This document shows, piece after piece, positions 1 to 64,000 of a stretch of DNA of 64,000 bases. Location of the stretch: positions 36,828,001 to 36,892,000 of the forward strand of contig CM097885.1 of NCBI GenBank assembly GCA_044892525.1. Direction: 5' to 3'. The notes below the pieces were generated by a model. The model did not search any database and was not told the DNA's origin. It worked only from the letters and a program-made list of their open reading frames with translations. The translations under genes and the position numbers were made by a program. The DNA comes from Schmidtea polychroa (lineage: Eukaryota). Positions within the stretch are counted from its first letter, which is position 1. Each line of letters begins with the position of its first letter.

Positions 1-2034
1 ATCAGAGTATTGAGAATCTTTGAATTTAATTTAAAATATAATTTAACTAAGCAAATGATTTTTTTTGTGTATTTTTCAATAAATTTAAACTGTTAAAACA
101 ATTTTTTGTCATTATAAACATATTTTTTTACTTATTTAAACATTTTTAGGTTTGTATAATGAGTTATTGTTCATCGTTCTAGGTAATTTATACCGTACTC
201 CAAAGATAATAATTAATTGGCGTGTATTTCGTTTATGAAGTTTAATCAACAATAATTGCATAACAAAATGTGTTTATAATTTTATTTATTAATTGAATAC
301 TGAATCTCTAGAATTTTAATATAACGATTTTTAACTTTAATTGTATAAATGTTATTTTCGTGTGCTTGAGTAGTATTCATTAGTTTTAATTAAATTAGTC
401 TTGCTTTTTCATATAATTTTTTATTCTTAATTATTTGATATGGATGAAGTAACTTGATTGAAACTTGTTGCCTGTAAATGTGTATGTGTTACCTTTTTAA
501 TATAACAAATAATGAATACACTCGGTTTTGGATTAACAGTAAAAACTAGAAAGAATGAAGAATAAGATAAACAACAAAGTTAAAGGAATGAAAGAACGTG
601 AGCAATAAGTAGTAAAGTAATTTGTAAGACAAATGATTCATAAAGTAGAAAACGGAACATAAACATTCTATCAGAAGTCCATGAACGCAGGATTGTCATA
701 TGATTAGTATTTTCATTTTTGAAGCTCAACCTTTGCTGACAATCACCCATTTGATACTAATACTAACGTCGTAAGCAATGCATGTCATGTGGTTTCCGTC
801 TTTGTCTTGCGAGTTGTATGGGAAGCAGTCGATAAGGATAAATAACCACCTACAAGTCCAGCATTAGCGAAATGTGTCACAAGAACCCAGGAAATTACCT
901 ACAAGTGCCCCAATCATAAATATTTTTGTACATGAAAAATACCATCATCGACTAGCAAATTTGCATATTTAACTTTTCAATTTTTGTTTACTTTTTATTT
1001 TACATGACAAAATTTTATTCTTTTGCAAATACTCTTTTTAAAAAATTTTCTAAATAATTGATATTAAATTTTCTACTAAATTGTTGTTTAAATACTCATT
1101 TAAAATGGATTACTTAAGATTTTTATACAAATTTCAATTTTACTTAATTTATACTAAGAGTAGAAATAAAAGCCCAAGTTCAAGGATTAGTACACCAATT
1201 GAAGTCCCTTGAAGTATTCATGACATTGAAAAGGATTCTATCAATCGAGGTAATGCAAATTTTTAATTTTTTTGCAATAATTATTTTAAATAATTTTTTT
1301 TGAATAATATCATTATTATTTTAGATTAGAAAAATGTTATGGATTTATTCATTATCAAGTATTGATGTTGCTTGATCGCATAACAATCTTTAAACCAATT
1401 ACTAGTCGTTCTACTAATTTTGGAAGTTGAGTTTAAAATATTTTTAAATGTTAGTTAAATAAAGAAGAAAATTAACTGACCTTTAAAAGATATTTTGATC
1501 ACTGAAAATTGGTTAGAAAGTTTGAAACTCTACTTATTATATTGAACATTATAAATAAAATTTAATATATTTTTATAATAAATTTTAACTTTTATATTAA
1601 AGATATTTAAAATATAGTGATGATAGATAATAATATAATAAATAATCTTTATAAATAATATTTGTACAAGTACCCAATAACAGATCTAATTATTGAATAA
1701 CTTTATTGACACTTATTATAACCAGTTATTGTCAAATAAAATAATCCTCTTCTCATAAAGAACTCTAGTTGAAAATTACCTAATTTCATTAGTTTTAAAA
1801 TATCAATATACTATTCGTCATTTATAAAAGAATTACCGTAAAAGTATTGATACTCATTCTAATATTGCCTAAAATTACTCAATGATATTAGTATTATCAT
1901 TCTAATAAATAATTTATCATCCTTTATAAAATAGTTACTATAAAACATTGATAAAATATTATATATTCCTTTACTCATTCTAATGTTAGTAAAAATTAAT
2001 TGACCACATAAAAACCCCCCATGTTGTATGATAG

Positions 2035-3300
2035 TGTTGGGTAGTCCTCCGAAATTTAAAATAAAACATACAATTCTCAGGTATACTAGACAATCAATTT
2101 AAGTTGAAAAAATCAGACTCACACAGACATGATTATTGTCGAATGGTTTATGCTCAGAACAGCTTATCGGAATACTAACTCATGATCATTCTCTTACGAC
2201 AGGACACCCATGGTTTCCCACGTTGGTAATGTGTCAAGTCGGTGAATCCCACAGGGAAAGTGAGCCCCTACTTAGGACTACTCTCCTATAGTGATTCTCA
2301 ACGGGTTCTTGACAGCCGATAGGTCTTAAGTCATTTTATCCTTTCCATTCATTGGTCCTTATTATGGAATTCAGATGAAATGTTGTCGATCAACTGGCTT
2401 TGTCAGACCAGTAACCATAGAAACAAACGTCGCTTTTTTAGTGCGAGATATATAGGAAATTTGCGAGGACCCAGCAGAGTAAATATAACTGTCTCGGGAC
2501 AGCTGGAGTGATTGTATGTTTAATAAATTGTGTATGTAAGACAGAAAAAAATAAATAACAAAATAACTGAAAATATAACGAAATAGTTTTAATTGACTAA
2601 ACTTTTATTTAACTCAAAATAAAAACCTTAGAATTCGGAATTGTTTAATAAATGATATTGTGGGATTCTTCCTTTGTCTAAGGTCTAGCAGCGTAATCTC
2701 AGGATCGACCGTAATTTGATCTAAATTCTAGAATGGTTCGACGTTTATATATGGATATCTTCTTGAATCTGAATATTGAATCACGAATCCTTTGAAATTA
2801 GTAAATTCTAAAACTTATATTGTCGAATGAATAAATCAGTGAATGTCTTTTGGAATATTCTTTTTGATTTGATCTTTTTCTCGGATTTTATTATAAATTT
2901 CAGGTTGTGAATTTCGATTCTTTTTTATTGATTTTTTTCCGTTTTTTGGATTATGTAATTTTACTGTAGTGATAATTTACTATAGTAAATTATCGATATA
3001 TAGTTTTTTTTAAATTTCCTTTCCCCGACGTTACGGGAACGATAATGATCGTTAAAAAACAAAACCTAATTGAGTTATTGTTGAAAACAACAATGACGAT
3101 AAAAATAACAATCTACTACAGTCCTCAACAGTTAAATTTATCCGCTGCACTCAAATCATTCATCCACTCATCATCATTCTAATATAGAAGCATATTCACA
3201 GAAGACAGATAGGTTAGGAAGATAGGTTAGATGGCGCGCACTAGATGACTCGACCAGGTGATGATTTTAGAAACAATTATTAATAATAATAGAAAATTCA
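2035..3300 (-). mobile_element. Partial LTR unit E of the large-LTR family (3' end present, 5' end not found)
   Basis: Minus-strand 3' end ...CTACCCAACA at 2035. The family RNA motif is at 2198-2330 and a TATA-like TATATA lies near 3000. The right boundary is approximate. Confidence 0.55.
2198..2330 (-). ncRNA. Conserved structured RNA motif, copy E
   Basis: Reverse complement: AGTCCT-AAGTA-GGGGCT-CAC inside an outer stem, then GACAC-ATTACCAA-CGTGG-GAAA-CCATG-G-GTGTC. Confidence 0.7.
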
Positions 3301-3585
3301 ATTTACTACATTAATTCTAAATGAGCTGAATTATGGTAACCATATTACTTATAACAGCATATGGTTTTCATTAAGGCATCCAGTACCGGACCATTTACTG
3401 ATTTTTTGATCCCGGGATCCCGGTGCCAGCACCGGGACTGAGCGAAATTTCAAATTTTTTACCTAAAATTTAAAAAACCACACATATTTTTTAATCCATT
3501 AATAAAACACAGTTGAAAACAATAATAAATGAAATTAGGTAAAAATAAAGGAACTCAAATTGACAGTTTTTGTTTGTTTATTTAT

Positions 3586-5323
3586 TCATTTAGCTTCCAT
3601 TTTGAAATATCCTCTTAATAAGGTCAAAATGTCTGTGCTCTCATCACGTAAGTCTGATCTTATTTTGGTCACCGTTTTTCCGCACCCAGAAAACACTCAT
3701 TTTAGTTCTTCGCTTGTAGGGTGTATTGAATTCAAATTTCCGTAACAGCTCTCAAGATTAGCTCCACGTTTACCTTAGACTTCGCAAATGGCCAATTCTT
3801 TTTTCACAATGTTTGTTACATCTTTCGCTGTTTATGATTTGGAAATTATTTTGGAATTCATTTACTTATCGATGGCTCTGGCGAGCTTCTCTTGCAAGGA
3901 CAATTGCGATTCGACTTCTCTTCAGCTGCCTCACTGTCCGATTCGGATTCAAATGACTCATTGCGATCAACTGGCTTTATCAGACCAGTAACCATATAAA
4001 CAATCGTCGCTTTTTTTAGACGTTCAAAATTTAAGAGAGGATCCAACTCCAATTCGTCATAATTTTGGTTGCCTTTGTGCCAATATTGAAGCAAACTTGA
4101 AACTTTCGTTCGGCGTTGATTCAATCGACGTGAAAGTGTTTCCTTCAGCCGAACGACTAAGTGACTGCTGCCAAAATTATTTATCATGAATGAAATCGTT
4201 CTATCAGATGACAACAGTGTTGTGTCACGACGACTAAGTGCTTCCACAGCTAACTTTATTGGCTCAAGTGTTGTTACCAAATTTTGAATCATGTTAAGTT
4301 CTTCAAATGAAATACTTGAACCAAGATCAATCAACGATTTTCAAATGCAGTTTTTAACTTTATGGAAATTTTCCAGCATAGAAAGAAGACTGTTCCATCG
4401 TATCTTTACATCAACTGAATTTCTTTTCCGAATTCTGCTTTTATGTATTTCTGGAGAATGTCGTTTTTTGTCGGAGATCGACGAAATAACTTGGCATCAG
4501 ACCGTACTTTACCGATGAATACATAAAGCTCATCCGTAAGTTCTGGCACATCTTCTTTGCAAACAATTTGAAATCCGTTATATTCTCCTTCGTTGTCTGA
4601 ATCGCTGTCATCGTTATCATCAATCTCTTCAATTGAGGTAAAGCTTTTTTGTAAAGGAAATCCACAACCGCCAGATGTATTCCATGTGCTAAACATAGTT
4701 GTTGCTCGCAAGAAAGCAATTTTCCCTCTTTTACCATTACAGCGGCACCATCCTTCACGGTGCATACAATATTTCGTGTAAATTTAATTCGAAAAACTCC
4801 AGCTTTTCTTCAGTAAGTTTGATGCAGCTTTCTGCCGGCAAAGATCCACACACTCAAACCAGTCCTAAATTCCAAAATTTATTTTGAATGTGCACAAGAT
4901 TCAAATATCGACGGTTCTTGAATGAAATCCATTCGTCAAAGCTGACGGTGAATTTCTTCCGACACTTCAAGTTAAGTAATTCAAGCTTTTATTTTTGGTG
5001 AATCATTCGACCATACTTCATGACCATGGTCCGAATAGTACTAGCTGCTTTTGGTATGTCAAATCCACGAGCCGAGAATGATATGCGTTCCTTCACCGAT
5101 GTTATAAAAAAGCTGGTCTTTAGACCTGATTTATCACGATGGAGGCAGTTGCTTATGATGGCCGCTTGTCGATCCGCCCGTCGTTTTCAAAATTTCATGA
5201 CATTTTTTTTACACTTGGCAAACTCGCCAAATTTAGCACGTAAAAATTATTCCCACACTGAAGTTTTTTCAATCAGATTTTGGCTACATTCTGCAAAATT
5301 TTGGATGTTGTTTTTTCAGACAT
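3586..5323 (-). pseudogene. Degraded hAT (Ac/hobo-like) transposase
   Basis: BED-finger remnant (SVWE..F..AKCKK..ILKTTGGSTSG), FDEW, CLAHGIHLAV (CxxH), LEPIKLAVEALS and a C-terminal HPTS...TKIRSDL. Several stops and frameshifts; TIRs not resolved. Confidence 0.85.
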
Positions 5324-6152
5324 AGCTGTTCGCTGCTGAATAGAAGAAAAAGCAATTAAATAATATTCTTTCTGTTAAATTGATTAAATTAATTAAAATA
5401 ATTGATTAAAACATACTCTTTCTCCAAACAATCAAAAGACAGGCAATAAATTTGACTGGTTTCACACTTATTAGCTATTCTGATTTAAATGTAGATAATT
5501 TTGCAAATTTTGAATATCATCAAACAAAACGTTTTGATAATGGAATAAAGTAAAAAAATGCATAAAACAACTAAGATATTCAAGATTATTCATGTCCATT
5601 TTTCACTCATGTCATTCATATAGGAAGTTTCATTCTCATTTACCAAAAAAAACTGCATAGAAATTATTCTCAAAAGCTGCCTATCATTCAAACTTTTTGA
5701 TAATAGATTTAAAATTATCACTTTAATTTTAAAATTTAACCCAATAATTTACTTTAATTGAATCTTTAGACCCTTAATTTACTTTATTTTTAATTATTAC
5801 TACCAATTCTCATCATCTTTCTAAATTTATTATTTAGTTTTAAAATTTAGCCTTTTTATTTAATTATTTATAAAACATAACCCTTATTTACTATTATTTA
5901 TTATTATTAGTAGTGGTTAATTGAAATTTGTCTTTGAAATTAATTAAATATAAATTTGTATTTAATTTTGACTTGGAAAATTATTTCATAAAAATTTCCA
6001 TTTAAATTTGACTTCTCAAAAGCTGACTATCAATCAAACTTTTTGATAATAGATTTAAAATTATTACTTTAATTTACTTATTTAAAATTCTAGACCATTG
6101 ATTAGTTAATTTTAAAAATTTAGCCCTTAATTTACTTTCATTCAATTTTTAG

Positions 6153-6387
6153 NNNNNNNNNNNNNNNNNNNNNNNNNNNNNNNNNNNNNNNNNNNNNNNN
6201 NNNNNNNNNNNNNNNNNNNNNNNNNNNNNNNNNNNNNNNNNNNNNNNNNNNNNNNNNNNNNNNNNNNNNNNNNNNNNNNNNNNNNNNNNNNNNNNNNNNN
6301 NNNNNNNNNNNNNNNNNNNNNNNNNNNNNNNNNNNNNNNNNNNNNNNNNNNNNNNNNNNNNNNNNNNNNNNNNNNNNNNNNNNNNNN
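6153..6387. other. Assembly gap (235 N)
   Basis: Run of N. Confidence 1.
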
Positions 6388-6786
6388 GGTGAATTTACTT
6401 TTTGATTTTTTTTTGGTTTCGACGTTAGGTATGAGGTTCAATTCCAAGTATGGGCGACTTTTCAAAAATTAATTTTTAACCGTTATTTTTAATACAGATC
6501 GAATTGCTATAAATTGAAATTTTCATAAAAATCGGTTAATGATTTTTGCTTAAAGGTTCATAGTATTTTCTCACCTACTGGTATAAAATGCAGTAATCAA
6601 TCATTAAATAGACCATTTGGGGATTTATTTTATTATAATTTGTGATTTCATTAATTATTTTATGTTGTACCCTTTAAATAACAATAGAAAAATTTCATCT
6701 ATTGACCATTTTTAATATAAGGTATGCAAACGTTATGAAATGTATAAAAGAAGGAAAATGATCCATTTATAATACATAGAAACTAT

Positions 6787-7456
6787 TAGTAGTAGTAGCT
6801 GTCGCTGTCACTGTCGTGGTCGTGGTTGTGGTTGTGGTTGTGATCGTGTTATGGTCGTGGTTGTATTTTAGCATTGGTCGTACTCGGTTGTATTAATAGT
6901 CAATAGTACTGGATGTTTACATAGAGTAGTACTAGTAGTCGATGTGTGTGTGTTGTTGTATGAATAGTACTGGATCCTCACATAGAGTAGTCAATAGTAC
7001 TGGACTCTCACATAATAGTAGTCGATGTGTGTGTTGTTGTTGTATGAATAGTAGTGGATCCTCACATAGAGTAGTCAATAGTACTGGATCCTTATATAGA
7101 CCACCAGTGTCCTAGATGTGTGTGTTGTTACAGTTAGCAACCAGTGACCACTAAGTATGACGACACAGTTACCATGGACAGTATATTGAGTCATCAATAA
7201 GTGGTCAGTTAGTAACAGGTTTGTACATGACGTAATTAGCACGCGAGTGGTAAGTTAGCAACAATGTATATATGACGTAATGGTCACACGGGTGGTCAGG
7301 TAGTAACAATGTATATATGACGTAATGGTCACACGAGTGGTCAGTTAGAAACAGTGTGTTTATTACGTAAAGGCCAGTTAGCAACAGTATATGTATTACG
7401 TAATCACAATACCCCCCCCCCCCCCCTTGTATCTGACGGGCTCACATCCTACTACT
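6787..7456 (-). repeat. Tandem repeat block, possibly a Polinton/Maverick terminal repeat
   Basis: GTGGTT microsatellite, AATAGTACTGGATCCTCACATAGAGTAGT repeats (6900-7100), five ~45-nt units each with TGACGTAA or TTACGTAA (7228-7403), a C15 run, then ACTACT (AGTAGT on the minus strand). Confidence 0.5.
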
Positions 7457-10363
7457 ACCTTTTACTATCTTTTGAATTTTGCAATATTCCTTTTTGGTAA
7501 TTACATCTTTTTAAATTTAACAACTCCAACTTAATTTTATTAAAAAGTTCCATACATTTTAATGCGACGTAGTTACTTCGTGAATAGAAAGCGTGCTTGC
7601 CAAATTTTGGCAATTAGAATTCCGATTGCTACATAATTGCTGATGATAATCATTTTAAAATAAGTAACAGCAAAAACAAAACACACTATTTCCAGAAATC
7701 TTTGTACAATATCATCATTTGATATTTTTATAGTTATAATCATCGATTACTGAAACTACATCAATCGTAGTAGTTGACGTTGAAGGCTCGATATGTTGCA
7801 CATGGAATTAGTTTTTGGAATCCATTTTTGTACAAATCAATCTTACAAAGTGCTAATCAGCTGATATTCATAAATTGATATCGATAAACCCGAAAAAGTC
7901 AAACAAATGAGTGTTCAATTAAGGCTAAATTCTTATAAGCCTATCTATCTCAACTCTTTTTTTTCTCTTCCCTCTGATCATAAATTTAATCTCTAAATGT
8001 ATACTTTCCCACCCTGTCTTGGCCAAATCATATAAATTCTCTGAGATCAATATTAATGGTACTCTGTTGTTCTCTTAGTAAATTCCGGTATATTAGGACC
8101 CTTAATTTAATTTACCTAAAAGAATTTCATAGTTTGAATTTGATCTTGCTTCAATAATTGCATTATTACATTATTCAACTTTTGATAGCAGTATCAACAG
8201 ATATTTTTTAGATGTTAAGCAATTGTAAAAATTTAGAAAAATAAATTTAAAAGGAATAGCTCGATTGAATATAAATTTATTTATACAATTTGATTAAGAA
8301 TTGGTTTTGAGAATCAATTCATATTGCGCAATTGAATTGAAATTGGAAATCGTCATCTTTCCTCCTAGAATATTTTGTATTGTCATGTAACTTTCAAATT
8401 CTCGACTATTTAAACAATTAACATTTCTCTTTTTTATCTTATACATTTTAAATAATTTAATATAAATAATTAATATGAAATTTAAAAAAGACTTAAATTA
8501 ATTGTACAATATATGACCAGCATAAATGGTAATTTAATAATGATTCCATCTTCTTATTTTTGTTGCTTCTAGAATTGACTTTCGAGCAAAAGGATCGCCA
8601 CAAATCTGTGTTTAAATCTAGATTTTATGCTTTTGATATCCTTAATTTCTTTTTTTAAACTTGTGAAAAAGTGGACTCTAATTCTGGTAATGCCAAGATT
8701 CATTAATAATTTAGGGATCTTCATAAAATTATGACAATTCTTACAAAATATCTATCTCGTTCATGAGCTTTGTCTGATCTTTGAAAATTATATATTGAAT
8801 TTTCTGTACAGTACTTTTCAAATGGCAATCCTAAGTTAAATACAAGCTTCAATAGCAATTAGAATTTGCTTATCTAAATCAAAAGTTGAACATAAAAATA
8901 CCCAAAACTACAATCGATAGTAATATATTTTTATTTCTGTCCTGTTCTCTAAAGCGGGCAAGTGCTAATTAAAAGCTAAAATCTCCCTAGTAATGAGGTT
9001 TTTCCATTCATGTATTTAGAGTTTTAAATTCTTTAACTAGACAATCCCAATTCCTTTTGAAAATGAAGTCATGTAGCAGTCATCAACCTTTTCAATCACG
9101 ACTAATGACTCGTTAGTTTTCGAATTTCAAAATAAAATATCTAACATGAGTTTATGCCTGAACGAAGCTTTCTGATTTTTGGTTAAAACCTATGTAATTT
9201 TTCTTAGTCCAGATAAAGATGAATGTCTTCATCCCATTCAAAATCGAAATTGGTCCTTCGCTTATTATTTTCTTGTAATGGTCGATATGTATAATAATTA
9301 ATGTGGAATAGTTATTATAAATAACTTATTCTTTCCGCTATCAATAGATTGTTAGAAATAAAAATTTATCAAACTTCATGAAATCCATAAGGGAATTCTC
9401 ATGAAATTAAAAAGAAAACTTGTGTAGTAGTAGTTATGGTAAAAACAATTTTTCTCATAATATTTGACTCTTTCTAATCCATTTAAAAATTACTTTCTAA
9501 ATGAAAAATCCCCTACACACAAATATCCAATTAAATTACATCAAATTCAAAAAATATTCAAGTAGCTACACATAAAAATTGTAAAATAATGAAATAAAAA
9601 CAATATAAAAGTAAATTATATAAAATTCATAAAAAATTAATTTGAATACAAAAATTGGACTACATCGAAATTGATTCTGAATCATACTTTAAAAGTGCCA
9701 TCGAAATCCGAAGTAATTTCAGATGAGGAATTAATTAATATTTGAGCGAGCATAGGTAAAGAAATATAATACATTATGTGTGTTAAGATTGTGAAAACGC
9801 AAGATCAAATTATTCCGGTAGAAATAGTAAACTGTGATACCAAACTAGTCCAGTTAAAACTGAAAATGAAGTTGGTTAAGTTATCCAAATTTCAACCTGA
9901 AGAAAAACGGAAGCTTTTGGGAAAAATAAAGATTTACAAAGAAACTCAAGTCAATTATTTCAACTTAGCGGAAATTCAAAAATAAAAATAAAAAAAAGTT
10001 ATTATGTAAATATCCAGATGTATTCTTAAAAAAACCAATATTGAACACGAGAATATTGAATTTTACTGGTTGGATTTAAAAGAAAATAAGTTTATTAATT
10101 AAAATAAAATCCGTAACTATCCACTCACTTTCGCCATATAGAAACAAGTTTGTTAATTCCAGCAACATAAAAATCAGGAATTGTGCCCATTTCAGCATCA
10201 CCTTGGGTTTTGAAGGATTTCTTAAGCAGGAAGTTGCTGAGATGTTTGAAGAAATGGAAATCCGTTGGCCCCAGGTGTGATGAATAAGATGATTAGACAA
10301 ATTTTCGTATCCAAACTTGTTTTTTTATTAATATTTTGTCTAATTTAAGTAGTAAATTATAAA

Positions 10364-10469
10364 CGGCGAGCGTTGCCATGTAGAAGTATCGGGTCCTTTC
10401 TGGAGACTAAAGCTAGCCACATACACTGAAGTTTATTATACATTTCATTGATTTCCCGAACGAACAATC
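10364..10469 (-). pseudogene. Short mariner transposase fragment
   Basis: Translates REINEMYNKLQCMWLALVSRKDPILLHGNARR, matching mariner EIDEMHxKL...LVNRKGPILLHDNARP. Confidence 0.6.
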
Positions 10470-10699
10470 GCCTTGTCTAGAGATGTCAATTATCCGGATA
10501 TCAAATAGCTTAAACATGAAATATCCGGATATCCGGATACTATTCGGATATTTGCCATTTCTGAAATTTAGAAAAAAAAATCAAAATATTTTAGTTTTTA
10601 AGTTCATTTTATTTAATTCAAGAAAAAGAAAGTATATAATAATATAGTTTTATTATTTTTAATCATTATTAATTTATTATTCATTATTGAAATAATATT

Positions 10700-12515
10700 T
10701 CAAGAATACCAAAGCGTTCAACAATGGAAACTGAAGTCTACTTCTTAATTTTGTTGCTAGTGGAGGTTGGTTGAATCGTATTAAGAGCATTCAAAAGTTT
10801 TTCTAAGTTGTGAGTTAGTTTTCCATTGCCTTCAAGAAGTTTAAATTCTTTTTGTAAAGAGTCAAAATTATTTTTTTGAAATTTTGTTGGATTTTCACTG
10901 CTCATGGAAGCTATAGATTTTTTTAATTCCATAACCAATGTAATCGGTTCGCAAATTTCATCCTCAGATCCGGACGAAGACACATGATTTTCATCTTCTG
11001 GAATTGCATACAATCGACTCATTGTATCTTTTGCATAGGCATAGATTGCTGGTTTCGAAGCATATGTAATATCGTCAAAATTATCATCTCGGGAGATTGA
11101 TGAATTTTGTAGAAATTTCATCAAAGATACTACTTCTTTATTTCTTCGTTTTAAAATTTCTGTTTTTACTTACGTCAACATTTCATTGCTCAAATCTGAA
11201 TCAATATCGTGTAATTTTTTAAACATAAATTTAAAAACACCTTCGCTAGATAAAAGTGTTGCTTGTTCGTTACTCAACTCTTTTACACCTAATTCAAGTG
11301 GTTTTAAGATATTTAACATATTTTCTAGGATTACGAAATTTTGTTCATTGTAATATTCTTTTTCCGTTCCTAATAAGTCAATCAATGATTGTTTAATACA
11401 TTTTTTTAACTTTAGGAGTCGCTCAATCATAGGGACCAATGAGTTCCACCTGGTTTTGCAATCCAACAGTAAATGTAATTCTTTTTTTTCTTGATCCATA
11501 ACATATTTTTGAAGAACATTTTTTCGAACACCAGAAAATTTAAAAAATTTTATAAGCCTCCGTGATTCAGATATAACAACATTAATGTCAGGTCTCATAA
11601 GTATATTATTAACACCAGTATTATCAAATCCTAAATTCATATTTTCGTGTTCAATATCACTATTTTCATAATCATAATCAGAATCGTTTTCAGACTGCTC
11701 ATCAAATTCGATATTATTTTCATCATCAGATGTCGTAACCGTTCCTGTTTTTTTATAAAAAACACCAATCACGGCCAAATGAATGGCGTGATTGTAGCAC
11801 AATTGACTGATTTCAGAAATATTTCGTCCATACTTCTGCATAAGAGCAGCACCATCATGCGTGGAGGCAACAATATCTGAAAACTGAATACCGAATTCTA
11901 AAAGTTTATCTTTCACTATTTTTTTAGTTTTTTCAGCGTCACAAGATCCATCGATTTTTGCCAATCCTAATTTATAACAGATACTCTTGCTATGTAGTGT
12001 AACATTCATATAACGCTTCATATTTATGTCCGTCCATTCATCGACTGTAATACTGAATTTTTGTTCATTGTTTTTTTTGTATTTAGATTGTTTTTAAGTT
12101 CTTCTCGTTTCTGTTCGTAAAACTGAATTATAAGTTTTTTAACTGTGTTTCGACTACGTGGCATTTCAAATCCTCTTTTATGTATAAATTCTCTAATTGC
12201 TGATGAATTAGTTATTGCGTGGATTGAAAATCCATCTTTTGCAGCACATTTTGCTAATAACTCACCTAAGCTTTCTCTCTTAACAAACTTTAAAATTTGT
12301 TGTGAATTTACAATTTTTGAAGATTTGACACTTGTAGTTTCTTCTTGATTCGACGTTCTTTTGTTGATATAAATTTCATGTCTTTTCAAATGATTTATGA
12401 GTGGAGTTGTAGAAGATCCTTTACATTTGATATTATTACCACATTTTCTACATGTCGCCTCCTCAGAACTATGTTTTTCAAAGTGAATCCAAACCTCCGA
12501 TTTTTTTGAAGACAT
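10700..12515 (-). pseudogene. hAT transposase (BED finger + DDE + hATC), disrupted
   Basis: SEVWIHF..CRKC..STTPLINHLKRH, THDGA, CYNHAIHLAV, CKTRWNS and IQPTS. Frameshift near 12040, stop at 11170. A 57-nt 5' intron (GTATGT...TTGTAG) lies at 12588-12532. Confidence 0.9.
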
Positions 12516-12732
12516 TATTATAACGATAACCCTACAAAATACAAACTAATATATAAATTTTTAAAATTTTAAATATATTCATACATACCTTTAATTTGAT
12601 TTAAATTCGTTTTTCAGCACAGAAATACCACCAAAACAAAGTGCACTGCACAACTAACTCTGATTTGATTTAAATACGAGTAAAACAAAAATCTCTAAAT
12701 GTAATGTTAGTGCACAGCCAACTCTGATTATA

Positions 12733-13213
12733 CAGGGTTTTTCACCGTATTTTGACATTGTGTCATCGTATTTTGACATTGTGTCAACCAATTTTGACAT
12801 TGTGTCACCGTATTTTGACAAATGAAAAATTTTTTAATACACCCTTAATGGTCAATCAACATATCAATAATAATGATCGGAAAAGGATTTTGGATGCGTA
12901 TTTAAATGGACATAACGCGTCTGAAATTTCCAAGATCCTTGGCTTCAGGAGAACCAGTATATATGCCATTATTAAAAACAATTTATTCCAAATTCGACTA
13001 TATTTGTTTTTTTAATTAAAAATTGTGAAAATACCAATATAATGTTTTTTTTGATTTAATTGTTGTAAATGACTTTTTTAACTATAAGAAATAAAATATT
13101 TTATATAAATAATTCATCTACAAATATTTATAATAGTTTTTTTACTTGTCAAAATACGGTGACACAATGTCAAAATTGGTTGACACATTGTCAAAATACG
13201 ATGAAAAACCCTG
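12733..13213 (+). mobile_element. Tc1/mariner deletion derivative (MITE) nested in the hAT
   Basis: Long TIRs CAGGGTTTTTCA.CGTATTTTGACA..., TA on both sides. It retains a paired-like HTH start: MVNQHINNNDRKRILDAYLNGHNASEISKILGFRRTSIYAII. Confidence 0.9.
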
Positions 13214-13394
13214 TAAAATTCAAATTTTTGAAACGATAAAAATTTACTTTTTCGAAAATCAAATATCCGGATAATTGATTCAAAATATCCGGATTTTGAA
13301 TTATCCGTAATTCAGAAAATATCCGGATAGTTCAAACCGAATATTATCCGGATTGCCATCCCTAGCCTTGTCTGATTTCCGGAAACTCTGCTGA

Positions 13395-14350
13395 ATTAGC
13401 ATCACAGAACACAAACACTTTCAAACCATATATTGCAGGTTTATTAGTTATATATTGAACAAAACTGCAGCTAAATGCTATAAACATATCGTCCTGTAGT
13501 TAGATATTGCAATTCTTTATAATATACTCTTTTATAACCCGAATAGCAGCTAATTTATCAGTTTTTTCGTCTCTGGTGTTTTTATCATCAAATCGTATTG
13601 CGGGTAGTAAGAAAAGAAATCGTCCATAACTCATATATATACTTGGAATATTTGCGATCCTGCACCATCATTATCCTACAATTCTATAAAGTGAGTATGA
13701 TTTTGTTTTGCATACCGCTAATAATATCATACCGATAAAAACTAACAATTCTGTTTTTGTAGTATCTTTTGTATCTCTTTCTCTACTATAGTTTGACCTA
13801 AGTTTTGCAATTTGTAACTTTGTACATTGAACGACTTTCGCTAGTAATAAATTTTATGAATGACAAAAGTTTATTAGAAATATCCCTGGAATTGTATTTA
13901 TTATATTTCTTGAATTTGTTTTTGCGAATTTAGATACAACTTGACTTTTATTCTAAATAGTTTTCTTGTTCTTAACCACAAGTTTGTCATCATTTATGCT
14001 GGACATTGCTGCTAATAAATCCCAATCGCATCTTTCTTCCGAATTTGTATCATGTTAACTTTCGTGTACAGTTTCATCTTCTGAAATGTCTGATGCAAAG
14101 CGAAATTCTTCCTCAGAAGCAGAATCGCTTATAACGGAACAAACGGCTTCCAGTTCTGCGCCTGCAATTCTGCAATATAAAATTGTATTGTATAAAGTTA
14201 AATAAACGAACAATTTAAAGCAAATTTAGCTAAAAGATATACTCAGTTATTAGAAAGATTCTGTACACATATTACAGGTTAGCATGCATATGAGACAAAG
14301 AAAGTTATGATGTGTTTACCGCATGTGGTGTATAAAACACTAACGCCAAT
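13395..14350 (-). pseudogene. piggyBac transposase remnants
   Basis: MSYGRFLFLLPAIRFDDKNTRDEKTDKLAAIR and SFVQYITNKPAIYGLKVFVFCDA; a Cys-rich tail-like CGKHIITF..C near 14300. Confidence 0.8.
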
Positions 14351-15063
14351 ACTTAAAGGTAAAATGTGTAATTAATCCTGACATTTTTGCAGCACAGTTT
14401 TTTCTGAATTCAACATTCTCATGTGTACCGAATTGTATTTTACATTGACTAAGTTCCGGAATGGCTGCTTCTTATTTCTGAAGGAGTGAATTAAATATGA
14501 TACCTTCACATCTTTTTCATTTTTCGATGTTCAATTCTGCTTACAAAACATACTAGATTTCTGCAACATTCATTTCGGTGAATTCTTTCATTGAAAAATC
14601 TTCAAAATCTTCTCCACGAGCATCTTCTTCTTTATTATGATACTTCTTTTTTATTATGATACAGGATGTCATAAAAATGAAAATATGAAATAATCAATAA
14701 CATTGTTGGGCTAAAACTTGAAGTTGCAATACAAGGTAAAGCTGAATCGGATATAAGAGAAAAATCCAAGTAAAAGTAAAATAGACAAATAGAGGTAACA
14801 CTAACTGAATTAAATCAAAATAACTATAAAATAAAGGAGAAATCGAAATAAACAATAAAAGAAATACAAAACAATTAAAAAAAATAAAAATCATTGGAAA
14901 TGGAAATAGTTATAGGAAATAAGTTATTAACTACGCATAACTAACAAAAGGGGAAAATAATTTAATAAAATCAGATTTAAGAAAATTGAGTAAAAAAACG
15001 GAAAACCAAATCCAAACATAAGATAAATAAATTATTAACAAAACCTGCACGAAGAATTAAAAC

Positions 15064-17068
15064 CAGGGCTGTGGAGTCGGAGCTGGAGTCGGAGCTGGAG
15101 TCGGAGTCCGGAGTCGCGGAGTCGTGCATTTTTGGGGAGTCGGAGCTGGAGTCGGAGTCGAGTTAACAGAAGCGACTCCGACTCCGAGTAAAATTTAAAA
15201 TTTTAAGAGGAATTTTCAACATTTTTAGGATTTTGTATAGCAATTAAATTATCTTTTTCAGAATTATTTAATAAACTATTTTTACCTTTTGCTTTTCTAA
15301 GAATCTCTAAGAATATTTTTAAAAAACGGTTGTCAGACAGGTAAATATAAGAAAATTACAAATAATTCTAAAACTCATATAAATTTATTATTATCCTAGT
15401 TTAATTTTGGTATAAATACACGCTGATCTTAATTAAAGAGCATTAGTAATTTTTTTAAAATAAACTAGACAACAACTGAAATTATTAATAAATACCAAAC
15501 TACATCGTGAAATTTTTTGTTGTAGGGAAGTTAAATAAAGTTTTTTTTGTGTGCATTAAAAACGTAAGTTGTGTTTAAATTATTTTTTTGCAATTACTTT
15601 AATAAGTTTCGAGTTTAATAGTATTGTTTTTAATATTTGCAGTTAAAAATTTAGTATTTTCAAAGGCCTCAACATGGATAAAAAATTAAAATCGGCATTA
15701 CTTAAGCATTTTTCAATTACATCAGATGGGAAATTCTATGAATGCCTATGTCATCATATAGAAGGTGATGAAGAACAAATGTGCAAAGTACAATTAGCAA
15801 TTGGCAGAATATGAAATTTAAAACGACATTTGCAGCGTTATCATCCGAAAGTACTAGAAGTAGATAAGGCAAATACTAAACCGAAGACCGCTACACCATC
15901 GTCCTCCGCATCAAACTTATCGGAACCCAGATTATCCAAATTCTACATTAGCGATAAAATTACTGTGACAATGACAGCAGAAGGCTTCAAAACTGCCTTA
16001 ATAAAAATGGTGGTTCAAAACAGTATATCGATATCATTTTTTTCACAGCCAGCATTTTTAGAATTAAATGGTGAAATGGCTAGTAAACTTAAAGTTTCTT
16101 TAGGAAGAGAAAGTATTAGAAAAATAATATTAGATGAGGCTGAAAAACAAAGAAGTTATCTTATAAAAAAATTAGAAGGCAATTTTGTTTTTATTAAAAT
16201 GGATGGATGTACTCGGCATAGAGTAAACTATATTGCAATTAATGTCCGCTTCAATAATAACAAAGAAACTATAACTCAGACCTTGGCAGTGAAAGATACT
16301 CAAGCTCATCACACAAGTGAATACCTAAAAAATATATTGGAAGAAATTCTAAAGGACTTTAAAATTAAAAAAGAGCAGATTTTATGCATAGTAACGGATA
16401 ACGCTTCAAATATGCTAAGTGTTACGGAGAAATTAAATCAGGAAAATGAAGAGGTGTCGGTTACGGAGGACAATTTTGATGCAACTGAACTCTCAGTAGA
16501 GCAAAATAATGAAGACTTGGATGATATCTGTGAAGAAGTATCCAAATCATTTTATATTCAACATATGAGATGCGCTGTGCATACATTGCAATTAGCAATA
16601 CGAGATGGCTTAAAAAACCATGATGCAGCAGATATTACTATGAAGTTGAGACAAATGGCTGTCGCAGCGAGAAATCCTAAAATAGATGCTATCTTAAAGA
16701 AGCGAGCTGGGAAAGGTGCGATGTAGCTAGAATTGTAACCGCTTTACCGCCAACGCAAGTAAGTGTCGAAAGATTGTTCTCTGCTCTGAAAATAATTAAG
16801 TCAGACCTGCGTGCATCGCTTAAAGAAGATTTGATTGAAGCAATTTTATTTTTAAGAAATATATTTTAAAAATTAAAAAATTATGATCAAAGAATAAAAC
16901 AATATAATATTTTAAAAAAGATTTGTTTTGTATTTAACTTATTTTTTGCTCATTTTTTAAAAACCTAAATTTAATAGTATTAAATAAAAAAAAAGATCTT
17001 ATACATGTTAGACCTAGGTCGGAGTCGGAGTCGGAGTTGGTCCATTTTGATACGACTCCACAGCCCTG
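15064..17068 (+). mobile_element. hAT transposon with internal deletion
   Basis: Perfect 16-bp TIR CAGGGCTGTGGAGTCG, TSD ATTAAAAC (15056-15063, 17069-17076), GGAGTC subterminal arrays. Confidence 0.95.
15674..16869 (+). pseudogene. hAT transposase, one nonsense codon plus internal deletion
   Basis: BED-like NLKRHLQRYH, KMDGCT, IVTDNASNM and CAVHTLQLA. The frame then jumps directly to the hATC motif LPPTQVSVERLFSALKIIKSDLR. Confidence 0.9.
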
Positions 17069-17237
17069 ATTAAAACAAACTATTACACCTACAAGAGACA
17101 ACGAGAATCTACAAAAATCATAAAGAATATAAATACTTTTAATAAAATAACAATAATAATAAAACAATGATAAATAATGTTTAATAAAACAATTAAAAAA
17201 TCAGAAAATAACAAAAATATATAAAAAAGCAACACAA

Positions 17238-17263
17238 CTGATTGGACCAAAATTAATATATAA
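17238..17263 (+). promoter_or_regulatory. LTR promoter: inverted CCAAT + TATA (unit H)
   Basis: CTGATTGG, 11 nt, TATATAA. The same arrangement occurs in units B, C and D. Confidence 0.75.
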
Positions 17264-17590
17264 GACAGACTCAAAAATCATTTAACTAACACTACAAAAA
17301 TCACTACAGGAACTCTACAAACTCTATACCGATATCACAAAACTACAGACTTACTCAACCAGGAAGGAATAACCCCTACTACACGTTAATTAGCATCGAT
17401 TGCGAAGAAGAGACATTTGAAATCCGAACTGTTAAGGAGATATCGTGAAATAGATTATAGCCGATTCAGCTTTACGAATTCGATTTCGGAATTTTGGGTA
17501 TGGTTTGTGATTGTTTGTCATGATATTCTTAATTGATATAATAAAGATATATAATAGTAATTTGACGATTTAAATTAATAAATTATTATT

Positions 17591-18493
17591 TCAAATATTG
17601 ATGACTTCTTTCTTCTTCACGGGACTGGCGACGGTGCTATCTGGGAGTTTTGATCATGATGCCGATGAATGTCAGACATTACTTTGAAGGAATCAAAAAT
17701 GTCCAACGAGGAATAGAAGCTATGAATGAATGACGAACAAAAATTTGTGGGAAAGGTTCATCAAGCCAGGACCGGGAAACGATGATTGAATGGTATCGAA
17801 GTTGTTTCGAATGAAAAGATAGTCGAAACTCTCGCCGGAACGGCCAGGAAGCAGAGAGAAATCGGATAAAATTGTTTATGTTATAGTTCGATGAACGATT
17901 GGGAATGACCCGAAGGTATCATGATCGAAACCCAAATGGCATGGTAGCCAGGTAAATTATTTGTAGTTAATTTTGTTGGATAACAATTCGTGATGTGAAT
18001 TTCATGTTTATTTATATTTTCAATATGATCATAATAATTTGAGTCGACCTGTCCCTCATGATGATGTGAGTACGGTGGGTAGTAATACCTATGGTCCTCA
18101 GGTGTGTCATGGGGAGTGGAGAAACTCAGAGTTGAACCAATAAAAGTGAGAGGAAATTCTGAGAGAGGTCCTGAGGTTTTCATTGAATTGCGATCGAAGT
18201 AGAGATTTAGACAAAAATTGAAATCGCGAGTTCCACCATCATCAGTCGAATAAATCGAAAATCAGCTAGGAAATGCGTAGCCATGCCTTCGAAGTATCCA
18301 ACAGACGACCTTTCGCTTCAATAGTTCTGTAGAAAATCGCATTAAACTCGTCATGGATAAAGGCAGATCCACTTACTTCGTCCAAGCGAATAGATTCATC
18401 TTGATAGGGAAAAATCACCGGAAATCTCCAGAATCCAATAAAGTTTTCGTTAACCGAGGCGCAATTCGATCGATCGAACCAGTCGTTCTCCAT
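17591..18493 (-). pseudogene. Antisense accessory gene of LTR unit H, decayed
   Basis: ORF pieces 18266-18493 and 17881-18183. C-terminal KLPDSTVASPVKKKEVINI* is homologous to ELPDGTVAGTMKKKAIFI* in unit B. Confidence 0.6.
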
Positions 18494-18998
18494 AGATATT
18501 ATCTTATCTACCTAAAAATCTGATTCTTCATGATGCCAATTGTAAATATTTATTGCCAGGGATAAGATAAGCCGTCCCCGCACGATATAAATGTTGCCTT
18601 ACAAACATGAATCACTATAGTAATTACTGTTGTATTTAACGATTTTCTGATTCCTATCACGATTCTGCAACATATAAATAATCCTAGTGGAAAATCCGGC
18701 AAATGAAATCTAACACTCTCTGATAAGAAACGGGAATAGTTTATCGCTACGACAGATCACTCCGAAATTAATTGCCAGGTGTGCAGATTAAATCCCCGTA
18801 ATTTGGATTGCCACGACGAAATAAACATAACTACATGCATTGTAGACATTAATTATAGGAGATTATATCATCACATCGTTAACACCTCGATATAAACGTG
18901 TTCATTTAATTATGTGAAGTGTTTAAAGTACAATTTAATCGATATTCTGACAATCCCAGGAAAATTAATCGAGGGACTACAAAGATGCCGGGGGGAAA

Positions 18999-19100
18999 AT
19001 GTACCGCCTCGTCCCAGATGGACAGATGAAATTTCTAGAGGACCACCGACTTCAAGTAGACATTGACGCCATGACGGCTGAGGGTGAAGTGTTTCTCTAA
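18999..19100 (+). pseudogene. C-terminal remnant of the LTR sense ORF
   Basis: MYRLVPDGQMKFLEDHRLQVDIDAMTAEGEVFL* aligns with VFRIVPANGIRFISDCRLPVDIDEIIADGENFA* of unit D. Confidence 0.75.
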
Positions 19101-19379
19101 ATAGCGACGCGAGCTTGGAACCTTGCCTTCTTTCGATCTCATGTGAATGGTTGCTCCGGCTTATAAATGTATATCTGGTATTCGATGTGTATCTTAAAAT
19201 GGATTGTACATACTGATTGTCTCATGTGAATTACAATAAATCTTAGTGATCTTAGCGTTCGTCATTCGATTTACTGTTAACTATTAGGTTTGTATGCTAC
19301 TATCCGAAGATTTGATTTTTCTTTATTGATAAACTCGTCCCTTTGGACCAGGGTCGTACCAATTGTTTGATTAAAAACC

Positions 19380-19518
19380 GGGTAAGTCCTTCTATGGCAC
19401 CATTGAACCCGTACCGAGATTTTACCAGGAGTAGTTCTAACATAGGAGCTCACCTGCTGTAAATTCCGACCTATGTGCGCAGTACCAACGTGTCACACCG
19501 CCACGGGCACACATAAGG
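19380..19518 (+). ncRNA. Conserved structured RNA motif, copy H
   Basis: AGTTCT-AACATA-GGAGCT-CAC; TATGTG(C)GC-AGTACCAA-CGTG...CACG-G-GC(A)CACATA. Confidence 0.75.
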
Positions 19519-19972
19519 GAGATGAACTGCTAGTCATACTGGATACTTAGGGAACCTAATTCTGAGAGCGTAGGAACATTTACTTTTCTTTTCTTCCCTG
19601 GGTACCCAACAACATCTAGTCTATATTTATATACAATTTTTAATTACAGCACTTTCTTCTGATATCTTTCCAATCGATTTTACAAATCTTTTCAATGTAT
19701 TAAAAATATTTTCTAATATAAAGCATTTTGTTTTATAGAAATAATTTTCATCTTCACTATCACTGAATTTTTTTTTATTTGAAATATATCAACAACTTTC
19801 TCTCTAAATAAATGGTTAAATAACTTTAATAATAAACATTTAGGTTATTTTCTAGTATAGGGGTTTATAAATAAAATAGGAGATTATAACTAATACAGTG
19901 GATTATAAAAAAGATTAATTGAAAAATTGAAACATTAAAAAAAATTAGAAAAAATAAAATATTAAGTAAATA

Positions 19973-20255
19973 CAGTGTGGTCTCTCGTATCCGCCACGCT
20001 CTAATAACCGCCACATGAAAAAATTTTATATGAGAAAATTCTGATATAAAATACGTTATTCATAAAATCGATTGGTTTTCCCAGATGAATAAATAAAGCA
20101 ATTGATATTATTAAATAAACTTTTGAATTTTGATTCGATTTTGTTATCTCAACATTTTTAAAAATGTTTTTTCGGACTCTAATATCCGCTATTTTCTAAT
20201 ATCCGCCACATTTTTTTCGAAGTCCCATTTTTGGCGGATGTGAGAGACTTCACTG
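19973..20255. mobile_element. Pogo/Tigger-like MITE
   Basis: Imperfect TIR CAGTG.GGTCTCTCGTATCCGCCA / TGGCGGATGTGAGAGACTTCACTG, with TA on the left and CA on the right. Confidence 0.75.
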
Positions 20256-21416
20256 CATTAAGAAAACTTAAAAAAATTTAAAGGAAGTAATTGAATAGCT
20301 ATAACACAGAATGTGTACTTTTGTTGGATGATGAGGTAGGCACATCACCACATTCGTCCTAAACAAATAATATAGGATGGGGCCTAAAAGTTATAGGGTC
20401 AACGTATATGCAACGTATAGGCAATAAGTCCAATTCAAAGGAAAACCAACAAATAAGTTCAATATAATTGACAAAAACTATTTCAATGGTTTGATTATTT
20501 TAACATATTCTTGATTACTTGTATGATTTGGTTAATCTGTGTATTATTTGATCTTTATTTAGTTTAGACTATTGTATATAATTGATCATTTTAATTGACT
20601 ATCTTATATTTTATCATGTTATGTTAATTATCTGTACAATAATCTTTATTTTTATAAATCTGTATTCAGTCTATTTAGAACAAAATGATATTTTACTTTA
20701 TAGTTAACTTATTCTAACACAAGGACAAATTATAAATAAAAAAATTACTATTAAACTTATTATATTACAAAAAAAAATAATGTTATATTATAATTATGGT
20801 TTATGAAAAACATGTTTATTATTAATATATTATATCATGCAATCTATATTAAAAAGAAAGAAATATATATGTAAAATTATATTTAATATTACTATTCCAT
20901 TCGTATAAGCTGGAAATAATTATATTTTATTTTTTATTAAAAAGTTCTGATATAAATAGGCGCGAAAAAATCATTTGATTCGCCAAAAATTTACTCCAAG
21001 AAGAGTTTTCATAGGTTAGTTCTTCGGAAATATTAAAACCCAGAGCAGACAAAAACGCTCTACGTAAGCCTTATTTAATTGCATTAAATTAACACAGCAA
21101 GTACTACATAACATAAAAACAATCACATATTTAGCACCCATTTTTAGCGAAAAAGAATTAGTAATTATTCGGTGTAAGTTACAATTGTAGAAGTTCATTT
21201 TTGCAAATTTGATTTATCATTTGGTAATTTTTGATATTTTATTTGAAGACCTGTGTTCTTTCTGTCTATTTATATAAGAACCAGTAAAGTTGGGAATCTC
21301 TAATAGTGAAACCTCAATACTTTGAAAACAAATTAAAAGTTAACAATTGATTTCAAAAATTTTTCAATAGCAAGCATGATGTTATTAAAGTGTTTTCCAT
21401 ATTTTATCTTGAACAT

Positions 21417-21548
21417 AAATTCAAACAAATATCCTTCAAGCAATTCTTCAGCCATACCATTCTGGCGTTTTAATTTATGTTTGTGCCACAAATTCTCAAT
21501 GTTTTAAATGTGTATACTTGTAGCGGACTATTGTAGATTTACACTTCC
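21417..21548 (-). pseudogene. Merlin/IS1595-like (ISXO2) transposase fragment
   Basis: SIHI*NIENLWHKHKLKRQNGMAEELLEGYLFEFM resembles the HTxNIExLW...G...LxxYLxEF C-terminal motif. Confidence 0.55.
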
Positions 21549-24406
21549 ATCTATACCAATTAGCTTTATGACTATCCTTTATTAATTCCATGTCTCTTTG
21601 ATGATCACTTCATGAAAATGTATTTCTTAGTATTCGTCGTTCTGTCATCCATTTAATTAATGACATGTTATCCATTTGATTGGAGCTGAAAAGATCTACT
21701 AATCTTATTTTTTTCGTTTTAATAGATGCTATTGCAGTTAACGTTGGTGCGAGTTTTTCCTGGGCATAATGGAATAAAATTTATTATTTTATAATCCCCT
21801 AATTTATTTATAATCTCCATATGTTCATAAATTAGCCAATTTTATTGAAACAAATCATTCATCCACATGTATTCATCATAATCAGAAAAAGGCAATTTCT
21901 AACAAATTTCTTAGAAATAAAGTTTCAAAAATATTATATTACTAAAAAAATATCCTTACTAATTCTATTATTCATATTTATGAAATGATAATATAATACA
22001 TATTTCAAATTTAATTACAACCAATTGTATCAACTCTTATATTTATTAAAATATATATGAGTGTTTAATTAATTCTCAAATAGTCTAATGATCCTAAGAC
22101 TAAGCACAATCTTATGTTTACTATATAATATATTAATCATTTTCTGAGGTATTGGTGAATATTCTATAATTCTCATTGTAGGAAAATATTTTTTCACTAA
22201 ATTTGGTTTTTGTCCGACGTCTTTGATATAAAATAATGTTGTTTTTAAGTTAGTCTATAGAAGTTAATATACATTTTGGACAAAAATGATTAATGAAACA
22301 ATAATTTTTATGAATTTGGATTTGGCTCACTGGCACTCTGATTCCAAAAATATTATTGGGAATATCAAAGGGAATATTTTAATCAATGCCATTGATAAGT
22401 AAAAAATGCATAGTCATTTCATCACAATGTTTCCAAGTAACAAGATCAGATGTAATTTGAAAGACATAAAATTGGTTTTTTTATTGTTGTGCAATGTTAT
22501 CAGAATTCGATGTTGACTGATGGGGCATTATCTATTGTTCATCAACGGTTTCATCGTCAAGATTATCGGTTTGATATTCTATAACAATTTCATTATTCTG
22601 TACTTCCCTACTCGCTAGTGTTTTGATAAGATAGGAGTATGTTAGCAGCAACGACATCGAATTCATTTTCGGTATCTATTAAAAACCAACTCAATTAACT
22701 AAAAATTTATTATGTATAAACACTGCGTCTTTTTATTTGAATATTTAAACAAATATCTTCGAGGCTATTCTTCTTTTAATTTTTGATGTTGATTTCATTA
22801 CTTGCTAGTTTTTTTAAATAAGTAGTAATATATATTTTTAAGCTTAATTTAAATTATTAATTCAAAAATTTTATATAAAAATTTAAGCAATCTGATAGAT
22901 ACAATTTAAATTTTTATTAGCAATTTTCCATTTTGACTTAACCGTGAATTCTACTCTTTCAGAGTCTATATTACTGGTTTTTATCAATTACTTTCTGGAT
23001 ATTTTCTAGCTTTTTGAAATTCACTTATTTCTTCATTCTTTTATAAAAGAACAAAAAATAATAAACAATCAATTAATTAATTAATACTCTGAAAACAAAT
23101 ATACTTACTTTGATTATAATTATAATTTAAATTTAAAAACTTTGCAGAATCCACTAACCGATAATTTTTTTTTGACATTTTGAATAGGAAATAACTAATT
23201 TTTCTAAAAAAATATGACAGAGGTCAAATTACACATTTCTAATTAGATTTTTAAAAAAAGATTTTGTATAGAGAAAACCAGTATCTTTTTTCTAATTTAC
23301 TAAATTGAAGCGCCATATTTTGCTTGGGGCCCTGCGACGATTACCTCAGTTGGCCTATTAGAAGACCCAGTCATGTTTGTATGATAAAAAATGTTATTGA
23401 ATAGAATCAATGGATACATATTATATACTAAATGAAAACCATATAATATTACATAAAATTAACCATACCTGAAAAATTAATTCAAAGATTCCGATTACAT
23501 TATTCAACAATAACTGATGAGTTCTTTTTTCCCGAAGGTATTAATAGGTGTAAATGTCAAAATAGTAAAAACAATTTGTTTGGTTATTATTGTAAACTCG
23601 GTACCAAACTCTGACCCCACGAGTTCTTTCGTTAAATTAAAATACTCATCCAACTCAATAAATTTTATTTAATTACATCACACCATTCATTAACTCTGAC
23701 TTTATTCTCTCCTATTTGACTATTTTTTGAATAACTATATTCCTAATTTTAAAATGATCAATGAGGTTTTCATCTCATAACAAATTCTCGTTATTGACAA
23801 GGGTTGGAAATAACCGTCCTTGTCCATTCGTTCTTATTCAAGTGAAAACTCATCATACTTACAATGAACTTTCAAAGTCATATTTTGACGAGCACCTAAA
23901 ATTATTGTTTTTATAATAGTAGTGTGTTTATTGAGCAAACGCAGCCAGACACTCTTGCTGAAAAAATTTTTTTTTGAAATAACACATGTACATTTTTTGT
24001 ACATTTCAAAATTTGGGTCATTGAAAATTGCAAGTGTTGAAATTTACATTAAACAATTTGGGTCATTGGAAATACGAGTGTTGTAATTTTACAACATCAA
24101 CAATCTTATAATTTTTCTAATTTTATACAATTTTCTATTGCTCCTCTCATATTGACATCATGTTATTCACCAACTGGATCATTTTGTCGATGGATCAGAA
24201 TATATTTGCTATCTTAAATATAAATTTTAGCCGTTCGTAAGTTATATGATCCTTTGATATTCGATTATCATTATATCAATCTCTTCTTTTTGTTATAACC
24301 TTGCATAACTAACCTCCCAGATACTTCAATTGTTGATTTCCCAAGTGGGTCCAAATAGACATAATACTGTCCTAGTAAAAAATTTAGAAAATAACATTAT
24401 TTTAAA

Positions 24407-25205
24407 TGTGTTGAGTTTGATCCTTTATTCAACTTGATGTCCTATATAAATAATAAGGCAAATACTAGTTTAATTTAAGTTATTTACATATTTTTAAGCA
24501 ACATATTTAGTGAGTCATTACCATAAAAATGCAAGCATAAGTAAACCATTATTCTTAACGAATAATTATAATGTGTCAAACAACAATTGCCAAATCAATC
24601 CAGAATCATATAAATCTGATAAATGTCACATTGAATATTATGAATTGACACGTGCTATATATATATTATTCGATTAATTTAAATTCGTTGAGTTTGATTC
24701 TTTACTCAACTTGATGTCCCATATCAGTGGGCCGCATCCTTTTAGATGTTGTGTGCCAAGTCACTCTGTCAATTAATTCAGGGTGCCATAGTGTTTCTTT
24801 TTACAAATGAGTAATGGTATATGTCTGTCACATTAAATAATACAGTTCTTTATGAAAATAATTTGATCCCAAAATTATTTTTTAAATATATTTATTTTTA
24901 AAACAGACGACATAAAATCCCATCCACAACTCCACCGCGTGTCATAGGTTGCCGATCCCTGTCCTATATAAATAATAAGGCAAATACTGGTTCAAGATAA
25001 TTTATTTAAGTTATTTACATATTTTTAAGCAACATATTTAGTCAGTCATTACCATAAAAAATACAAATATAAGTAAAACATTATTCTCAACGAATAATTA
25101 TAATGTGTCAAACAACAATTACCAAATCAATCCAGAATCATATAAATCTGATAAATGTCACATTGATAATTATGAATTGAGAAGTGCTATATTTATTATT
25201 CGATC
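24407..25205. repeat. ~280-bp tandem duplication; second copy interrupted by a hAT-type MITE at 24725-24961
   Basis: GTCCTATATAAATAATAAGGCAAATACT...GTGCTATAT occurs twice. The MITE ends GGTTGCCGATCCCTG with TSD TCCCATAT/TCCTATAT. Confidence 0.75.
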
Positions 25206-27328
25206 ACCATCTGTCTTCTTCCACAGCCACAGTCATCCTGTTTTCAACATTTTTCAATATCAAACAAATTTTTTTAGAGTTGGAGTTCGAAAAAAGTAGC
25301 GCAAAATAAATTTGAATATACAAAATGTCAAAATTTACCAAATTCGAAATTAATTGAAATTTGAAAAAGACTTAAAATTGGAGTAATCAGAGAAAGGAGG
25401 TATGTACGGGTAGCAAATGTTGAGGCGAACACAAATATAATAAAATAAAATCTATGGGGTCCCAAAAAAAGATATTCAATAAATACAAATTAATTAAAAA
25501 TAAATAAATAATTTCATTGGAAAATAAACCTTAGAATTCCATCACTACAATGATTGAGCTACTCATAAAAACAAAATTTACCCACTGAGACATTTACTGA
25601 GTTTAATATGCTCTATTTTATGCTTTTTTTGATGTTGCATACTGCTTTGGAACAAATAAAACTTCGTGTTGAGACACTTAGCAGTCAAAATTCAAAATTA
25701 TTGCTCTTGAAAATTGATAGTTTTAAAAAATTTAAAAATTTCAAGTTTGTAAATGAAAATAGCTTAAAATTATTTAAAAAAATGTGTATTGCATAAAATT
25801 TAGGTCATGTTCGAACTCTTTAATCCATTTTAATGAAAAAACAGAAAACAGTAGTTTCTTGAAAATACAAAATAAAACAGTTCTTTCTGAAACCTGGTTT
25901 TGAGAATACCCATATATGCGAATCATAATTAATCGGGAGGATGTGTTGGGCTTCCTATAAAGTAGCGCAAAATAAATTTCAATGTACAAAATTTCAAATG
26001 TGGAAATCAAAAGATGACAGAATATAAGTTCTACAAATTTCTGAAAAGAATTAAAATTGACTTAATCAGGAAGAAATATAAATAAAATCTTTGGATATCC
26101 TCAGAAAAAGATATTCAATAAATACAAATTAAATAAAAATAAATAAATAATTTATGAACTATGTGGGAAACCCGATCAGTAAAAAAGAGGATAATGAAAT
26201 TAGGCCTCCTTTCAAAATCAATAAAGATGATTAGTTTCTATTATCAAAAAGATATCTTTAAGCAAAGGTGTGATGTCACCTGATTAATTATTTTGTTTTC
26301 AACTAATTTCGGTCGAGGGCTAATTCAGAACGAAAAAAGAATGTCCAAACCTGTTTGCATTTATTTAAGTATTCTGCGTTGGTCTTATTTTAATAATTTA
26401 GACAAAAAACACAAGGAGTCAGAGTTATACTGAATTTAACTATAGAAAGTTAAAAAAATTATGAAATTATTCATCATCGTACATGAATAAAAAAATTAAT
26501 TGTTCCTTAAATTTGAAAACCAATTTCAATTATATTTTAAAGTCATTTGAATGGAACGAAAACATCTACAAATAATTTTTTGAATATTAAGTTTTACTCA
26601 CGAAGTAGTGAAAATCTAACGCGGAGTCCATTCTCCGATATTATGTCTTAGATACTTCAAAGCTACCTTATTTTATTTTCTGCAAAGATTTGTCACCTGA
26701 ATATATGAAATTTCAAATATTATTTAGTAATGTGTATGTTTGTTGTTATTTTATAAGATTACTATTTTCGTACACCTGCTTGTGTGGAATTAATAACGAA
26801 ATTAACAGATAATATGTACACATACACATCTAATATAAAAAGAAAAAATCAATAAAATTTTATTATTGAAGTTATATTACTCTGAACAGCGCCTCTTTCG
26901 AGTCAATCTATCATCATGGCAAATGACACTACCCATCTGCCCTCAACTCATAACTTGAACTGTTTCAAAAACAATAAAATCAATAGTAAAAAACACATTA
27001 AAATATAAATAACATGAAATATTTATTAACATAAAAATTATTTTAAAACACAAATATAAAATATCGTTCAGCGTGCATATAAACTAAAATTCCGTTAGAT
27101 CTGAAAAACTGAGAGCATAAAATTTTGTTCGCTAAAAGTTTCACAAAAAATTGATATTTTGGTAGGTATTTATACCAATTTGTGCTGACCGCCCACGCAT
27201 TCTTTACCACTCTGTGAAATCACTGTGTATAATGCATAATCTTTAGATTGATAGTGCACACACGAGAGCTGCTAGATATTAGGAATCTAATTTGAATGGA
27301 TTTTTTCATTTAATTGATTGTCTTAAAC

Positions 27329-27467
27329 CAGGGGTGTCAAACTCAGTTGATACAGATCGCAACATTTTGAAGTTGGTGAAACCCCTTTATTTACCAGTAT
27401 TAGTGACTTTCTTAAAAATTTAATTTTATTTTTACAGGCGGCTGCGGCCGCATGTTTGACACCCCTG
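27329..27467. mobile_element. 139-bp Buster/Charlie-type hAT MITE
   Basis: TIR CAGGGGTGTCAAAC / GTTTGACACCCCTG, TSD TCTTAAAC on both sides. Confidence 0.95.
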
Positions 27468-28319
27468 TCTTAAACAATCAAATTGTTTAATTATTTTATT
27501 TCTCTTTCTCGATTTTCTAATTGAATTACTTTTTTATTTTTTCTTATTCTTCTTAAATTATGCACTTTTTGTCCTAGCTCCTTCGTAATAATCATTCTTA
27601 ATTGTTTATACTATTAATTCGTTCATTTATTTATTCTTTTCTTTTCAATTTAACAGATTTTTCGAATGTGTAGTTTTTACCTTAAATGTGGTGGTGATTG
27701 TAACTACTTGCGTTTATCATTTTTATACGTGTTTATTTATCTTGAATGTGTTGTGGCCTTTACTTTGTAATGTTTGATGTGTTGTTGTTTCGAGTTGGTT
27801 GTTGGTTACGACTCAGTTGAAAGATGTGGTCAAAAGGGCTTAGTTAATCGACATGACATCGTAATGCAGTTCATGTTGGTACTGTGTACAGGGGCTGAAT
27901 GTAAGGAAAGGTAAGCCTTCTTTTTCGGACTGATCTTGAAGTGCATTCATAAATATTTGGACGACTGATAGAAGGTCTTACGTCTAACGCAGTGATCTGT
28001 GGGTATATAGTCATTTTGATATATGATTGAATTTTCATAAACCGTTGGATAAAAATGAACGAATTGATCGAAACAAAAGAAACGTGAGCGAAATGATTAC
28101 AAAACAGCTAACACTATCAATCTTACCCATGTTTGGAACTTGATTATGTCCCAACCTTCTTTACTACCCTAGCTAAAAATTTCTGAGTGCAGTATTCTGT
28201 GCATTTCCATAAAATGTTATTGCTAGAGGATCTCTCTTCATATAATGTATATCTTTTTGATTAATAACATTGTTAACGTTATCCTTCCTGCATTAGCATT
28301 ATTCATTATGAGCGTACAA

Positions 28320-29645
28320 TTTTTTTTTATTTCAAAAAAAATAAATTTTTTTAAACAAAATCCATTTATTTACCTTATTCTCCTTTTGCAACCAGAAATG
28401 TTGGTAGCCGCTTTTAAATTTAAATTTATAGTTAATTCCTTCAATTCTTATAAATGTGGAGATTCTTCTGTGTCTGCACTTGAAAAAGGATCCAAAATCC
28501 AATCAGGTATGTTCATTTTCAAAATATCATCAAATCGTTGATTAATATCTTAATGAAGAGCATCCAAATGCTCACAATAAGAAAGTATGTCTTCATCGGT
28601 TTTTTCCACTCCTGATAAATTTGGGAACTGGTTAAATTCCTCTCTTCCAAAATTTTGTTTGTACAAAAGAAGTTTTGTCACAAATGCAGAAATAACAGAC
28701 TGTTTTTATTAAATTCAATCCATCATCTTGAAGTTGAAGATTGCTTTCATTAAATTTTTGAAACAAGCCGGTCAAGTAAGCGATGTCATTCTTGGATTGA
28801 ATTAAATTAGATCGTAAAACATCATTTTTATCTTTTAAAATTCCAGCATCCACTTAAACAGCTTCTAAAACCTATCTAAACAATCACCCTTTGACAGCCA
28901 ACAAACTTCTGTAAGAAGTAACAAATGATTAAATTCTTCATCGTTTTCAATACAAAGTGGTTTTGATAATCTGTCATTTAATCATCTGCTTTTGATTGCG
29001 TTGATAGCTTTAATCACATATTGTAATGAAGTATGTAGGTGACCACATAATTTTTGGCAACTAGATGTTGTCGATGGATAATACAGTGTACTGTAAATGC
29101 ATTCGGCACTTCTTTTTTTAAATATGCAAGAAAACCCCTGTAACGCTCCATCATCGCAGGAGCACCATCTGTTGCTACTGATAATATATTACTCAGCGGT
29201 ATCTCTTTTTCTTTAAAAAACTCATCCAATGCATAACATATTGATTCGCCTTTAGTATCAGTTTGCAAATAATAATTCCTGGCAAATTTGTTCTTCTTTT
29301 GCGAATCACACATATGCTAAAAGTAAAGCTTCATTTCCTGGCAGTTGAATAGAAAACCGAGATATTTTTAAAAAGCCACACAATGAATCTTCAACATCTT
29401 GAGCCATTTCATCAATTCTTCTTTGCACTGTATAATTGCTCAACGAAATTTTGATTATATCAGCTGCTGATTTGTTTAGCACAGTACGTATTACTTCATT
29501 TATAGCCGGTATAGTATGCGGTTTTCCCGATTTAGCAATCATTAACGAAATATTTTAAGTACCAAATAAGCCATCATCATTTTGTGTGGTTCCGGTTGAA
29601 AAGAGTTTTGACAATGTAGGTTGTTTAATAAAGTTTTCTCATAGT
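28320..29645 (-). pseudogene. Buster/ZBED5-like hAT transposase, central and C-terminal part
   Basis: IAKSGKPHTI, LSNYTVQRRIDEMA, VATDGAPAM, HCIIHRQHLVAK and DIAYLTGLF; many disruptions; 3' end lost. Confidence 0.85.
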
Positions 29646-30239
29646 TGTTGGGTTAGAACTGATATCTAGACCCTAGAGCTCGTAAAGGTGACAAAATATG
29701 GTTTAGTCAAAATTAAAAGATAAATCATTAAATAAACAGTAATAATTAGGAGAAATAACAGGAAATAAAAACATTGAAATTAAAAATAAAATCTAACAAA
29801 TACAAGAAGTATTACAGAAAAATTGACTCAAACATAACAGAGAAACATAGAAATACAAAAAAAACTCGAATGAAATCGAAAGATAGTAAAATACTAAATT
29901 CTAGACAAAAATCCAGAAAAATCCATAAAATGGCGACATCCATCATAAAAGCCATGCAAATCAATAAAAGTTAATGAAAATAAATAAATCACGTTTAAAA
30001 ATAAAAAATTTGAAAAAAGAATTTTTCTAATGATCAACTTAGGAGTGATAAAACGGTTCGACATACGTATCGGTAGGGTTGAAAAGATCTCTAAATTAGT
30101 CATACAAAACTCTAAATTGTAAATTGATATCATTCTCAAGAATATAAATCACAATCTTATAGTAACTATAAATTTAAGCTAATTATAAAGAATTAATTTA
30201 TGATCTTGATTTCTTAAAAATGTAAAGTATAGCTAATGT

Positions 30240-31430
30240 ATAGTAAAAGTATCAGGTATAAATAATAAACTTCATTTCTTAAAATATATAAATCATAAGC
30301 TATAAACTCGACTTCGTAAGAAATACAATTAAAAGTGTAAAGTAGAAATTATAAATTCTATTTCTTAAAAATATAAAATATAAATTACGAACTCGATCTT
30401 ATACAAGTATAAATTATAATTGATTATAAAAGTGTAAAGTATAAATTATAATCTTGATGTTCATAAAAATATGAAGCATAAGTATAAAATATATATTTAG
30501 TTCCATAAAAATATAAATTATAAAGTATAAACTTATGTTCTACCTAAAAATATAATCTAAATTCATATTATTCCTAAATTATAAAGTATAAATTTACATT
30601 ATACCAAAAATATAACTTATAAATATATATGACTCCTAAATTATAAAGTATCAATCTATTTATATCAAAAAATAACTTACAAATTCATCTTATTTCTAAA
30701 TTATAAAATATAAATTTATATTATAATCAAAAATCTAACTCATGAATCTATATTATTACTAAATTATAAATTATAAGCTTAGATTGTACTTAAAAATGTA
30801 ACTCATGCACCTACATCATGCCGAAAATTATACTATTCCTAAATCATAACTTGAAAACCTATTGTACATTTGAATATTTAAATTACAAAACCATAATCTT
30901 CCTAAATGATAACCTATAAACTCGATATTATAGAAATGTAAATTATAATTAATAAACTTTAAATCTCCTTTCATAAAATGTAAATTATAAATTGTAATCT
31001 CGATATTCATAAAAATATAAATTATAAATAAATATAAAATTATAAAGTATAAATTCAGTTTCATCAGAGTATAAATTATAAAGTATATTGAATTCATATT
31101 ATGCCAAATTTACAGTTTATAAATCGTATAAATGATGAAAATTTTGTAAATGACCCCCCCCCACTAAAATTATATAGACACTAACCATCATCTAAATAAC
31201 CTAAATTAACCTATTATAATATATATTAAGCTTACATCTTATATAAAAATATATATTGAAAATTTTGTAAATGACCCCCTAAAATCGTGCAACCACTAAT
31301 CATCATCTAAATACCCTAAAGTAGTTTATTACAAAATATATTAGGTTTACATTATATATGAAACGTAAATTGTAATTTTTGTAAATGACCCCCCTCAAAA
31401 TCACATAGTCATCTACCTATCTTAGAGTAG
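30240..31430. repeat. Degenerate AT-rich tandem repeats in the 5' part of unit A
   Basis: TAAATTATAAAGTATAAA-like units, and three ~120-bp units each containing TTTTGTAAATGACCCCC (near 31141, 31262, 31378). Confidence 0.7.
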
Positions 31431-32228
31431 CCTAGTACAATATACATTAAAATTATATTATATATCAAGACATAAATTATAAAGTTTTATTGAATACCCC
31501 CCCCCCCCCCCCCCACCAGGAGGCAGGGCGATCGACTGCCACATTAAAGATCATTCAGAAACCATATATATACCGTATATATTTTTAACCTACAAGTTAT
31601 AATTTAAATTATTTTTTTTGGGTCATATGACAGTTGGGTGGGGCGACGCTGCAACTCGAGCGGTATATGTAGGTAACATTTTTCTCTAACCATAATATTG
31701 AATTAAGAATTTCCTTTAATAATAAAGTTTTGGGCTAAATTTCGGAGTGGAGAAAACTGGAGCGAATAGAAAAAGTAAACCTCGAAAAATAAATGAAATA
31801 AGACAGAAATATAAATTACCATCAAATCTCACTAGTAAATAGGAAGGAACAATAAAATACCAATAAAAGAATAAGAATAAGTAACCAAACTAAATAAAAC
31901 CCAATAAACCCCTTAAGATTTAGAAATAAAACGATTTAAGACACACAGCGGATAAAATAGAAATAGAATAAGCAAAAAAGTGAAACAAATAAACGGGAAA
32001 TTAAAGAAATAAATAAAAAATAAAACCATTTTTAAGTCAAATTAAAACAAAAAAATGATATTACAATAAAATAGCAATAAGTCCGCAGGAAAAATAGGAG
32101 AAAAATAATAAAAATAAGAAAAATAAATAAAATAATAATAAGAAATAAGTCAAGTCATTAAAATTTAATATATGATAATAAAAACATAAAAATAAGAATA
32201 AATAGTAAAATTACAAGCAAGTCGCGTC

Positions 32229-32253
32229 CTGATTGGACGAAAAATACTATATA
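32229..32253 (+). promoter_or_regulatory. LTR promoter CCAAT+TATA (unit B)
   Basis: CTGATTGG, 11 nt, TATATA. Candidate splice donor AG|GTATGT at 32454. Confidence 0.75.
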
Positions 32254-32538
32254 TGTAACGTGAAAAAGTAGAAAACTACCACTTTAATTTTCACGATTAC
32301 AGATATTCCACAGATTACAGAACCATAATCACAGACACCAATTCAGAGACTCCAGAACTTAAATTCAAGAAAACTTACTTAGCGACTAGCGACCAATTTA
32401 TTCGAGACCAGTTTTAAATTTAATTCAATTTGTTCCAGTTGTCGAAGCTCTAGGTATGTTGATCTATTTATGTTTGTTAGTTCAATTTCTTCGATGGTAA
32501 AAATTAAAAATAAAACTCATTTCATATAATAAATTTAT

Positions 32539-33702
32539 TTAAATAAAAATAGCCTTTTTCTTCATGGTGCCGGCGACTGTACCATCTGGGAGCTCCAAGT
32601 ATGATGTGGACGAATCGGAGATATGTCGCGGTGGAGAACATAATCACGAGGAAAATTTTCATCATATGTATCCGGAAGATGTTGAAAAGAAAATATGATG
32701 CTTGAGAAAATGGTATTTGTCGTATGAGAGGTTTGCCAAGAGCATGACAAAATTGCGATTGTATAGAATAAATGACATCATACTTGGTGTCCAAATGATA
32801 GGGTCGCCGGGTGAGATTTTATTATTCATTTGATCATTTTTATTATTTGATTATCATAAATTGTGCACGAATGGTTGATTTGCGAAGAATGAGTCGAACG
32901 GTCCCTCATGACGGTGCAAGAACGGCGGCAGAGATGAATGCATTCTTGGGTGGGTCATGAGGGGTGAGGAGACTCCGTAGGTTGAATCTAGTTAGAAGTG
33001 GAATTTCTCACACCGAGCGCGATCACTCATGGAGTATCTTCGTTTTATGCAGCCACGCCGATGTTTCGAGAATAGAGAAAATAATGCAAATTCCTAAAGT
33101 CGGAGACATTTTCGGGTTGAGATCCATAGTTCTTCACCGTCAGTAGCTTGCTTTCCGTCGAATACCGATAATTGTCCTAGTTGGGGTGGGCGATGAATGG
33201 TTCGAGTTTTTTCCAGAAATAGATTTCATACCAGAGTATCAACGCCACACAGTCGTAGCGGATCTATAGTTGAGATTAAAATTTTCCTCTATGTCATGGA
33301 CGAATCGTCGGACATCGTTTCAGTGAGGCGTTTCCTTCGAAAAATCACCGAGAATTTCTGCTAGACATTTTGGAATTAAATCCTGAGATGTACATTGCCA
33401 GGGATTAGCTAGTAAACCCATTCGTTGACCGAATTTGACTCTAGTTTGACATGAGTATCCGATAAAGCTTGATTTGATATCGATAACGGCGCGCCTAAAA
33501 TAGGAAAAGATACATTTGTTCTTGGTAAGGAAAGGAATTACTTGTTGGGAGTCCGGACGGAGCTGTCAATGGCGATAGGAAGCTCTTCCGCCTGTTTCGT
33601 AGTCAGGTATACTTTCGACCTGGAGGATTGGCCCAATATTCTGATAAAGACATCTAATGTATCGATTGAGGGAGGAGGCCGTCGAGAAAATGAGTTGACC
33701 AT
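32539..33702 (-). pseudogene. Antisense intron-containing accessory gene of unit B, decayed
   Basis: ATG at 33702. A 47-nt GT..AG intron (33541-33495) restores the frame when removed (…RTPN|KRAVIDIKSSFIG…). The gene ends LPDGTVAGTMKKKAIFI* with AATAAA overlapping the stop. Confidence 0.7.
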
Positions 33703-34093
33703 TTTTATCATGAGTTAACATAATGAGCAAATCTGAATGATAAGATTAATTCTACTCTACTGTTGGGCTGAATCGAAAATTTAATCGTTGAAAAATAAGA
33801 AAGTAGGAAAGTAGAACATTAAGGAAAATAAAAATAAAATAAATGAGATCAGAGATAAAATAGAATAAGATATAAGGAAAATAATAATTAAAACATAAGA
33901 ATTAAAACAAAAAATAAAATTAAGTAAAGATTAAAATAGAACAAGTTGACAAATAAATAAGGAGGAATTCAAGAAATAATAAGGAAATTAAGGAAATAAA
34001 TAGAAAAACATATTAAAAATAAAGAAAATAAGGAAAAACAACCTAAAAACAAGAAAATTATATTAAATTAATAGAAATAAGCGGTACTCAACT

Positions 34094-34130
34094 CTGATTG
34101 GCCCGCACAAATAAGAATTTGCTATATATA
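34094..34130 (+). promoter_or_regulatory. LTR promoter CCAAT+TATA (unit C)
   Basis: CTGATTGG, 21 nt, TATATATA. Candidate donor GTAAGG at 34415 and acceptor TTTTACAG at 36385. Confidence 0.75.
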
Positions 34131-34639
34131 CAACCACCAAAATCATTAAATTTACTGTTAACCCCGAGGATTTTATAGGTAAGAGAGAATGTTTAAACTG
34201 TCTACTGTTAACCCCGAGCATTTTATAGACATCCACAACTTACGGAGACACATTCAAGAATCAGAGACACTAACCGAGCAACAGTTCATTCAGAGAATTC
34301 ATAGCTACTTACAATCAATTCGAAGTTAAGAGATTTGTCACAGCAATCGATATTCCATCAACAAACTCATTCAGAGCGACTCACATTAATTTTTCGATCC
34401 AGCCTAATTCGAAAGTAAGGGATTTTATTTCATTCATTTATTTAAATTCGAAGTTAACAGTATTATGTATCTTTAATGAATAATTAAAAATTTTGAAAAA
34501 TGACATTGACTCTCTTTTCATTTGATCCCAATTAATGATTTCGATAAAATAAATAATTTAAAGGTCTAAAAGTAGTTATTAGTAATAAATGAGCGATTGC
34601 ACGATCTTTATGATTACTGTTATGAAATACCTTTTTATG

Positions 34640-35700
34640 ATTTTTAAAGTAACGAGTAACGTGGAGTTGAGGAACCGCGGATCATGGTGTGAGGTGCCTT
34701 CGGGAGCTTAGCCGGTGGATCTGAGGTTCTTCAATCACGCAGCTAGATTGGGCCGAAATGTGAAGGCTTCTTCACGGGCCCAATCGCTGAAGGATTGACT
34801 CAAAATTAGACAGAATGAGGAAAAACGATTTAGATTTGTGACATGAATTTAGAACGAATACCGAAATGTACAGTGATTGAGGTGGACATTACATCTGCAG
34901 TGAGTTTATTTCCATCCTGAGGAACCATGCGATCCTGAGACTAACTCTTCGCTAGCATCGTCGTAATCAGTCCAATTTGACTCTAACATCGTACTAAATT
35001 CCACACTTATGTTCGGTTAATTAAAAATTAGGACGAATTCTATATTCCTTCATTTTTCAGTTAAAAATAAATAAAGCTCTAATGTATAAATAACATTTAT
35101 TAAAATTAAAGTAAAAACACAACTCCTGATAATCATTTTATTTAACTTATACTTACTAGTAAACTAGAAATACCCGTTCAGCAGTTTCCACCCCATCACA
35201 TCAGGATGTCTATCATCGAAATAATATCCACATAGAGTAGGGAGTTGAATTGTAGAACTTTTTCATCAAGTAATATCTAGAATTGAGGAAAATCTCCAAA
35301 CATAGTAAATAATTCCAAAAAAATTCCAAACGAGAGAATTGTCATGAAAATTGAACGGTTGAGAATTTGTCCATATGATGTGCGAGTACAGATAAATTTT
35401 CCATTGAGTAGGCACACTAGCATGACTATGGGTAGCAACACCAGCGTTAGAATTACCTGAGAAATACACACGAGGATAGATGATAATCACGCAGTGAGTG
35501 CATGGCTAATCATGGTAATCCGTGTTCCATATGTCGTATCTAGCATAGATTCTAGCATTACGACTGATAACGACGGGATATTGAGTACTCGTCATAGTAG
35601 CTCCATGAATAGCAGATGATGGCTCTCGTAGATTTTTGTGTTGAAATGCGGTCAACGAAAGATAACTACATGCAGTAACTTTTCACAAACCACTCATCTG
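34640..35700 (-). pseudogene. Antisense accessory gene region of unit C
   Basis: Higher-GC coding-like pieces (ORFs 35266-35490, 35277-35471), an LPEGT-like motif near 34710, and QWK..WR similarity to the unit G plus strand. Exon structure unresolved. Confidence 0.45.
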
Positions 35701-36395
35701 GAAAATTTTCGAATGAATTAAATTTAACTGATAATAGAATGACTAAATGGATAATTATAGACAATTATAATTCGAATTAAATAATTTAAAGGATAACCGA
35801 ATGACCAAATGCGTAATTGTAGACCAGTATGAGTTAAACTAAATAATTTAAACGGTAACGGGTATTGTTAAATTAAGTGGGGATAATTGGGACCTGCTAA
35901 CTAATGATGGAAAACTAAAGCCAAGCGTTAATAATAGAGTCGGAAATTGTAAATTCGAGTGTTCTAACGAACAACGAATAGTAATTTTGAATAATAGGTA
36001 AATTAATTCGAGTTCGTGAATAATAACATTTTGAATAACCATGGTAAATATTTTAAATGATAATTAAGAGTGTTTTAAAAGCTACTCAAATGTACATTTT
36101 AATAATCAGATATGTTCATAGACCAACAATCATAGGGCAATTTAGTAATTAATAAACCTTCTCAATTTCTAAGTTAAAGATTTATTTGCATTCGTCAATG
36201 CTATCCCTTTAATGAACTATTCGTTAAATAAAAGCGATGTTACAAAATCGTCTAGAAGGGAAATCCATTCCCCTACTTATTCCGAATACCCGCTAACTGC
36301 TGACAGTGACTACCCAACCTCATTCGACCTGCGATCTTATTCATATAAAAGATTTACTAAGTCGTTATAGTTCCTTATTTTACAGTTGATCAATT

Positions 36396-37145
36396 ATGGT
36401 GCCAACTAAGAAATCCACCTTACGTCCTTGCTTCTCTTGCGCGGACAAAAACGCGATTATAAAGGATCTTCAGGCCCAGATCGGGCGCTACAAAAAGAAG
36501 ATAGATGAGCTGGAGGGCACTTGGTTTACCCCCGCTCAGATGAAGAAGACTCAAAAGAAGCTTCATCGTAGTGAGCATTGTCGGGACGCGCTCATCTCTG
36601 AAAGCCGTGCCCAGAGAAGCCTTATTAAAGAACAGTCAGAAGCGCTGCACAAAGTCTACGTGCAAGCAGCTACTACACAAAAAATCGTACAGATTCCCAT
36701 CAAAGAGGCCGATAACATCTTCCCGCCTCATCATAACCCCTCATCAAATCCACCTCCACCGTTCAAGAGACCCTGTCGAGACTGCGTGGAGACCGAACTG
36801 TCACCTATGCGACCGGACGTTGTCATCACAGGTACTAGTAAGACCTCAACTGCTAGTATCTCTGTATCCGCTGCGCTTCAGCAAGTCGCATCTGCAAGCA
36901 AACCCAAGCGCAAACAATTATCTCGTGCGGAACGTAAGAAGAGACAGCGTGAGCGCGCATCCACAAAGCCGAACATCCCATCGATAGAAAATTCAACCAG
37001 TGGTAGTAGTTCGCGCGTGTCCATCGACTTGACAGTAGGACCCCCAGCGCGCATCATCTCAGCAGCTGGCGTGACGTGGGAGGAAAACGCCTCCGAATTC
37101 TTTAATCTGGATGAGTTACTCGCCGACACCGAATGGGGAAAGTAA
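36396..37145 (+). CDS. LTR-encoded accessory protein, intact 249 aa
   Basis: PCFSCADKN, coiled-coil-like heptads, EGTWFTP, Pro-rich linker, KPKRKQLSRAERKKRQRER and acidic FNLDELLAD tail. Five homologues in the window; preceded by a splice acceptor. Confidence 0.85.
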   Translation: MVPTKKSTLRPCFSCADKNAIIKDLQAQIGRYKKKIDELEGTWFTPAQMKKTQKKLHRSEHCRDALISESRAQRSLIKEQSEALHKVYVQAATTQKIVQIPIKEADNIFPPHHNPSSNPPPPFKRPCRDCVETELSPMRPDVVITGTSKTSTASISVSAALQQVASASKPKRKQLSRAERKKRQRERASTKPNIPSIENSTSGSSSRVSIDLTVGPPARIISAAGVTWEENASEFFNLDELLADTEWGK

Positions 37146-37415
37146 GAGAACCACAGTGGCATTCCCGAAGCCTGTTGCGAAGTCGGACTACATTTGTTGG
37201 GGTGTTTTTTCTTTTCCTTCGACAAACATTCGTTATGTGTACAGTTGAATCCTCGTGTCTAAATGTTGTAATTAATAAATTTTGTTGTTTCATATATTTT
37301 CGTTTATGAATAGCCAGACTTTGATTAAATAGGTTAAATAAAGCGTCTTCGAGAGCTAAGGAATAATCCACGATTTGTTTTCGCGAAATTCCGACAAACG
37401 GTGGTGTAATGAGAT

Positions 37416-37561
37416 GGACGTAAGCCCTTCTATCGGCAGTCGTGAATGGGAAGTCGAGGCCTCAGCAAGGAGTATTTTTAAGGCAGAAGCTCACCTGCTT
37501 GCTGGAGTCTCGCCTGCATAGTGCAGTACCAACGTGAAGTAATTCACGGGCACTATGTTGG
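37416..37561 (+). ncRNA. Conserved structured RNA motif, copy C
   Basis: Outer stem GAGGC.TCAGCAAG/CTTGCTGG.GTCTC; inner TTTT-AAGGCA-GAAG; CATAGTGC-AGTACCAA-CGTG..CACG-G-GCACTATG. Confidence 0.8.
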
Positions 37562-38030
37562 AGGAAAGTTATGTGGGGTTTCACTCCAGGTTGACAAGGC
37601 AGTAGCACATTTTATTCGAGATGGACAATCCACCCGTAGACCAGCCAATATTGTAGAGTAGTCAGCCGAGGTGTAACCCCAACACTACTATACCCACGAG
37701 TAACCTACACAATCAAGTTTCTTGAGTTTTCGAACACACCAACTGAATTTTCTGTCTTAACTGGAACCGTATCTGCAACGCTATATCTATTAATTACTGC
37801 CCACACATACACACCTGCATCACACTCAAATTAGATCACAGTGAACATGTGGACATCAGTATTACTTAATCATAGTGAGAGAGTCGTAAAGCTGCATCTA
37901 CGAGTGGTCCACTAGATTTCTTCAACGAAAAATCACAGCACGATGAGAACAATTTTTGTTGTATGCAAGTTGCTAATTAAATATTCAGACATGCATTGCA
38001 AAGGAACCGTCGATATTTGTTGGTATAGAT

Positions 38031-40659
38031 CAGGGGTGGCAAAACTTTCAAGTCTTGCGGGCGACTTTTAACTAAATTAAATCTGGCGGTCTACCAGAAA
38101 AACTATTTTCAATTGTTACCTGTAGTTATTCTATTTATTCTATTTAAATACAAAACGAATTAGAAAAAAACTTATAATACTTTACTAGAACGTAAACATA
38201 TCTTAATATAATATTATTTACTGCTACTACTTGCACCTGATACGTGGCACTGCATCTTATCAGCAAGTTCTTCGTATTTCGGGCAATAGGAGCTTATGGC
38301 GATCCGCAAGCATGATTCCAAATGATCATCTGTCAAACAAGATCGATGTTTTTTTTAATGACATTCATTGAAGAAAAGGCTGATTCACAAAGATAGGTGG
38401 ATCCAAAAAATGCGGACATATATCCAACTACTCTCCGCAAAATTGGATATTTTTCTTCTGAAATAAGATTCCAAAAATTATCTTCGGTTGTAGCTCTTGA
38501 TTTTAAGTAAATGTCGCTTTTCAACGCTATTATCTCATCTTCTAAGCAAGCTGAATCTGAATCCAGAAATTCATTAATCTGAGTAGCGATCTCCTCTGTA
38601 TCAATAACATTATTAAACGGGAATGACATGAACATAGCAATATTTGCAATTTTAGATAAATCTGCGAAACATGTGTTAAATTCATTTAAAAGGGTAGTAA
38701 TTTGATTTGTATATTTATCGTAAAGAATTCCTGGCGCATTTTTGGATTCTTCTTCCATGTTTTTAAAATGTTTCAAATCACCCCGTTCTAGTTGACGCAC
38801 AAACAAGGACAGTTTCTCTTTAAACGTCTTTACTGCCGTTATCATGTCAAGAATTGATTTGTGTCTCCCCTGAAGCTGTAAATTTAATTTATTCAGGTGC
38901 TCTGTAATGTCGCAAAGAAAAGCAAGATTTATCAGCCAACTTTTATCCTCCAGTTCGGGATATAATTCTTCTCTTCCAGTCAAAAACTGTTTTATTCCGG
39001 GCAAAAGATCTCTAAATCGTTTTAAAAATGCTGCACGGCTAAGCCATCTTACATCCGTGTGTAACAATAATTCAGTATTTTCAATTTCACATTGTTCAAG
39101 CAAAGTTCGAAATTGACGTCGTTGTAGACTTCTTGCACGTATCGAATTTACTATTTTAAACGCAATATTCATTACATAGTTCAACACTTTGGAGCATAAG
39201 GTTTGCTGGTGGATAATGCAATGATACGAATGAAAACTGGGAATTTCTTCATCATTTTTGCAAAGTGTTACAAATCCGACATGTTTTCCGATCATAGACG
39301 GAGCTCCATCCGTGGTAATTGATACCAACTTGTGAATCGGGAAATGGGTGCGACTTATAAAAGACTTGAATAAATTGTAAATATCTTGACCCCTTGTTTG
39401 TCCTTTCATTGGAAGAATAGTCAATAATTCTTCTCTGGTTGACATATCATCAAAAAACCATTCGAATGAAGATGCATAGTTGCGCAGTATCAGTGAAATC
39501 TGTAGATTCATCAAATTGCAAAGAGAAAAAGCGGCATTTTCGAATATCTTGCCGCAAAATATCTTCCAAGTTTTTGCTAATGTCCACCATTCTTTGCGTG
39601 CTAGTATTGCGCGCCAATGACATATTGTTGATACAATCCATTATTTCGGATTTATTTTTAAAATCTTTGAATAACACCTCACCAGCTTCAACAAACGCCT
39701 GTTTCCATATTTCGCCATCTCCAAAAGCTTTTTTATGTTTCATCAAAATATTAACTACCTTGAATGATGCTAGGGTAGCTGTTTTTGATTTTGAGTTAAA
39801 TTTCGTAAAAAAAGTTTGTTGTGCACCTAATTGAGACTTTAACTGCTTGACTTTGTCTTTTCGTACCTCGGAATGTAATGGAAAGTCAATTTCATACTGT
39901 TTGTGCACTGTTCGAAAATATCGTTCAACGTTAGCTCTTTTAGGTAGTGCTACGTTTGAATTACAAATGAGACAAACACACTTATCTTTCATCATTATGA
40001 AAAAAAATTCCTGTTCCCATTCAGTATTATAATGGTACGTTTTAGTTTTTTTGGCCGGTTGTGTCATTGGGGCTAAAACAAGAAAATAATAAAAGCTAAA
40101 ATAAATTAAATATGAAAATTAATGTTAAACACACTTACATACTCAAAAATTAAAAATGTTAACTTTTATAAAGAATTTTTTTTAATAAAAAAATTTTGAA
40201 ATTAATATTATAAGCAGGTATTATTCAATACTGAAATACTTCAAGCTTTCAAATTTTTCTAACGAAAACAATTTGATTTCAAAATTTTTTTATTTTATTT
40301 TGGTTGTTTTTTATTTTTTTATTCCTTATCGAAGATTGTAGCGTCAATGTTTTGCTTTTATTTTATGGCCTACTTGTTCAAACACATGAAATTTATTCTG
40401 ATTATTAGCTAACTGTATATATTTGAATTTCAAACTAAAAGTTTACTACACTCTGAGTGTTATCTGACTAATATTATGTTTCTTATTGGAATTTTTTTGT
40501 CATATGAATTGAAACTTATTTTAAATATGTTTATAAAGTTAGAAATTCAATAAATAAAAAACTGATTTTTATATGCAATTTTCCATAGTGCTAGCGGGCT
40601 ACTTTCGATAGCTACGCGGTCGACCAGTCGACCGCGGTCGACGCTTTTTGCCAGCCCTG
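38031..40659 (-). mobile_element. Buster/Charlie (SPIN/GTF2IRD2-like) hAT transposon, complete
   Basis: TIR CAGGG(G/C)TGGCAAAA, TSD GTATAGAT (38023-38030, 40660-40667). Confidence 0.95.
38214..40067 (-). pseudogene. Near-intact hAT transposase with two homopolymer frameshifts
   Basis: FDESTD, TTDGAPSM, HCIIH, DVRWLSR and STYLCESAFS. Frameshifts fall in a T-run near 39455 and an A-run near 38350; the C-terminus LTDDHLESCLRIA is recoverable. Confidence 0.9.
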
Positions 40660-41262
40660 GTATAGATAGACAAGCAAATTAACACATATTTGCGTCCGAT
40701 TTAGGCGTCGCCATGACGATTTTTATGGCGTTAAATTTAAAATAATTAAGTTATAATTTAGGATAGGAATTTTTAGCGAAAGTATCTTAATTGTCGTACA
40801 AACCCGAGGGGTCTACATACAAATCGAGGAGATCCCGGTAATCGCTGAATTTTCTCCCATCATATAGTACATATAGAATTTAGTGACGCAGTAGCGAAAT
40901 GGGGGAAAGTGGAATTGTTGAAATATAATGAAACGAACTAAAATAATCAAGATCACAATAATGAAGTAATACTAATACATTAGTTAGGAATAGTAGCACT
41001 CGTAAAATAAACGTAAAGGTTGAAGTTAATATGAAGGAATGTTTTTCGGAAATTCCCGTTTTCTTCTCATAAATTAGTAATGATTGAATGGTTTAACTTG
41101 GATGTTTGAGATCGAATGAATGGGGGTATTGACTAACGGTGTGGATTTGTGACCCCTATTGAACAGCTTGATTAGGAAGATTTTAAATTGCGTATTCGAA
41201 AATATAAATAATACTCCAGCGAATTTTACAATTTAAAGATAAAGATTTTCTCAAAACTTTAG

Positions 41263-42025
41263 ATGAATGCCTCAACCAGCTCCGGGAAAACCCTCCGTCC
41301 TTGCTTTTCCTGTGCTGATAAAAATGCCGATATCGCACAGCTCCACTTATACATCGGGGAACTAAAGAAGAGAATTGACCTCTATGAGGGGACGTGGTTC
41401 TCCCCACCACAAATGAAGGAGGAGAAGAACAAGATTCTACGTTTGGAGCACTGCCGTGACAGTCTCCTGGAAGAGAGCAGGTGCCAGAGGCTAACCATAA
41501 AAGCCCAATCAGAGGCACTGCACAAAGTATATTCCGAATCAGAAATAGCGAAGCGAGTTCGCGAGTATCCAATACAAGATGGGACTAACGTGTTCCCAGG
41601 GCACCACCAATCAGCGGAAACACCATCCACAACTAGTTGCAAGGGGCATGGCTTACAATTGCCGCCAATCCCCGCCCAGTCCTTTCTGGTTACCGGCTTA
41701 TGGCTGGCGGTCGATCGGACCCTATCTTGGCTCCAATCCTTGTGTCACCCCTCATTCAGCCTCCAGCAGAAGCCACCTTGCCACCCCGAAAGCGTAAGCG
41801 GCCGACCCGCTCGGAGAAAAATCAGAAGCGCAGAAACGCCATGGCCGCGCTCGAGGCATCGTTATCTGCAGCCAAATCGACTATCAAGGAAATTACCGTT
41901 ACCCATTCCATTCCTACAAAGAAGTATTCCGGGTAGTTCCAGCCGACAGCATCAAATTCCTCGAAGATCGCCGATTGCCCGTTGACATCGACGAGATGCT
42001 CGCAGAAGGAGAAGCATTCCCGTAG
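41263..42025 (+). pseudogene. LTR-encoded accessory protein of unit B, two 1-nt deletions
   Basis: PCFSCADKN, EGTWFSP, PPRKRKRPTRSEKNQKRR, VDIDEMLAEGE; frameshifts near 41677 and 41925. Confidence 0.85.
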
Positions 42026-42308
42026 TGAATCTTCCCATCGGCCCCGATTCCTCTACCTTATGCCTGAACTCGAATGATTTGACAATTATTGTGTGCATGT
42101 GCTTAAATGTTTCATCATTATCCAACTAATATGTACTGTCGTTTATGTTTTTTCATTTCAATACAACCGTTCTATTTTCTCTGACTGTGTTAGTTATATG
42201 GGTGATTTACGGTGGTTGAATTGAACGAGAAGGGGATCCTGAAGATATAGTATGAGCTTAAATGTCGTCCCCTTGGGCCGGGGCCGGACTGAATCACATG
42301 TATAGAAT

Positions 42309-42449
42309 GGGTAAGACCTTCTAAGGCACCGTAGAACCCGAACCGAGAAAGGGTTAGGAGTAGTCCTAAGGCAGGGGCTCACCTGCTAACCTTTTCCAAC
42401 CCGTGTGAGCAGCACCAACGTGGAACATCGACACGGGCTCATGCGTGGG
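42309..42449 (+). ncRNA. Conserved structured RNA motif, copy B
   Basis: GAAAGGGTTAG/CTAACCTTTTC outer stem; AGTCCT-AAGGCA-GGGGCT-CAC; GTGTGAGC-AGCACCAA-CGTG..CACG-G-GCTCATGC. Confidence 0.8.
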
Positions 42450-43220
42450 AATATGTGAATGATCATGTGAAGTATGTGAGGGAATAGTCTGAGCAGAACG
42501 ATGTTACTGGATCTGTATGATAATCATGTATGTATAAATTTTTTCTTTTTCGCATACGCCAACAAAAGTTTAGTTTGGATCACCTTTTCCCCAATGACAT
42601 AAATGTAAATCACCGACACCTATCCTCAGTAAACTCCTTCAGATCACATAATCAATGGCAGCGAGATCGCTAGTAATCTTAATAAGTCTTAACAATACAA
42701 AGCCCTGACTTCAATTTGAATTATATCAGGAAAAGGTCTTGAAAAATGGTAATACGAAAATATAACTAAATCACTCACATAAAGAAAAGAACGTGGAAAA
42801 CGCACAAAATTTTATTATCTGACAAAATTATTAAATTTCATGAGATGACACCGTGTTGGCAGTGAATCAGTATCCAAGTACTTTTTCGACATTAAGCAGA
42901 CTAAACTCTCGTGAACGACTGAGGTACAATTTAATTTGGTTTTACAAATTCAAATAAACCAAAATTTTAGTTTATTAAGATGATTATTCGCGTCATAGAT
43001 GATTATTAGTTCGAGGTCTAGTTTTAGGCTTTCTTTTGCTGTGAGATGATAGGTCGGGTAGTACGGTCACGAATTTTCCCTTTTCTTTTGTGTTTGGGAT
43101 CTAGTACTACCAATTAAAAATTGACCTTAAGCGTGGAGATTGAATTTTACTATTATACGATGACCGACAGAACTATATCTTAAACAATTATAGAAATGTT
43201 CCAATCCAGCATCTACGATG

Positions 43221-43772
43221 ACAAAGAATCAAACCGGCAGTTAATCACTCGACTCCGGACTGGAACTGGGGTCGAGACCTGGAAAACTACGGTCCAGTAA
43301 TATGGAATGGACCCGAGGCCGATGCCCGGGCGTGGGTTAAACCGGAACCCTACAATAACCTATTGGTGGAGGCCCGCGACCAAGCGATGGCAGAATTAGA
43401 AGCAGCGAAAATCAAACTGTGGAAAATCGAGAACCAGCTGCGAGTAGAAGCAATGGGGATCCGGGAACTCGAGGGCACTTGGTTTAGTCCGACCGAAATG
43501 AAGAAGACGTCTCAAATACTACAACTTCAGACTCAAGCCGAACAAGATCAAACTGAAATCCGTGCGTTAAGGTTACAGATACGCGCGTTAGAAACCAAGC
43601 TGAATCAACAACTTATCAATGAGGCCACAGCAGCAGAGATTCGCCCTCTGCCAACAGAATTGGCCGAAATATATCCACCGGCTCCGTCAACCTAAACGAA
43701 GCGTAAGAGGTTAGGTCGAAATACCCGCGAAAACCTAAAGAAACTCCGGCTGGTAAGGCTGGTAAGGACCTA
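43221..43772 (+). pseudogene. Divergent LTR accessory protein of unit A
   Basis: Open frame from 43221 with IRELEGTWFSPTEMKK and a coiled-coil-like segment. After an in-frame TAA at 43693 it continues TKRKRLGRNTRENLKKLR. Confidence 0.7.
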
Positions 43773-43929
43773 ACCCAAACTCAACCATCAAAGGTGTTGT
43801 AACCGAGAGTACATTTTGAGATTTAGCATAAATTAACGTGTATTTTAATGTGACTTATGTTTGACTGATGACAGAATGATGGGTGTATATTTTGGAAAAC
43901 AATTGTGACAAGGGACCTGAGTGAAATCG

Positions 43930-44064
43930 GACACATCTTCTAACGATAGTCCGTGTACCTAAGGAGTGCCCGACAATTATAGTGCAATTAGTGCGCTCAC
44001 TTTTTGCGAGCACTCCCCAACTTAATACAGTACCAACGTTGATTACTCAATGGATATCAAGCGG
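43930..44064 (+). ncRNA. Conserved structured RNA motif, copy A (most divergent)
   Basis: GGAGTGC/GCACTCC outer stem; AGTGCA-ATTAG-TGCGCT-CAC; AGTACCAA-CGTTGA..TCAATG-G. Confidence 0.7.
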
Positions 44065-44140
44065 TAAAACAATGTTGTATCCTGGGTTACGCTGGTAACA
44101 GCACGAAAAAGTAAATCATTTGATCATCAGTAACCCACCA

Positions 44141-45592
44141 TAGTGTTCGAAAATAAGATAAATCCTTATACTTTTTATCACCATGAATTTTAGTCAAATG
44201 TTCTTGTAGTCTGGAAATTTTCTTGGCTTCGTTTGATAAAACTTTCTGGCAAATCAGGCACATAGGTAATTTATTGTTTATGGGCGACTGAATAAAGCCA
44301 AATTTCAAATATTCTATATTATATTGTCTACATTTTTTTGTTTCAGCCATTATCGTCTGTCTAAAAATAATATATATCAATAAATTTTTAAATGATATAT
44401 TTTTATAATTTTCTGCAATATTTATGTGAATATCAAACTAAACTGATAAAATCAATAAACATGATATTTTAATTTATAAAGTGCATATAATTACTACAAA
44501 ATAAATAAATGTCGTGAAAGCAGCGACTTCATCGACGTCGGATGCGCCGATGCAATGTATATTTCCAAGCAATTACTACAATGTAAATGTGCTGATGCAC
44601 GAGCGTGGATATCTACGACACTTCAATATCAATGCTCGGATGTCTTTTTCAGGATTTAGAATATTTCTATCGAAATATATGTCTTCAATGTATAATGCGC
44701 GATGATGCACTGCGCCGATGCAATGTGTGGAATGGCAAATTGCAATGCTAAAAATGGCAAACTCCGCATGGTTTGCCCGGAAGTTCCCGGACTTCTAAGA
44801 AGCACAGTTTTCTATATTCCACGGTGGGCTACTCGCCGGTGCTCGCCCCTTCCAGGAAAGTTCCCACTACCCCAAGGGAAATCAAAGCCCTGTGGCATCG
44901 GTAGAAAGTCGGGAAACCATGTGGAACGTTTCTCACTAGGTTTTAGGGGCGTAACTATTAAAAAGGCCTGCACAACGTTATCACATTATGGATAATCAAA
45001 TAATACTGATATTTGTTACTTTTTCACCGTACATGTACTTAACAATTTATATTTTAAACTAGTTTAACTTTATTTTAGTTGCCTTTACTTATTTTAACTA
45101 ATAGTTGTGTAATTTTAAATTGTGTATCGCTCATTTATTTAAGAACACAAAATAACCCGCAACGTTGTTGCCACTAAAGCCATGTAATAGTCAACTGAAA
45201 AACAGCACCTTTATACTCAACATAGTAACACAAATAAAAGAAAACAAAAATCGTACTTCCGCAACATAAATAATAATCACCAATTATAGAGGCACTATTT
45301 GTTAGTTAACTTTAACTAGTGACAATATCACAACAATCTAACCTACAATTATATTACGCTAGCAATTCAATAGCATCACATGAACAGTAGCGGTGCGGGA
45401 TTGTACATACATACCTCGGCGCAAGTGATAAAATGAAGCATCATAAACGGAATACATAAATAAATTTTCCTAATCTTCTTGACTTACTTTTATACTTTCA
45501 CTGCCTCGTTACAGTTATTTATCCCCCCCCCAATCCACCTGTAGCCATCACTGCCCCCTGGATCGCTGCAGCGCCCACTTTGGGAACCACTG
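44141..45592 (-). mobile_element. 5' part of the split Buster hAT (N-terminal ORF + TIR)
   Basis: ATG at 44350: MAETKKCRQYNIEYLKFGF...CLICQKVLSNE..RLQEHL..YFRTL. Terminal TTTGGGAACCACTG at 45579-45592 is a CAGTGGTTCCCAAA TIR. Confidence 0.85.
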
Positions 45593-47974
45593 TATTAATC
45601 AATCACAGATCTTTTAAATTATACATTTTGTATTCAATTTTTAATTAAAATTTTGTTTTAACTTTAAAATTTAAAAATATTTTGTTCTAATTTTTAATAG
45701 AAATAATTTTTGTCGTATTATTTTAGGGTAAAGTAACTCATTTTTGGTCACTTGGTAAGGAACTCCAATTTCAATTCTATAGCACGCAATTATAAAATGT
45801 TTCTTTAAAATAGCTCAATACATTCTTTTCACGTCATGATAATTATGAGAAACTTTCTGTCAATTTCTTGCATAACTTAATTTAGCTGAATGTAGTGAAA
45901 ACGACCAAATGCTGGCCATGGGTGCCCATTTTTCGAGCTAGAATTAAGTACAACTGCTGCTTGCATTGCAGCCTATTTGTGAATAAAAGTGATGACAACG
46001 AATGTAAGAAAATGTTCATTTTAACATAAACGTAAAATTAAAATTTCCATGTGTTTAATAGCTGTTCTTATTGCACAATGAACATACAAACAAAAGCAAA
46101 ATGTGTACACTTAATAAATCATTAAACTACATTTCATGAAACAATTGTTGTTGAAAGTATATTTTGGAAGGGTTTAGTTGTCGATATCATCTGTATCATT
46201 GTTATTCACTGACATGATGTTATCACTATTTCTATCATAAATATGTTGTGTGGGTAGCTTTTGCACCATCAATCACAGGAGATTTGTAACTGATATACCA
46301 AGGTCCATACCAGAGTTTAAAGTGGTATCAGGAACACTAAATAGTGATATCAAGATTCCCTATTTCTCTGACATTGGACTGCACACACTTTAGCAGGTCT
46401 ATCAATTTTTTCATGAAGATTTCATCATTCTGGAGATCAAATTGTTTATTGTAGCAAAGATCATAACATTCTAACTGTCGTGCTGACAAGCCATTTTCTA
46501 GGATAACCAATACCAGGTGAGGTGAAGTGGCAGCAGAGACAGTCGCAATAATGTTATGGTCTTCCGATAAGTAGTCTGGTAAGTTTAAGACCCTACTTGC
46601 ACAATCTTTAATGTCAGAAGTTACCAGTTTTGCGCTGAACTCCCTTCATAGCCGAAGTCATTGCACTTTCGGATCATAGACAGTGGTTGTCTTCTTTTGA
46701 CCGAGAAGGTTGTGGGTGAATACAGGTAACAGGCGAAAGATGTGTCAGACTTTCCGCGATTTTGCCATGATGCTACAAAAAATAAAAAACGTCTACATTT
46801 TTTGTTATAAAAATAACATGCAATAAGACAGATTCTCGCTTTTAAGGTAGCCTAAATTTGCAAATCATATCGCACTTAACCAATAAACGAAAGGTCAATA
46901 AACAGTATACATTCAATAAAAATATTAAATATTTTGCTTTACAAAATTCATGGTCTCTACATTCTATGGCCATGGGCTAGATTTTTGTATTTTAATTTAA
47001 GCACTGTGTATTATTCTGGCCATGGCCGGAAATCCGTCACGTTTTGGCCAGAATTAAGTCAGATTACAAGGTGCTGCAAAAATGTAAAAACATAATAATA
47101 ATAATGCAACACTGTACTGCCAAATTAACTTACATCATGTAGCAACGTATTATCTATGTTCAGGAAAATAATTTACCGCTGGATAGATTATGGTGTACAG
47201 ATAATAGACTTTGATGCAATACGGCCTAATTTCTAATAACGCAACAAAAGCTCAATAATTACAACACAAATTTGCCAACTTTACACGTACTATTTACAAA
47301 ATGATGTCGGCATAGATACTATTTTTAGCAACATATGTGAAAAAATTTGAGGATGTCCCCAATAGTTTTCCTACTGTTGAGGTCTCACTATTTGAGATTC
47401 TCAACTTTACTAGTTCTCCAATAGATAGGAAAAATATAAGTCTTTGTATAAATATTAAAGTAAAGTTAACTTTTCACAATTGAAACCAAATAACTAAAAA
47501 AATGCGTGCTAAATATGTAATGTTAAAATGTTGTATAGTGCGTGCTGTGTAAATTGAATGTGATATTTGGAACGTTTTTGTCTGTTCGGTGTTTTAGTTT
47601 CTTCTAAAGATTAAATTTTGAAGACTACTTTTGGAGCTATTTTTGGGCGAGTTGACTAATTTTTGTGGGCTTATTTTTACCAGACTTTTGATTAAGAAAA
47701 AAAATATTATTTCCGGCTTTACGCGTGTATTTTACATATATATATATATATATATTAGGGGTATGACTATTTCACAACCCCCTATTGGCTTATGTAGATA
47801 GGAAATGCGGAATTTTTGGCATCTAAGATGTTTCCTTAAAAAAGGTCCTCACCAAACAAGGTTTCAAAAAAGCGACAAACTCTCGAATTAACCGTGTAAT
47901 ATTACAGAAAACACATCAAAGTGTGGTAATGTGCAATGTACATTAGCAGTAAAATAATAAAGTAATGGTCATTT

Positions 47975-48204
47975 GTTAGAATAAATCGCTAGTTGAATTT
48001 TGCATCACTTTTACAATAAGGAAATATATATCCCAGTATTTTAATAGCGCGTTCTGCATATCTGTTACTTTCCAGATCAGCGATGACGCCATTTTCTGTT
48101 ATCCAGTGTTTATCAAAGCAATTTTTCGCATTGGAGTAATTATGCACCTGAGTCTTTAATACATTCATTCTTGGCATCCAATCTTGTTGTTCAAGGAACC
48201 ACAC
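47975..48204 (-). pseudogene. DNA-transposase C-terminal fragment (hATm-like, tentative)
   Basis: ESNRYAERAIKIL resembles the NDxAERxIK motif. Confidence 0.35.
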
Positions 48205-48459
48205 CGTCGATCATAGTTTTGCAATGAATTTGGCACTCAGCGTTTTAGGAAGCAATGCCAACAGTGCAAAAACTGCTGGAGAATTCCTCTGTGTATTGCT
48301 AATTCTTGGAATTAATTAACTTTTGTCACTTTTCAGTAATTATAATTTTTGTGTTTTTTGATAAATCATTTGAAAAAAATGTTGATATATTAAATATAAT
48401 TAACAAAAGATGTGGGTGAATGTTTATAATAATTATTATTAAAGTGATGATTATTATGA

Positions 48460-48920
48460 TTACGGTGCTCTACTAGTACCCGTGATAACCAGCTCTGACG
48501 TGGAAGGCGACAGATCGGCCTCTACAAAATCGCGACATCCCGGTTTGGACGAGAGATTAGAATGATATGGAAAGTCGTGATTGATGGGGAAATGATTATC
48601 CGCTTCGGCGATTGGAATATCCACTATCTTCTTCGTAACGGCGTCCTGTAGGTAGACCTTATGCAGAGCCTCCGACTGCTCTTTTATTAGGGATCGTTGA
48701 GCTCGGCTCTCCTCGATCTAACTGTTCCTACAATGTTCGCTACGGAACAGTTTTTTTTTACCTCCTGCATTTAGGGTGGAGAAAACCAGGTTCCTTCCAG
48801 GTGATCAATTTTCTTCTTGAGCAATCCTATCTGTACTTGGAGGGTCTTGATAATGCTGTTCTTGTCCGCATAAGAAAAAAATGGGTTGAGAGAATTCTTG
48901 GTTGATGATCTAGCTACCAT
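48460..48920 (-). pseudogene. LTR accessory protein of truncated unit G (C-subfamily)
   Basis: DKNSIIKTLQVQIGLLKKKIDHLEGTWFSPP*, then RSEHCR..ESRAQRSLIKEQSEALHKVY...VITGTS, collinear with 36396-37145. A strong acceptor TTTTCGTTTAG lies 4 nt before the ATG. Confidence 0.85.
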
Positions 48921-50334
48921 TGTTCTAAACGAAAAGAAAAAATATATATACATGTTACGAAATATCATTATGGTAGTCGGAGTTCATACGGGGGGGAGTG
49001 AAAAACATTCGAACTGATACAAGAAGAAATTAATATTTACAAAATCCATAATAATCAACAAGATCGCTGCAGGTTGATAGGATAAGTAGGACATCATTGA
49101 CGATTTTAGAAATAAACCTGTTATTAAATTATGTCGTTGATATATCTCTGTTACCAGTTGTTTCATTAGACGATCGTTATTTTATTTTATTATTAATTAC
49201 GAAAAACTTTATTCATCTAAAATAATTATGAAAATTTATTTAAAATCATTTTGGAAAATTTATTTATTTTAAATTGTCAGAATTTAATGCAACCAGCTGT
49301 TGATTAGCGTAATTAATGTTGTTCCAACGTTATCTGATTATTAGCATATTCGTTATCGCAACACTCCGTCTCGTAACTCTATCATATGCAACCATGATTT
49401 TTATTGCACTTATCTGGTCTAGAATATCAGCAGTAGTATCTCTGGTACTTACTAATGTTGCAAAAGCTTAGTATCGGTGTGAGTGACCGGTTGACTACTT
49501 TTATTTAGATATGAATTAAAATTTGTCTACTGATACTAACGGCTGACCCGTAATTGGGTTTGTGTGAATTAAAAATGTTCATCTGACTACATTTGTTAAA
49601 AGACCTCATACACTTGATTAGACTCTTATCTTCTCGTGGCATTCTACACATGTTTTTATGCTAGTGTGATCGTTATCGCACTAGTCTACTCGAGGTGTGG
49701 TCTAATGAGTTCATCTAAAGTCAATCTCTTAGTGTGTGATCGTTGGCAATTATGATCTATGTCGACCAGGTGGACGTTTAGCTGTTTTAATCAATGGAAA
49801 TATTCGTGATATTTTACTAACTTCGATTTGTTTAATCCTCTAATACTCTGGGAAATGTGGCGTTTATTCTCATTCTAGTGCATTATCTCGTTAATATCAT
49901 GGAAATTTCGACGGAACGTACTGAGGTGTGATTCTGGACAATTTGTTACTATTATATGATCAACAGTGTGACACTCATGAATGGCTCTGCAGATATGTCT
50001 TAAATCTTTCATATCATTTGCATGGCACTTATTTAAAATTTTAAATACATGGAATTTTTCGATTGTTTAGTCAAACATATTACATGAATTACTAATCCAA
50101 GCATAAAATAAAATAAAATAACCACCAGGTAATCTGAATAGTAAAATCAAAAACTTATTAAGTTTGTTTACTTAGTATTTTATTAATAACTTATTCGATG
50201 AGTCTTATCAAATTTCTTAAGAAATTCTTGATATATTTTTATGAACATTCAAATTTATTGCCAACAAAGTACGGCGATTCATATTCTACTAATAATAAAT
50301 GTCAAAAATTAATATTTGAAAAAATAAAAAATTA

Positions 50335-50407
50335 CCCATCATGTGATTTGAACCAACAAACCGCAGAAATCATAAAAAATCAAAGAGTACTTGCCCACTA
50401 AATCACC
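50335..50407 (-). pseudogene. Degenerate tRNA-derived (SINE-like) segment
   Basis: A-box-like GGTGATTTAGTGG and B-box-like GGTTCAAATC about 40 nt apart; no intact cloverleaf. Confidence 0.35.
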
Positions 50408-50535
50408 ATTCTCATAAAAAATTTATAATAACAATAATAATACTTTTTAATAACTAAATTGTTCACAACAATTAAAATATAATAGCACAATAAAAAATTA
50501 TATTATTTCACAATAAAATAGTCTAGACTCTAGAG

Positions 50536-53500
50536 CAGCGGTGTCCAACAGAAATTTGATTGTAGCCACAATCGTCAATTTAGAAATTTTCATTCGCCAC
50601 ATTAAAATAAATTTAAAACAAAATGTTTTATAATAGTTTTTTATTTTAATCAATTTTAGGAATTACACAAGTTTTTTTAATAACATTAAACACAAAATAC
50701 AAAAATTATTTAATGTGATGCTTGGCAATTTTTTTCTTGCACAATACCCTTGAAATCTGGTGGAAACCTCACGCTAACTGCACATTTTAATTCTGCCTCC
50801 AAATTTTCATCACTAATATTGGATCGGTATTTTGATTTTATGAAAGTTACAGCTGAAAAAGTAGATTCGCAAACCCAAGTTGTTCCAAACATACTCAATA
50901 GCTTCGCAATAGCTGAGTTGAGAACCACAAACTCATTTGACTTTAAGAGGCGTGTCCACATCATTAAAATAGATTCATCGTTTCTAGAATAATTGATCTG
51001 ACTTTGAAGTAAAAGCATATCTGCTTCAAAATCACGTCGGTCCAAACTTAGCAAATTCGCGATATCTTTAGACAACTCAGAATTGGTGATGTCAAAATGG
51101 AAAGGATCTTGCATCAGTTGAAAAGCAGGTCTAAATTTCTCAACATCAATAAAACGTTCTTCAAATTTTTCTTGTAGTTTCTGTAACCATCCGACATAAC
51201 GCTGTATATTAAAATTGGTATCTTCTTTATATTTTTCCATATTATCGAAATGCGTGAAATCATAATCTTTTAACTGTGTCACAAAAAGTTTAAATTTAGA
51301 GACAAATTCTCGTATATACTGTGCCAAATCACATATTAGCTTTCCTTTTCTTTGAAGTTTTAAATTTAATTCATTAATATGTAACGTTATATCAGTGAGA
51401 AAAATTAAATCGCATTACCATTCCTTATTTTCTATTTCAGAAAAATTGATAAGCATTTCTTTTTCTTGAAGGAAATTTCGGATGGGATTTAATAATGATA
51501 CAAATCGTTCCAAAACTTTACCACGACTTAACCACCGAACATTTGTAAAAAATAGCAGATCTTTAAATTCAGTGCCCTCAATTTCCTTTAAAAGCTCCAG
51601 AAACTGACGATGGTTTGTAGCACTACTACGAATATAATTAACAACTTTAACAACTAAATCCATCATATTTTTCAAAATGTCTGTTCCAGATAATTGAGCA
51701 CATATATTTTCCACATGTATCATGCAGTGGAAAGAAGCGACCAAGCATACGTGTGTTTGTTGTTTCAAAATACCGACAAATCCAGATTTTTGTCCAAGCA
51801 TCGCTGGAGCACCATCTGTTGTGACAGAAACTAATTTCGTCATATCTAATTGAAAGTCTTCAGCGACACTTTTGAAAATTTCAAAAATATCTACGCCTCT
51901 AGTACGGTCTTTCATTCCACGGATTGTCAACATTTCTTCATATATTTCCAAGTCTTTTGAAACCAGGCGTATCCAAAAAATTAACTGAGCAGTGTCTCGG
52001 ATGTCACATGACTCGTCTAATGCTAAAGAAAAACATATACAACTTTTCAAATGTTGGAGCAATTGCTTATTGATGTTTTTCATCAAGTCTTGCATTCTAC
52101 GAGCAATAGTTTGGTGACTCAATTGCATGTTTTCTATTTTTTGCATTATATCTTTCTTCAAAGGTTCTTCATAATTTTCAAGTAAAATTTCCATAATAGA
52201 CAGGACAATCTCTTTGATTGGTTCTCCATCCGAAAAAGGTTTTCTTTTTTGAGCTAAAATCCAAGCCGTTTTGTAGCTAGCCAAAGTAATAAGTTCGGAT
52301 GTAGTTAAAAACCGTTTAAAAAAAGATTGCTGTCCATCTAATTTTGACTTTAAGCGAGTTATTTCATTCGTTCTAACTTGCTTGCCGACAGGAAACTTAC
52401 AATCAAATTCACTATGCATTTGTTGATAATGCTTTTTTATGCTGTCCACTTTATTGTCATTAAAAGTTTTGTTACACAATATACATACAGTTTTTTGGTT
52501 TTGTTCCATTACAGCAAATTCTAGTTCCCATTTACCATTAAATTTGCGGCAAACCTTTTTCCAATCTCTTTTTTGGGTTCTAATTGAGTTGAACCAGTTG
52601 CTTCTTCTTGCCTAGCTGAACTATCAGTATCGGAATGTCGTTTTAAATATTTATCCATTTTTTACGGTGAAATAATTTTAATATAATTTCAAAAGAATAA
52701 TATGTAATATTTAAAGTCGCACGTTAGTTGTTTATTTAACAAAAACAAACATGAGACTAATACATGGGATTCATACAACGGGAAAACAAACCAAAAAAAA
52801 CGCCTACTTTGATGAAAATGTCATTTGTTTTTAAATTTTAAAAAAGCGTTTTCACAAATAGATAAAGTGTAATCACAAATAGATAAGAAGCACATTTTGG
52901 CATAAAATTTTTTTTTGTTTTCTTCTGTTTACTACTTGTAACAAAATTATAATAAATTAGGAATTAACTTAAACAATGATAAATATGAATGAGAGTGCAG
53001 ATACTTAAAACATCCTACTGTCTCACTATGTGTACGTACGTAATGTTAGTTGGAACATAGTGCATTGGTTGGAAAAAGCAGTCTATATATAAATTTACAG
53101 AAAAGTACTGCTGTCTACATCTATTACATTCATAACGCTAACATAGTGTTTTTCGGTATACGACAGGTATACGGTTACTGACTGAGTTGCTACATAGTAT
53201 AATGAGAGGAAAGAGGTAGATTAATATAGTTTTTGTAGAATGTAGAGCTATCTCCTTTTTTTTCATTGTAACCCAATTGTAAACAACAGCAATGCAGGTA
53301 AATAACAATAATAATCATTTAAATTACTTTAGTTTATCTGAAAACACCTAAATTAATTAAAAACGAAATTTTAGTTCTTAATAAACAATCACATGACACT
53401 ATGTGTACGTAAATTTGACACACCGGGATCTGCCATGAGCATTTCTTAGCATGTAAGATTACAAAATAAAAATTTGTCGTTGTTTATGTTTTGGTTACAA

Positions 53501-53619
53501 CTTTGTATTATGGATAGAATTGAAGTATTAAATAAAACATAAAAAAAATGCTACATTCGCCACAAGCACATAGCCCACTCGCCACATGTGGCGAGTGGCG
53601 ACTGTGTTGGACATCACTG
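50536..53619 (-). mobile_element. Buster/Charlie hAT transposon, complete
   Basis: TIR CAG(C/T)G(G/A)TGTCCAACA, TSD CTCTAGAG (50528-50535, 53620-53627). Confidence 0.95.
50710..52658 (-). pseudogene. Near-intact hAT transposase (one frameshift, one nonsense codon)
   Basis: LDESCD, TTDGAPAM, HCMIH, NVRWLSRG and TTWVCESTFS. In-frame TAA at 51415-51417 and a frameshift near 52560. Confidence 0.9.
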
Positions 53620-53697
53620 CTCTAGAGGATACTTTATAATAAAAACGTTAAATGAAAATGGTACATGTAAGAAATTTTTTAAATTATATAAAACATT

Positions 53698-53965
53698 TTA
53701 TTTCAAGTTAAAGACATCTGTGTAGTATGATTTACGCATTTCAGCTAATAATATGTGGACGGATTGATCTTTTTTAAAGTCCTGACAGCATGGACAACCA
53801 TTGGGGTATGACAATCTCCTGGATTCTTTGCAAACAATACCATTTTCAATGCATCTAGTGTCAGATCTTAGAATTATGTCGTAGTGCAACTCTAAAAGTT
53901 GTTCTATATTAATACCTTTGAAGCGAAATATTTTATTTATAAGTAACTCTGGTGCATAATAATCT
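53698..53965 (-). other. Unknown intronless coding remnant with CPCC motif next to the TBP-like gene
   Basis: Open frame TIDYYAPELLINKIFRFKG...LHYDIILRSD...NGCPCCQDF; no family recognised. Confidence 0.35.
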
Positions 53966-54141
53966 ATGGTATTTCTTATTCCTGGCTATAATTCTTGAGT
54001 CTTCTTTAAAATTACTTCAAATGAGTAAAATAGATTTAAAGATTATAAAGAAATTATAAATAAAAATATATTCTTTACCTTTTGATATTTTTCTAATTAC
54101 TAAAAACAAAATCAATACAAACAAAATTAATTAATTAACAT

Positions 54142-54557
54142 TTAAATTTCTGATATAATGTTATCTACATAGTGATTATAGTCTAAAGTTTATATTCCAA
54201 GTATTACAACCTTCCCACTTGAAAAGACATTAACATAAACTGGATTATATTTTTGAAGACGTAAGGCAGGAAATATTTCTGGTTCAAACATACATTTAGC
54301 TTTATGTTGTAATTCGAATAAATTTATAAATTTACCGATATCAGCAGTTACTGTAATGGACTGAATTTATAAATCTTGTGTCCTAATTTAAGAGGTTGCT
54401 TGCATCCCATTATCCGACATTTACCCGACTTGAAATATATAATTGGAAACTTTCCACTTCTATCCACAACTTGTTGGGGTTTGCCTAATGGGAATTTCAT
54501 GTTTTTGACTAAACATTTACCTTTATAATTAATGTTGCTCTATATTAATGAAGTCAT
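54142..54557 (-). pseudogene. Divergent TATA-binding-protein (TBP)-like gene
   Basis: Repeat 2: IQSITVTADIGKFINLFEL...MFEPEIFPALRLQKYNPVYVNVFSSGKVVILG vs TBP IQNMVGSCDVKFPIRLEGL...[32 protein letters not shown]. Shortened repeat 1: IIYFKSGKCRIMGCK. Two stops and one frameshift. Confidence 0.8.
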
Positions 54558-55006
54558 TTAATAAAATTTAAATAATTTTTATATACTTTTAATAATAAAT
54601 TTAAACAAATATAAACAATAATATTAATGAAATGAGATTAATTAAAATGGAATTAAGAAATAATGCCGTTTATCAAATTGTAGGTCCTAGTGTTAGAGGG
54701 AAAACTTTATTTGTTTGTAAATTATTACAATCGAATATGTGCAAATCAAAATTTAATAAAATATACTGGCATAAAGGAGCTGATGACGAGCATGTTATGA
54801 CACAAGATCAGTTTTGTAAATTAAAAATGAATATAATGAAGGGATTTGATAAAAATTGGTCATCTAGATTATATCAAGGTGATGTTATAATTACTGTTGG
54901 CGTATGAGGGGAGAACGGAAAAATAAAAATTCATCATCAGCTGTACCATCACGTGTATTCAACTCAGATCTTCCCCGATCATACTCCAATTGACTTCACG
55001 AATATT

Positions 55007-55147
55007 CCCTCATGTGAGCCCGTGGCGATGTTCCACGTTGGTAGTGCCCACACGGGTTGGAGTTGGCTAACAGGTGAGCCCCTGTCTTAGGACTACTGAT
55101 AACCCGCTCACGGTTCAGGTTCCATGGTGCCTTAGAAGGACTTACCC
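55007..55147 (-). ncRNA. Conserved structured RNA motif, copy D
   Basis: AGTCCT-AAGAC-AGGGCT-CAC; GTGTGGGC-ACTACCAA-CGTG..CACG-G-GCTCACAT. Confidence 0.8.
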
Positions 55148-55444
55148 CTATTCATACATCAACCACGGTCCGGTCCTGGTCCAAGGGATCGACCTTTATC
55201 CTGACTACATTCATCTCACAGCATTATTTCGTTTATCCTGATTTCAAAATCAAACATACGGGAACTTCACAAGTCAAAATCGAACAGAAAAATAATATAT
55301 TGACACCGAAAACACAAAAGAAAAAATTACATCGTGACCAATGATAGATTAACAACATTCGATCAATTTGCACATGCAGCATTATCAACGTTTGCAAGTC
55401 GAATCACAACCCGAAGAGAAATCGAGATCGAACGTAGATCGTTT

Positions 55445-56150
55445 CTAGGCAAAGTTTTCTCCGTCGGCGATTATCTCATCGATGTCGACAGGCAATCGAC
55501 AATCCGATATGAATCTGATGCCGTTGGCCGGGACAATCCGGAAGACTTCCTTCGAGGGGATCGAATGGGTGGATGATATTTCCGTTATTTTTGACTGCGC
55601 TGCAGACAATGATGCTTCGAGCGCCTTTATCGCATTTCTCCGTTTTTCATTCTTCTCGGCCCTGGTCGGGTGTTTTCGTTTGCGAGGTGGTGGATTTTCT
55701 CCTACAGCCGTAGTGACGGTAGGTGCCACTAGAACCGGGGCCAGAATTGGGTCAGACGGAAATAGGTAAATATCCCTTTCATAGGTAAATATCCCGACAG
55801 CACTGGGGCTGGGATGGGCGGTAGATGTGAACCGTGCCCTTGACAAATTGTGGTAGAAGTGGTAGAAGACTGATGGTGGAGAGGAAAAACGTTTGTTCCG
55901 TCGACGACAGGAAATTCGTGCACTCGCTTGGCTAGTTCTGCCTCCGTATAGACTTTATGGAGGGCTTCGGACTGGGCCTTTATTGTGAGCCTTTGGCAGC
56001 GGCTCTCTTCCAGTAGGCTGTCCCTACAGTGTTCTAATCTGAGGATCTTAGCCCTCTCCTCCTTCATTTGTGGCGGGGAGAACCACGTACCTTCGTAAAG
56101 ATCGATCCTCTTCTTGAGGGCCCCGATGTACAAGTGCAATTGAGCGATGT
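55445..56150 (-). pseudogene. LTR accessory protein of unit D, N-terminus deleted, one frameshift
   Basis: DIAQLHLYIGALKKRIDLYEGTWFSPPQ..., PPRKRKHPTRAEKNEKRR, VDIDEIIADGE; frameshift at a short duplication near 55780. Confidence 0.85.
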
Positions 56151-56589
56151 CCTTGAGCGATACTTGAAGTCACCAGAGGGTACAGTCGTCGGCACCCTGA
56201 AGAAAAGCCGTTTCTGTTTTCAAATAAATTTATTGAATGAAAATTATTCTTGTTATTTACAAAAATTACCAAAGTCAATCATAAATATCTACTAAATTCA
56301 ATCATATTCATCATAAAACTAAACCATAAATAATTTAACATACTTCGCGTTTGAATAACTAGATTAAATCGGTTAACGTTAAAGTTTTCCTGAATAAGTC
56401 TACTGATAGTTCGCTATGAGTTTCTTCCTAGAATAGATTTAGTCGTCTTTGAATTAGTCCTCCGTAATAATTCGTAAGTTAAGTTCTGCAATCTGCAATC
56501 GTGGATTAAAAAGTGGTATTCTTCTAACTCAAAACTTTTACCTGCAATCGTGGATTAAAAAGTGGTATTCTTCTAATTTTCCACGTTGC

Positions 56590-56615
56590 TTATATACCAT
56601 TTTTCGTCCAATCAG
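56590..56615 (-). promoter_or_regulatory. LTR promoter CCAAT+TATA (unit D)
   Basis: CTGATTGG, 11 nt, TATATAA on the minus strand. Confidence 0.75.
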
Positions 56616-57421
56616 GACTCAGTTAGGTTGTAATTTTTAATATTTATTATTATTTTATGTTTTTATAATATATTAGCTTTTAATAACTTAACTTATTTCT
56701 TATTATTATTTTATTTATTTTTATTATTTTTATTATTTTTCTCCTATTTTTCCTGCTGATTTATGGCTACTTTATTGCCATATTATTTTTTGTTTTAATT
56801 AGGCTTCAAGATATTTTTATTTTTATTTATTGCTTTAATTTCTCGTTTATTTTCTCTCACTTTTTCGCTTATTCTATTTCTACTCTATCCACTGTGTGTT
56901 TTAACTCATTTCTCTTATGTCCTATTTCTAATTCTTAAGGGTTTTATTTATTCATTACCTATCCTATTTCTTTTTATGGGTGTTTTATTGTTTTCTCCCG
57001 ATTTATTACCGAGGTTTGGTGGTAATTTATTTTTTATTACATTTCGTTTATTTTTCGAGGTTCGTTTTCCCGATTCAACCCAGTTTTTCTCCACTTCAAA
57101 ATTTAGCCCAACATTACTGATGATTTATATCAGGAAGCAAATAAAGAGAAAGATTTTAATAATTCCGATTCTGACATTCTGCTTGATCCCATATCCATTC
57201 CTCATCATGGATGCTCAGTTGCTCCCCTAAAATTCTTAATTACTTTGGTATGGCGCAGCAAACAGTTTATTAACTATCGAGATATATATTTGAAATTTCC
57301 GCACACTCACAGTTAACTATTCAATTTATTTTCGATCATCAAAATTTTCTCTGGCTACGTGGATCACTCCTAATCAGTCAGTCTGGTTGTTTCCTCGTGA
57401 AAGGTCATCTCAGTTTAATTA

Positions 57422-58321
57422 CACCAAACCCCACTGAGATACGTTCTCTATAGTGGTGGTTTGCGTGTAGAGTGATTGCTCACTCACCAATTTACTGATG
57501 TTGATGATAAATTGTTGTTTAGCAAAGTTGTCAGTAATTTGTTTTACGTATGTTTTACATCATGAAATTTATTTTAGCCATTTTAGAAATGGTTTTCAGG
57601 TAAGATATTAAATTTAAAGTAAATTTTAAGACTTGAATTTTGATCCATATGGATATGAGATCATTATTCAAGTTCTTAAATATTACTTTTAATCAACAAT
57701 ATAATTATAAATTATTTTTAATTAATTTTCAGGCTTTTTTTAGGAATTTTATGTCTTTTATTAAAGTATTTTGGAATTATTTCGAAAAAATGTGAGTCCT
57801 ATATATTTTTAATTATAATTAATTAAATAAATAAATCAATCAATGTATTTTTTTAAAACATTTTGGGAAAAATCGCTGATTAGAATAATTTTTTTAATTT
57901 TTGTAATTTTTTTTTCTGAGCTCAATATGAGGGGATTCTTAAAGGAAATCAAATCTGGAGTAAAAAGATTTTGAACCAAATTCATCTGCTCTTGATATTT
58001 TCATTAAAAATATAATTTAAAAAATTTTCAACGATCTTTTTTTTCTAAAAATTGTCTAAAATAGAATTATTATAGAAACGTATCTCATCGTTACAATTTT
58101 ACGAATCAAAAGTTTGTATGTGTTTTTTATTATGTGTTGTGCTTGTGTGCATTTTTTAATTTTCCTTCCACTTTTCAGATTTCTATAATATAAGATGTAT
58201 CTCATTGAGCTATAAATGAGAACATCAACGTGAAATCAAAGTAAGTATGTATGTTTCTATAATGTAAGATTATTGATTTTTTTGTTATATTATAGGAAAT
58301 GCATCTCAGTGGTGTTTGGTG
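57422..58321. mobile_element. Non-autonomous TA-flanked DNA transposon (~900 bp)
   Basis: TA-CACCAAACCCCACTGAGAT ... ATCTCAGTGGTGTTTGGTG-TA (18/19 inverted match). Confidence 0.65.
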
Positions 58322-59299
58322 TACTAACGGGGATTGGAATTAGTCATTGCTTTACCTCATAAATTCTTGTAGGTCAATCTAGTTAATTTCTGGAATTTTA
58401 ATTATGTTACAAGAAACCATTTACCACCGGGCCTAAATTGAAACCACGTGAAGTAAGGTAGAGTAGTTAAATGTTGATTCAAAATATATTTAGTAGTTTA
58501 GAGCTAGTCGATATTCGGTTTGAACTTGTTTAACCCAGATCGTTGGTTGGCTTGATTTAAGTCTATTAGGACCATCGAGATTTATGTTAATCTTTGAACA
58601 TAATGAAGGGGTAGTTCTTCCGTTGCTAAACCGTTTATATTTATTAAGATCAATTCTAACGCAAAATCTCGTGGAACATTCATTTTTGTTTGGGCAATAA
58701 TTTTTATTTTCAATCACGATCGCAAAGAAGAAATATCTATGCTTAAGTCAAAATTCAAGATTGGATGGTTTATTTTTTTGCTGGAAAAGCTCAGCCTTAA
58801 CCAGCAAGTGGATTTGATTAAAATAAAATTTGATTTTTTTAAAATTTTATTTGTCTAACCCTCCCTACACGATTAGTGAGTCAATACTGCACAAAGATAC
58901 TATTGAAATGTCCGATGTATCTGATGATTAGTTATCAATTAGAGTTATCATTAATGTTCTCTTAATGGTTTATTGTAGTGTACATAAAGTTAAGTCTATT
59001 AGGGTTATCAGCCAATATGACGCCGGGAAACATACCCTTAGTGGTTTGCATGATATAAAATTGAATGGTGATTTTTGATATTACGTCTACCACTTACACT
59101 ATAAGTCTGATTAATTAGTAAAAGTGTTTGATTTCTGGGTCGGCTCGACACAGTACGTCGAAGCACTAATGATTTGTAAGAAATCGCAGCTACATCCGAA
59201 CCAAAAAGCCCGTTGTAACCACAAATAAATTACTTAAAATTATGTTTATTACCAAGCACAGTTTTATTAACTAAGTTGGTCATCACGAAGTATCTTCAG

Positions 59300-60339
59300 G
59301 CAGATACACTACACCGTATACACAGCGCAGTCAACCGCCACTCCGGATTGGTAATCATTTTGCTTCTTGTGTTTGCAGGTTGAGGACCCATATCACAGTA
59401 TAGATGCCGGGTCGGTTGGGATCTCGTGTTGAAATTGTCATCAACGGAAGTCTCAGCCAATCTCTCTAGATCATTGATGAAAATTGAAGATAAAAAAAAG
59501 ATTATTTTTAAGCATGATAAAACATATATTAATGAAAGTTCCTTACTTATTGATTTCTTCCAAAAATTACACAAAATAAATTTGGCAAAATAGAGTGTGT
59601 CTTTGTAACTGAAATGCGTCGCTATATATTTTTGGTGTGCGAGTTTGTGTGTATGTATTTATGTATTAGTATAGTAAAACAAATCAGAATTATTTTAATT
59701 CTAGAATTTTTGATTTTTATTAATTTTCATGGCGATTTTTTGGCAATAATTTTTGTTTTATTTTTCAAAATTTTATTTTGTAATTATTTTTTTTCTAAAT
59801 TTGCCTCCATGATGGATTAGGGTATTTCCAGAACATGCCATGTTAAATTTAATCTAATCCTTAATTTTGAAAATTTTTTTTGTAAATTTTTTTAAAAATT
59901 TTTATATTTTAATTAACATATTTATATTTATAACTTTTAATAGGTCGTTTGGCGGCCATGATGGATTTCATCATTTTTATGGATTGTTCTGGGTTTTATA
60001 ATTGAAATTTGCTGTAGTTTTCTCTAAAGAAGTTTCTTATGAAGTTTTTATTTAATTTTCTCTTTAATTTTTCAAATCACCATTATTCGGATTTGTTTTC
60101 GGTTGTTTGTATCTTTTTCTGTTATGAGTAAGATTTTGTCAATACTTCTTGTTGGGTTTCATTTTATTTTTATTTAGATGTTTTAATTTTTGTGTGTTGT
60201 TTTCTAAATTATTATTGTTCAATTGGTGTTTTATATGTTTTGATTTTAATTAAACTTAGTGCTGAATTGCAGGTTGTGTACCGACACATTTTAGTCACAA
60301 ATTTAGTTTTTCGGTCTAGAAATCAATTTTAGCCCAATA
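59300..60339 (-). mobile_element. 5' part of another LTR unit (A-like), 3' end not found
   Basis: Start TATTGGGCTAAAATTGATTTCTAGACC resembles the unit A start TGTTGGGTTAGAACTGATATCTAGACC; shares the AATCCATAAAA..ATCCATCAT block; TATA near 59620. Confidence 0.55.
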
Positions 60340-62335
60340 TGATTTACGTGTTAGAACAGATAATTTCAATGAAAAAGGTGTTACGATTTATAAACAAAAA
60401 TGAAATACTTTATTATTATTTAGAATGTCATTTTAAAAAGTTATGGTTCAACGTGAACAAGTTACAAAGCAGGAATCTTATCTTAAGTTAGTTAAATTTT
60501 TCCTTCCTGAATTTTCGAGTAAATTTTTCATATTATTCACTATACATGGTGTCGTAGTGACGCGAAGGTTCAACTTCTTTGGTACTGCGATTGTTTGCTG
60601 ACATATATAAAACACTGAATTTTATCCTTGACCTCAGTGAAAAAATATAATTTCTCCCACTTTCCTTGGAAAACCCTTTTTTCATCAACTAGTTTTCTTT
60701 TTTAACATAACGAAGTCATTTGAAATGAATAAATAAGTTAAATAAATAAATTAAATAAATAAGTTAAATAAATGAACAACCGATTTTTTTTATTTTTCGA
60801 TAAAATTCATAAGAATGCCGTAACTATGCTTTTATTAATTTGCAAGCAAGTAAAAATTTCCAAATTAAAATAATTTGAAATTACGTTTTAATTTGTTAGC
60901 CAATTGCGATTTTATTTATATTTTACTAAAACTTTTCACTTGAATATTTAGTTCAATTTAACAGAAGAAATATTTGTGAGGCGAATATAAATCATTCGAT
61001 AATTATTAGTGGGAAAATAGATATTGAGAATCCGGGGCTGTTGATTATTCAAATTATTCAGATAAAGATTATTTAATACCTAAATTATTACATATCAAAC
61101 GATGAAGTTGACTGAGAAATAATAACCAAATCTTTTAATAAAGTTTTGGCTGAGTTATTTATGATTAATTTTATTTTAATGAAGATTCTTACCACCTGAG
61201 AATAATTTTATCAAAGCTTTCTTCATTTATTTCATTGTTTAAAGATTAATTCTTTATTTTCCACCCTAAAATAATTTTATCAAAGTTCTTATTTTGAGTT
61301 GTGATAATTTGACTGATTTAGTTTGATGGAGTTATTGTTACTTCGTTTTATTATATGTAGTCTGAGTTTATCCGACAGGATGTTTTGTCCCCCTTTTGGT
61401 CGTAGGGGTACTAGCCGTAAATCATCTTCAGTTTCATTTGAATAATTATTTAGGCAAATCTTGGTGTTTTCAATGACATTTTTAGTGTTGATGTTTGATG
61501 GTTTTAGAAAATATTTGTGAATTTGATGTTGACTGAAAGAATATTCAAGGTTTTAATGATTATTCTAATAAATTTAATTGATAAATTTAATTAATTTGTT
61601 GTATTTTATTGACCTGTTTTTTAATTATAATTTCATTAAAAATTATTTAAATGATAGGTTAATAATCAAGCGATAGTATTAATTTTTGATGATATTCAAT
61701 TTGACTAAATGATTTTTTCAATAACTATATATTTTCTAAGAATATATCCACGAATCAATTAGATGAACTTTTAAATATTGCTAATCTTAACATGATGGAA
61801 ATTGTGATTTATTTTGAATATGTTATAATTGCTTGAATATCATTAGGGAAATCAATAACAGTTAAAGAAAATTCATATTTTTGATGAATTTTAACATTTT
61901 CTATGGGTTTTGAGAGGATTGACTGAATTATTAAGAGATATACGACCTGGAATAGGTTGAATCTTTGGTGAAATTGTCGGTTGTATATTTAAAGGGGTAG
62001 AAATATTTCTTGGGGGATCGGTGGAAATGTTTTGAATATCTCTATTTAAATGGAAAATTTTCTTATTGGTAAAATGTTTCAAGGGAAATAGTCAGTATTT
62101 AGCTATGAATCAATCCTGTGAAATTATATCGTTTTAGAGGTTTATTAAGTTGTGATGAATGTTATTGTATAGTAATTTAGATTTATAACGTTTTTATTAA
62201 TTTTCTATTAATTATCCACGGTTTTATTGTTTAGGGTTAGTAGGTAGATAGTAGCTCCCCGCAGCAATGACCCCCCCGGGGGGGAGGGGTTCTGCTGCCG
62301 TAATTTTTTTGCTGCAACTTTTGATTACGCAATTT

Positions 62336-63360
62336 TTCAGACTATAGTGAGGGGGTCTCGATGGTCCTGGGATTTTCAATACAAAAAAATTTTTTCAATA
62401 CAAAAACGATGGTCCTGGAATTTTCAATACAAAAAAATTTTTTCTATACAAAAACGATGGTCCTGGGATTTTCAATACAAATAAAATTTTTTCAATACAA
62501 AAATCCGACTACCACTAAAAAAGCCAAGGAATTTTCAGACTATAGTGAGGGGGTCTCGATGGTCCTGGGATTTTCAATACAAAAAGGCGGTCTCACTAAA
62601 AAAGCATAGAATTTTTCAGACTATAGTGAGGTGGGTCTCCTTGGTCCTGAGAAAAAGGTGGTCTACACTAAAAACGTGGTAATTTAAGGTCTCAGGATAT
62701 TTTCAATACAAAAATCCGACTACCACTAAAAAAGCATGGAATTTTCACACTATAGTGAGGGGGTCTCGATGGTCCTGGGATTTTCAATACAAAAAATTTT
62801 TTTCTATACAAAAATCCTACTATCAATAAAAAAGCCAAGGATTTATCACGCTATAGTGAGGTGAGTCTCCTTGGTCCTGAGAAATAGGTGGTCTACACTA
62901 AAAAAGCATGGTAATTTAAGGTCTCAGGATATTTTCAATACAAATAGGTGGTCTACACTAAAAAAGCCAAGGATTTTTCAGACTATAGTGAGGGGGTCTC
63001 GATGGTCCTGGGATTTTCAATACAAATAAAATTTTTTCAATTTAAAAACGATGGTCCTGGGATTTTCAATACAAAAAATTTTTTTCAATACAAAAACGAT
63101 GGTCCTGGGAATTTCAATACAAAAATCCGACTACCACTAAAAAAGCCAAGGATTTTTCAGACTAAAGTGAGGCGGGTCTCCTTGGTCCTGAGAAAAAGGT
63201 GGTCTACACTAAAAAACGTGGTAAATTAAGGTCTCAGGATATTTTCAATACAAAAATCCGACTATCACTAAAAAAAGCACAGATTTTTCGAATTAAATTA
63301 AGGTGGGTCTCCTTGGTCCTGAGAAAAAGGTGGTCTACACTAAAAAACGTGGTAAATTTT
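62336..63360. repeat. Composite satellite (higher-order repeat)
   Basis: Shuffled modules CAGACTATAGTGAGGGGGTCTCGATGGTCCTGGGATTTTCAATACAAA and GGTCTCCTTGGTCCTGAGAAAAAGGTGGTCTACACTAAAAA. Confidence 0.9.
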
Positions 63361-63860
63361 TCAATTAAAGTAAATAATGGTCCAAATTTTTAAATTAAAG
63401 TAAATAATGGTTCTAAAAATTAAATTATAGTAAATTATGGTCAAAATTTTTCAAATACAGTAAATTATGGTCCAAAAAATTAAATTACAGTAAATTATGG
63501 TTCTAAAAAATTATATTACAGTAAATTATGGTCTAAAAAATTAAATTACAGTAAATAATGGTCCAAAAATTTAAATTAAAGTAAATAATGGTTCTAAATT
63601 TTAAATTAAAGTTAATTAAGGTCCAAATTTTTAAATTAAAGTAAATAATGGTTCTAAAAATTAAATTAAAGTAAATTAAGGTTCTAAAAAATTAAAATAA
63701 AGTAAATTAAGGTTCTAAAAATTAAATTACAGTAAATAATGGTCCAAATTTTAAAATTAAGTAATCAAAGTAAAAAATTAAAATTAAAGTTAAATAAGTA
63801 AATTAAAGTAATAATTTTTTAAATAAGTAAATTAAAGTAAATTAAAGTAAGATTTTAAAA
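63361..63860. repeat. ~21-bp minisatellite
   Basis: AAATTA(A/C)AGTAAAT(A/T)ATGGT(T/C)C(T/C) units in tandem. Confidence 0.9.
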
Positions 63861-64000
63861 TTTATTAACAAAAAGTTGAAATAATAGAAGGTGTTTGAGA
63901 ATTGAAATTTTTTAATGAAAATTTTTATGAAAAATTTTTCAATGGTAATTTTTAATGGAAATTTTTATGGAATAATTTTTTAAGTTAATTTTTAATGGAA

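Follow-up and report, generated by a model that had tools for sequence, protein, structure and literature searches.

Burro/GYPSM1 retrotransposons (Jurka 2007; Grohme et al. 2018; via PMC6431247) are summarized in a review as elements of at least about 30 kb with one polyprotein near 4,800-4,900 codons, combining a CCHC-knuckle gag, an in-frame fusion glycoprotein between gag and protease, and ankyrin, TRAF/MATH, RING and BIR domains (PMC6431247). The elements described here share these traits, BIR in their A type. Burro RNA in planarians is abundant and PIWI-controlled (PMC6884822, PMC8532177). Solo LTRs are usually viewed as promoters that make no product. That LTRs carry no genes, as the first-pass annotation of this DNA assumed, holds as a rule but has a published exception, the sag-bearing solo LTRs (490 of 527 sag contigs; PMC4667437). 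The LTRs analyzed here likewise retain a complete gene under selection. Our main reading, to which we assign a probability of roughly 0.7, is that they are Burro-like solo LTRs of 4-6 kb with a selected and likely expressed gene, whose product is predicted to be a dimeric nuclear regulator of the element.

Solo LTRs and their parent elements

The stretch of DNA analyzed (the window, 64 kb) contained five units (Table 1). Their sizes and 4-bp target site duplications (TSDs), proposed in the first-pass annotation, were all confirmed on the sequence, as was the lack of an attached primer binding site (PBS) or gag/pol in the window copies. TG...CA ends had been claimed for every unit but do not hold for unit B, whose first letters are TT. 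Unit C lies within B and B within A, and the three pieces of B are 97% identical to an uninterrupted B-type copy. Unit H has lost most of its LTR ORF by deletion, and a deletion in unit A (43222-43695) fuses two sense ORFs that intact relatives keep separate. The description of the units as carrying two genes fits intact A-type LTRs only, which have two ORFs each, both in the sense direction.

Table 1. Features of the window, numbered from its first letter
Feature	Position	Strand	Description
Unit H	14704-19611	+	TSD ACAT; net ~2.9 kb; B-related solo LTR
hAT-like insert in H	15064-17068
Unit A	29646-44140	+	TSD TAGT; net 3.65 kb; solo LTR enclosing unit B
Unit B	31728-42564	+	TSD AAAG; net 4.27 kb; solo LTR enclosing unit C and a hAT-like insert
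Unit C	33761-37684	+	Solo LTR, 3,924 bp; TG...CA; TSD CTAC
Inferred U3 of C	33761..34152	+	A-rich block; CCAAT-type box CTGATTGG at 34094; TATA at 34123
Predicted cap site and 26-nt first exon	34153..34178	+	Copy at 3' end of mini-intron; repeat begins at TATA+30
Predicted mini-intron	34179..34228	+	50 nt, GTAAG...AG; in 39/52 distinct LTR 5' ends
Predicted second leader exon	34229..34414	+	ATG-free
Predicted large intron	34415..36385	+	Interior varies among subfamilies; antisense coding signal absent
Double hairpin within intron	34660..34789	+	C group; z -5.87
LTR ORF of C	36396..37145	+	249 aa; dN/dS 0.06-0.12 against diverged subfamilies
Predicted polyadenylation signal	37274..37279	+	AATAAA; unit C
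3' structured RNA	37415..37570	+	Begins with donor-like GTAAG (37420)
hAT-like insert in B	about 38031-40659
ORF of B	from 41263	+	Reading frame broken in window copy
Unit D	54895-57113	-	TSD GTAA (TTAC); 2.2 kb; B-related solo LTR

The same LTR types flank elements of 30-35 kb with a tRNA-Pro primer site, a gag-env-pol-ankyrin polyprotein and RING, TRAF/MATH and BIR frames. LTR pairs flanking gag-pol, which the first-pass annotation suggested looking for, were found and enclose gag, a fusion glycoprotein, PR, RT, RNase H, IN and ankyrin, with RING and TRAF/MATH frames besides. One element of 29,997 bp has a frame of 4,732 codons and fully identical (100%) LTRs, a B-type element measures 31.5 kb, and relatives of unit B form LTR pairs 26 kb apart around gag-env-pol. 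The PBS is complementary to tRNA-Pro(TGG) of the same genome, and the paired elements combine TG...CA LTRs, a short TSD and a tRNA PBS, the Ty3/gypsy-type arrangement. Pfam searches matched Retrotrans_gag, RVP, RVT_1, RT_RNaseH, Integrase_H2C2 and rve in the order PR-RT-RNase H-IN, the gag being of the gypsy type, while the Ty3_capsid score was below its cut-off. Monjiviricetes_fusion sits between zf-CCHC and RVP in a single frame, and env thus shares the frame of gag before it and pol after it. The Pfam cargo comprised ankyrin, RING and MATH/TRAF, with MATH in a separate frame and BIR in the A type only. Neither Pfam nor phmmer against PDB detected motifs of the BCL2-like, SUMO-like or dUTPase-like kind; the published calls used HHpred. 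No polypurine tract was found before the 3' LTR; in its place the C, B and H types have a hairpin, which is conserved, and a motif that is not purine-rich. The absence of this tract from the units is uninformative, because the full-length elements themselves have no canonical one.

The paired same-type LTRs around gag-env-pol, the PBS and the Burro-like cargo support the earlier suggestion that the units are solo LTRs of Burro or its relatives. LTR identity and solo state are established, and by their sequence the units belong to giant Ty3/gypsy elements that are Burro-like in size and domain content as published. Recombination between the two LTRs of an element would have left the solos, which would account for the TSDs of copies that have no internal region. 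Exact 4-bp TSDs were present in 10 of 12 near-full-length C-type copies, and the other two are 3' LTRs of larger elements. The many copies with perfect TSDs and absent internal sequence could also be read, as the first-pass annotation proposed, as a unit mobilized in trans without an internal region. We consider this highly improbable, as the PBS is present in paired copies and missing from solos, the C, B and A types each have PBS-bearing relatives, an H-like LTR adjoins the internal 3' junction, and the internal deletion of unit D has not spread, its junction being spanned by the window copy only among 40 scored matches.

The sense ORF and its predicted product

The coding-selection signal that the first-pass annotation had looked to is present in the sense ORF. 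Comparisons between diverged subfamilies gave dN/dS values of 0.06-0.16, and pairwise scans of the LTR confined the synonymous excess to the ORF frame. Among the 33 listed LTRs of the C and B groups, 29 have the full-length ORF, and every one has an AG 0-10 nt upstream of the ATG. Coding selection is established, and by its substitution pattern the ORF (~250 aa) is a real gene under strong selection. Very close copies had ORF dN/dS values of 0.53 and 1.22, suggesting that copies are not under selection once inserted. An initial survey counted 6,904 candidate places for the C-type protein and 7,114 for the A-type protein; if expressed, these would make up an extensive hidden family of proteins in an animal used to study regeneration. 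Some public gene models also contain the ORF, fused there to host-like genes, a practical warning for annotation.

The unit C protein has a CxxC motif, an acidic tail and a basic motif, which may resemble the Rev arginine-rich motif, and fold prediction gives it two long helices (coiled coil) around EGTWF. Word-indexed searches returned no protein match at E<=0.001 for the C ORF, and none for a distant homolog among shorter proteins. Pfam matched none of the C, B and A ORF-a proteins and matched A ORF-b below threshold only, a PDB sequence search gave a best E of 0.03, Foldseek against PDB and viral structures gave nothing at E<=0.001, and the best Atlas match was 0.83, with no usable match for ORF-a. 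Within the searched sets the protein resembles no known regulator in sequence or fold. A parallel-dimer model scored 0.61 compared to 0.00 for the best control, and the runs agreed in at least 83% of contacts with a pLDDT of at least 77. Of the solved pairs, 21 of 30 attained the dimer mark, as against none of 23 single chains; for eukaryotic cases it was reached by 17 of 29, but by only one of seven where no older relative exists. The modeling predicts that the protein self-associates through its helices as a parallel dimer, and we predict that it serves as a dimeric nuclear regulator of the element.

Predicted promoter and introns, and structured RNAs

The arrangement of signals suggests that the LTR likely has a promoter, leader, intron and ORF in that order, and that its gene is likely transcribed from its own TATA promoter, spliced and polyadenylated inside the LTR. 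The order proposed in the first-pass annotation (CCAAT, TATA, donor GT at 34415, acceptor AG at 36384-5, sense ORF, 3' structured RNA) was borne out and is conserved; the antisense gene that it placed in the intron was not. No ATG occurs in any of 12 predicted leaders, compared to 26.3 expected. The RNA 5' end would lie about 29 nt past the TATA box, upstream of the ORF. Such a start would put the gene in R/U5 rather than in U3 like MMTV sag, and the first cDNA would be about 3.5 kb.

A direct repeat brackets the mini-intron, with its left edge where the cap site is expected (TATA+25 to +31 in 35 of the 39 LTRs having the repeat), and the repeat is identical within each lineage. The mini-intron occurs across subfamilies with unalignable exons, and its donors are conserved there. 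Loss of the mini-intron was dropped as proof of splicing, since the two LTRs of one element (L080 and L081) differ in it and the loss may have occurred by DNA slippage. In one mosaic element the inferred U3 of unit C moves together with the internal region: the first 400 nt of its LTR are 96-98% like unit C and the adjacent internal region mostly 82-98%, with a dip to 50-70% at -600 to -200, while the element is only 28-82% like C from +400 to +3600. This pattern would be expected with template switching at the RNA 5' end. Further mosaic breakpoints at about +890, +1000 and +1700 indicate that the switch at +400-470 is not unique.

We consider it unlikely that the ORF instead belongs to a very large U3, on the pattern of MMTV sag, with the TATA promoter serving the accessory gene only and a second promoter, close to the structured RNA, starting the genomic RNA. 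That arrangement would need no 3.5-kb strong-stop cDNA and has precedents, as retroviral R spans 15-250 nt, U3 holds sag and part of nef (PMC12789967) and sag has a described internal U3 promoter (PMC4667437). However, it leaves unexplained the identical mini-intron repeat of each lineage with its edge at TATA+29, and no TATA box was seen by eye between the ORF stop and AATAAA in unit C.

For the large intron, one probe limited to C/Y types found no copies lacking it. The double hairpin, seen in the C group only, has 5 of 53 pairs altered on both sides among 7 sequences. This conserved block was rejected as a coding exon because its substitutions are non-synonymous yet preserve pairing. A fast-evolving antisense gene in the intron, which would have made each unit a two-gene unit, is improbable. 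GC-richer blocks bear minus-strand acceptor-like motifs, and a 128-codon antisense run exceeded shuffles in two of 11 interiors, both H-type (P 0.01-0.02). However, the other nine were no better than chance, and no antisense frame had sustained synonymous excess in four pairwise scans. The H-type run also changes frame from copy to copy, with dN/dS of 0.5-3.5 in 15 pairs of at least 60 codons and 0.2-0.45 in six short pairs. The intron may give rise to a non-coding antisense RNA.

At the 3' end, 32 of 37 LTRs have the polyadenylation hexamer 142-153 nt upstream of the GTAAG box, and 18 of 30 predicted pairs of the structured RNA are altered on both sides among 10 sequences. An Rfam search of the LTRs returned no match at E up to 5 except one chance-level snoRNA match, and a hammerhead or other ribozyme was rejected in the structured RNAs on the lack of an Rfam match. 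These RNAs could plausibly be packaging or dimerization signals for Gag, with the protein acting on DNA or chromatin as a transactivator or anti-silencing factor. Retroviral packaging signals lie after the major donor; here the 3' RNA, upstream of the PBS, opens with a GTAAG resembling a donor, and the first internal ORF follows an acceptor. The tail of the LTR protein is acidic-hydrophobic, and the A-type extra ORF has the C-terminus RKRGRPRK, presumably AT-hook-like. Against this role, no DNA-binding domain was matched, and a covarying hairpin in a retained intron would equally suit a response element.

Proposed regulation and comparison with known systems

For the predicted nuclear regulator we propose that the default product would be a short mRNA with two leader exons, the ORF and AATAAA. 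Packaged genomic RNA would begin at the same start, retain the large intron and read through AATAAA, giving an R plus U5 of about 3.5 kb. The protein, by analogy with Rev/Rex, might bind the hairpin of the intron or the structured RNA at the 3' end and so favor intron retention, read-through or export, a possibility that is the least certain step of the mechanism. A further, tentative reading takes the whole LTR as a complex-retrovirus regulatory module, with an R/U5 gene, an initial cDNA near 3.5 kb, a self-rebuilding cap-proximal intron and a Rev-like protein switching between the short LTR mRNA and genomic RNA. The intron would be rebuilt at each strand transfer, because the spliced first exon would land on its own copy at the intron 3' end. 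If so, thousands of solo LTRs would be trans-acting regulator genes across the planarian genome. The predicted distance of 3.5 kb between cap site and primer site would go well beyond the retroviral R of 15-250 nt (PMC12789967), and it opens strand transfer, intron retention and the choice of poly(A) site to direct testing.

Among the papers listed by phrase searches on LTR-internal ORFs and introns, Burro and planarians, no description of these LTR genes was seen, and Grohme et al. 2018 and Repbase may bear on their novelty. Phrase matches for LTR-encoded genes concerned a mouse ERV and cotton. Unlike in Burro, TRAF/MATH here is a separate downstream frame, and the review account of Burro names no LTR-internal gene, intron or structured RNA (PMC6431247). 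Plant Ogre elements, in the same review, similarly have multi-kb LTRs (1.9-6.5 kb) and extra ORFs, but these are described in the internal region, not the LTR (PMC6431247). MMTV sag (and nef of HIV-1) is comparable in that the whole ORF lies within the LTR and persists in solo LTRs (PMC4667437). However, sag is located in U3, before the main cap site, whereas the ORF here comes after the predicted cap site and has a predicted leader, intron and AATAAA to itself, and no sequence relation was found. Compared to Rev/RRE and Rex/RexRE, there is no sequence or fold homology, the gene is located in the LTR, and RNA binding and export are proposed by analogy. The features that would be shared are a small protein, predicted to come from a spliced message, with predicted oligomerization helices and a basic motif, and a structured RNA that would persist only in intron-containing RNA (PMC12789967).

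Parent elements and solo copies of the LTR units

A DNA search with unit C across the genome (781 Mb, four large contigs) gave 2,708 candidates, of which 40 were scored. Exact 4-bp target site duplications (TSDs) flanked 10 of 12 near-full-length C copies, and the remaining two were 3' LTRs with a fixed internal junction directly before them. Behind other LTR copies lay a primer site that pairs with tRNA-Pro(TGG) of this genome; after the A-type LTR end it occurred at 407 places (control 0). One C-group element measured 29,997 bp, had LTRs of 3,842 bp identical to each other and was flanked by a GTAA duplication; its 4,732-codon frame contained gag, CCHC knuckles, viral fusion glycoprotein, protease, RT, RNase H, integrase and ankyrin repeats, with a RING frame upstream of it and a RING-TRAF/MATH frame downstream. 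A 31.5-kb element between B-type LTRs had the same plan, an A-type element had a BIR in addition and an H-like LTR adjoined the internal junction. This plan agrees with Burro as described in PMC6431247. The paired relatives around gag-to-integrase, the primer sites and the TSDs on solo copies bear out the proposal of the first-pass annotation that the units are solo LTRs, almost certainly (probability about 0.97) of Burro-like elements. Its alternative, that the unit itself is mobilized in trans, is unnecessary.

All five units were present with the TSDs and net sizes first assigned to them; of the TG...CA ends claimed, the start of unit B proved to be TT. Unit A holds B and B holds C, and the three B pieces matched one uninterrupted B-type solo copy at 97%. 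The internal deletion of unit D was examined in a set of 40 scored matches, of which only the window copy spanned it. The window further held decayed remains of this LTR superfamily, namely a broken ORF, the structured RNA in two copies and one A-type 5' end, and numerous hAT-like transposase frames, recognised by eye in translations, one of which contained the insertion site of unit A. A precursor of mir-753, a planarian microRNA, scored at the Rfam gathering threshold.

Coordinates of features in the window and, where an L-number is given, at other loci of the genome
Feature	Position	Strand
Unit H	14704-19611	
Unit A	29646-44140	
Unit B	31728-42564	
Unit C	33761-37684	
Unit D	54895-57113	minus
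Decayed pieces of the LTR superfamily	48469-48920, 27700-28010, 2050-2360, 59675-60337	minus (all)
hAT-like transposase frames	3858-4809, 10738-12545, 15064-17068, 29014-29316, 38031-40659, 50710-52611	
mir-753 precursor	57622-57682	
Double hairpin, C-group intron	34660-34789	
A-type ~120-aa sense ORF	L206:48-410	
A-type ~120-aa sense ORF	L208:110-463	
A-type ~120-aa sense ORF	L218:3752-4111	minus
Doubled mini-intron unit	L008:1868-2010	

No polypurine tract was present just upstream of the 3' LTRs (loci L074-L077 on contig G000:C3, L155, L167). In its place a hairpin and a GC-rich motif were conserved in the C, B and H types, and the A type was similar. The PBS started 7-8 nt past the LTR end. 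tRNA-Pro(TGG) genes formed a tandem array with 475-bp spacing (G000:C1 ~130.90-130.95 Mb, L200-L203), and the 3' end of the arrayed tRNA had 1,580 matches genome-wide. The array encodes the tRNA that primes these elements.

The sense ORF and the large intron

The search with the LTR ORF gave 6,904 candidate places; of 150 scored (identity 86-100%), 141 were stop-free over codons 1-120, a figure skewed towards the best copies. Among 33 C- and B-group LTRs, 29 had the ORF at full length. In pairwise comparisons dN/dS was 0.06-0.12 between C and diverged subfamilies and 0.16 within B. Close C copies gave 0.13-0.20, a frameshifted copy gave 0.18-0.27, and two B pairs of very similar sequence gave 0.53 and 1.22. 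Pairwise frame scans confined the synonymous excess to this frame. The LTR ORF is almost certainly a selected gene. Intact A-type LTRs (5.1-5.9 kb) had two frames, both sense: a ~120-aa ORF with an AT-hook-like C-terminal RKRGRPRK and no database matches, and a coiled-coil exon that shares homology with the C/B protein. Their median dN/dS was 0.14 (61 pairs) and 0.10 (96 pairs), respectively, over non-independent pairs.

Run against 1.84 billion proteins, a profile search returned 18 matches at E<=0.001, four of them at E<=1e-10. A coil-GTWxxP-coil core, usually with a basic run next, was common to all 15 matches inspected, and none of the 10 looked up had a protein name attached. Public gene models (P0001-P0015) contained the domain, several with an arginine run behind the coil and many fused to seemingly host genes (by our own reading a transporter, phosphatase, protease and channel); the fused models are probably mis-predictions running across solo LTRs. 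The modeled C protein had helices at 13-40, 46-98, 177-189 and 238-242 (mean pLDDT 61.7), and a fold search with it gave no match. A parallel dimer of residues 6-118 was predicted at 0.61 versus 0.00 for the best of three controls, with contact agreement of at least 83% and pLDDT of at least 77; in calibration, 21 of 30 solved pairs attained this mark, as did 0 of 23 single chains. For eukaryotes the figure was 17 of 29 pairs, but only one of seven without an older relative.

An antisense gene had been placed in the large intron, and the analysis gave it no support. The intron interior was unalignable between subfamilies, antisense frames lacked sustained synonymous excess in four pairwise scans, and, of 11 interiors, nine had stop-free antisense runs no longer than expected by chance and two, both H-type, had longer ones. 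The H-type run shifted frame from copy to copy and its dN/dS was 0.5-3.5 (15 pairs of at least 60 codons) or 0.2-0.45 (six short pairs). An antisense gene is very unlikely. Conserved in the C-group intron was a double hairpin (z -5.87); in seven sequences, effectively two sequence types, 5 of its 53 pairs had both partners substituted.

A putative spliced transcription unit and its proposed replication

The layout of the transcription unit was deduced solely by sequence comparison. A CCAAT box, a TATA box and two donors were retained in subfamilies with exons only ~50-60% alike. Of 52 distinct LTR 5' ends, 39 had a predicted 46-58-nt intron between the two copies of a 19-35-nt direct repeat, and 35 of these 39 placed the left repeat edge between TATA+25 and TATA+31; the ends outside the 39 comprised 11 with a single-copy repeat, one variant donor and one false call. 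The direct repeat was near-identical within each LTR and different between lineages, and at locus L008 the mini-intron unit occurred twice, making three repeat copies. Predicted leaders contained 0 ATG in 12 of 12 lineages versus 26.3 expected from second-exon shuffles, with lineages related and donors chosen by pattern. An AG lay 0-10 nt upstream of the ATG in all 33 LTRs listed with the ORF, and 32 of 37 LTRs had a poly(A)-type hexamer 142-153 nt upstream of a GTAAG box that is conserved. In the RNA after this box, which matched no Rfam family, 18 of 30 predicted pairs covaried across C, B, D, H and a remnant. The LTR is likely to be a self-contained spliced transcription unit.

The RNA 5' end would be the repeat edge. 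If the cap-proximal intron were spliced in packaged RNA, strong-stop cDNA would terminate in the first exon and, in the 3' repeat, which is unspliced, could anneal to the first-exon copy at the end of the mini-intron. The mini-intron would then be recopied and the two repeats homogenised. The L008 triplication would be the product of a misaligned jump from unspliced RNA, and either route would require RNA starting at the repeat edge. One mosaic element fits such a start: its likeness to C is 96-98% up to +400, falls to 28-82% between +400 and +3600 and is high again in the internal region. Counting against this mechanism, mosaic breakpoints occur elsewhere too, in one element the paired LTRs are unlike in the mini-intron, and repeats can be homogenised by tandem slippage as well. 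With RNA starting at the repeat edge, U3 would be ~390 nt and R plus U5 ~3.5 kb, and on balance the gene would seem to be located in R/U5.

Comparison with known systems

Genomic RNA would have to retain the large intron and run past AATAAA; one probe for C/Y types found no copy without the large intron. Rev and Rex solve this problem in complex retroviruses (PMC12789967). By this analogy an RNA-level switch is a tentatively favoured role for the LTR protein, and action as a DNA-level transactivator stands level with it.

LTRs are as a rule non-coding. These LTR genes were undescribed in literature searches covering sources other than Grohme et al. 2018 with its supplements, the PMC6431247 figure and Repbase. 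Planarian Burro RNA is reportedly abundant and PIWI-controlled (PMC6884822 and PMC8532177), and PMC11410931 mentions Burro and nothing more. PMC4667437 places MMTV sag in U3, with endogenous copies mostly solo LTRs, and retroviral R is given as 15-250 nt in PMC12789967. Unlike sag, the gene here sits past the predicted cap site, and a single LTR also contains its putative leader, intron and poly(A) signal.

Follow-up and report, generated by a model that had tools for sequence, protein, structure and literature searches.

Results

An intact ORF inside a solo LTR

Within the window, i.e. the whole stretch of 64 000 nucleotides of Schmidtea polychroa DNA that was analysed, an intact ORF of 249 amino acids occupies positions ∼2.6–3.4 kb of a subfamily-A solo LTR of ∼3.9 kb (Table 1). 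A preliminary description of this DNA had called the protein LTR-encoded, and this was confirmed: the ORF lies within a 3924 bp LTR bounded by TGTTG...CAACA ends and a 4 bp duplication, and it is found in both LTRs of paired elements. The host site of the solo LTR is an older LTR of the sister subfamily B, and the whole region from 31730 to 42564 is nested, the subfamily-B LTR being split by the solo LTR and by an element with terminal inverted repeats (38031–40659) flanked by an 8 bp duplication, which we take to be hAT-like. Tandem arrays with periods of ∼30, 48, 131, 181 and 230 nt were seen at 62332–64000.

Table 1. Features of the LTR-internal ORF family and the associated RNA motif in the window
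Feature	Position	Strand	Remarks
Subfamily-B LTR	∼31730–33760, 37685–38030, 40660–42564		Split by later insertions
Solo LTR, subfamily A, Burro-type giant Gypsy	33761–37684	+	TGTTG...CAACA ends; 4 bp target duplication CTAC
Pyrimidine-rich tract and CAG, putative 3' splice acceptor-like site	36371–36385	+	Ends 10 nt before the ATG
Intact 249-aa LTR ORF, subfamily A	36396–37145	+
Predicted poly(A) signal, AATAAA followed by U/GU-rich sequence	37274–37279	+	Upstream of the RNA motif
Structured RNA motif, subfamily A	37416–37565	+	Helices P1 (UUCUA loop), P2 (inner hairpin) and P3 (AGUACCAA bulge); GTAAG at 37420 donor-like
Subfamily-B ORF copy	41263–42025	+	Frameshifted
RNA motif, subfamily B	42307–42455	+
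Subfamily-C relic	43196–43775	+	Deletion fusion of two C-type LTR ORFs (C1, C2); stops; lacks CxxC and acidic tail
RNA motif, subfamily C	43926–44075	+	No GTAAG at the homologous place
Subfamily-D tail remnant	18990–19102	+	RNA motif at ∼19378–19525
Subfamily-E relic	55448–56150	−	5'-truncated, frameshifted; RNA motif at ∼55149–55000
Subfamily-F relic	48463–48920	−	Stops, frameshift, 3'-truncated; no RNA motif found beside it

All six homologous copies listed in the preliminary description (36396, 41263, 43221, 48920 and 56150 on the reverse strand, and a tail at 18999) were recovered at these places, with basic patches and acidic tails as quoted there. The reading frame is intact only at 36396–37145, the other five copies being broken relics of related subfamilies. 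Regarding the motifs said to be conserved, EGTWF[ST]P is present in all five copies that cover the region and SEALHKVY in four of five (it is missing from the copy at 43221). CFSCADKN is exact in only two copies (36396 and 41263); the copy at 48920 has a degenerate version, the one at 56150 has lost it by deletion, and the subfamily of the copy at 43221 lacks it. The CxxC presented as a module of the family belongs to some subfamilies but not to the family as a whole, as subfamily C lacks it.

The ORF lies in Burro-type LTRs and has thousands of candidate copies

The genome (781 Mb) contains thousands of candidate ORF copies: a search with three subfamily queries gave 6732, 6401 and 6835 first-look candidates, and all of the 150 candidates scored per query matched, although the three sets overlap and do not represent copy numbers. 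Many matches were paired at a distance of ∼26 kb, and in the six pairs examined the ORF was present in both LTRs, which were 99.3–100% identical, indicating that some insertions are recent. LTR pairs measured 3868, 4193 and 5265 bp, and element totals calculated from coordinates were ∼29.8 kb (L026–L029) and 30.6 kb (L093–L096). Three or four copies at a regular spacing of 26–33 kb (G000:C2:37328966, 37356336 and 37383800; G000:C1:145063723–145163640; G000:C1:72646542–72699549) suggest tandem elements with shared LTRs.

Pfam searches (L027/L028, L094) revealed an interior organized in the order Gag, CCHC knuckles, Monjiviricetes-type fusion protein, PR, RT, RH, IN and ankyrins, with the fusion protein (Env) located in frame between Gag and PR inside the polyprotein. 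Internal accessory ORFs encode RING and RING-MATH proteins, and in subfamily C a BIR (BIR-RING) protein as well; subfamily A carries ankyrin and RING-MATH, and subfamily C ankyrin, MATH within the polyprotein and BIR, for which no match was obtained in the subfamily A and B ORFs scanned. The gag start lies ∼2.7 kb past the LTR, and a small RING-finger ORF is placed between the primer site and gag (L093:5740–6216; L026:9113–9595). A gap of 7 nt separates the end of the 5' LTR from a primer-site-like sequence (L026:8771–8795; L093:5268–5290; L021:8523–8548), presumably tRNA-Pro-like, and no plain polypurine tract was found directly 5' of the 3' LTR of the elements at L026, L093 and L021. Based on their architecture, compared with the published description, these are Burro-type giant Gypsy elements; Burro/GYPSM1 of planarians is described in section 7 of PMC6431247 as a giant Gypsy-like LTR retrotransposon with the architecture found here. 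This architecture points to a dugesiid planarian as the probable host.

The ORF is under strong purifying selection

Alignment of 26 natural copies and comparison of eight within-subfamily pairs yielded whole-ORF dN/dS values of 0.06–0.15, or 0.09–0.19 with a transition weight of 3, whereas shifted sense frames used as control gave dN > dS; two A-versus-B pairs were saturated and set aside. The N-terminal core showed values of 0–0.12, the tail 0.01–0.16 and the linker 0.10–0.62 within subfamilies, and the basic patch ranged from 0 to 0.07 in seven of the eight pairs and from 0.29 to 0.37 in the remaining pair, where only one synonymous and one nonsynonymous change were present. The lowest values were thus found in the helical core, the basic patch and the acidic tail; as the copies had been chosen by similarity to residues 1–105, this choice biases the core but not the patch or the tail, which lie outside the search query. 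Purifying selection on the LTR ORF is strong, in keeping with the past purifying selection that had been deduced from the copies of the window, and pairwise values of 0.06–0.19 are far from a value near 1. A chance ORF was rejected, as were a gag or env fragment and, in the absence of any host domain, the capture of a host gene.

Architecture and relatives of the protein

The 249-aa protein begins with a CxxC (aa 13–16) and a predicted helix (13–40), followed by a TWF[ST]P turn, a second helix (46–98) with a His-Cys pair, HH and CxxC/H motifs, a disordered linker, a basic helix at ∼aa 171–189 and an acidic-hydrophobic tail at ∼aa 230–247. AlphaFold2 modelling of the core (residues 6–113, 34 sequences) gave a mean pLDDT of 83, with helices 8–35 and 41–93 of the 108-aa fragment joined by the TWF[ST]P turn, so that the coiled-coil module of the preliminary description is matched by a predicted helical hairpin. 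The full-length model (12 sequences) had a mean pLDDT of 58 and was disordered outside the core except for the basic helix (177–189) and a short tail helix (238–243), both of low confidence. The Cys/His residues (CxxC, HC, HH and CxxC/H), which could be zinc ligands, are conserved in subfamilies A, B, D, E, F and G and absent in C; subfamily C keeps the core, the basic patch and the RNA described below, and CxxC and the acidic tail are missing.

The basic patch contains five to seven Arg and three to five Lys per 22 aa. An acidic Φ-D/E-x-Φ-Φ motif was present in the last 40 residues of 65/68 distinct full-length proteins (A/B/D/E), with a tail net charge of −3 to −10, although this pattern was written after inspection of the sequences and the copies are related. 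By contrast, only 7/68 matched a nuclear export signal (NES) pattern in the last 40 aa; matches to NES patterns inside the coiled coil (30–33/68) are probably buried. The tail would therefore be better described as an acidic activator motif than as an export signal.

The preliminary description had named a gag, env or host-domain match as evidence against its proposal, and none was found in homology and fold searches. Pfam returned only sub-threshold coiled-coil matches and no match of the window copy to REV at E ≤ 1; a word-indexed protein search gave no match for the single protein (near lengths) or the profile (longer lengths), and the best PDB sequence had an E-value of 0.13. In structure comparisons, the best ESM Atlas score of 0.87 was under the tool's lead level and Foldseek found nothing in BFVD or PDB at E ≤ 0.001, while VIA, with a best Z of 10.0 across 64 residues, indicated generic hairpins; ESCRT-III/PspA-type hairpins scored Z 8.9–9.1, which is under the level meaningful for helical bundles. 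No DNA-binding fold was identified in the protein. An exhaustive protein search, however, revealed nine relatives (P0001–P0009; 31–38% identity, E 2e-7 to 3e-4), all of them unnamed UniParc gene models, in which the core is kept, the patch is nearly pure Arg/Asn, and CxxC and the other Cys motifs are absent; two contain a PPPY motif. One of them, P0006, showed a weak match to Pfam REV below the cut-off (E 0.0013, 19.1 versus 22 bits). In seven of the nine the domain is fused to unrelated host domains, and these fusions are probably annotation artefacts arising from intronic LTRs.

Expression signals

A YAG was located within 12 nt of the ORF ATG in 57 of 62 distinct upstream contexts, compared with 572/2257 ATGs of the window (25%), 10 copies without a nearby Met having been left out of the count. 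The spacing between YAG and ATG varied (0, 1, 2, 4, 5, 9, 10 or 11 nt), which points to a putative non-coding upstream exon. Most internal accessory ORFs likewise have an AG 0–7 nt 5' of their ATG (L024, L028, L029, L093, L095, L098, L101 and L106; read by eye, with no control count), suggesting that the whole element may follow a common-leader or trans-splicing plan of expression.

Poly(A)-type hexamers were detected 60–230 nt upstream of the RNA motif in 68/74 contexts (a count in AT-rich DNA, with no background), and AATAAA or ATTAAA between the motif and the LTR end in 7/74. At the start of the motif, a donor-like G[TC]RAG was present in 50/59 non-C contexts (including one truncated row) and in 0/15 C-like contexts (including one A-type copy classed as such). 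The first base of this GTAAG covaries with its pairing partner and hence structure may explain part of its conservation. In contigs of uncertain type (four runs) on L093:3700–5300, neither a GT-AG joint nor a start or end was visible, a result that is uninformative in both directions; a genome search for two hypothetical spliced junctions, which would have represented a spliced DNA copy, gave no match. Taken together, the signals suggest that the ORF is likely a spliced, U3-located accessory gene, expressed via cis-splicing of a leader or via spliced-leader trans-splicing.

A conserved, structured RNA motif downstream of the ORF

The LTR DNA 3' of the ORF specifies a structured, covarying RNA of ∼150 nt, whose 3' end is ∼120 nt short of the LTR end. 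When the window copy was compared with L026, identity was 97% in the RNA motif, 79% in the ORF, 75% in the spacer and 60% upstream. In the P2 stem, 8 of 10 pairs showed compensatory changes among 17 aligned copies and the inner hairpin was 96% paired, the structure having been derived from the same alignment. In P3, the first eight outer pairs hold in 54–61 of 62 distinct variants, each with several pair types, the first inner pairs having served as search anchors; helices 3 and 4 had appeared poor on a MAFFT alignment (59% and 69%) owing to mis-registered loop lengths and were re-counted by anchoring. Single-sequence folding z-scores were modest (−1.8, −2.0, −0.2, −3.8 and +0.5), and a search of positions 36000–45000 against Rfam yielded no match at E ≤ 1. 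The UUCUA loop is invariant (37426–37440 and homologues) and presumably resembles a T-loop, which hints at tertiary structure in the motif. Another fragment of the motif, from its 5' part, was noted at 27981 on the reverse strand of the window.

The motif was present 3' of the ORF in 169/193 loci with enough flank (duplicates included), but this co-occurrence is expected from linkage alone, as both lie within the same LTR. The distance from ORF stop to motif, given as 250–300 nt in the preliminary description, was ∼270–295 nt, except in the subfamily of the copy at 43221 where it is ∼150 nt.

A second ORF in subfamily C

Subfamily-C LTRs contain a second ORF of ∼121 aa, termed C1, upstream of the core ORF (L097:4602–4964; L079, L084, L089, L090 and L092). 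C1 has an acceptor-like AG and an AATAAA of its own and terminates in RGRP, which we take to be AT-hook-like, and shows a dN/dS of ∼0.1 between diverged copies; it had no match in Pfam. The core ORF of this subfamily, C2 (L064–L092, L097 and L105), is selected from its first codons past a conserved YAG, and most copies lack an ATG there, so that translation would have to begin at a GUG or in a phase-1 exon not yet seen. An intron from C1 to C2 looked possible in L097 only, with no conserved donor across 16 aligned copies, and was rejected. A spliced-leader AUG as the start of C2 was likewise discarded, as it would be out of frame.

Discussion

The LTR ORF is a selected protein-coding gene of a known element, it has no characterised relative, and it is apparently undescribed; the new part is thus apparently an LTR gene with an orphan domain. 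The interpretation offered in the preliminary description was borne out in part. The literature searched contained no description of an LTR-internal ORF or RNA in Burro, although the ORF may already be drawn in the original Burro figures or in Repbase, and it reported no dedicated regulatory gene for an invertebrate Gypsy LTR.

The explanation we favour, with a probability of roughly 0.42, is that both LTRs of Burro-type elements carry an accessory gene whose message is likely a spliced subgenomic RNA and whose product is likely a nuclear trans-activator of the element's own transcription, comparable to Tas or Tax. A short 5' leader would be spliced to the acceptor, which makes the copy in the 3' LTR the one that is translated, as for sag of MMTV, and the message would end at the hexamer ∼130 nt past the stop. 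The helical hairpin, with Cys/His residues that possibly bind zinc, would form oligomers; the basic helix would mediate nuclear entry and contact with nucleic acid; and the acidic Φ-D/E-x-Φ-Φ tail would recruit host co-activators, as in foamy-virus Tas, which has an acidic C-terminal activation region and a basic nuclear signal. The conserved acceptor-like YAG, the location in the LTR and the selection on basic helix and acidic tail argue for a trans-activator, as does the prevalence of the tail motif over the NES pattern (65/68 versus 7/68). However, short hydrophobic motifs of this kind are also compatible with an NES, a SUMO-interacting motif or another docking site, and NES patterns do match the coiled coil in 30–33/68 proteins. 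It also counts against a trans-activator that subfamily C has retained core, basic patch and RNA without the tail and CxxC, that the distant relatives have a nearly pure Arg/Asn patch and in one case a weak REV match, and that a DNA-binding fold was not identified. With respect to splicing, the donor-like GTAAG is found in 0/15 subfamily-C contexts and its conservation elsewhere is partly explicable by structure; neither a GT-AG joint in the (uninformative) contigs of uncertain type nor a spliced DNA copy in the genome was obtained.

The main rival explanation is that the protein is an export adaptor like Rev, Rex or Rec, whose basic helix would bind the LTR RNA motif and whose oligomers would export the ∼25 kb intron-retaining genome, the motif being confined to unspliced RNA if GTAAG is the major donor. 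We regard this as possible but unlikely. An element with acceptor-like sites before nearly every accessory ORF would need a means of exporting unspliced RNA, the basic patch is under selection, and the RNA motif is 97% identical in a pair of copies with nearly saturated synonymous sites; the donor-like site in 50/59 non-C contexts and the sub-threshold REV match of P0006 are likewise consistent with it. An arginine-rich motif with nuclear/nucleolar signals is common to Rev, Rex, Rec and Rem, as outlined in PMC2661877. Against this reading, the window copy gave no match to REV at E ≤ 1 and about half of its patch is Lys, and the tail shows no conserved NES pattern (7/68). The co-occurrence with the RNA follows from linkage, and an RNA beside the primer site would suit signals bound by Gag or RT equally well. 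Furthermore, subfamily C has no donor at the motif start and keeps RNA and basic patch without CxxC and tail.

The RNA is most likely a separate cis-element in the leader of the genomic RNA, acting in packaging, in primer activation or in translation, and is not necessarily what the protein binds. Its end lies ∼120 nt short of the primer site, in a place where one would expect packaging signals, and packaging or primer activation may be taken as its default function. The wider proposal that Burro elements are invertebrate 'complex retroviruses' with an independent Rev/RRE-like circuit, composed of an Arg-rich oligomer encoded in the LTR and a 150 nt RNA kept in unspliced transcripts only, appears doubtful. 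If it were true, a 25 kb multi-acceptor unit would be switched between accessory mRNAs and genome export, and thousands of solo LTRs would carry both the protein gene and the RNA.

About as doubtful, in our opinion, is a role in modulating the host, similar to that of nef or sag, in which a coiled-coil adaptor would act against piRNA or chromatin silencing or on host signalling and the basic patch would serve as a nuclear localization signal only. Such a role would match the TRAF, RING and BIR cargo of the element (RING, RING-MATH and BIR-RING ORFs) and the generic helical hairpin of the core. It would also fit the repression of BURRO1 by SMEDWI-2 in planarians, which is stated in PMC8532177. 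On the other hand, no similarity to host domains was found, and retention in the LTR of every subfamily examined suggests, without showing, that the role is tied to expression of the element.

A Tat/TAR-like pair, which the preliminary description had offered beside the Rev/RRE-like one, is now disfavoured and seems highly improbable. It would place the RNA at the extreme 5' end of all transcripts, where the protein would bind it to release paused polymerase. The Cys/His-rich parts, the basic patch and a P3 stem with a conserved bulge would be in accordance with this; but the RNA probably begins well within the leader, mostly behind the donor-like site, and is a multi-helix motif of ∼150 nt that also follows a predicted poly(A) signal, whereas the Cys motifs, which in Tat make up an essential Cys-rich domain, are dispersed rather than clustered in A/B and absent from subfamily C and P0001–P0009. 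Equally remote is a coiled-coil accessory that is packaged in particles or tethers the integration complex, for which the long helices and their generic likeness to ESCRT-III/PspA-type hairpins would speak, as no significant fold match was obtained and the combination of an NLS-like patch and a disordered acidic tail is found more typically in regulators.

Complex retroviruses of vertebrates are characterised by dedicated regulatory genes. Burro is abundant, env-bearing and piRNA-controlled in a major regeneration model. With an orphan protein under strong selection, a covarying LTR RNA and an acceptor-like AG ahead of nearly all accessory ORFs, the expression of its ∼25 kb multi-ORF unit has become a testable question. 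Since the gene lies inside the LTR, thousands of solo LTRs have contributed to its spread, and it appears as a fusion with host genes in publicly annotated gene models.

The elements resemble Burro as described in section 7 of PMC6431247 in their size (∼30 kb, with ∼4–5 kb LTRs), their thousands of copies, Gag with CCHC knuckles, a fusion-protein Env in frame between Gag and PR, RT-RH-IN, and ankyrin, MATH/TRAF and BIR cargo. They differ from that description in that subfamilies A and B have the MATH domain in an ORF of its own further downstream and BIR was seen only in subfamily C; the text of that section makes no mention of an ORF or a structured RNA inside the LTRs. With Rev, Rex, Rec and Rem (PMC2661877) the protein would share a basic helix with a candidate Arg-rich motif, a predicted helical region that may oligomerise, putative spliced expression and a structured RNA in or near the LTR, but it has no conserved NES pattern in the tail, a Lys-rich patch, a much longer coiled coil and Cys/His motifs.

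A parallel to the trans-activator that we favour is provided by foamy-virus Tas (Bel1) and deltaretroviral Tax, which are 3'-end accessory genes made by splicing with a basic nuclear signal, Tas having a C-terminal acidic activation region in addition. No similarity in sequence or fold to either was found, with no match at E ≤ 0.001 in BFVD or PDB, and the LTR ORF, unlike them, lies wholly in the LTR and is thus duplicated at both ends and kept in solo LTRs. Like sag of MMTV and nef of HIV, it is located in the LTR, probably in U3, and would be read from a subgenomic RNA using the LTR poly(A) signal; it shows no similarity to them, no transmembrane segment is present in the model, and its host is an invertebrate Gypsy lineage. 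Tas-mediated transcription in foamy viruses is noted in PMC7828637. Among Gypsy elements, the additional ORFs of Grande, RIRE2, Retand and Ogre are, according to PMC7264820, also conserved extra ORFs to which no function is assigned; these plant ORFs are situated in the internal region and often in antisense, whereas the ORF described here is in sense orientation and inside the LTR.

Follow-up and report, generated by a model that had tools for sequence, protein, structure and literature searches.

The stretch of Schmidtea polychroa DNA analyzed here (hereafter the window, 64 kb in length) is A+T-rich, with a G+C content of 23-43%, and carries several LTR-like units, the typical one about 2.2 kb long. 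These units contain (i) an orphan open reading frame (ORF) of ∼240 codons and, nearer to their 3' end, (ii) a structured motif of about 140 nt, of which the window holds six good copies, numbered c1 to c6 along its length (Table 1). An ORF inside an LTR is unusual. The termini of the carrier unit, TGTTGG...CCAACA, comprise a 6-bp inverted repeat; the unit ends read TGTTGGGCTAAA...CCAACA for c2 and c6 and TGTTGGGCTGAA...CCAACA for c3, and a CCAACA end is also present for c1 and c4. The original prediction had spoken of LTR copies without giving evidence, and this description is now supported by TG..CA termini together with 4-bp target duplications. The latter flank all three testable copies, namely as GTAA (c6), ACAT (c2), and CTAC (c3), and were not found for c1, c4, and c5, the 5' ends of which are missing or unclear. 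Near-matches to the LTR 5' terminus at 29646(+) and 60339(-) are probably further LTR 5' fragments without the motif, and a few hundred nucleotides inside each near-match lies a 110-nt similarity (29908-30018 versus 59997-59888).

The window has 82 stop-to-stop frames with a length of 75 aa or more, none of which matched a reverse transcriptase, integrase, protease, or gag, and the only domains found were of the hAT type and of the Sleeping-Beauty-type HTH (Tc1/mariner-like). We therefore regard all copies in the window as solo LTRs. The ends and the target duplications are the sole basis on which we call the units LTR-like. The possibility that the 2.2-kb unit is a whole mini-element (TRIM- or LARD-like) was ruled out, as the unit lacks direct repeats at its own ends; local alignment of the first with the last 600 nt of the c6 unit scored 22, where shuffles scored 20.5 on average and 30 at most. 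The carrier is probably a retrovirus-like repeat family of the gypsy type, and giant gypsy-like elements with env-like parts are known from planarians (PMC6431247).

Remnants of hAT-type transposases lie at 10741-12545(-), 15815-16723(+), 38336-40118(-), 44090-44437(-), and 50713-52611(-), with zf-BED, Spin-doc zinc finger, DUF659, DUF4371, and hAT dimerization domains, and some of them are nested in, or adjoin, LTR-like units. Tandem repetition is seen in regions 62300-63760 and 30180-31500, at periods near 30 and 48 nt and, in an A+T-rich array, near 31/61 nt; inverted matches join 5720-6080 to 63530-63996, and a run of 235 N occupies 6153-6387.

Table 1. LTR-like units, ORFs, and copies of the RNA motif in the window
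Feature	Position	Strand	Remarks
Unit carrying c6	54895-57113	-	2219 bp; starts TGTTGGGCTAAA at 57113, ends TACGCCAACA at 54895; GTAA on both flanks
Unit carrying c2	14704-19611	+	Nested hAT-like insertion; ACAT on both flanks
Unit carrying c3	33761-37684	+	Longer than the c6 unit; CTAC on both flanks
Unit carrying c4, 3' part	41263-42564	+	Ends CGCCAACA; 5' end not found
5' fragment of another LTR-like unit	31728-32602	+	Homologous to the c6 5' part
ORF, c3	36396-37145	+	249 codons open, unbroken
ORF, c4	41263-42022	+	Broken; conserved parts in three frames, at least 2 frameshifts
ORF, c6 (approximate bounds)	55445-56217	-	Broken, at least 1 frameshift
ORF remnant, c5	43363-43745	+	N-terminal domain only, at least 1 stop
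ORF remnant, further unit without the motif	48460-48968	-	At least 1 frameshift
Motif copy c1	2197-2331	-	CM 91.5 bits
Motif copy c2	19380-19517	+	CM 132.6 bits
Motif copy c3 (copy named in the original prediction)	37418-37561	+	CM 113 bits, MFE fold, pattern matches
c3 Domain I	about 37418-37455	+	
c3 Domain II hairpin	37456-37511	+	GCUCAC at 37489-37494
c3 Domain III	37513-37561	+	8-nt bulge at 37525-37532; ACCAAC at 37528-37533
Motif copy c4	42309-42447	+	CM 140.8 bits, fold
Motif copy c5	43924-44064	+	Most divergent; CM 72.3 bits, fold
Motif copy c6	55009-55147	-	CM 133.8 bits, fold
Decayed seventh motif copy	27857-27983	-	Domain I block and CAGUACCAAC kept; CM 16.7 bits
Decayed eighth motif copy	657-822	+	Eroded towards A+T; CM 17.1 bits

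With the c6 unit as the reference, the anatomy of the unit comprises (i) a 5' part of about 0.9 kb, which has a G+C content of 23-35% and is dense in AATAAA and TATAAA words, followed by (ii) an ORF region of about 0.75 kb, (iii) a poorly conserved spacer of about 0.3 kb, and (iv) the 140-nt motif. The motif resides 270-330 nt downstream of the ORF, always on the same strand, and is separated from the LTR 3' end by 94-165 nt in the good copies (c1 to c6) and by about 57 nt in the decayed seventh copy (27857-27983). A comparison of c4 with c6 gives 82-84% identity for the motif, as high as that of the best part of the ORF, versus 33-52% for the flanks; more generally, the flanks have decayed to 20-50% identity, whereas the motif has not. 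We found no consensus structure in the tail that follows the motif; apart from its terminal letters, this tail conserves only a short block of the YTCTGAG type. The block reads TCTGAG (TTCGAG in c3) and lies 40-55 nt past the motif in five of the six copies, for example at 42487-42493 and 54965-54971(-). All tails lack both AATAAA and ATTAAA, as do the 450 nt before the motif in c4, c5, and c6; c1, c2, and c3 contain one or the other between the ORF and the motif. The positions of the poly(A) and TATA words follow no consistent pattern, and word searches did not settle the R/U5 boundaries.

Most copies of the ORF are broken; moreover, only the last ∼33 codons are recognizable in the c2 unit, and a hAT-like insertion takes the place of the ORF region in c1. 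The first ∼120 codons are conserved, with 55% identity between c3 and c4 and an invariant EGTWF-P turn, and further conservation is seen in a basic patch (KRK..R.E....R) and in an acidic/hydrophobic end, (L/I)DE(L/I)(L/I)AD.E. In the AlphaFold2 model of the product, residues 15-39 and 46-98 form two helices (pLDDT >90) that make up a hairpin, residues 174-189 form a basic helix, and the remainder is disordered. Searches of Pfam, PHROGs, the PDB (by sequence), and BFVD (by fold) returned nothing significant, a word-index search retrieved no homologs, and exact-sequence look-ups retrieved no DNA. A profile search with the ORF found 15 gene models in which its domain is fused to unrelated host domains (ribosomal L21, transporter, subtilase, actin), and in public protein sets the domain is present only as a piece of such chimeric gene models. 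Fusions of this sort are what one would expect of a dispersed repeat ORF that gene prediction has swallowed. The link between the ORF and the motif is one of adjacency only.

Six copies of the motif were found where the original prediction had placed them, namely at 2198-2330(-), 19380-19518, 37416-37561, 42309-42449, 43930-44064, and 55007-55147(-). A covariance model (CM) was built from these six copies and used to place and score copies in the 64-kb window. The six good copies scored 72-141 bits, and the CM added two decayed copies, in which the Domain II inner hairpin and the ACCAA bulge are still visible. The pattern GCTCAC-N(20-50)-ACCAAC has 6 matches in the window versus 0.07 expected, and ACCAACGT has 7 versus 1.05 expected. 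The seventh ACCAACGT, at 21741, was set aside as a chance match, being without all other parts of the motif. Because c2, c4, and c6 are alike at 73-83%, the six good copies represent about 4-5 independent lineages. A pattern scan gave three matches in metagenome contigs, all of them one unrelated sequence, and a single match in viral contigs; the CM scored these at no more than 12.6 bits, and only partially, and thus no relatives of the motif were found in either set.

Minimum free energy (MFE) folding of each copy singly yielded the same two hairpin domains, with modest folding energies (z of -0.6 to -2.0). Domain II comprises an outer stem of 11-15 pairs, an internal loop with a U on the 5' side versus CAC on the 3' side, and an inner stem of 6 bp that starts with A-U, G-C, and U.G and is closed by a loop of 5-6 nt. 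Domain III comprises a stem of 5-11 pairs, an 8-nt bulge (A-N-Y-ACCAA), a 4-6-bp hairpin starting with CGUG (CGUU in c5), and a single G that stands opposite the bulge and precedes the 3' strand of the stem; this domain's outer stem is largely broken in c5. The stems quoted in the original prediction for Domains II and III are present, with one reading to be corrected, as the stem given as AGUCCU/AGGGCU is AGUCCU/GGGGCU in c4 and c6. The prediction was accurate as to the invariance of GCUCAC and of the U.G pair, which holds across the copies, as to the recurrence of UAAGnCC and CUUCUA of Domain I in most copies (c2, c3, c4, and c6), and as to an upstream CCC-UUGGRCC-GGG hairpin in three of them (c2, c4, and c6). 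The Domain I sequence is kept in the four good copies just named and in one eroded copy, and the pairing of this domain is weakly supported. Pairing of the UUGG loop of the upstream hairpin with CCAA of the bulge is conceivable, but it would amount to only 4 bp and is missing in c1 and c3. The LTR 3' terminus, UAC(N)CCAACA (2035-2044(-), 19602-19611, 42555-42564, and 54895-54904(-)), resembles the invariant bulge sequence UACCAAC, and the LTR 5' terminus, UGUUGG, is complementary to both; these correspondences may be fortuitous or may reflect either RNA contacts over a long range or a protein site common to them.

A structured RNA conserved by covariation had been proposed, and both pairing and compensatory changes indeed exceed those in shuffled and slid controls, where the counts refer to six sequences and about 4-5 lineages. 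In a plain MAFFT alignment, 80.0% of the cells pair, versus 66.9% in column shuffles, with change on both sides in 22 of 39 pairs (observed value reached by 0 of 500 shuffles), and sliding the 3' partners by 1-3 columns gave 35-49% pairing. The CM-fitted alignment behaved likewise, with 82.5% of the cells pairing versus 68.4% in column shuffles, change on both sides in 23 of 38 pairs (again reached by 0 of 500 shuffles), and 37-46% pairing after the same slide. The Domain II outer stem contains compensatory changes at 13 of its 15 pairs, and its versions in c1, c2, c3, c4/c6, and c5 show essentially no sequence relationship. Of the unpaired columns, 17 are invariant, in agreement with the invariant unpaired letters of the original prediction. 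Further, in most pairs of copies, sequence conservation is lower in the paired than in the unpaired columns; c4 and c1, for example, are identical at 45% of the former and 64% of the latter.

The strand of the structure can be read from its G.U pairs, which make up 26 of 223 cells and include one invariant U.G. On the complementary strand these cells become mismatches, and pairing falls to about 71%, the level of the shuffles. The invariant U.G and the 26 G.U cells therefore assign the fold to the given (sense) strand, the same as that of the neighboring ORF. Coding sequence was ruled out as an explanation, since neither strand offers a reading frame that stays open across the motif in every copy. 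Taken together, we consider it very likely that the motif is a real RNA structure under selection.

The motif fits no catalogued family, in line with the original prediction: a scan with Rfam 15, at the gathering score over the whole window and at a permissive E ≤10 over c3, c4+c5, and c6, gave no match on it. The families in Rfam 15 include hammerhead, HDV-like, twister, twister-sister, pistol, hatchet, and hairpin ribozymes, as well as IRESs and retroviral cis elements, and the motif therefore lies outside every curated family, including the ribozymes against which it had originally been weighed. The sole match at the gathering score in the window is a mir-753 precursor (57622-57682(+), exactly at the gathering score, 62 bits), which is located about 0.5 kb outside the LTR-like unit carrying c6; the mir-753 family has been described from planarians. 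A microRNA precursor was ruled out for the motif itself, as the Domain II outer stem has arms that hardly agree in sequence from copy to copy and no miRNA model matches, and a tRNA-like or SINE origin was ruled out as well, since ARAGORN finds no tRNA-like gene in the window. We class the motif as a putative new family among retroelement LTR/leader elements, a known kind of RNA.

We hypothesize that the motif acts in cis, as an RNA domain of the sense strand that lies toward the 3' end of the LTR (on the R/U5 side), and that it docks a protein that decides the fate of the RNA; this role is predicted from architecture, and we assign it a probability of roughly 0.4. The architecture in question is that of two hairpin domains that would present fixed single-stranded letters on stems of freely changing sequence. 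Domain II would offer a U opposite CAC beside the invariant A-U/G-C/U.G stack, and in Domain III, the 8-nt bulge (A-N-Y-ACCAA) would face a single G and lead into the CGUG-type hairpin. These internal loops may serve as docking sites for a protein that steers the full-length RNA, either to nuclear export and expression or to packaging. The protein could be encoded by the element itself, as the product of the LTR ORF, with its putative oligomerizing helical part and basic helix, or as Gag. We infer that the motif is transcribed, that it belongs to R/U5 rather than to U3, that it is bound by protein, and which proteins are the likeliest partners. The original prediction had named ribozymes, IRESs, and protein-binding RNAs by way of analogy. 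Because the motif lies 57-165 nt before the LTR 3' end and ∼300 nt past an ORF with a basic helix, we read it as a cis element of the retroelement's own RNA and not as a ribozyme. Its place near the LTR 3' end hence also puts it near the primer-binding site (PBS) in a full-length copy.

Cis-acting RNA structures of LTRs and leaders have been examined in depth for the retroviruses of vertebrates and the Ty elements of yeast; to our knowledge, hardly any have been described from the very large gypsy-like elements with which planarian genomes are filled. A fold beside an ORF with a basic helix would be a handle on the RNA control of these elements (export, packaging, and priming), and if the ORF and the motif belong together, they would constitute a regulator/response-element pair that evolved independently in an invertebrate retroelement. 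As a marker, moreover, the motif can serve to annotate the LTR family and to tell its old solo LTRs apart from host sequence.

The place of the motif also allows for a scaffold in the initiation of reverse transcription, which we regard as doubtful. Here, the motif would reside in U5, about 100-160 nt upstream of the PBS in full-length copies, where its bulge would contact the primer tRNA a second time or the motif as a whole would help to organize the U5/PBS initiation complex; U5 elements in retroviruses and PBS-flanking boxes in yeast Ty elements act in that complex. The distance of 94-165 nt between motif and LTR 3' end in the six good copies agrees with such a role, as do the invariant 8-nt single-stranded bulge displayed on a stem and the tail devoid of a poly(A) signal, which fits U5. 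However, neither a PBS nor a primer tRNA is identifiable in the window, which contains solo units only and no tRNA gene.

The constant relation of motif and ORF brings up a 3'-UTR element of the ORF's mRNA, with a role in stability, localization, or 3'-end formation. U3/R would then house the ORF, an arrangement resembling that of the accessory genes at the 3' terminus of complex retroviruses, and the fold could draw the cleavage site and a remote poly(A) signal together. While the motif is always found on the ORF strand, 270-330 nt downstream, and c1, c2, and c3 have AATAAA or ATTAAA between the two, c4, c5, and c6 offer no such signal in their tails or over the 450 nt that precede the motif, and the motif is without the U-rich internal loops of the kind that clamps poly(A) tails. 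We therefore consider this role unlikely.

Were transcription to begin in the A+T-rich 5' part of the LTR, the full-length RNA would have the ORF as its first cistron. The motif, which lies between the ORF and the LTR end, might then act in translation (as an IRES or as an aid to re-initiation or shunting) between the ORF and gag. A cluster of TATAAA and AATAAA in the first 0.9 kb of the c6 LTR is compatible with such a start, but an R/U5 of >1.3 kb would be unusual, the tail, PBS, and leader separate the motif from any downstream start codon, and no IRES family in Rfam matches, which makes a translation element quite unlikely.

An explanation devoid of any RNA function would attribute the fixed letters to DNA-level sites (for a transcription factor or the integrase) or to recent common descent, and the stems to accidental palindromes. 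The ACGTG-type letters in the fixed block could indeed be a DNA site, the letters at the LTR 3' end almost equal those of the bulge, and only about 4-5 lineages are available. Nevertheless, the stems differ nearly throughout between lineages and still pair, the G.U asymmetry points to one RNA strand, and decay has affected the flanks and not the motif; we judge this explanation very unlikely. Least credible of all is a new class of self-cleaving ribozyme in flatworm retroelement LTRs, in which an active site would arise through docking of the two fixed internal loops on each other, since, for all the concentration of invariant letters in these two loops on covarying stems and the precedent of LTR-borne ribozymes in plant retrozymes, no ribozyme family matches even at E ≤10, cleavage in R/U5 would sever the element's own full-length RNA, and the units are not arranged as the short tandem repeats or short LTRs of retrozymes.

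Among known systems, retrozymes and other repeat-borne ribozymes share with the motif a conserved RNA fold in retroelement terminal repeats. They differ in that the motif matches neither the hammerhead nor any other ribozyme model, and in that its LTR, at 2.2 kb and with an ORF, is not a short noncoding repeat. PBS-associated cis elements include U5 inverted-repeat stems, primer activation signals, the Ty1 boxes, and the bipartite PBS of Ty3. The motif is similar to them in showing a fixed single-stranded segment near what would be the U5/PBS junction, with neither PBS nor primer tRNA in the window.

The R/U5 elements of retroviruses include the transactivation and poly(A) hairpins as well as Rex-type response elements in the LTR. 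The motif is like R/U5 elements in (i) its location in an LTR near the 3' end, on the sense strand, in (ii) stems that vary while the letters of bulges and loops are fixed, and in (iii) the binding of a viral or host protein, which is to be expected by analogy. It is unlike them in having no relationship to them by sequence or in Rfam, and in belonging to a flatworm repeat family with a far larger, ORF-carrying LTR. In retroviruses, host RNA helicase A is bound by a structured RU5 element, the post-transcriptional control element (PMC1885656, PMC2836548).

The preferred reading, that of a protein-docking element steering the full-length RNA, has its closest counterparts in export systems, namely the constitutive transport element (CTE) of simple retroviruses and systems of the Rev/RRE type (reviewed in PMC4338338 and PMC4488727; contrasted in PMC10309623). 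By analogy with these, the asymmetric conserved internal loops on a long stem would be the recognition surface, and here, too, a small protein is encoded beside the RNA, with putative oligomerizing helices and a basic helix in its predicted model. In contrast to these systems, the motif is placed in the LTR, whereas theirs lie between env and the LTR or inside env, and no RNA or protein homology to them was found for the motif or the ORF. A further counterpart is Cer1, a gypsy-type LTR retrotransposon of Caenorhabditis elegans, in which the orphan accessory protein CERV is needed for export of the full-length RNA (PMC10309623). CERV is a large, multi-domain protein made from a spliced mRNA, with no cis RNA element defined for it (PMC10309623), and it differs from the ORF described here, which bears no similarity to it. 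Cer1 resembles the carrier of the motif, however, in being an invertebrate LTR element that encodes an orphan protein, and CERV shows that accessory export systems exist outside the vertebrate retroviruses (PMC10309623).
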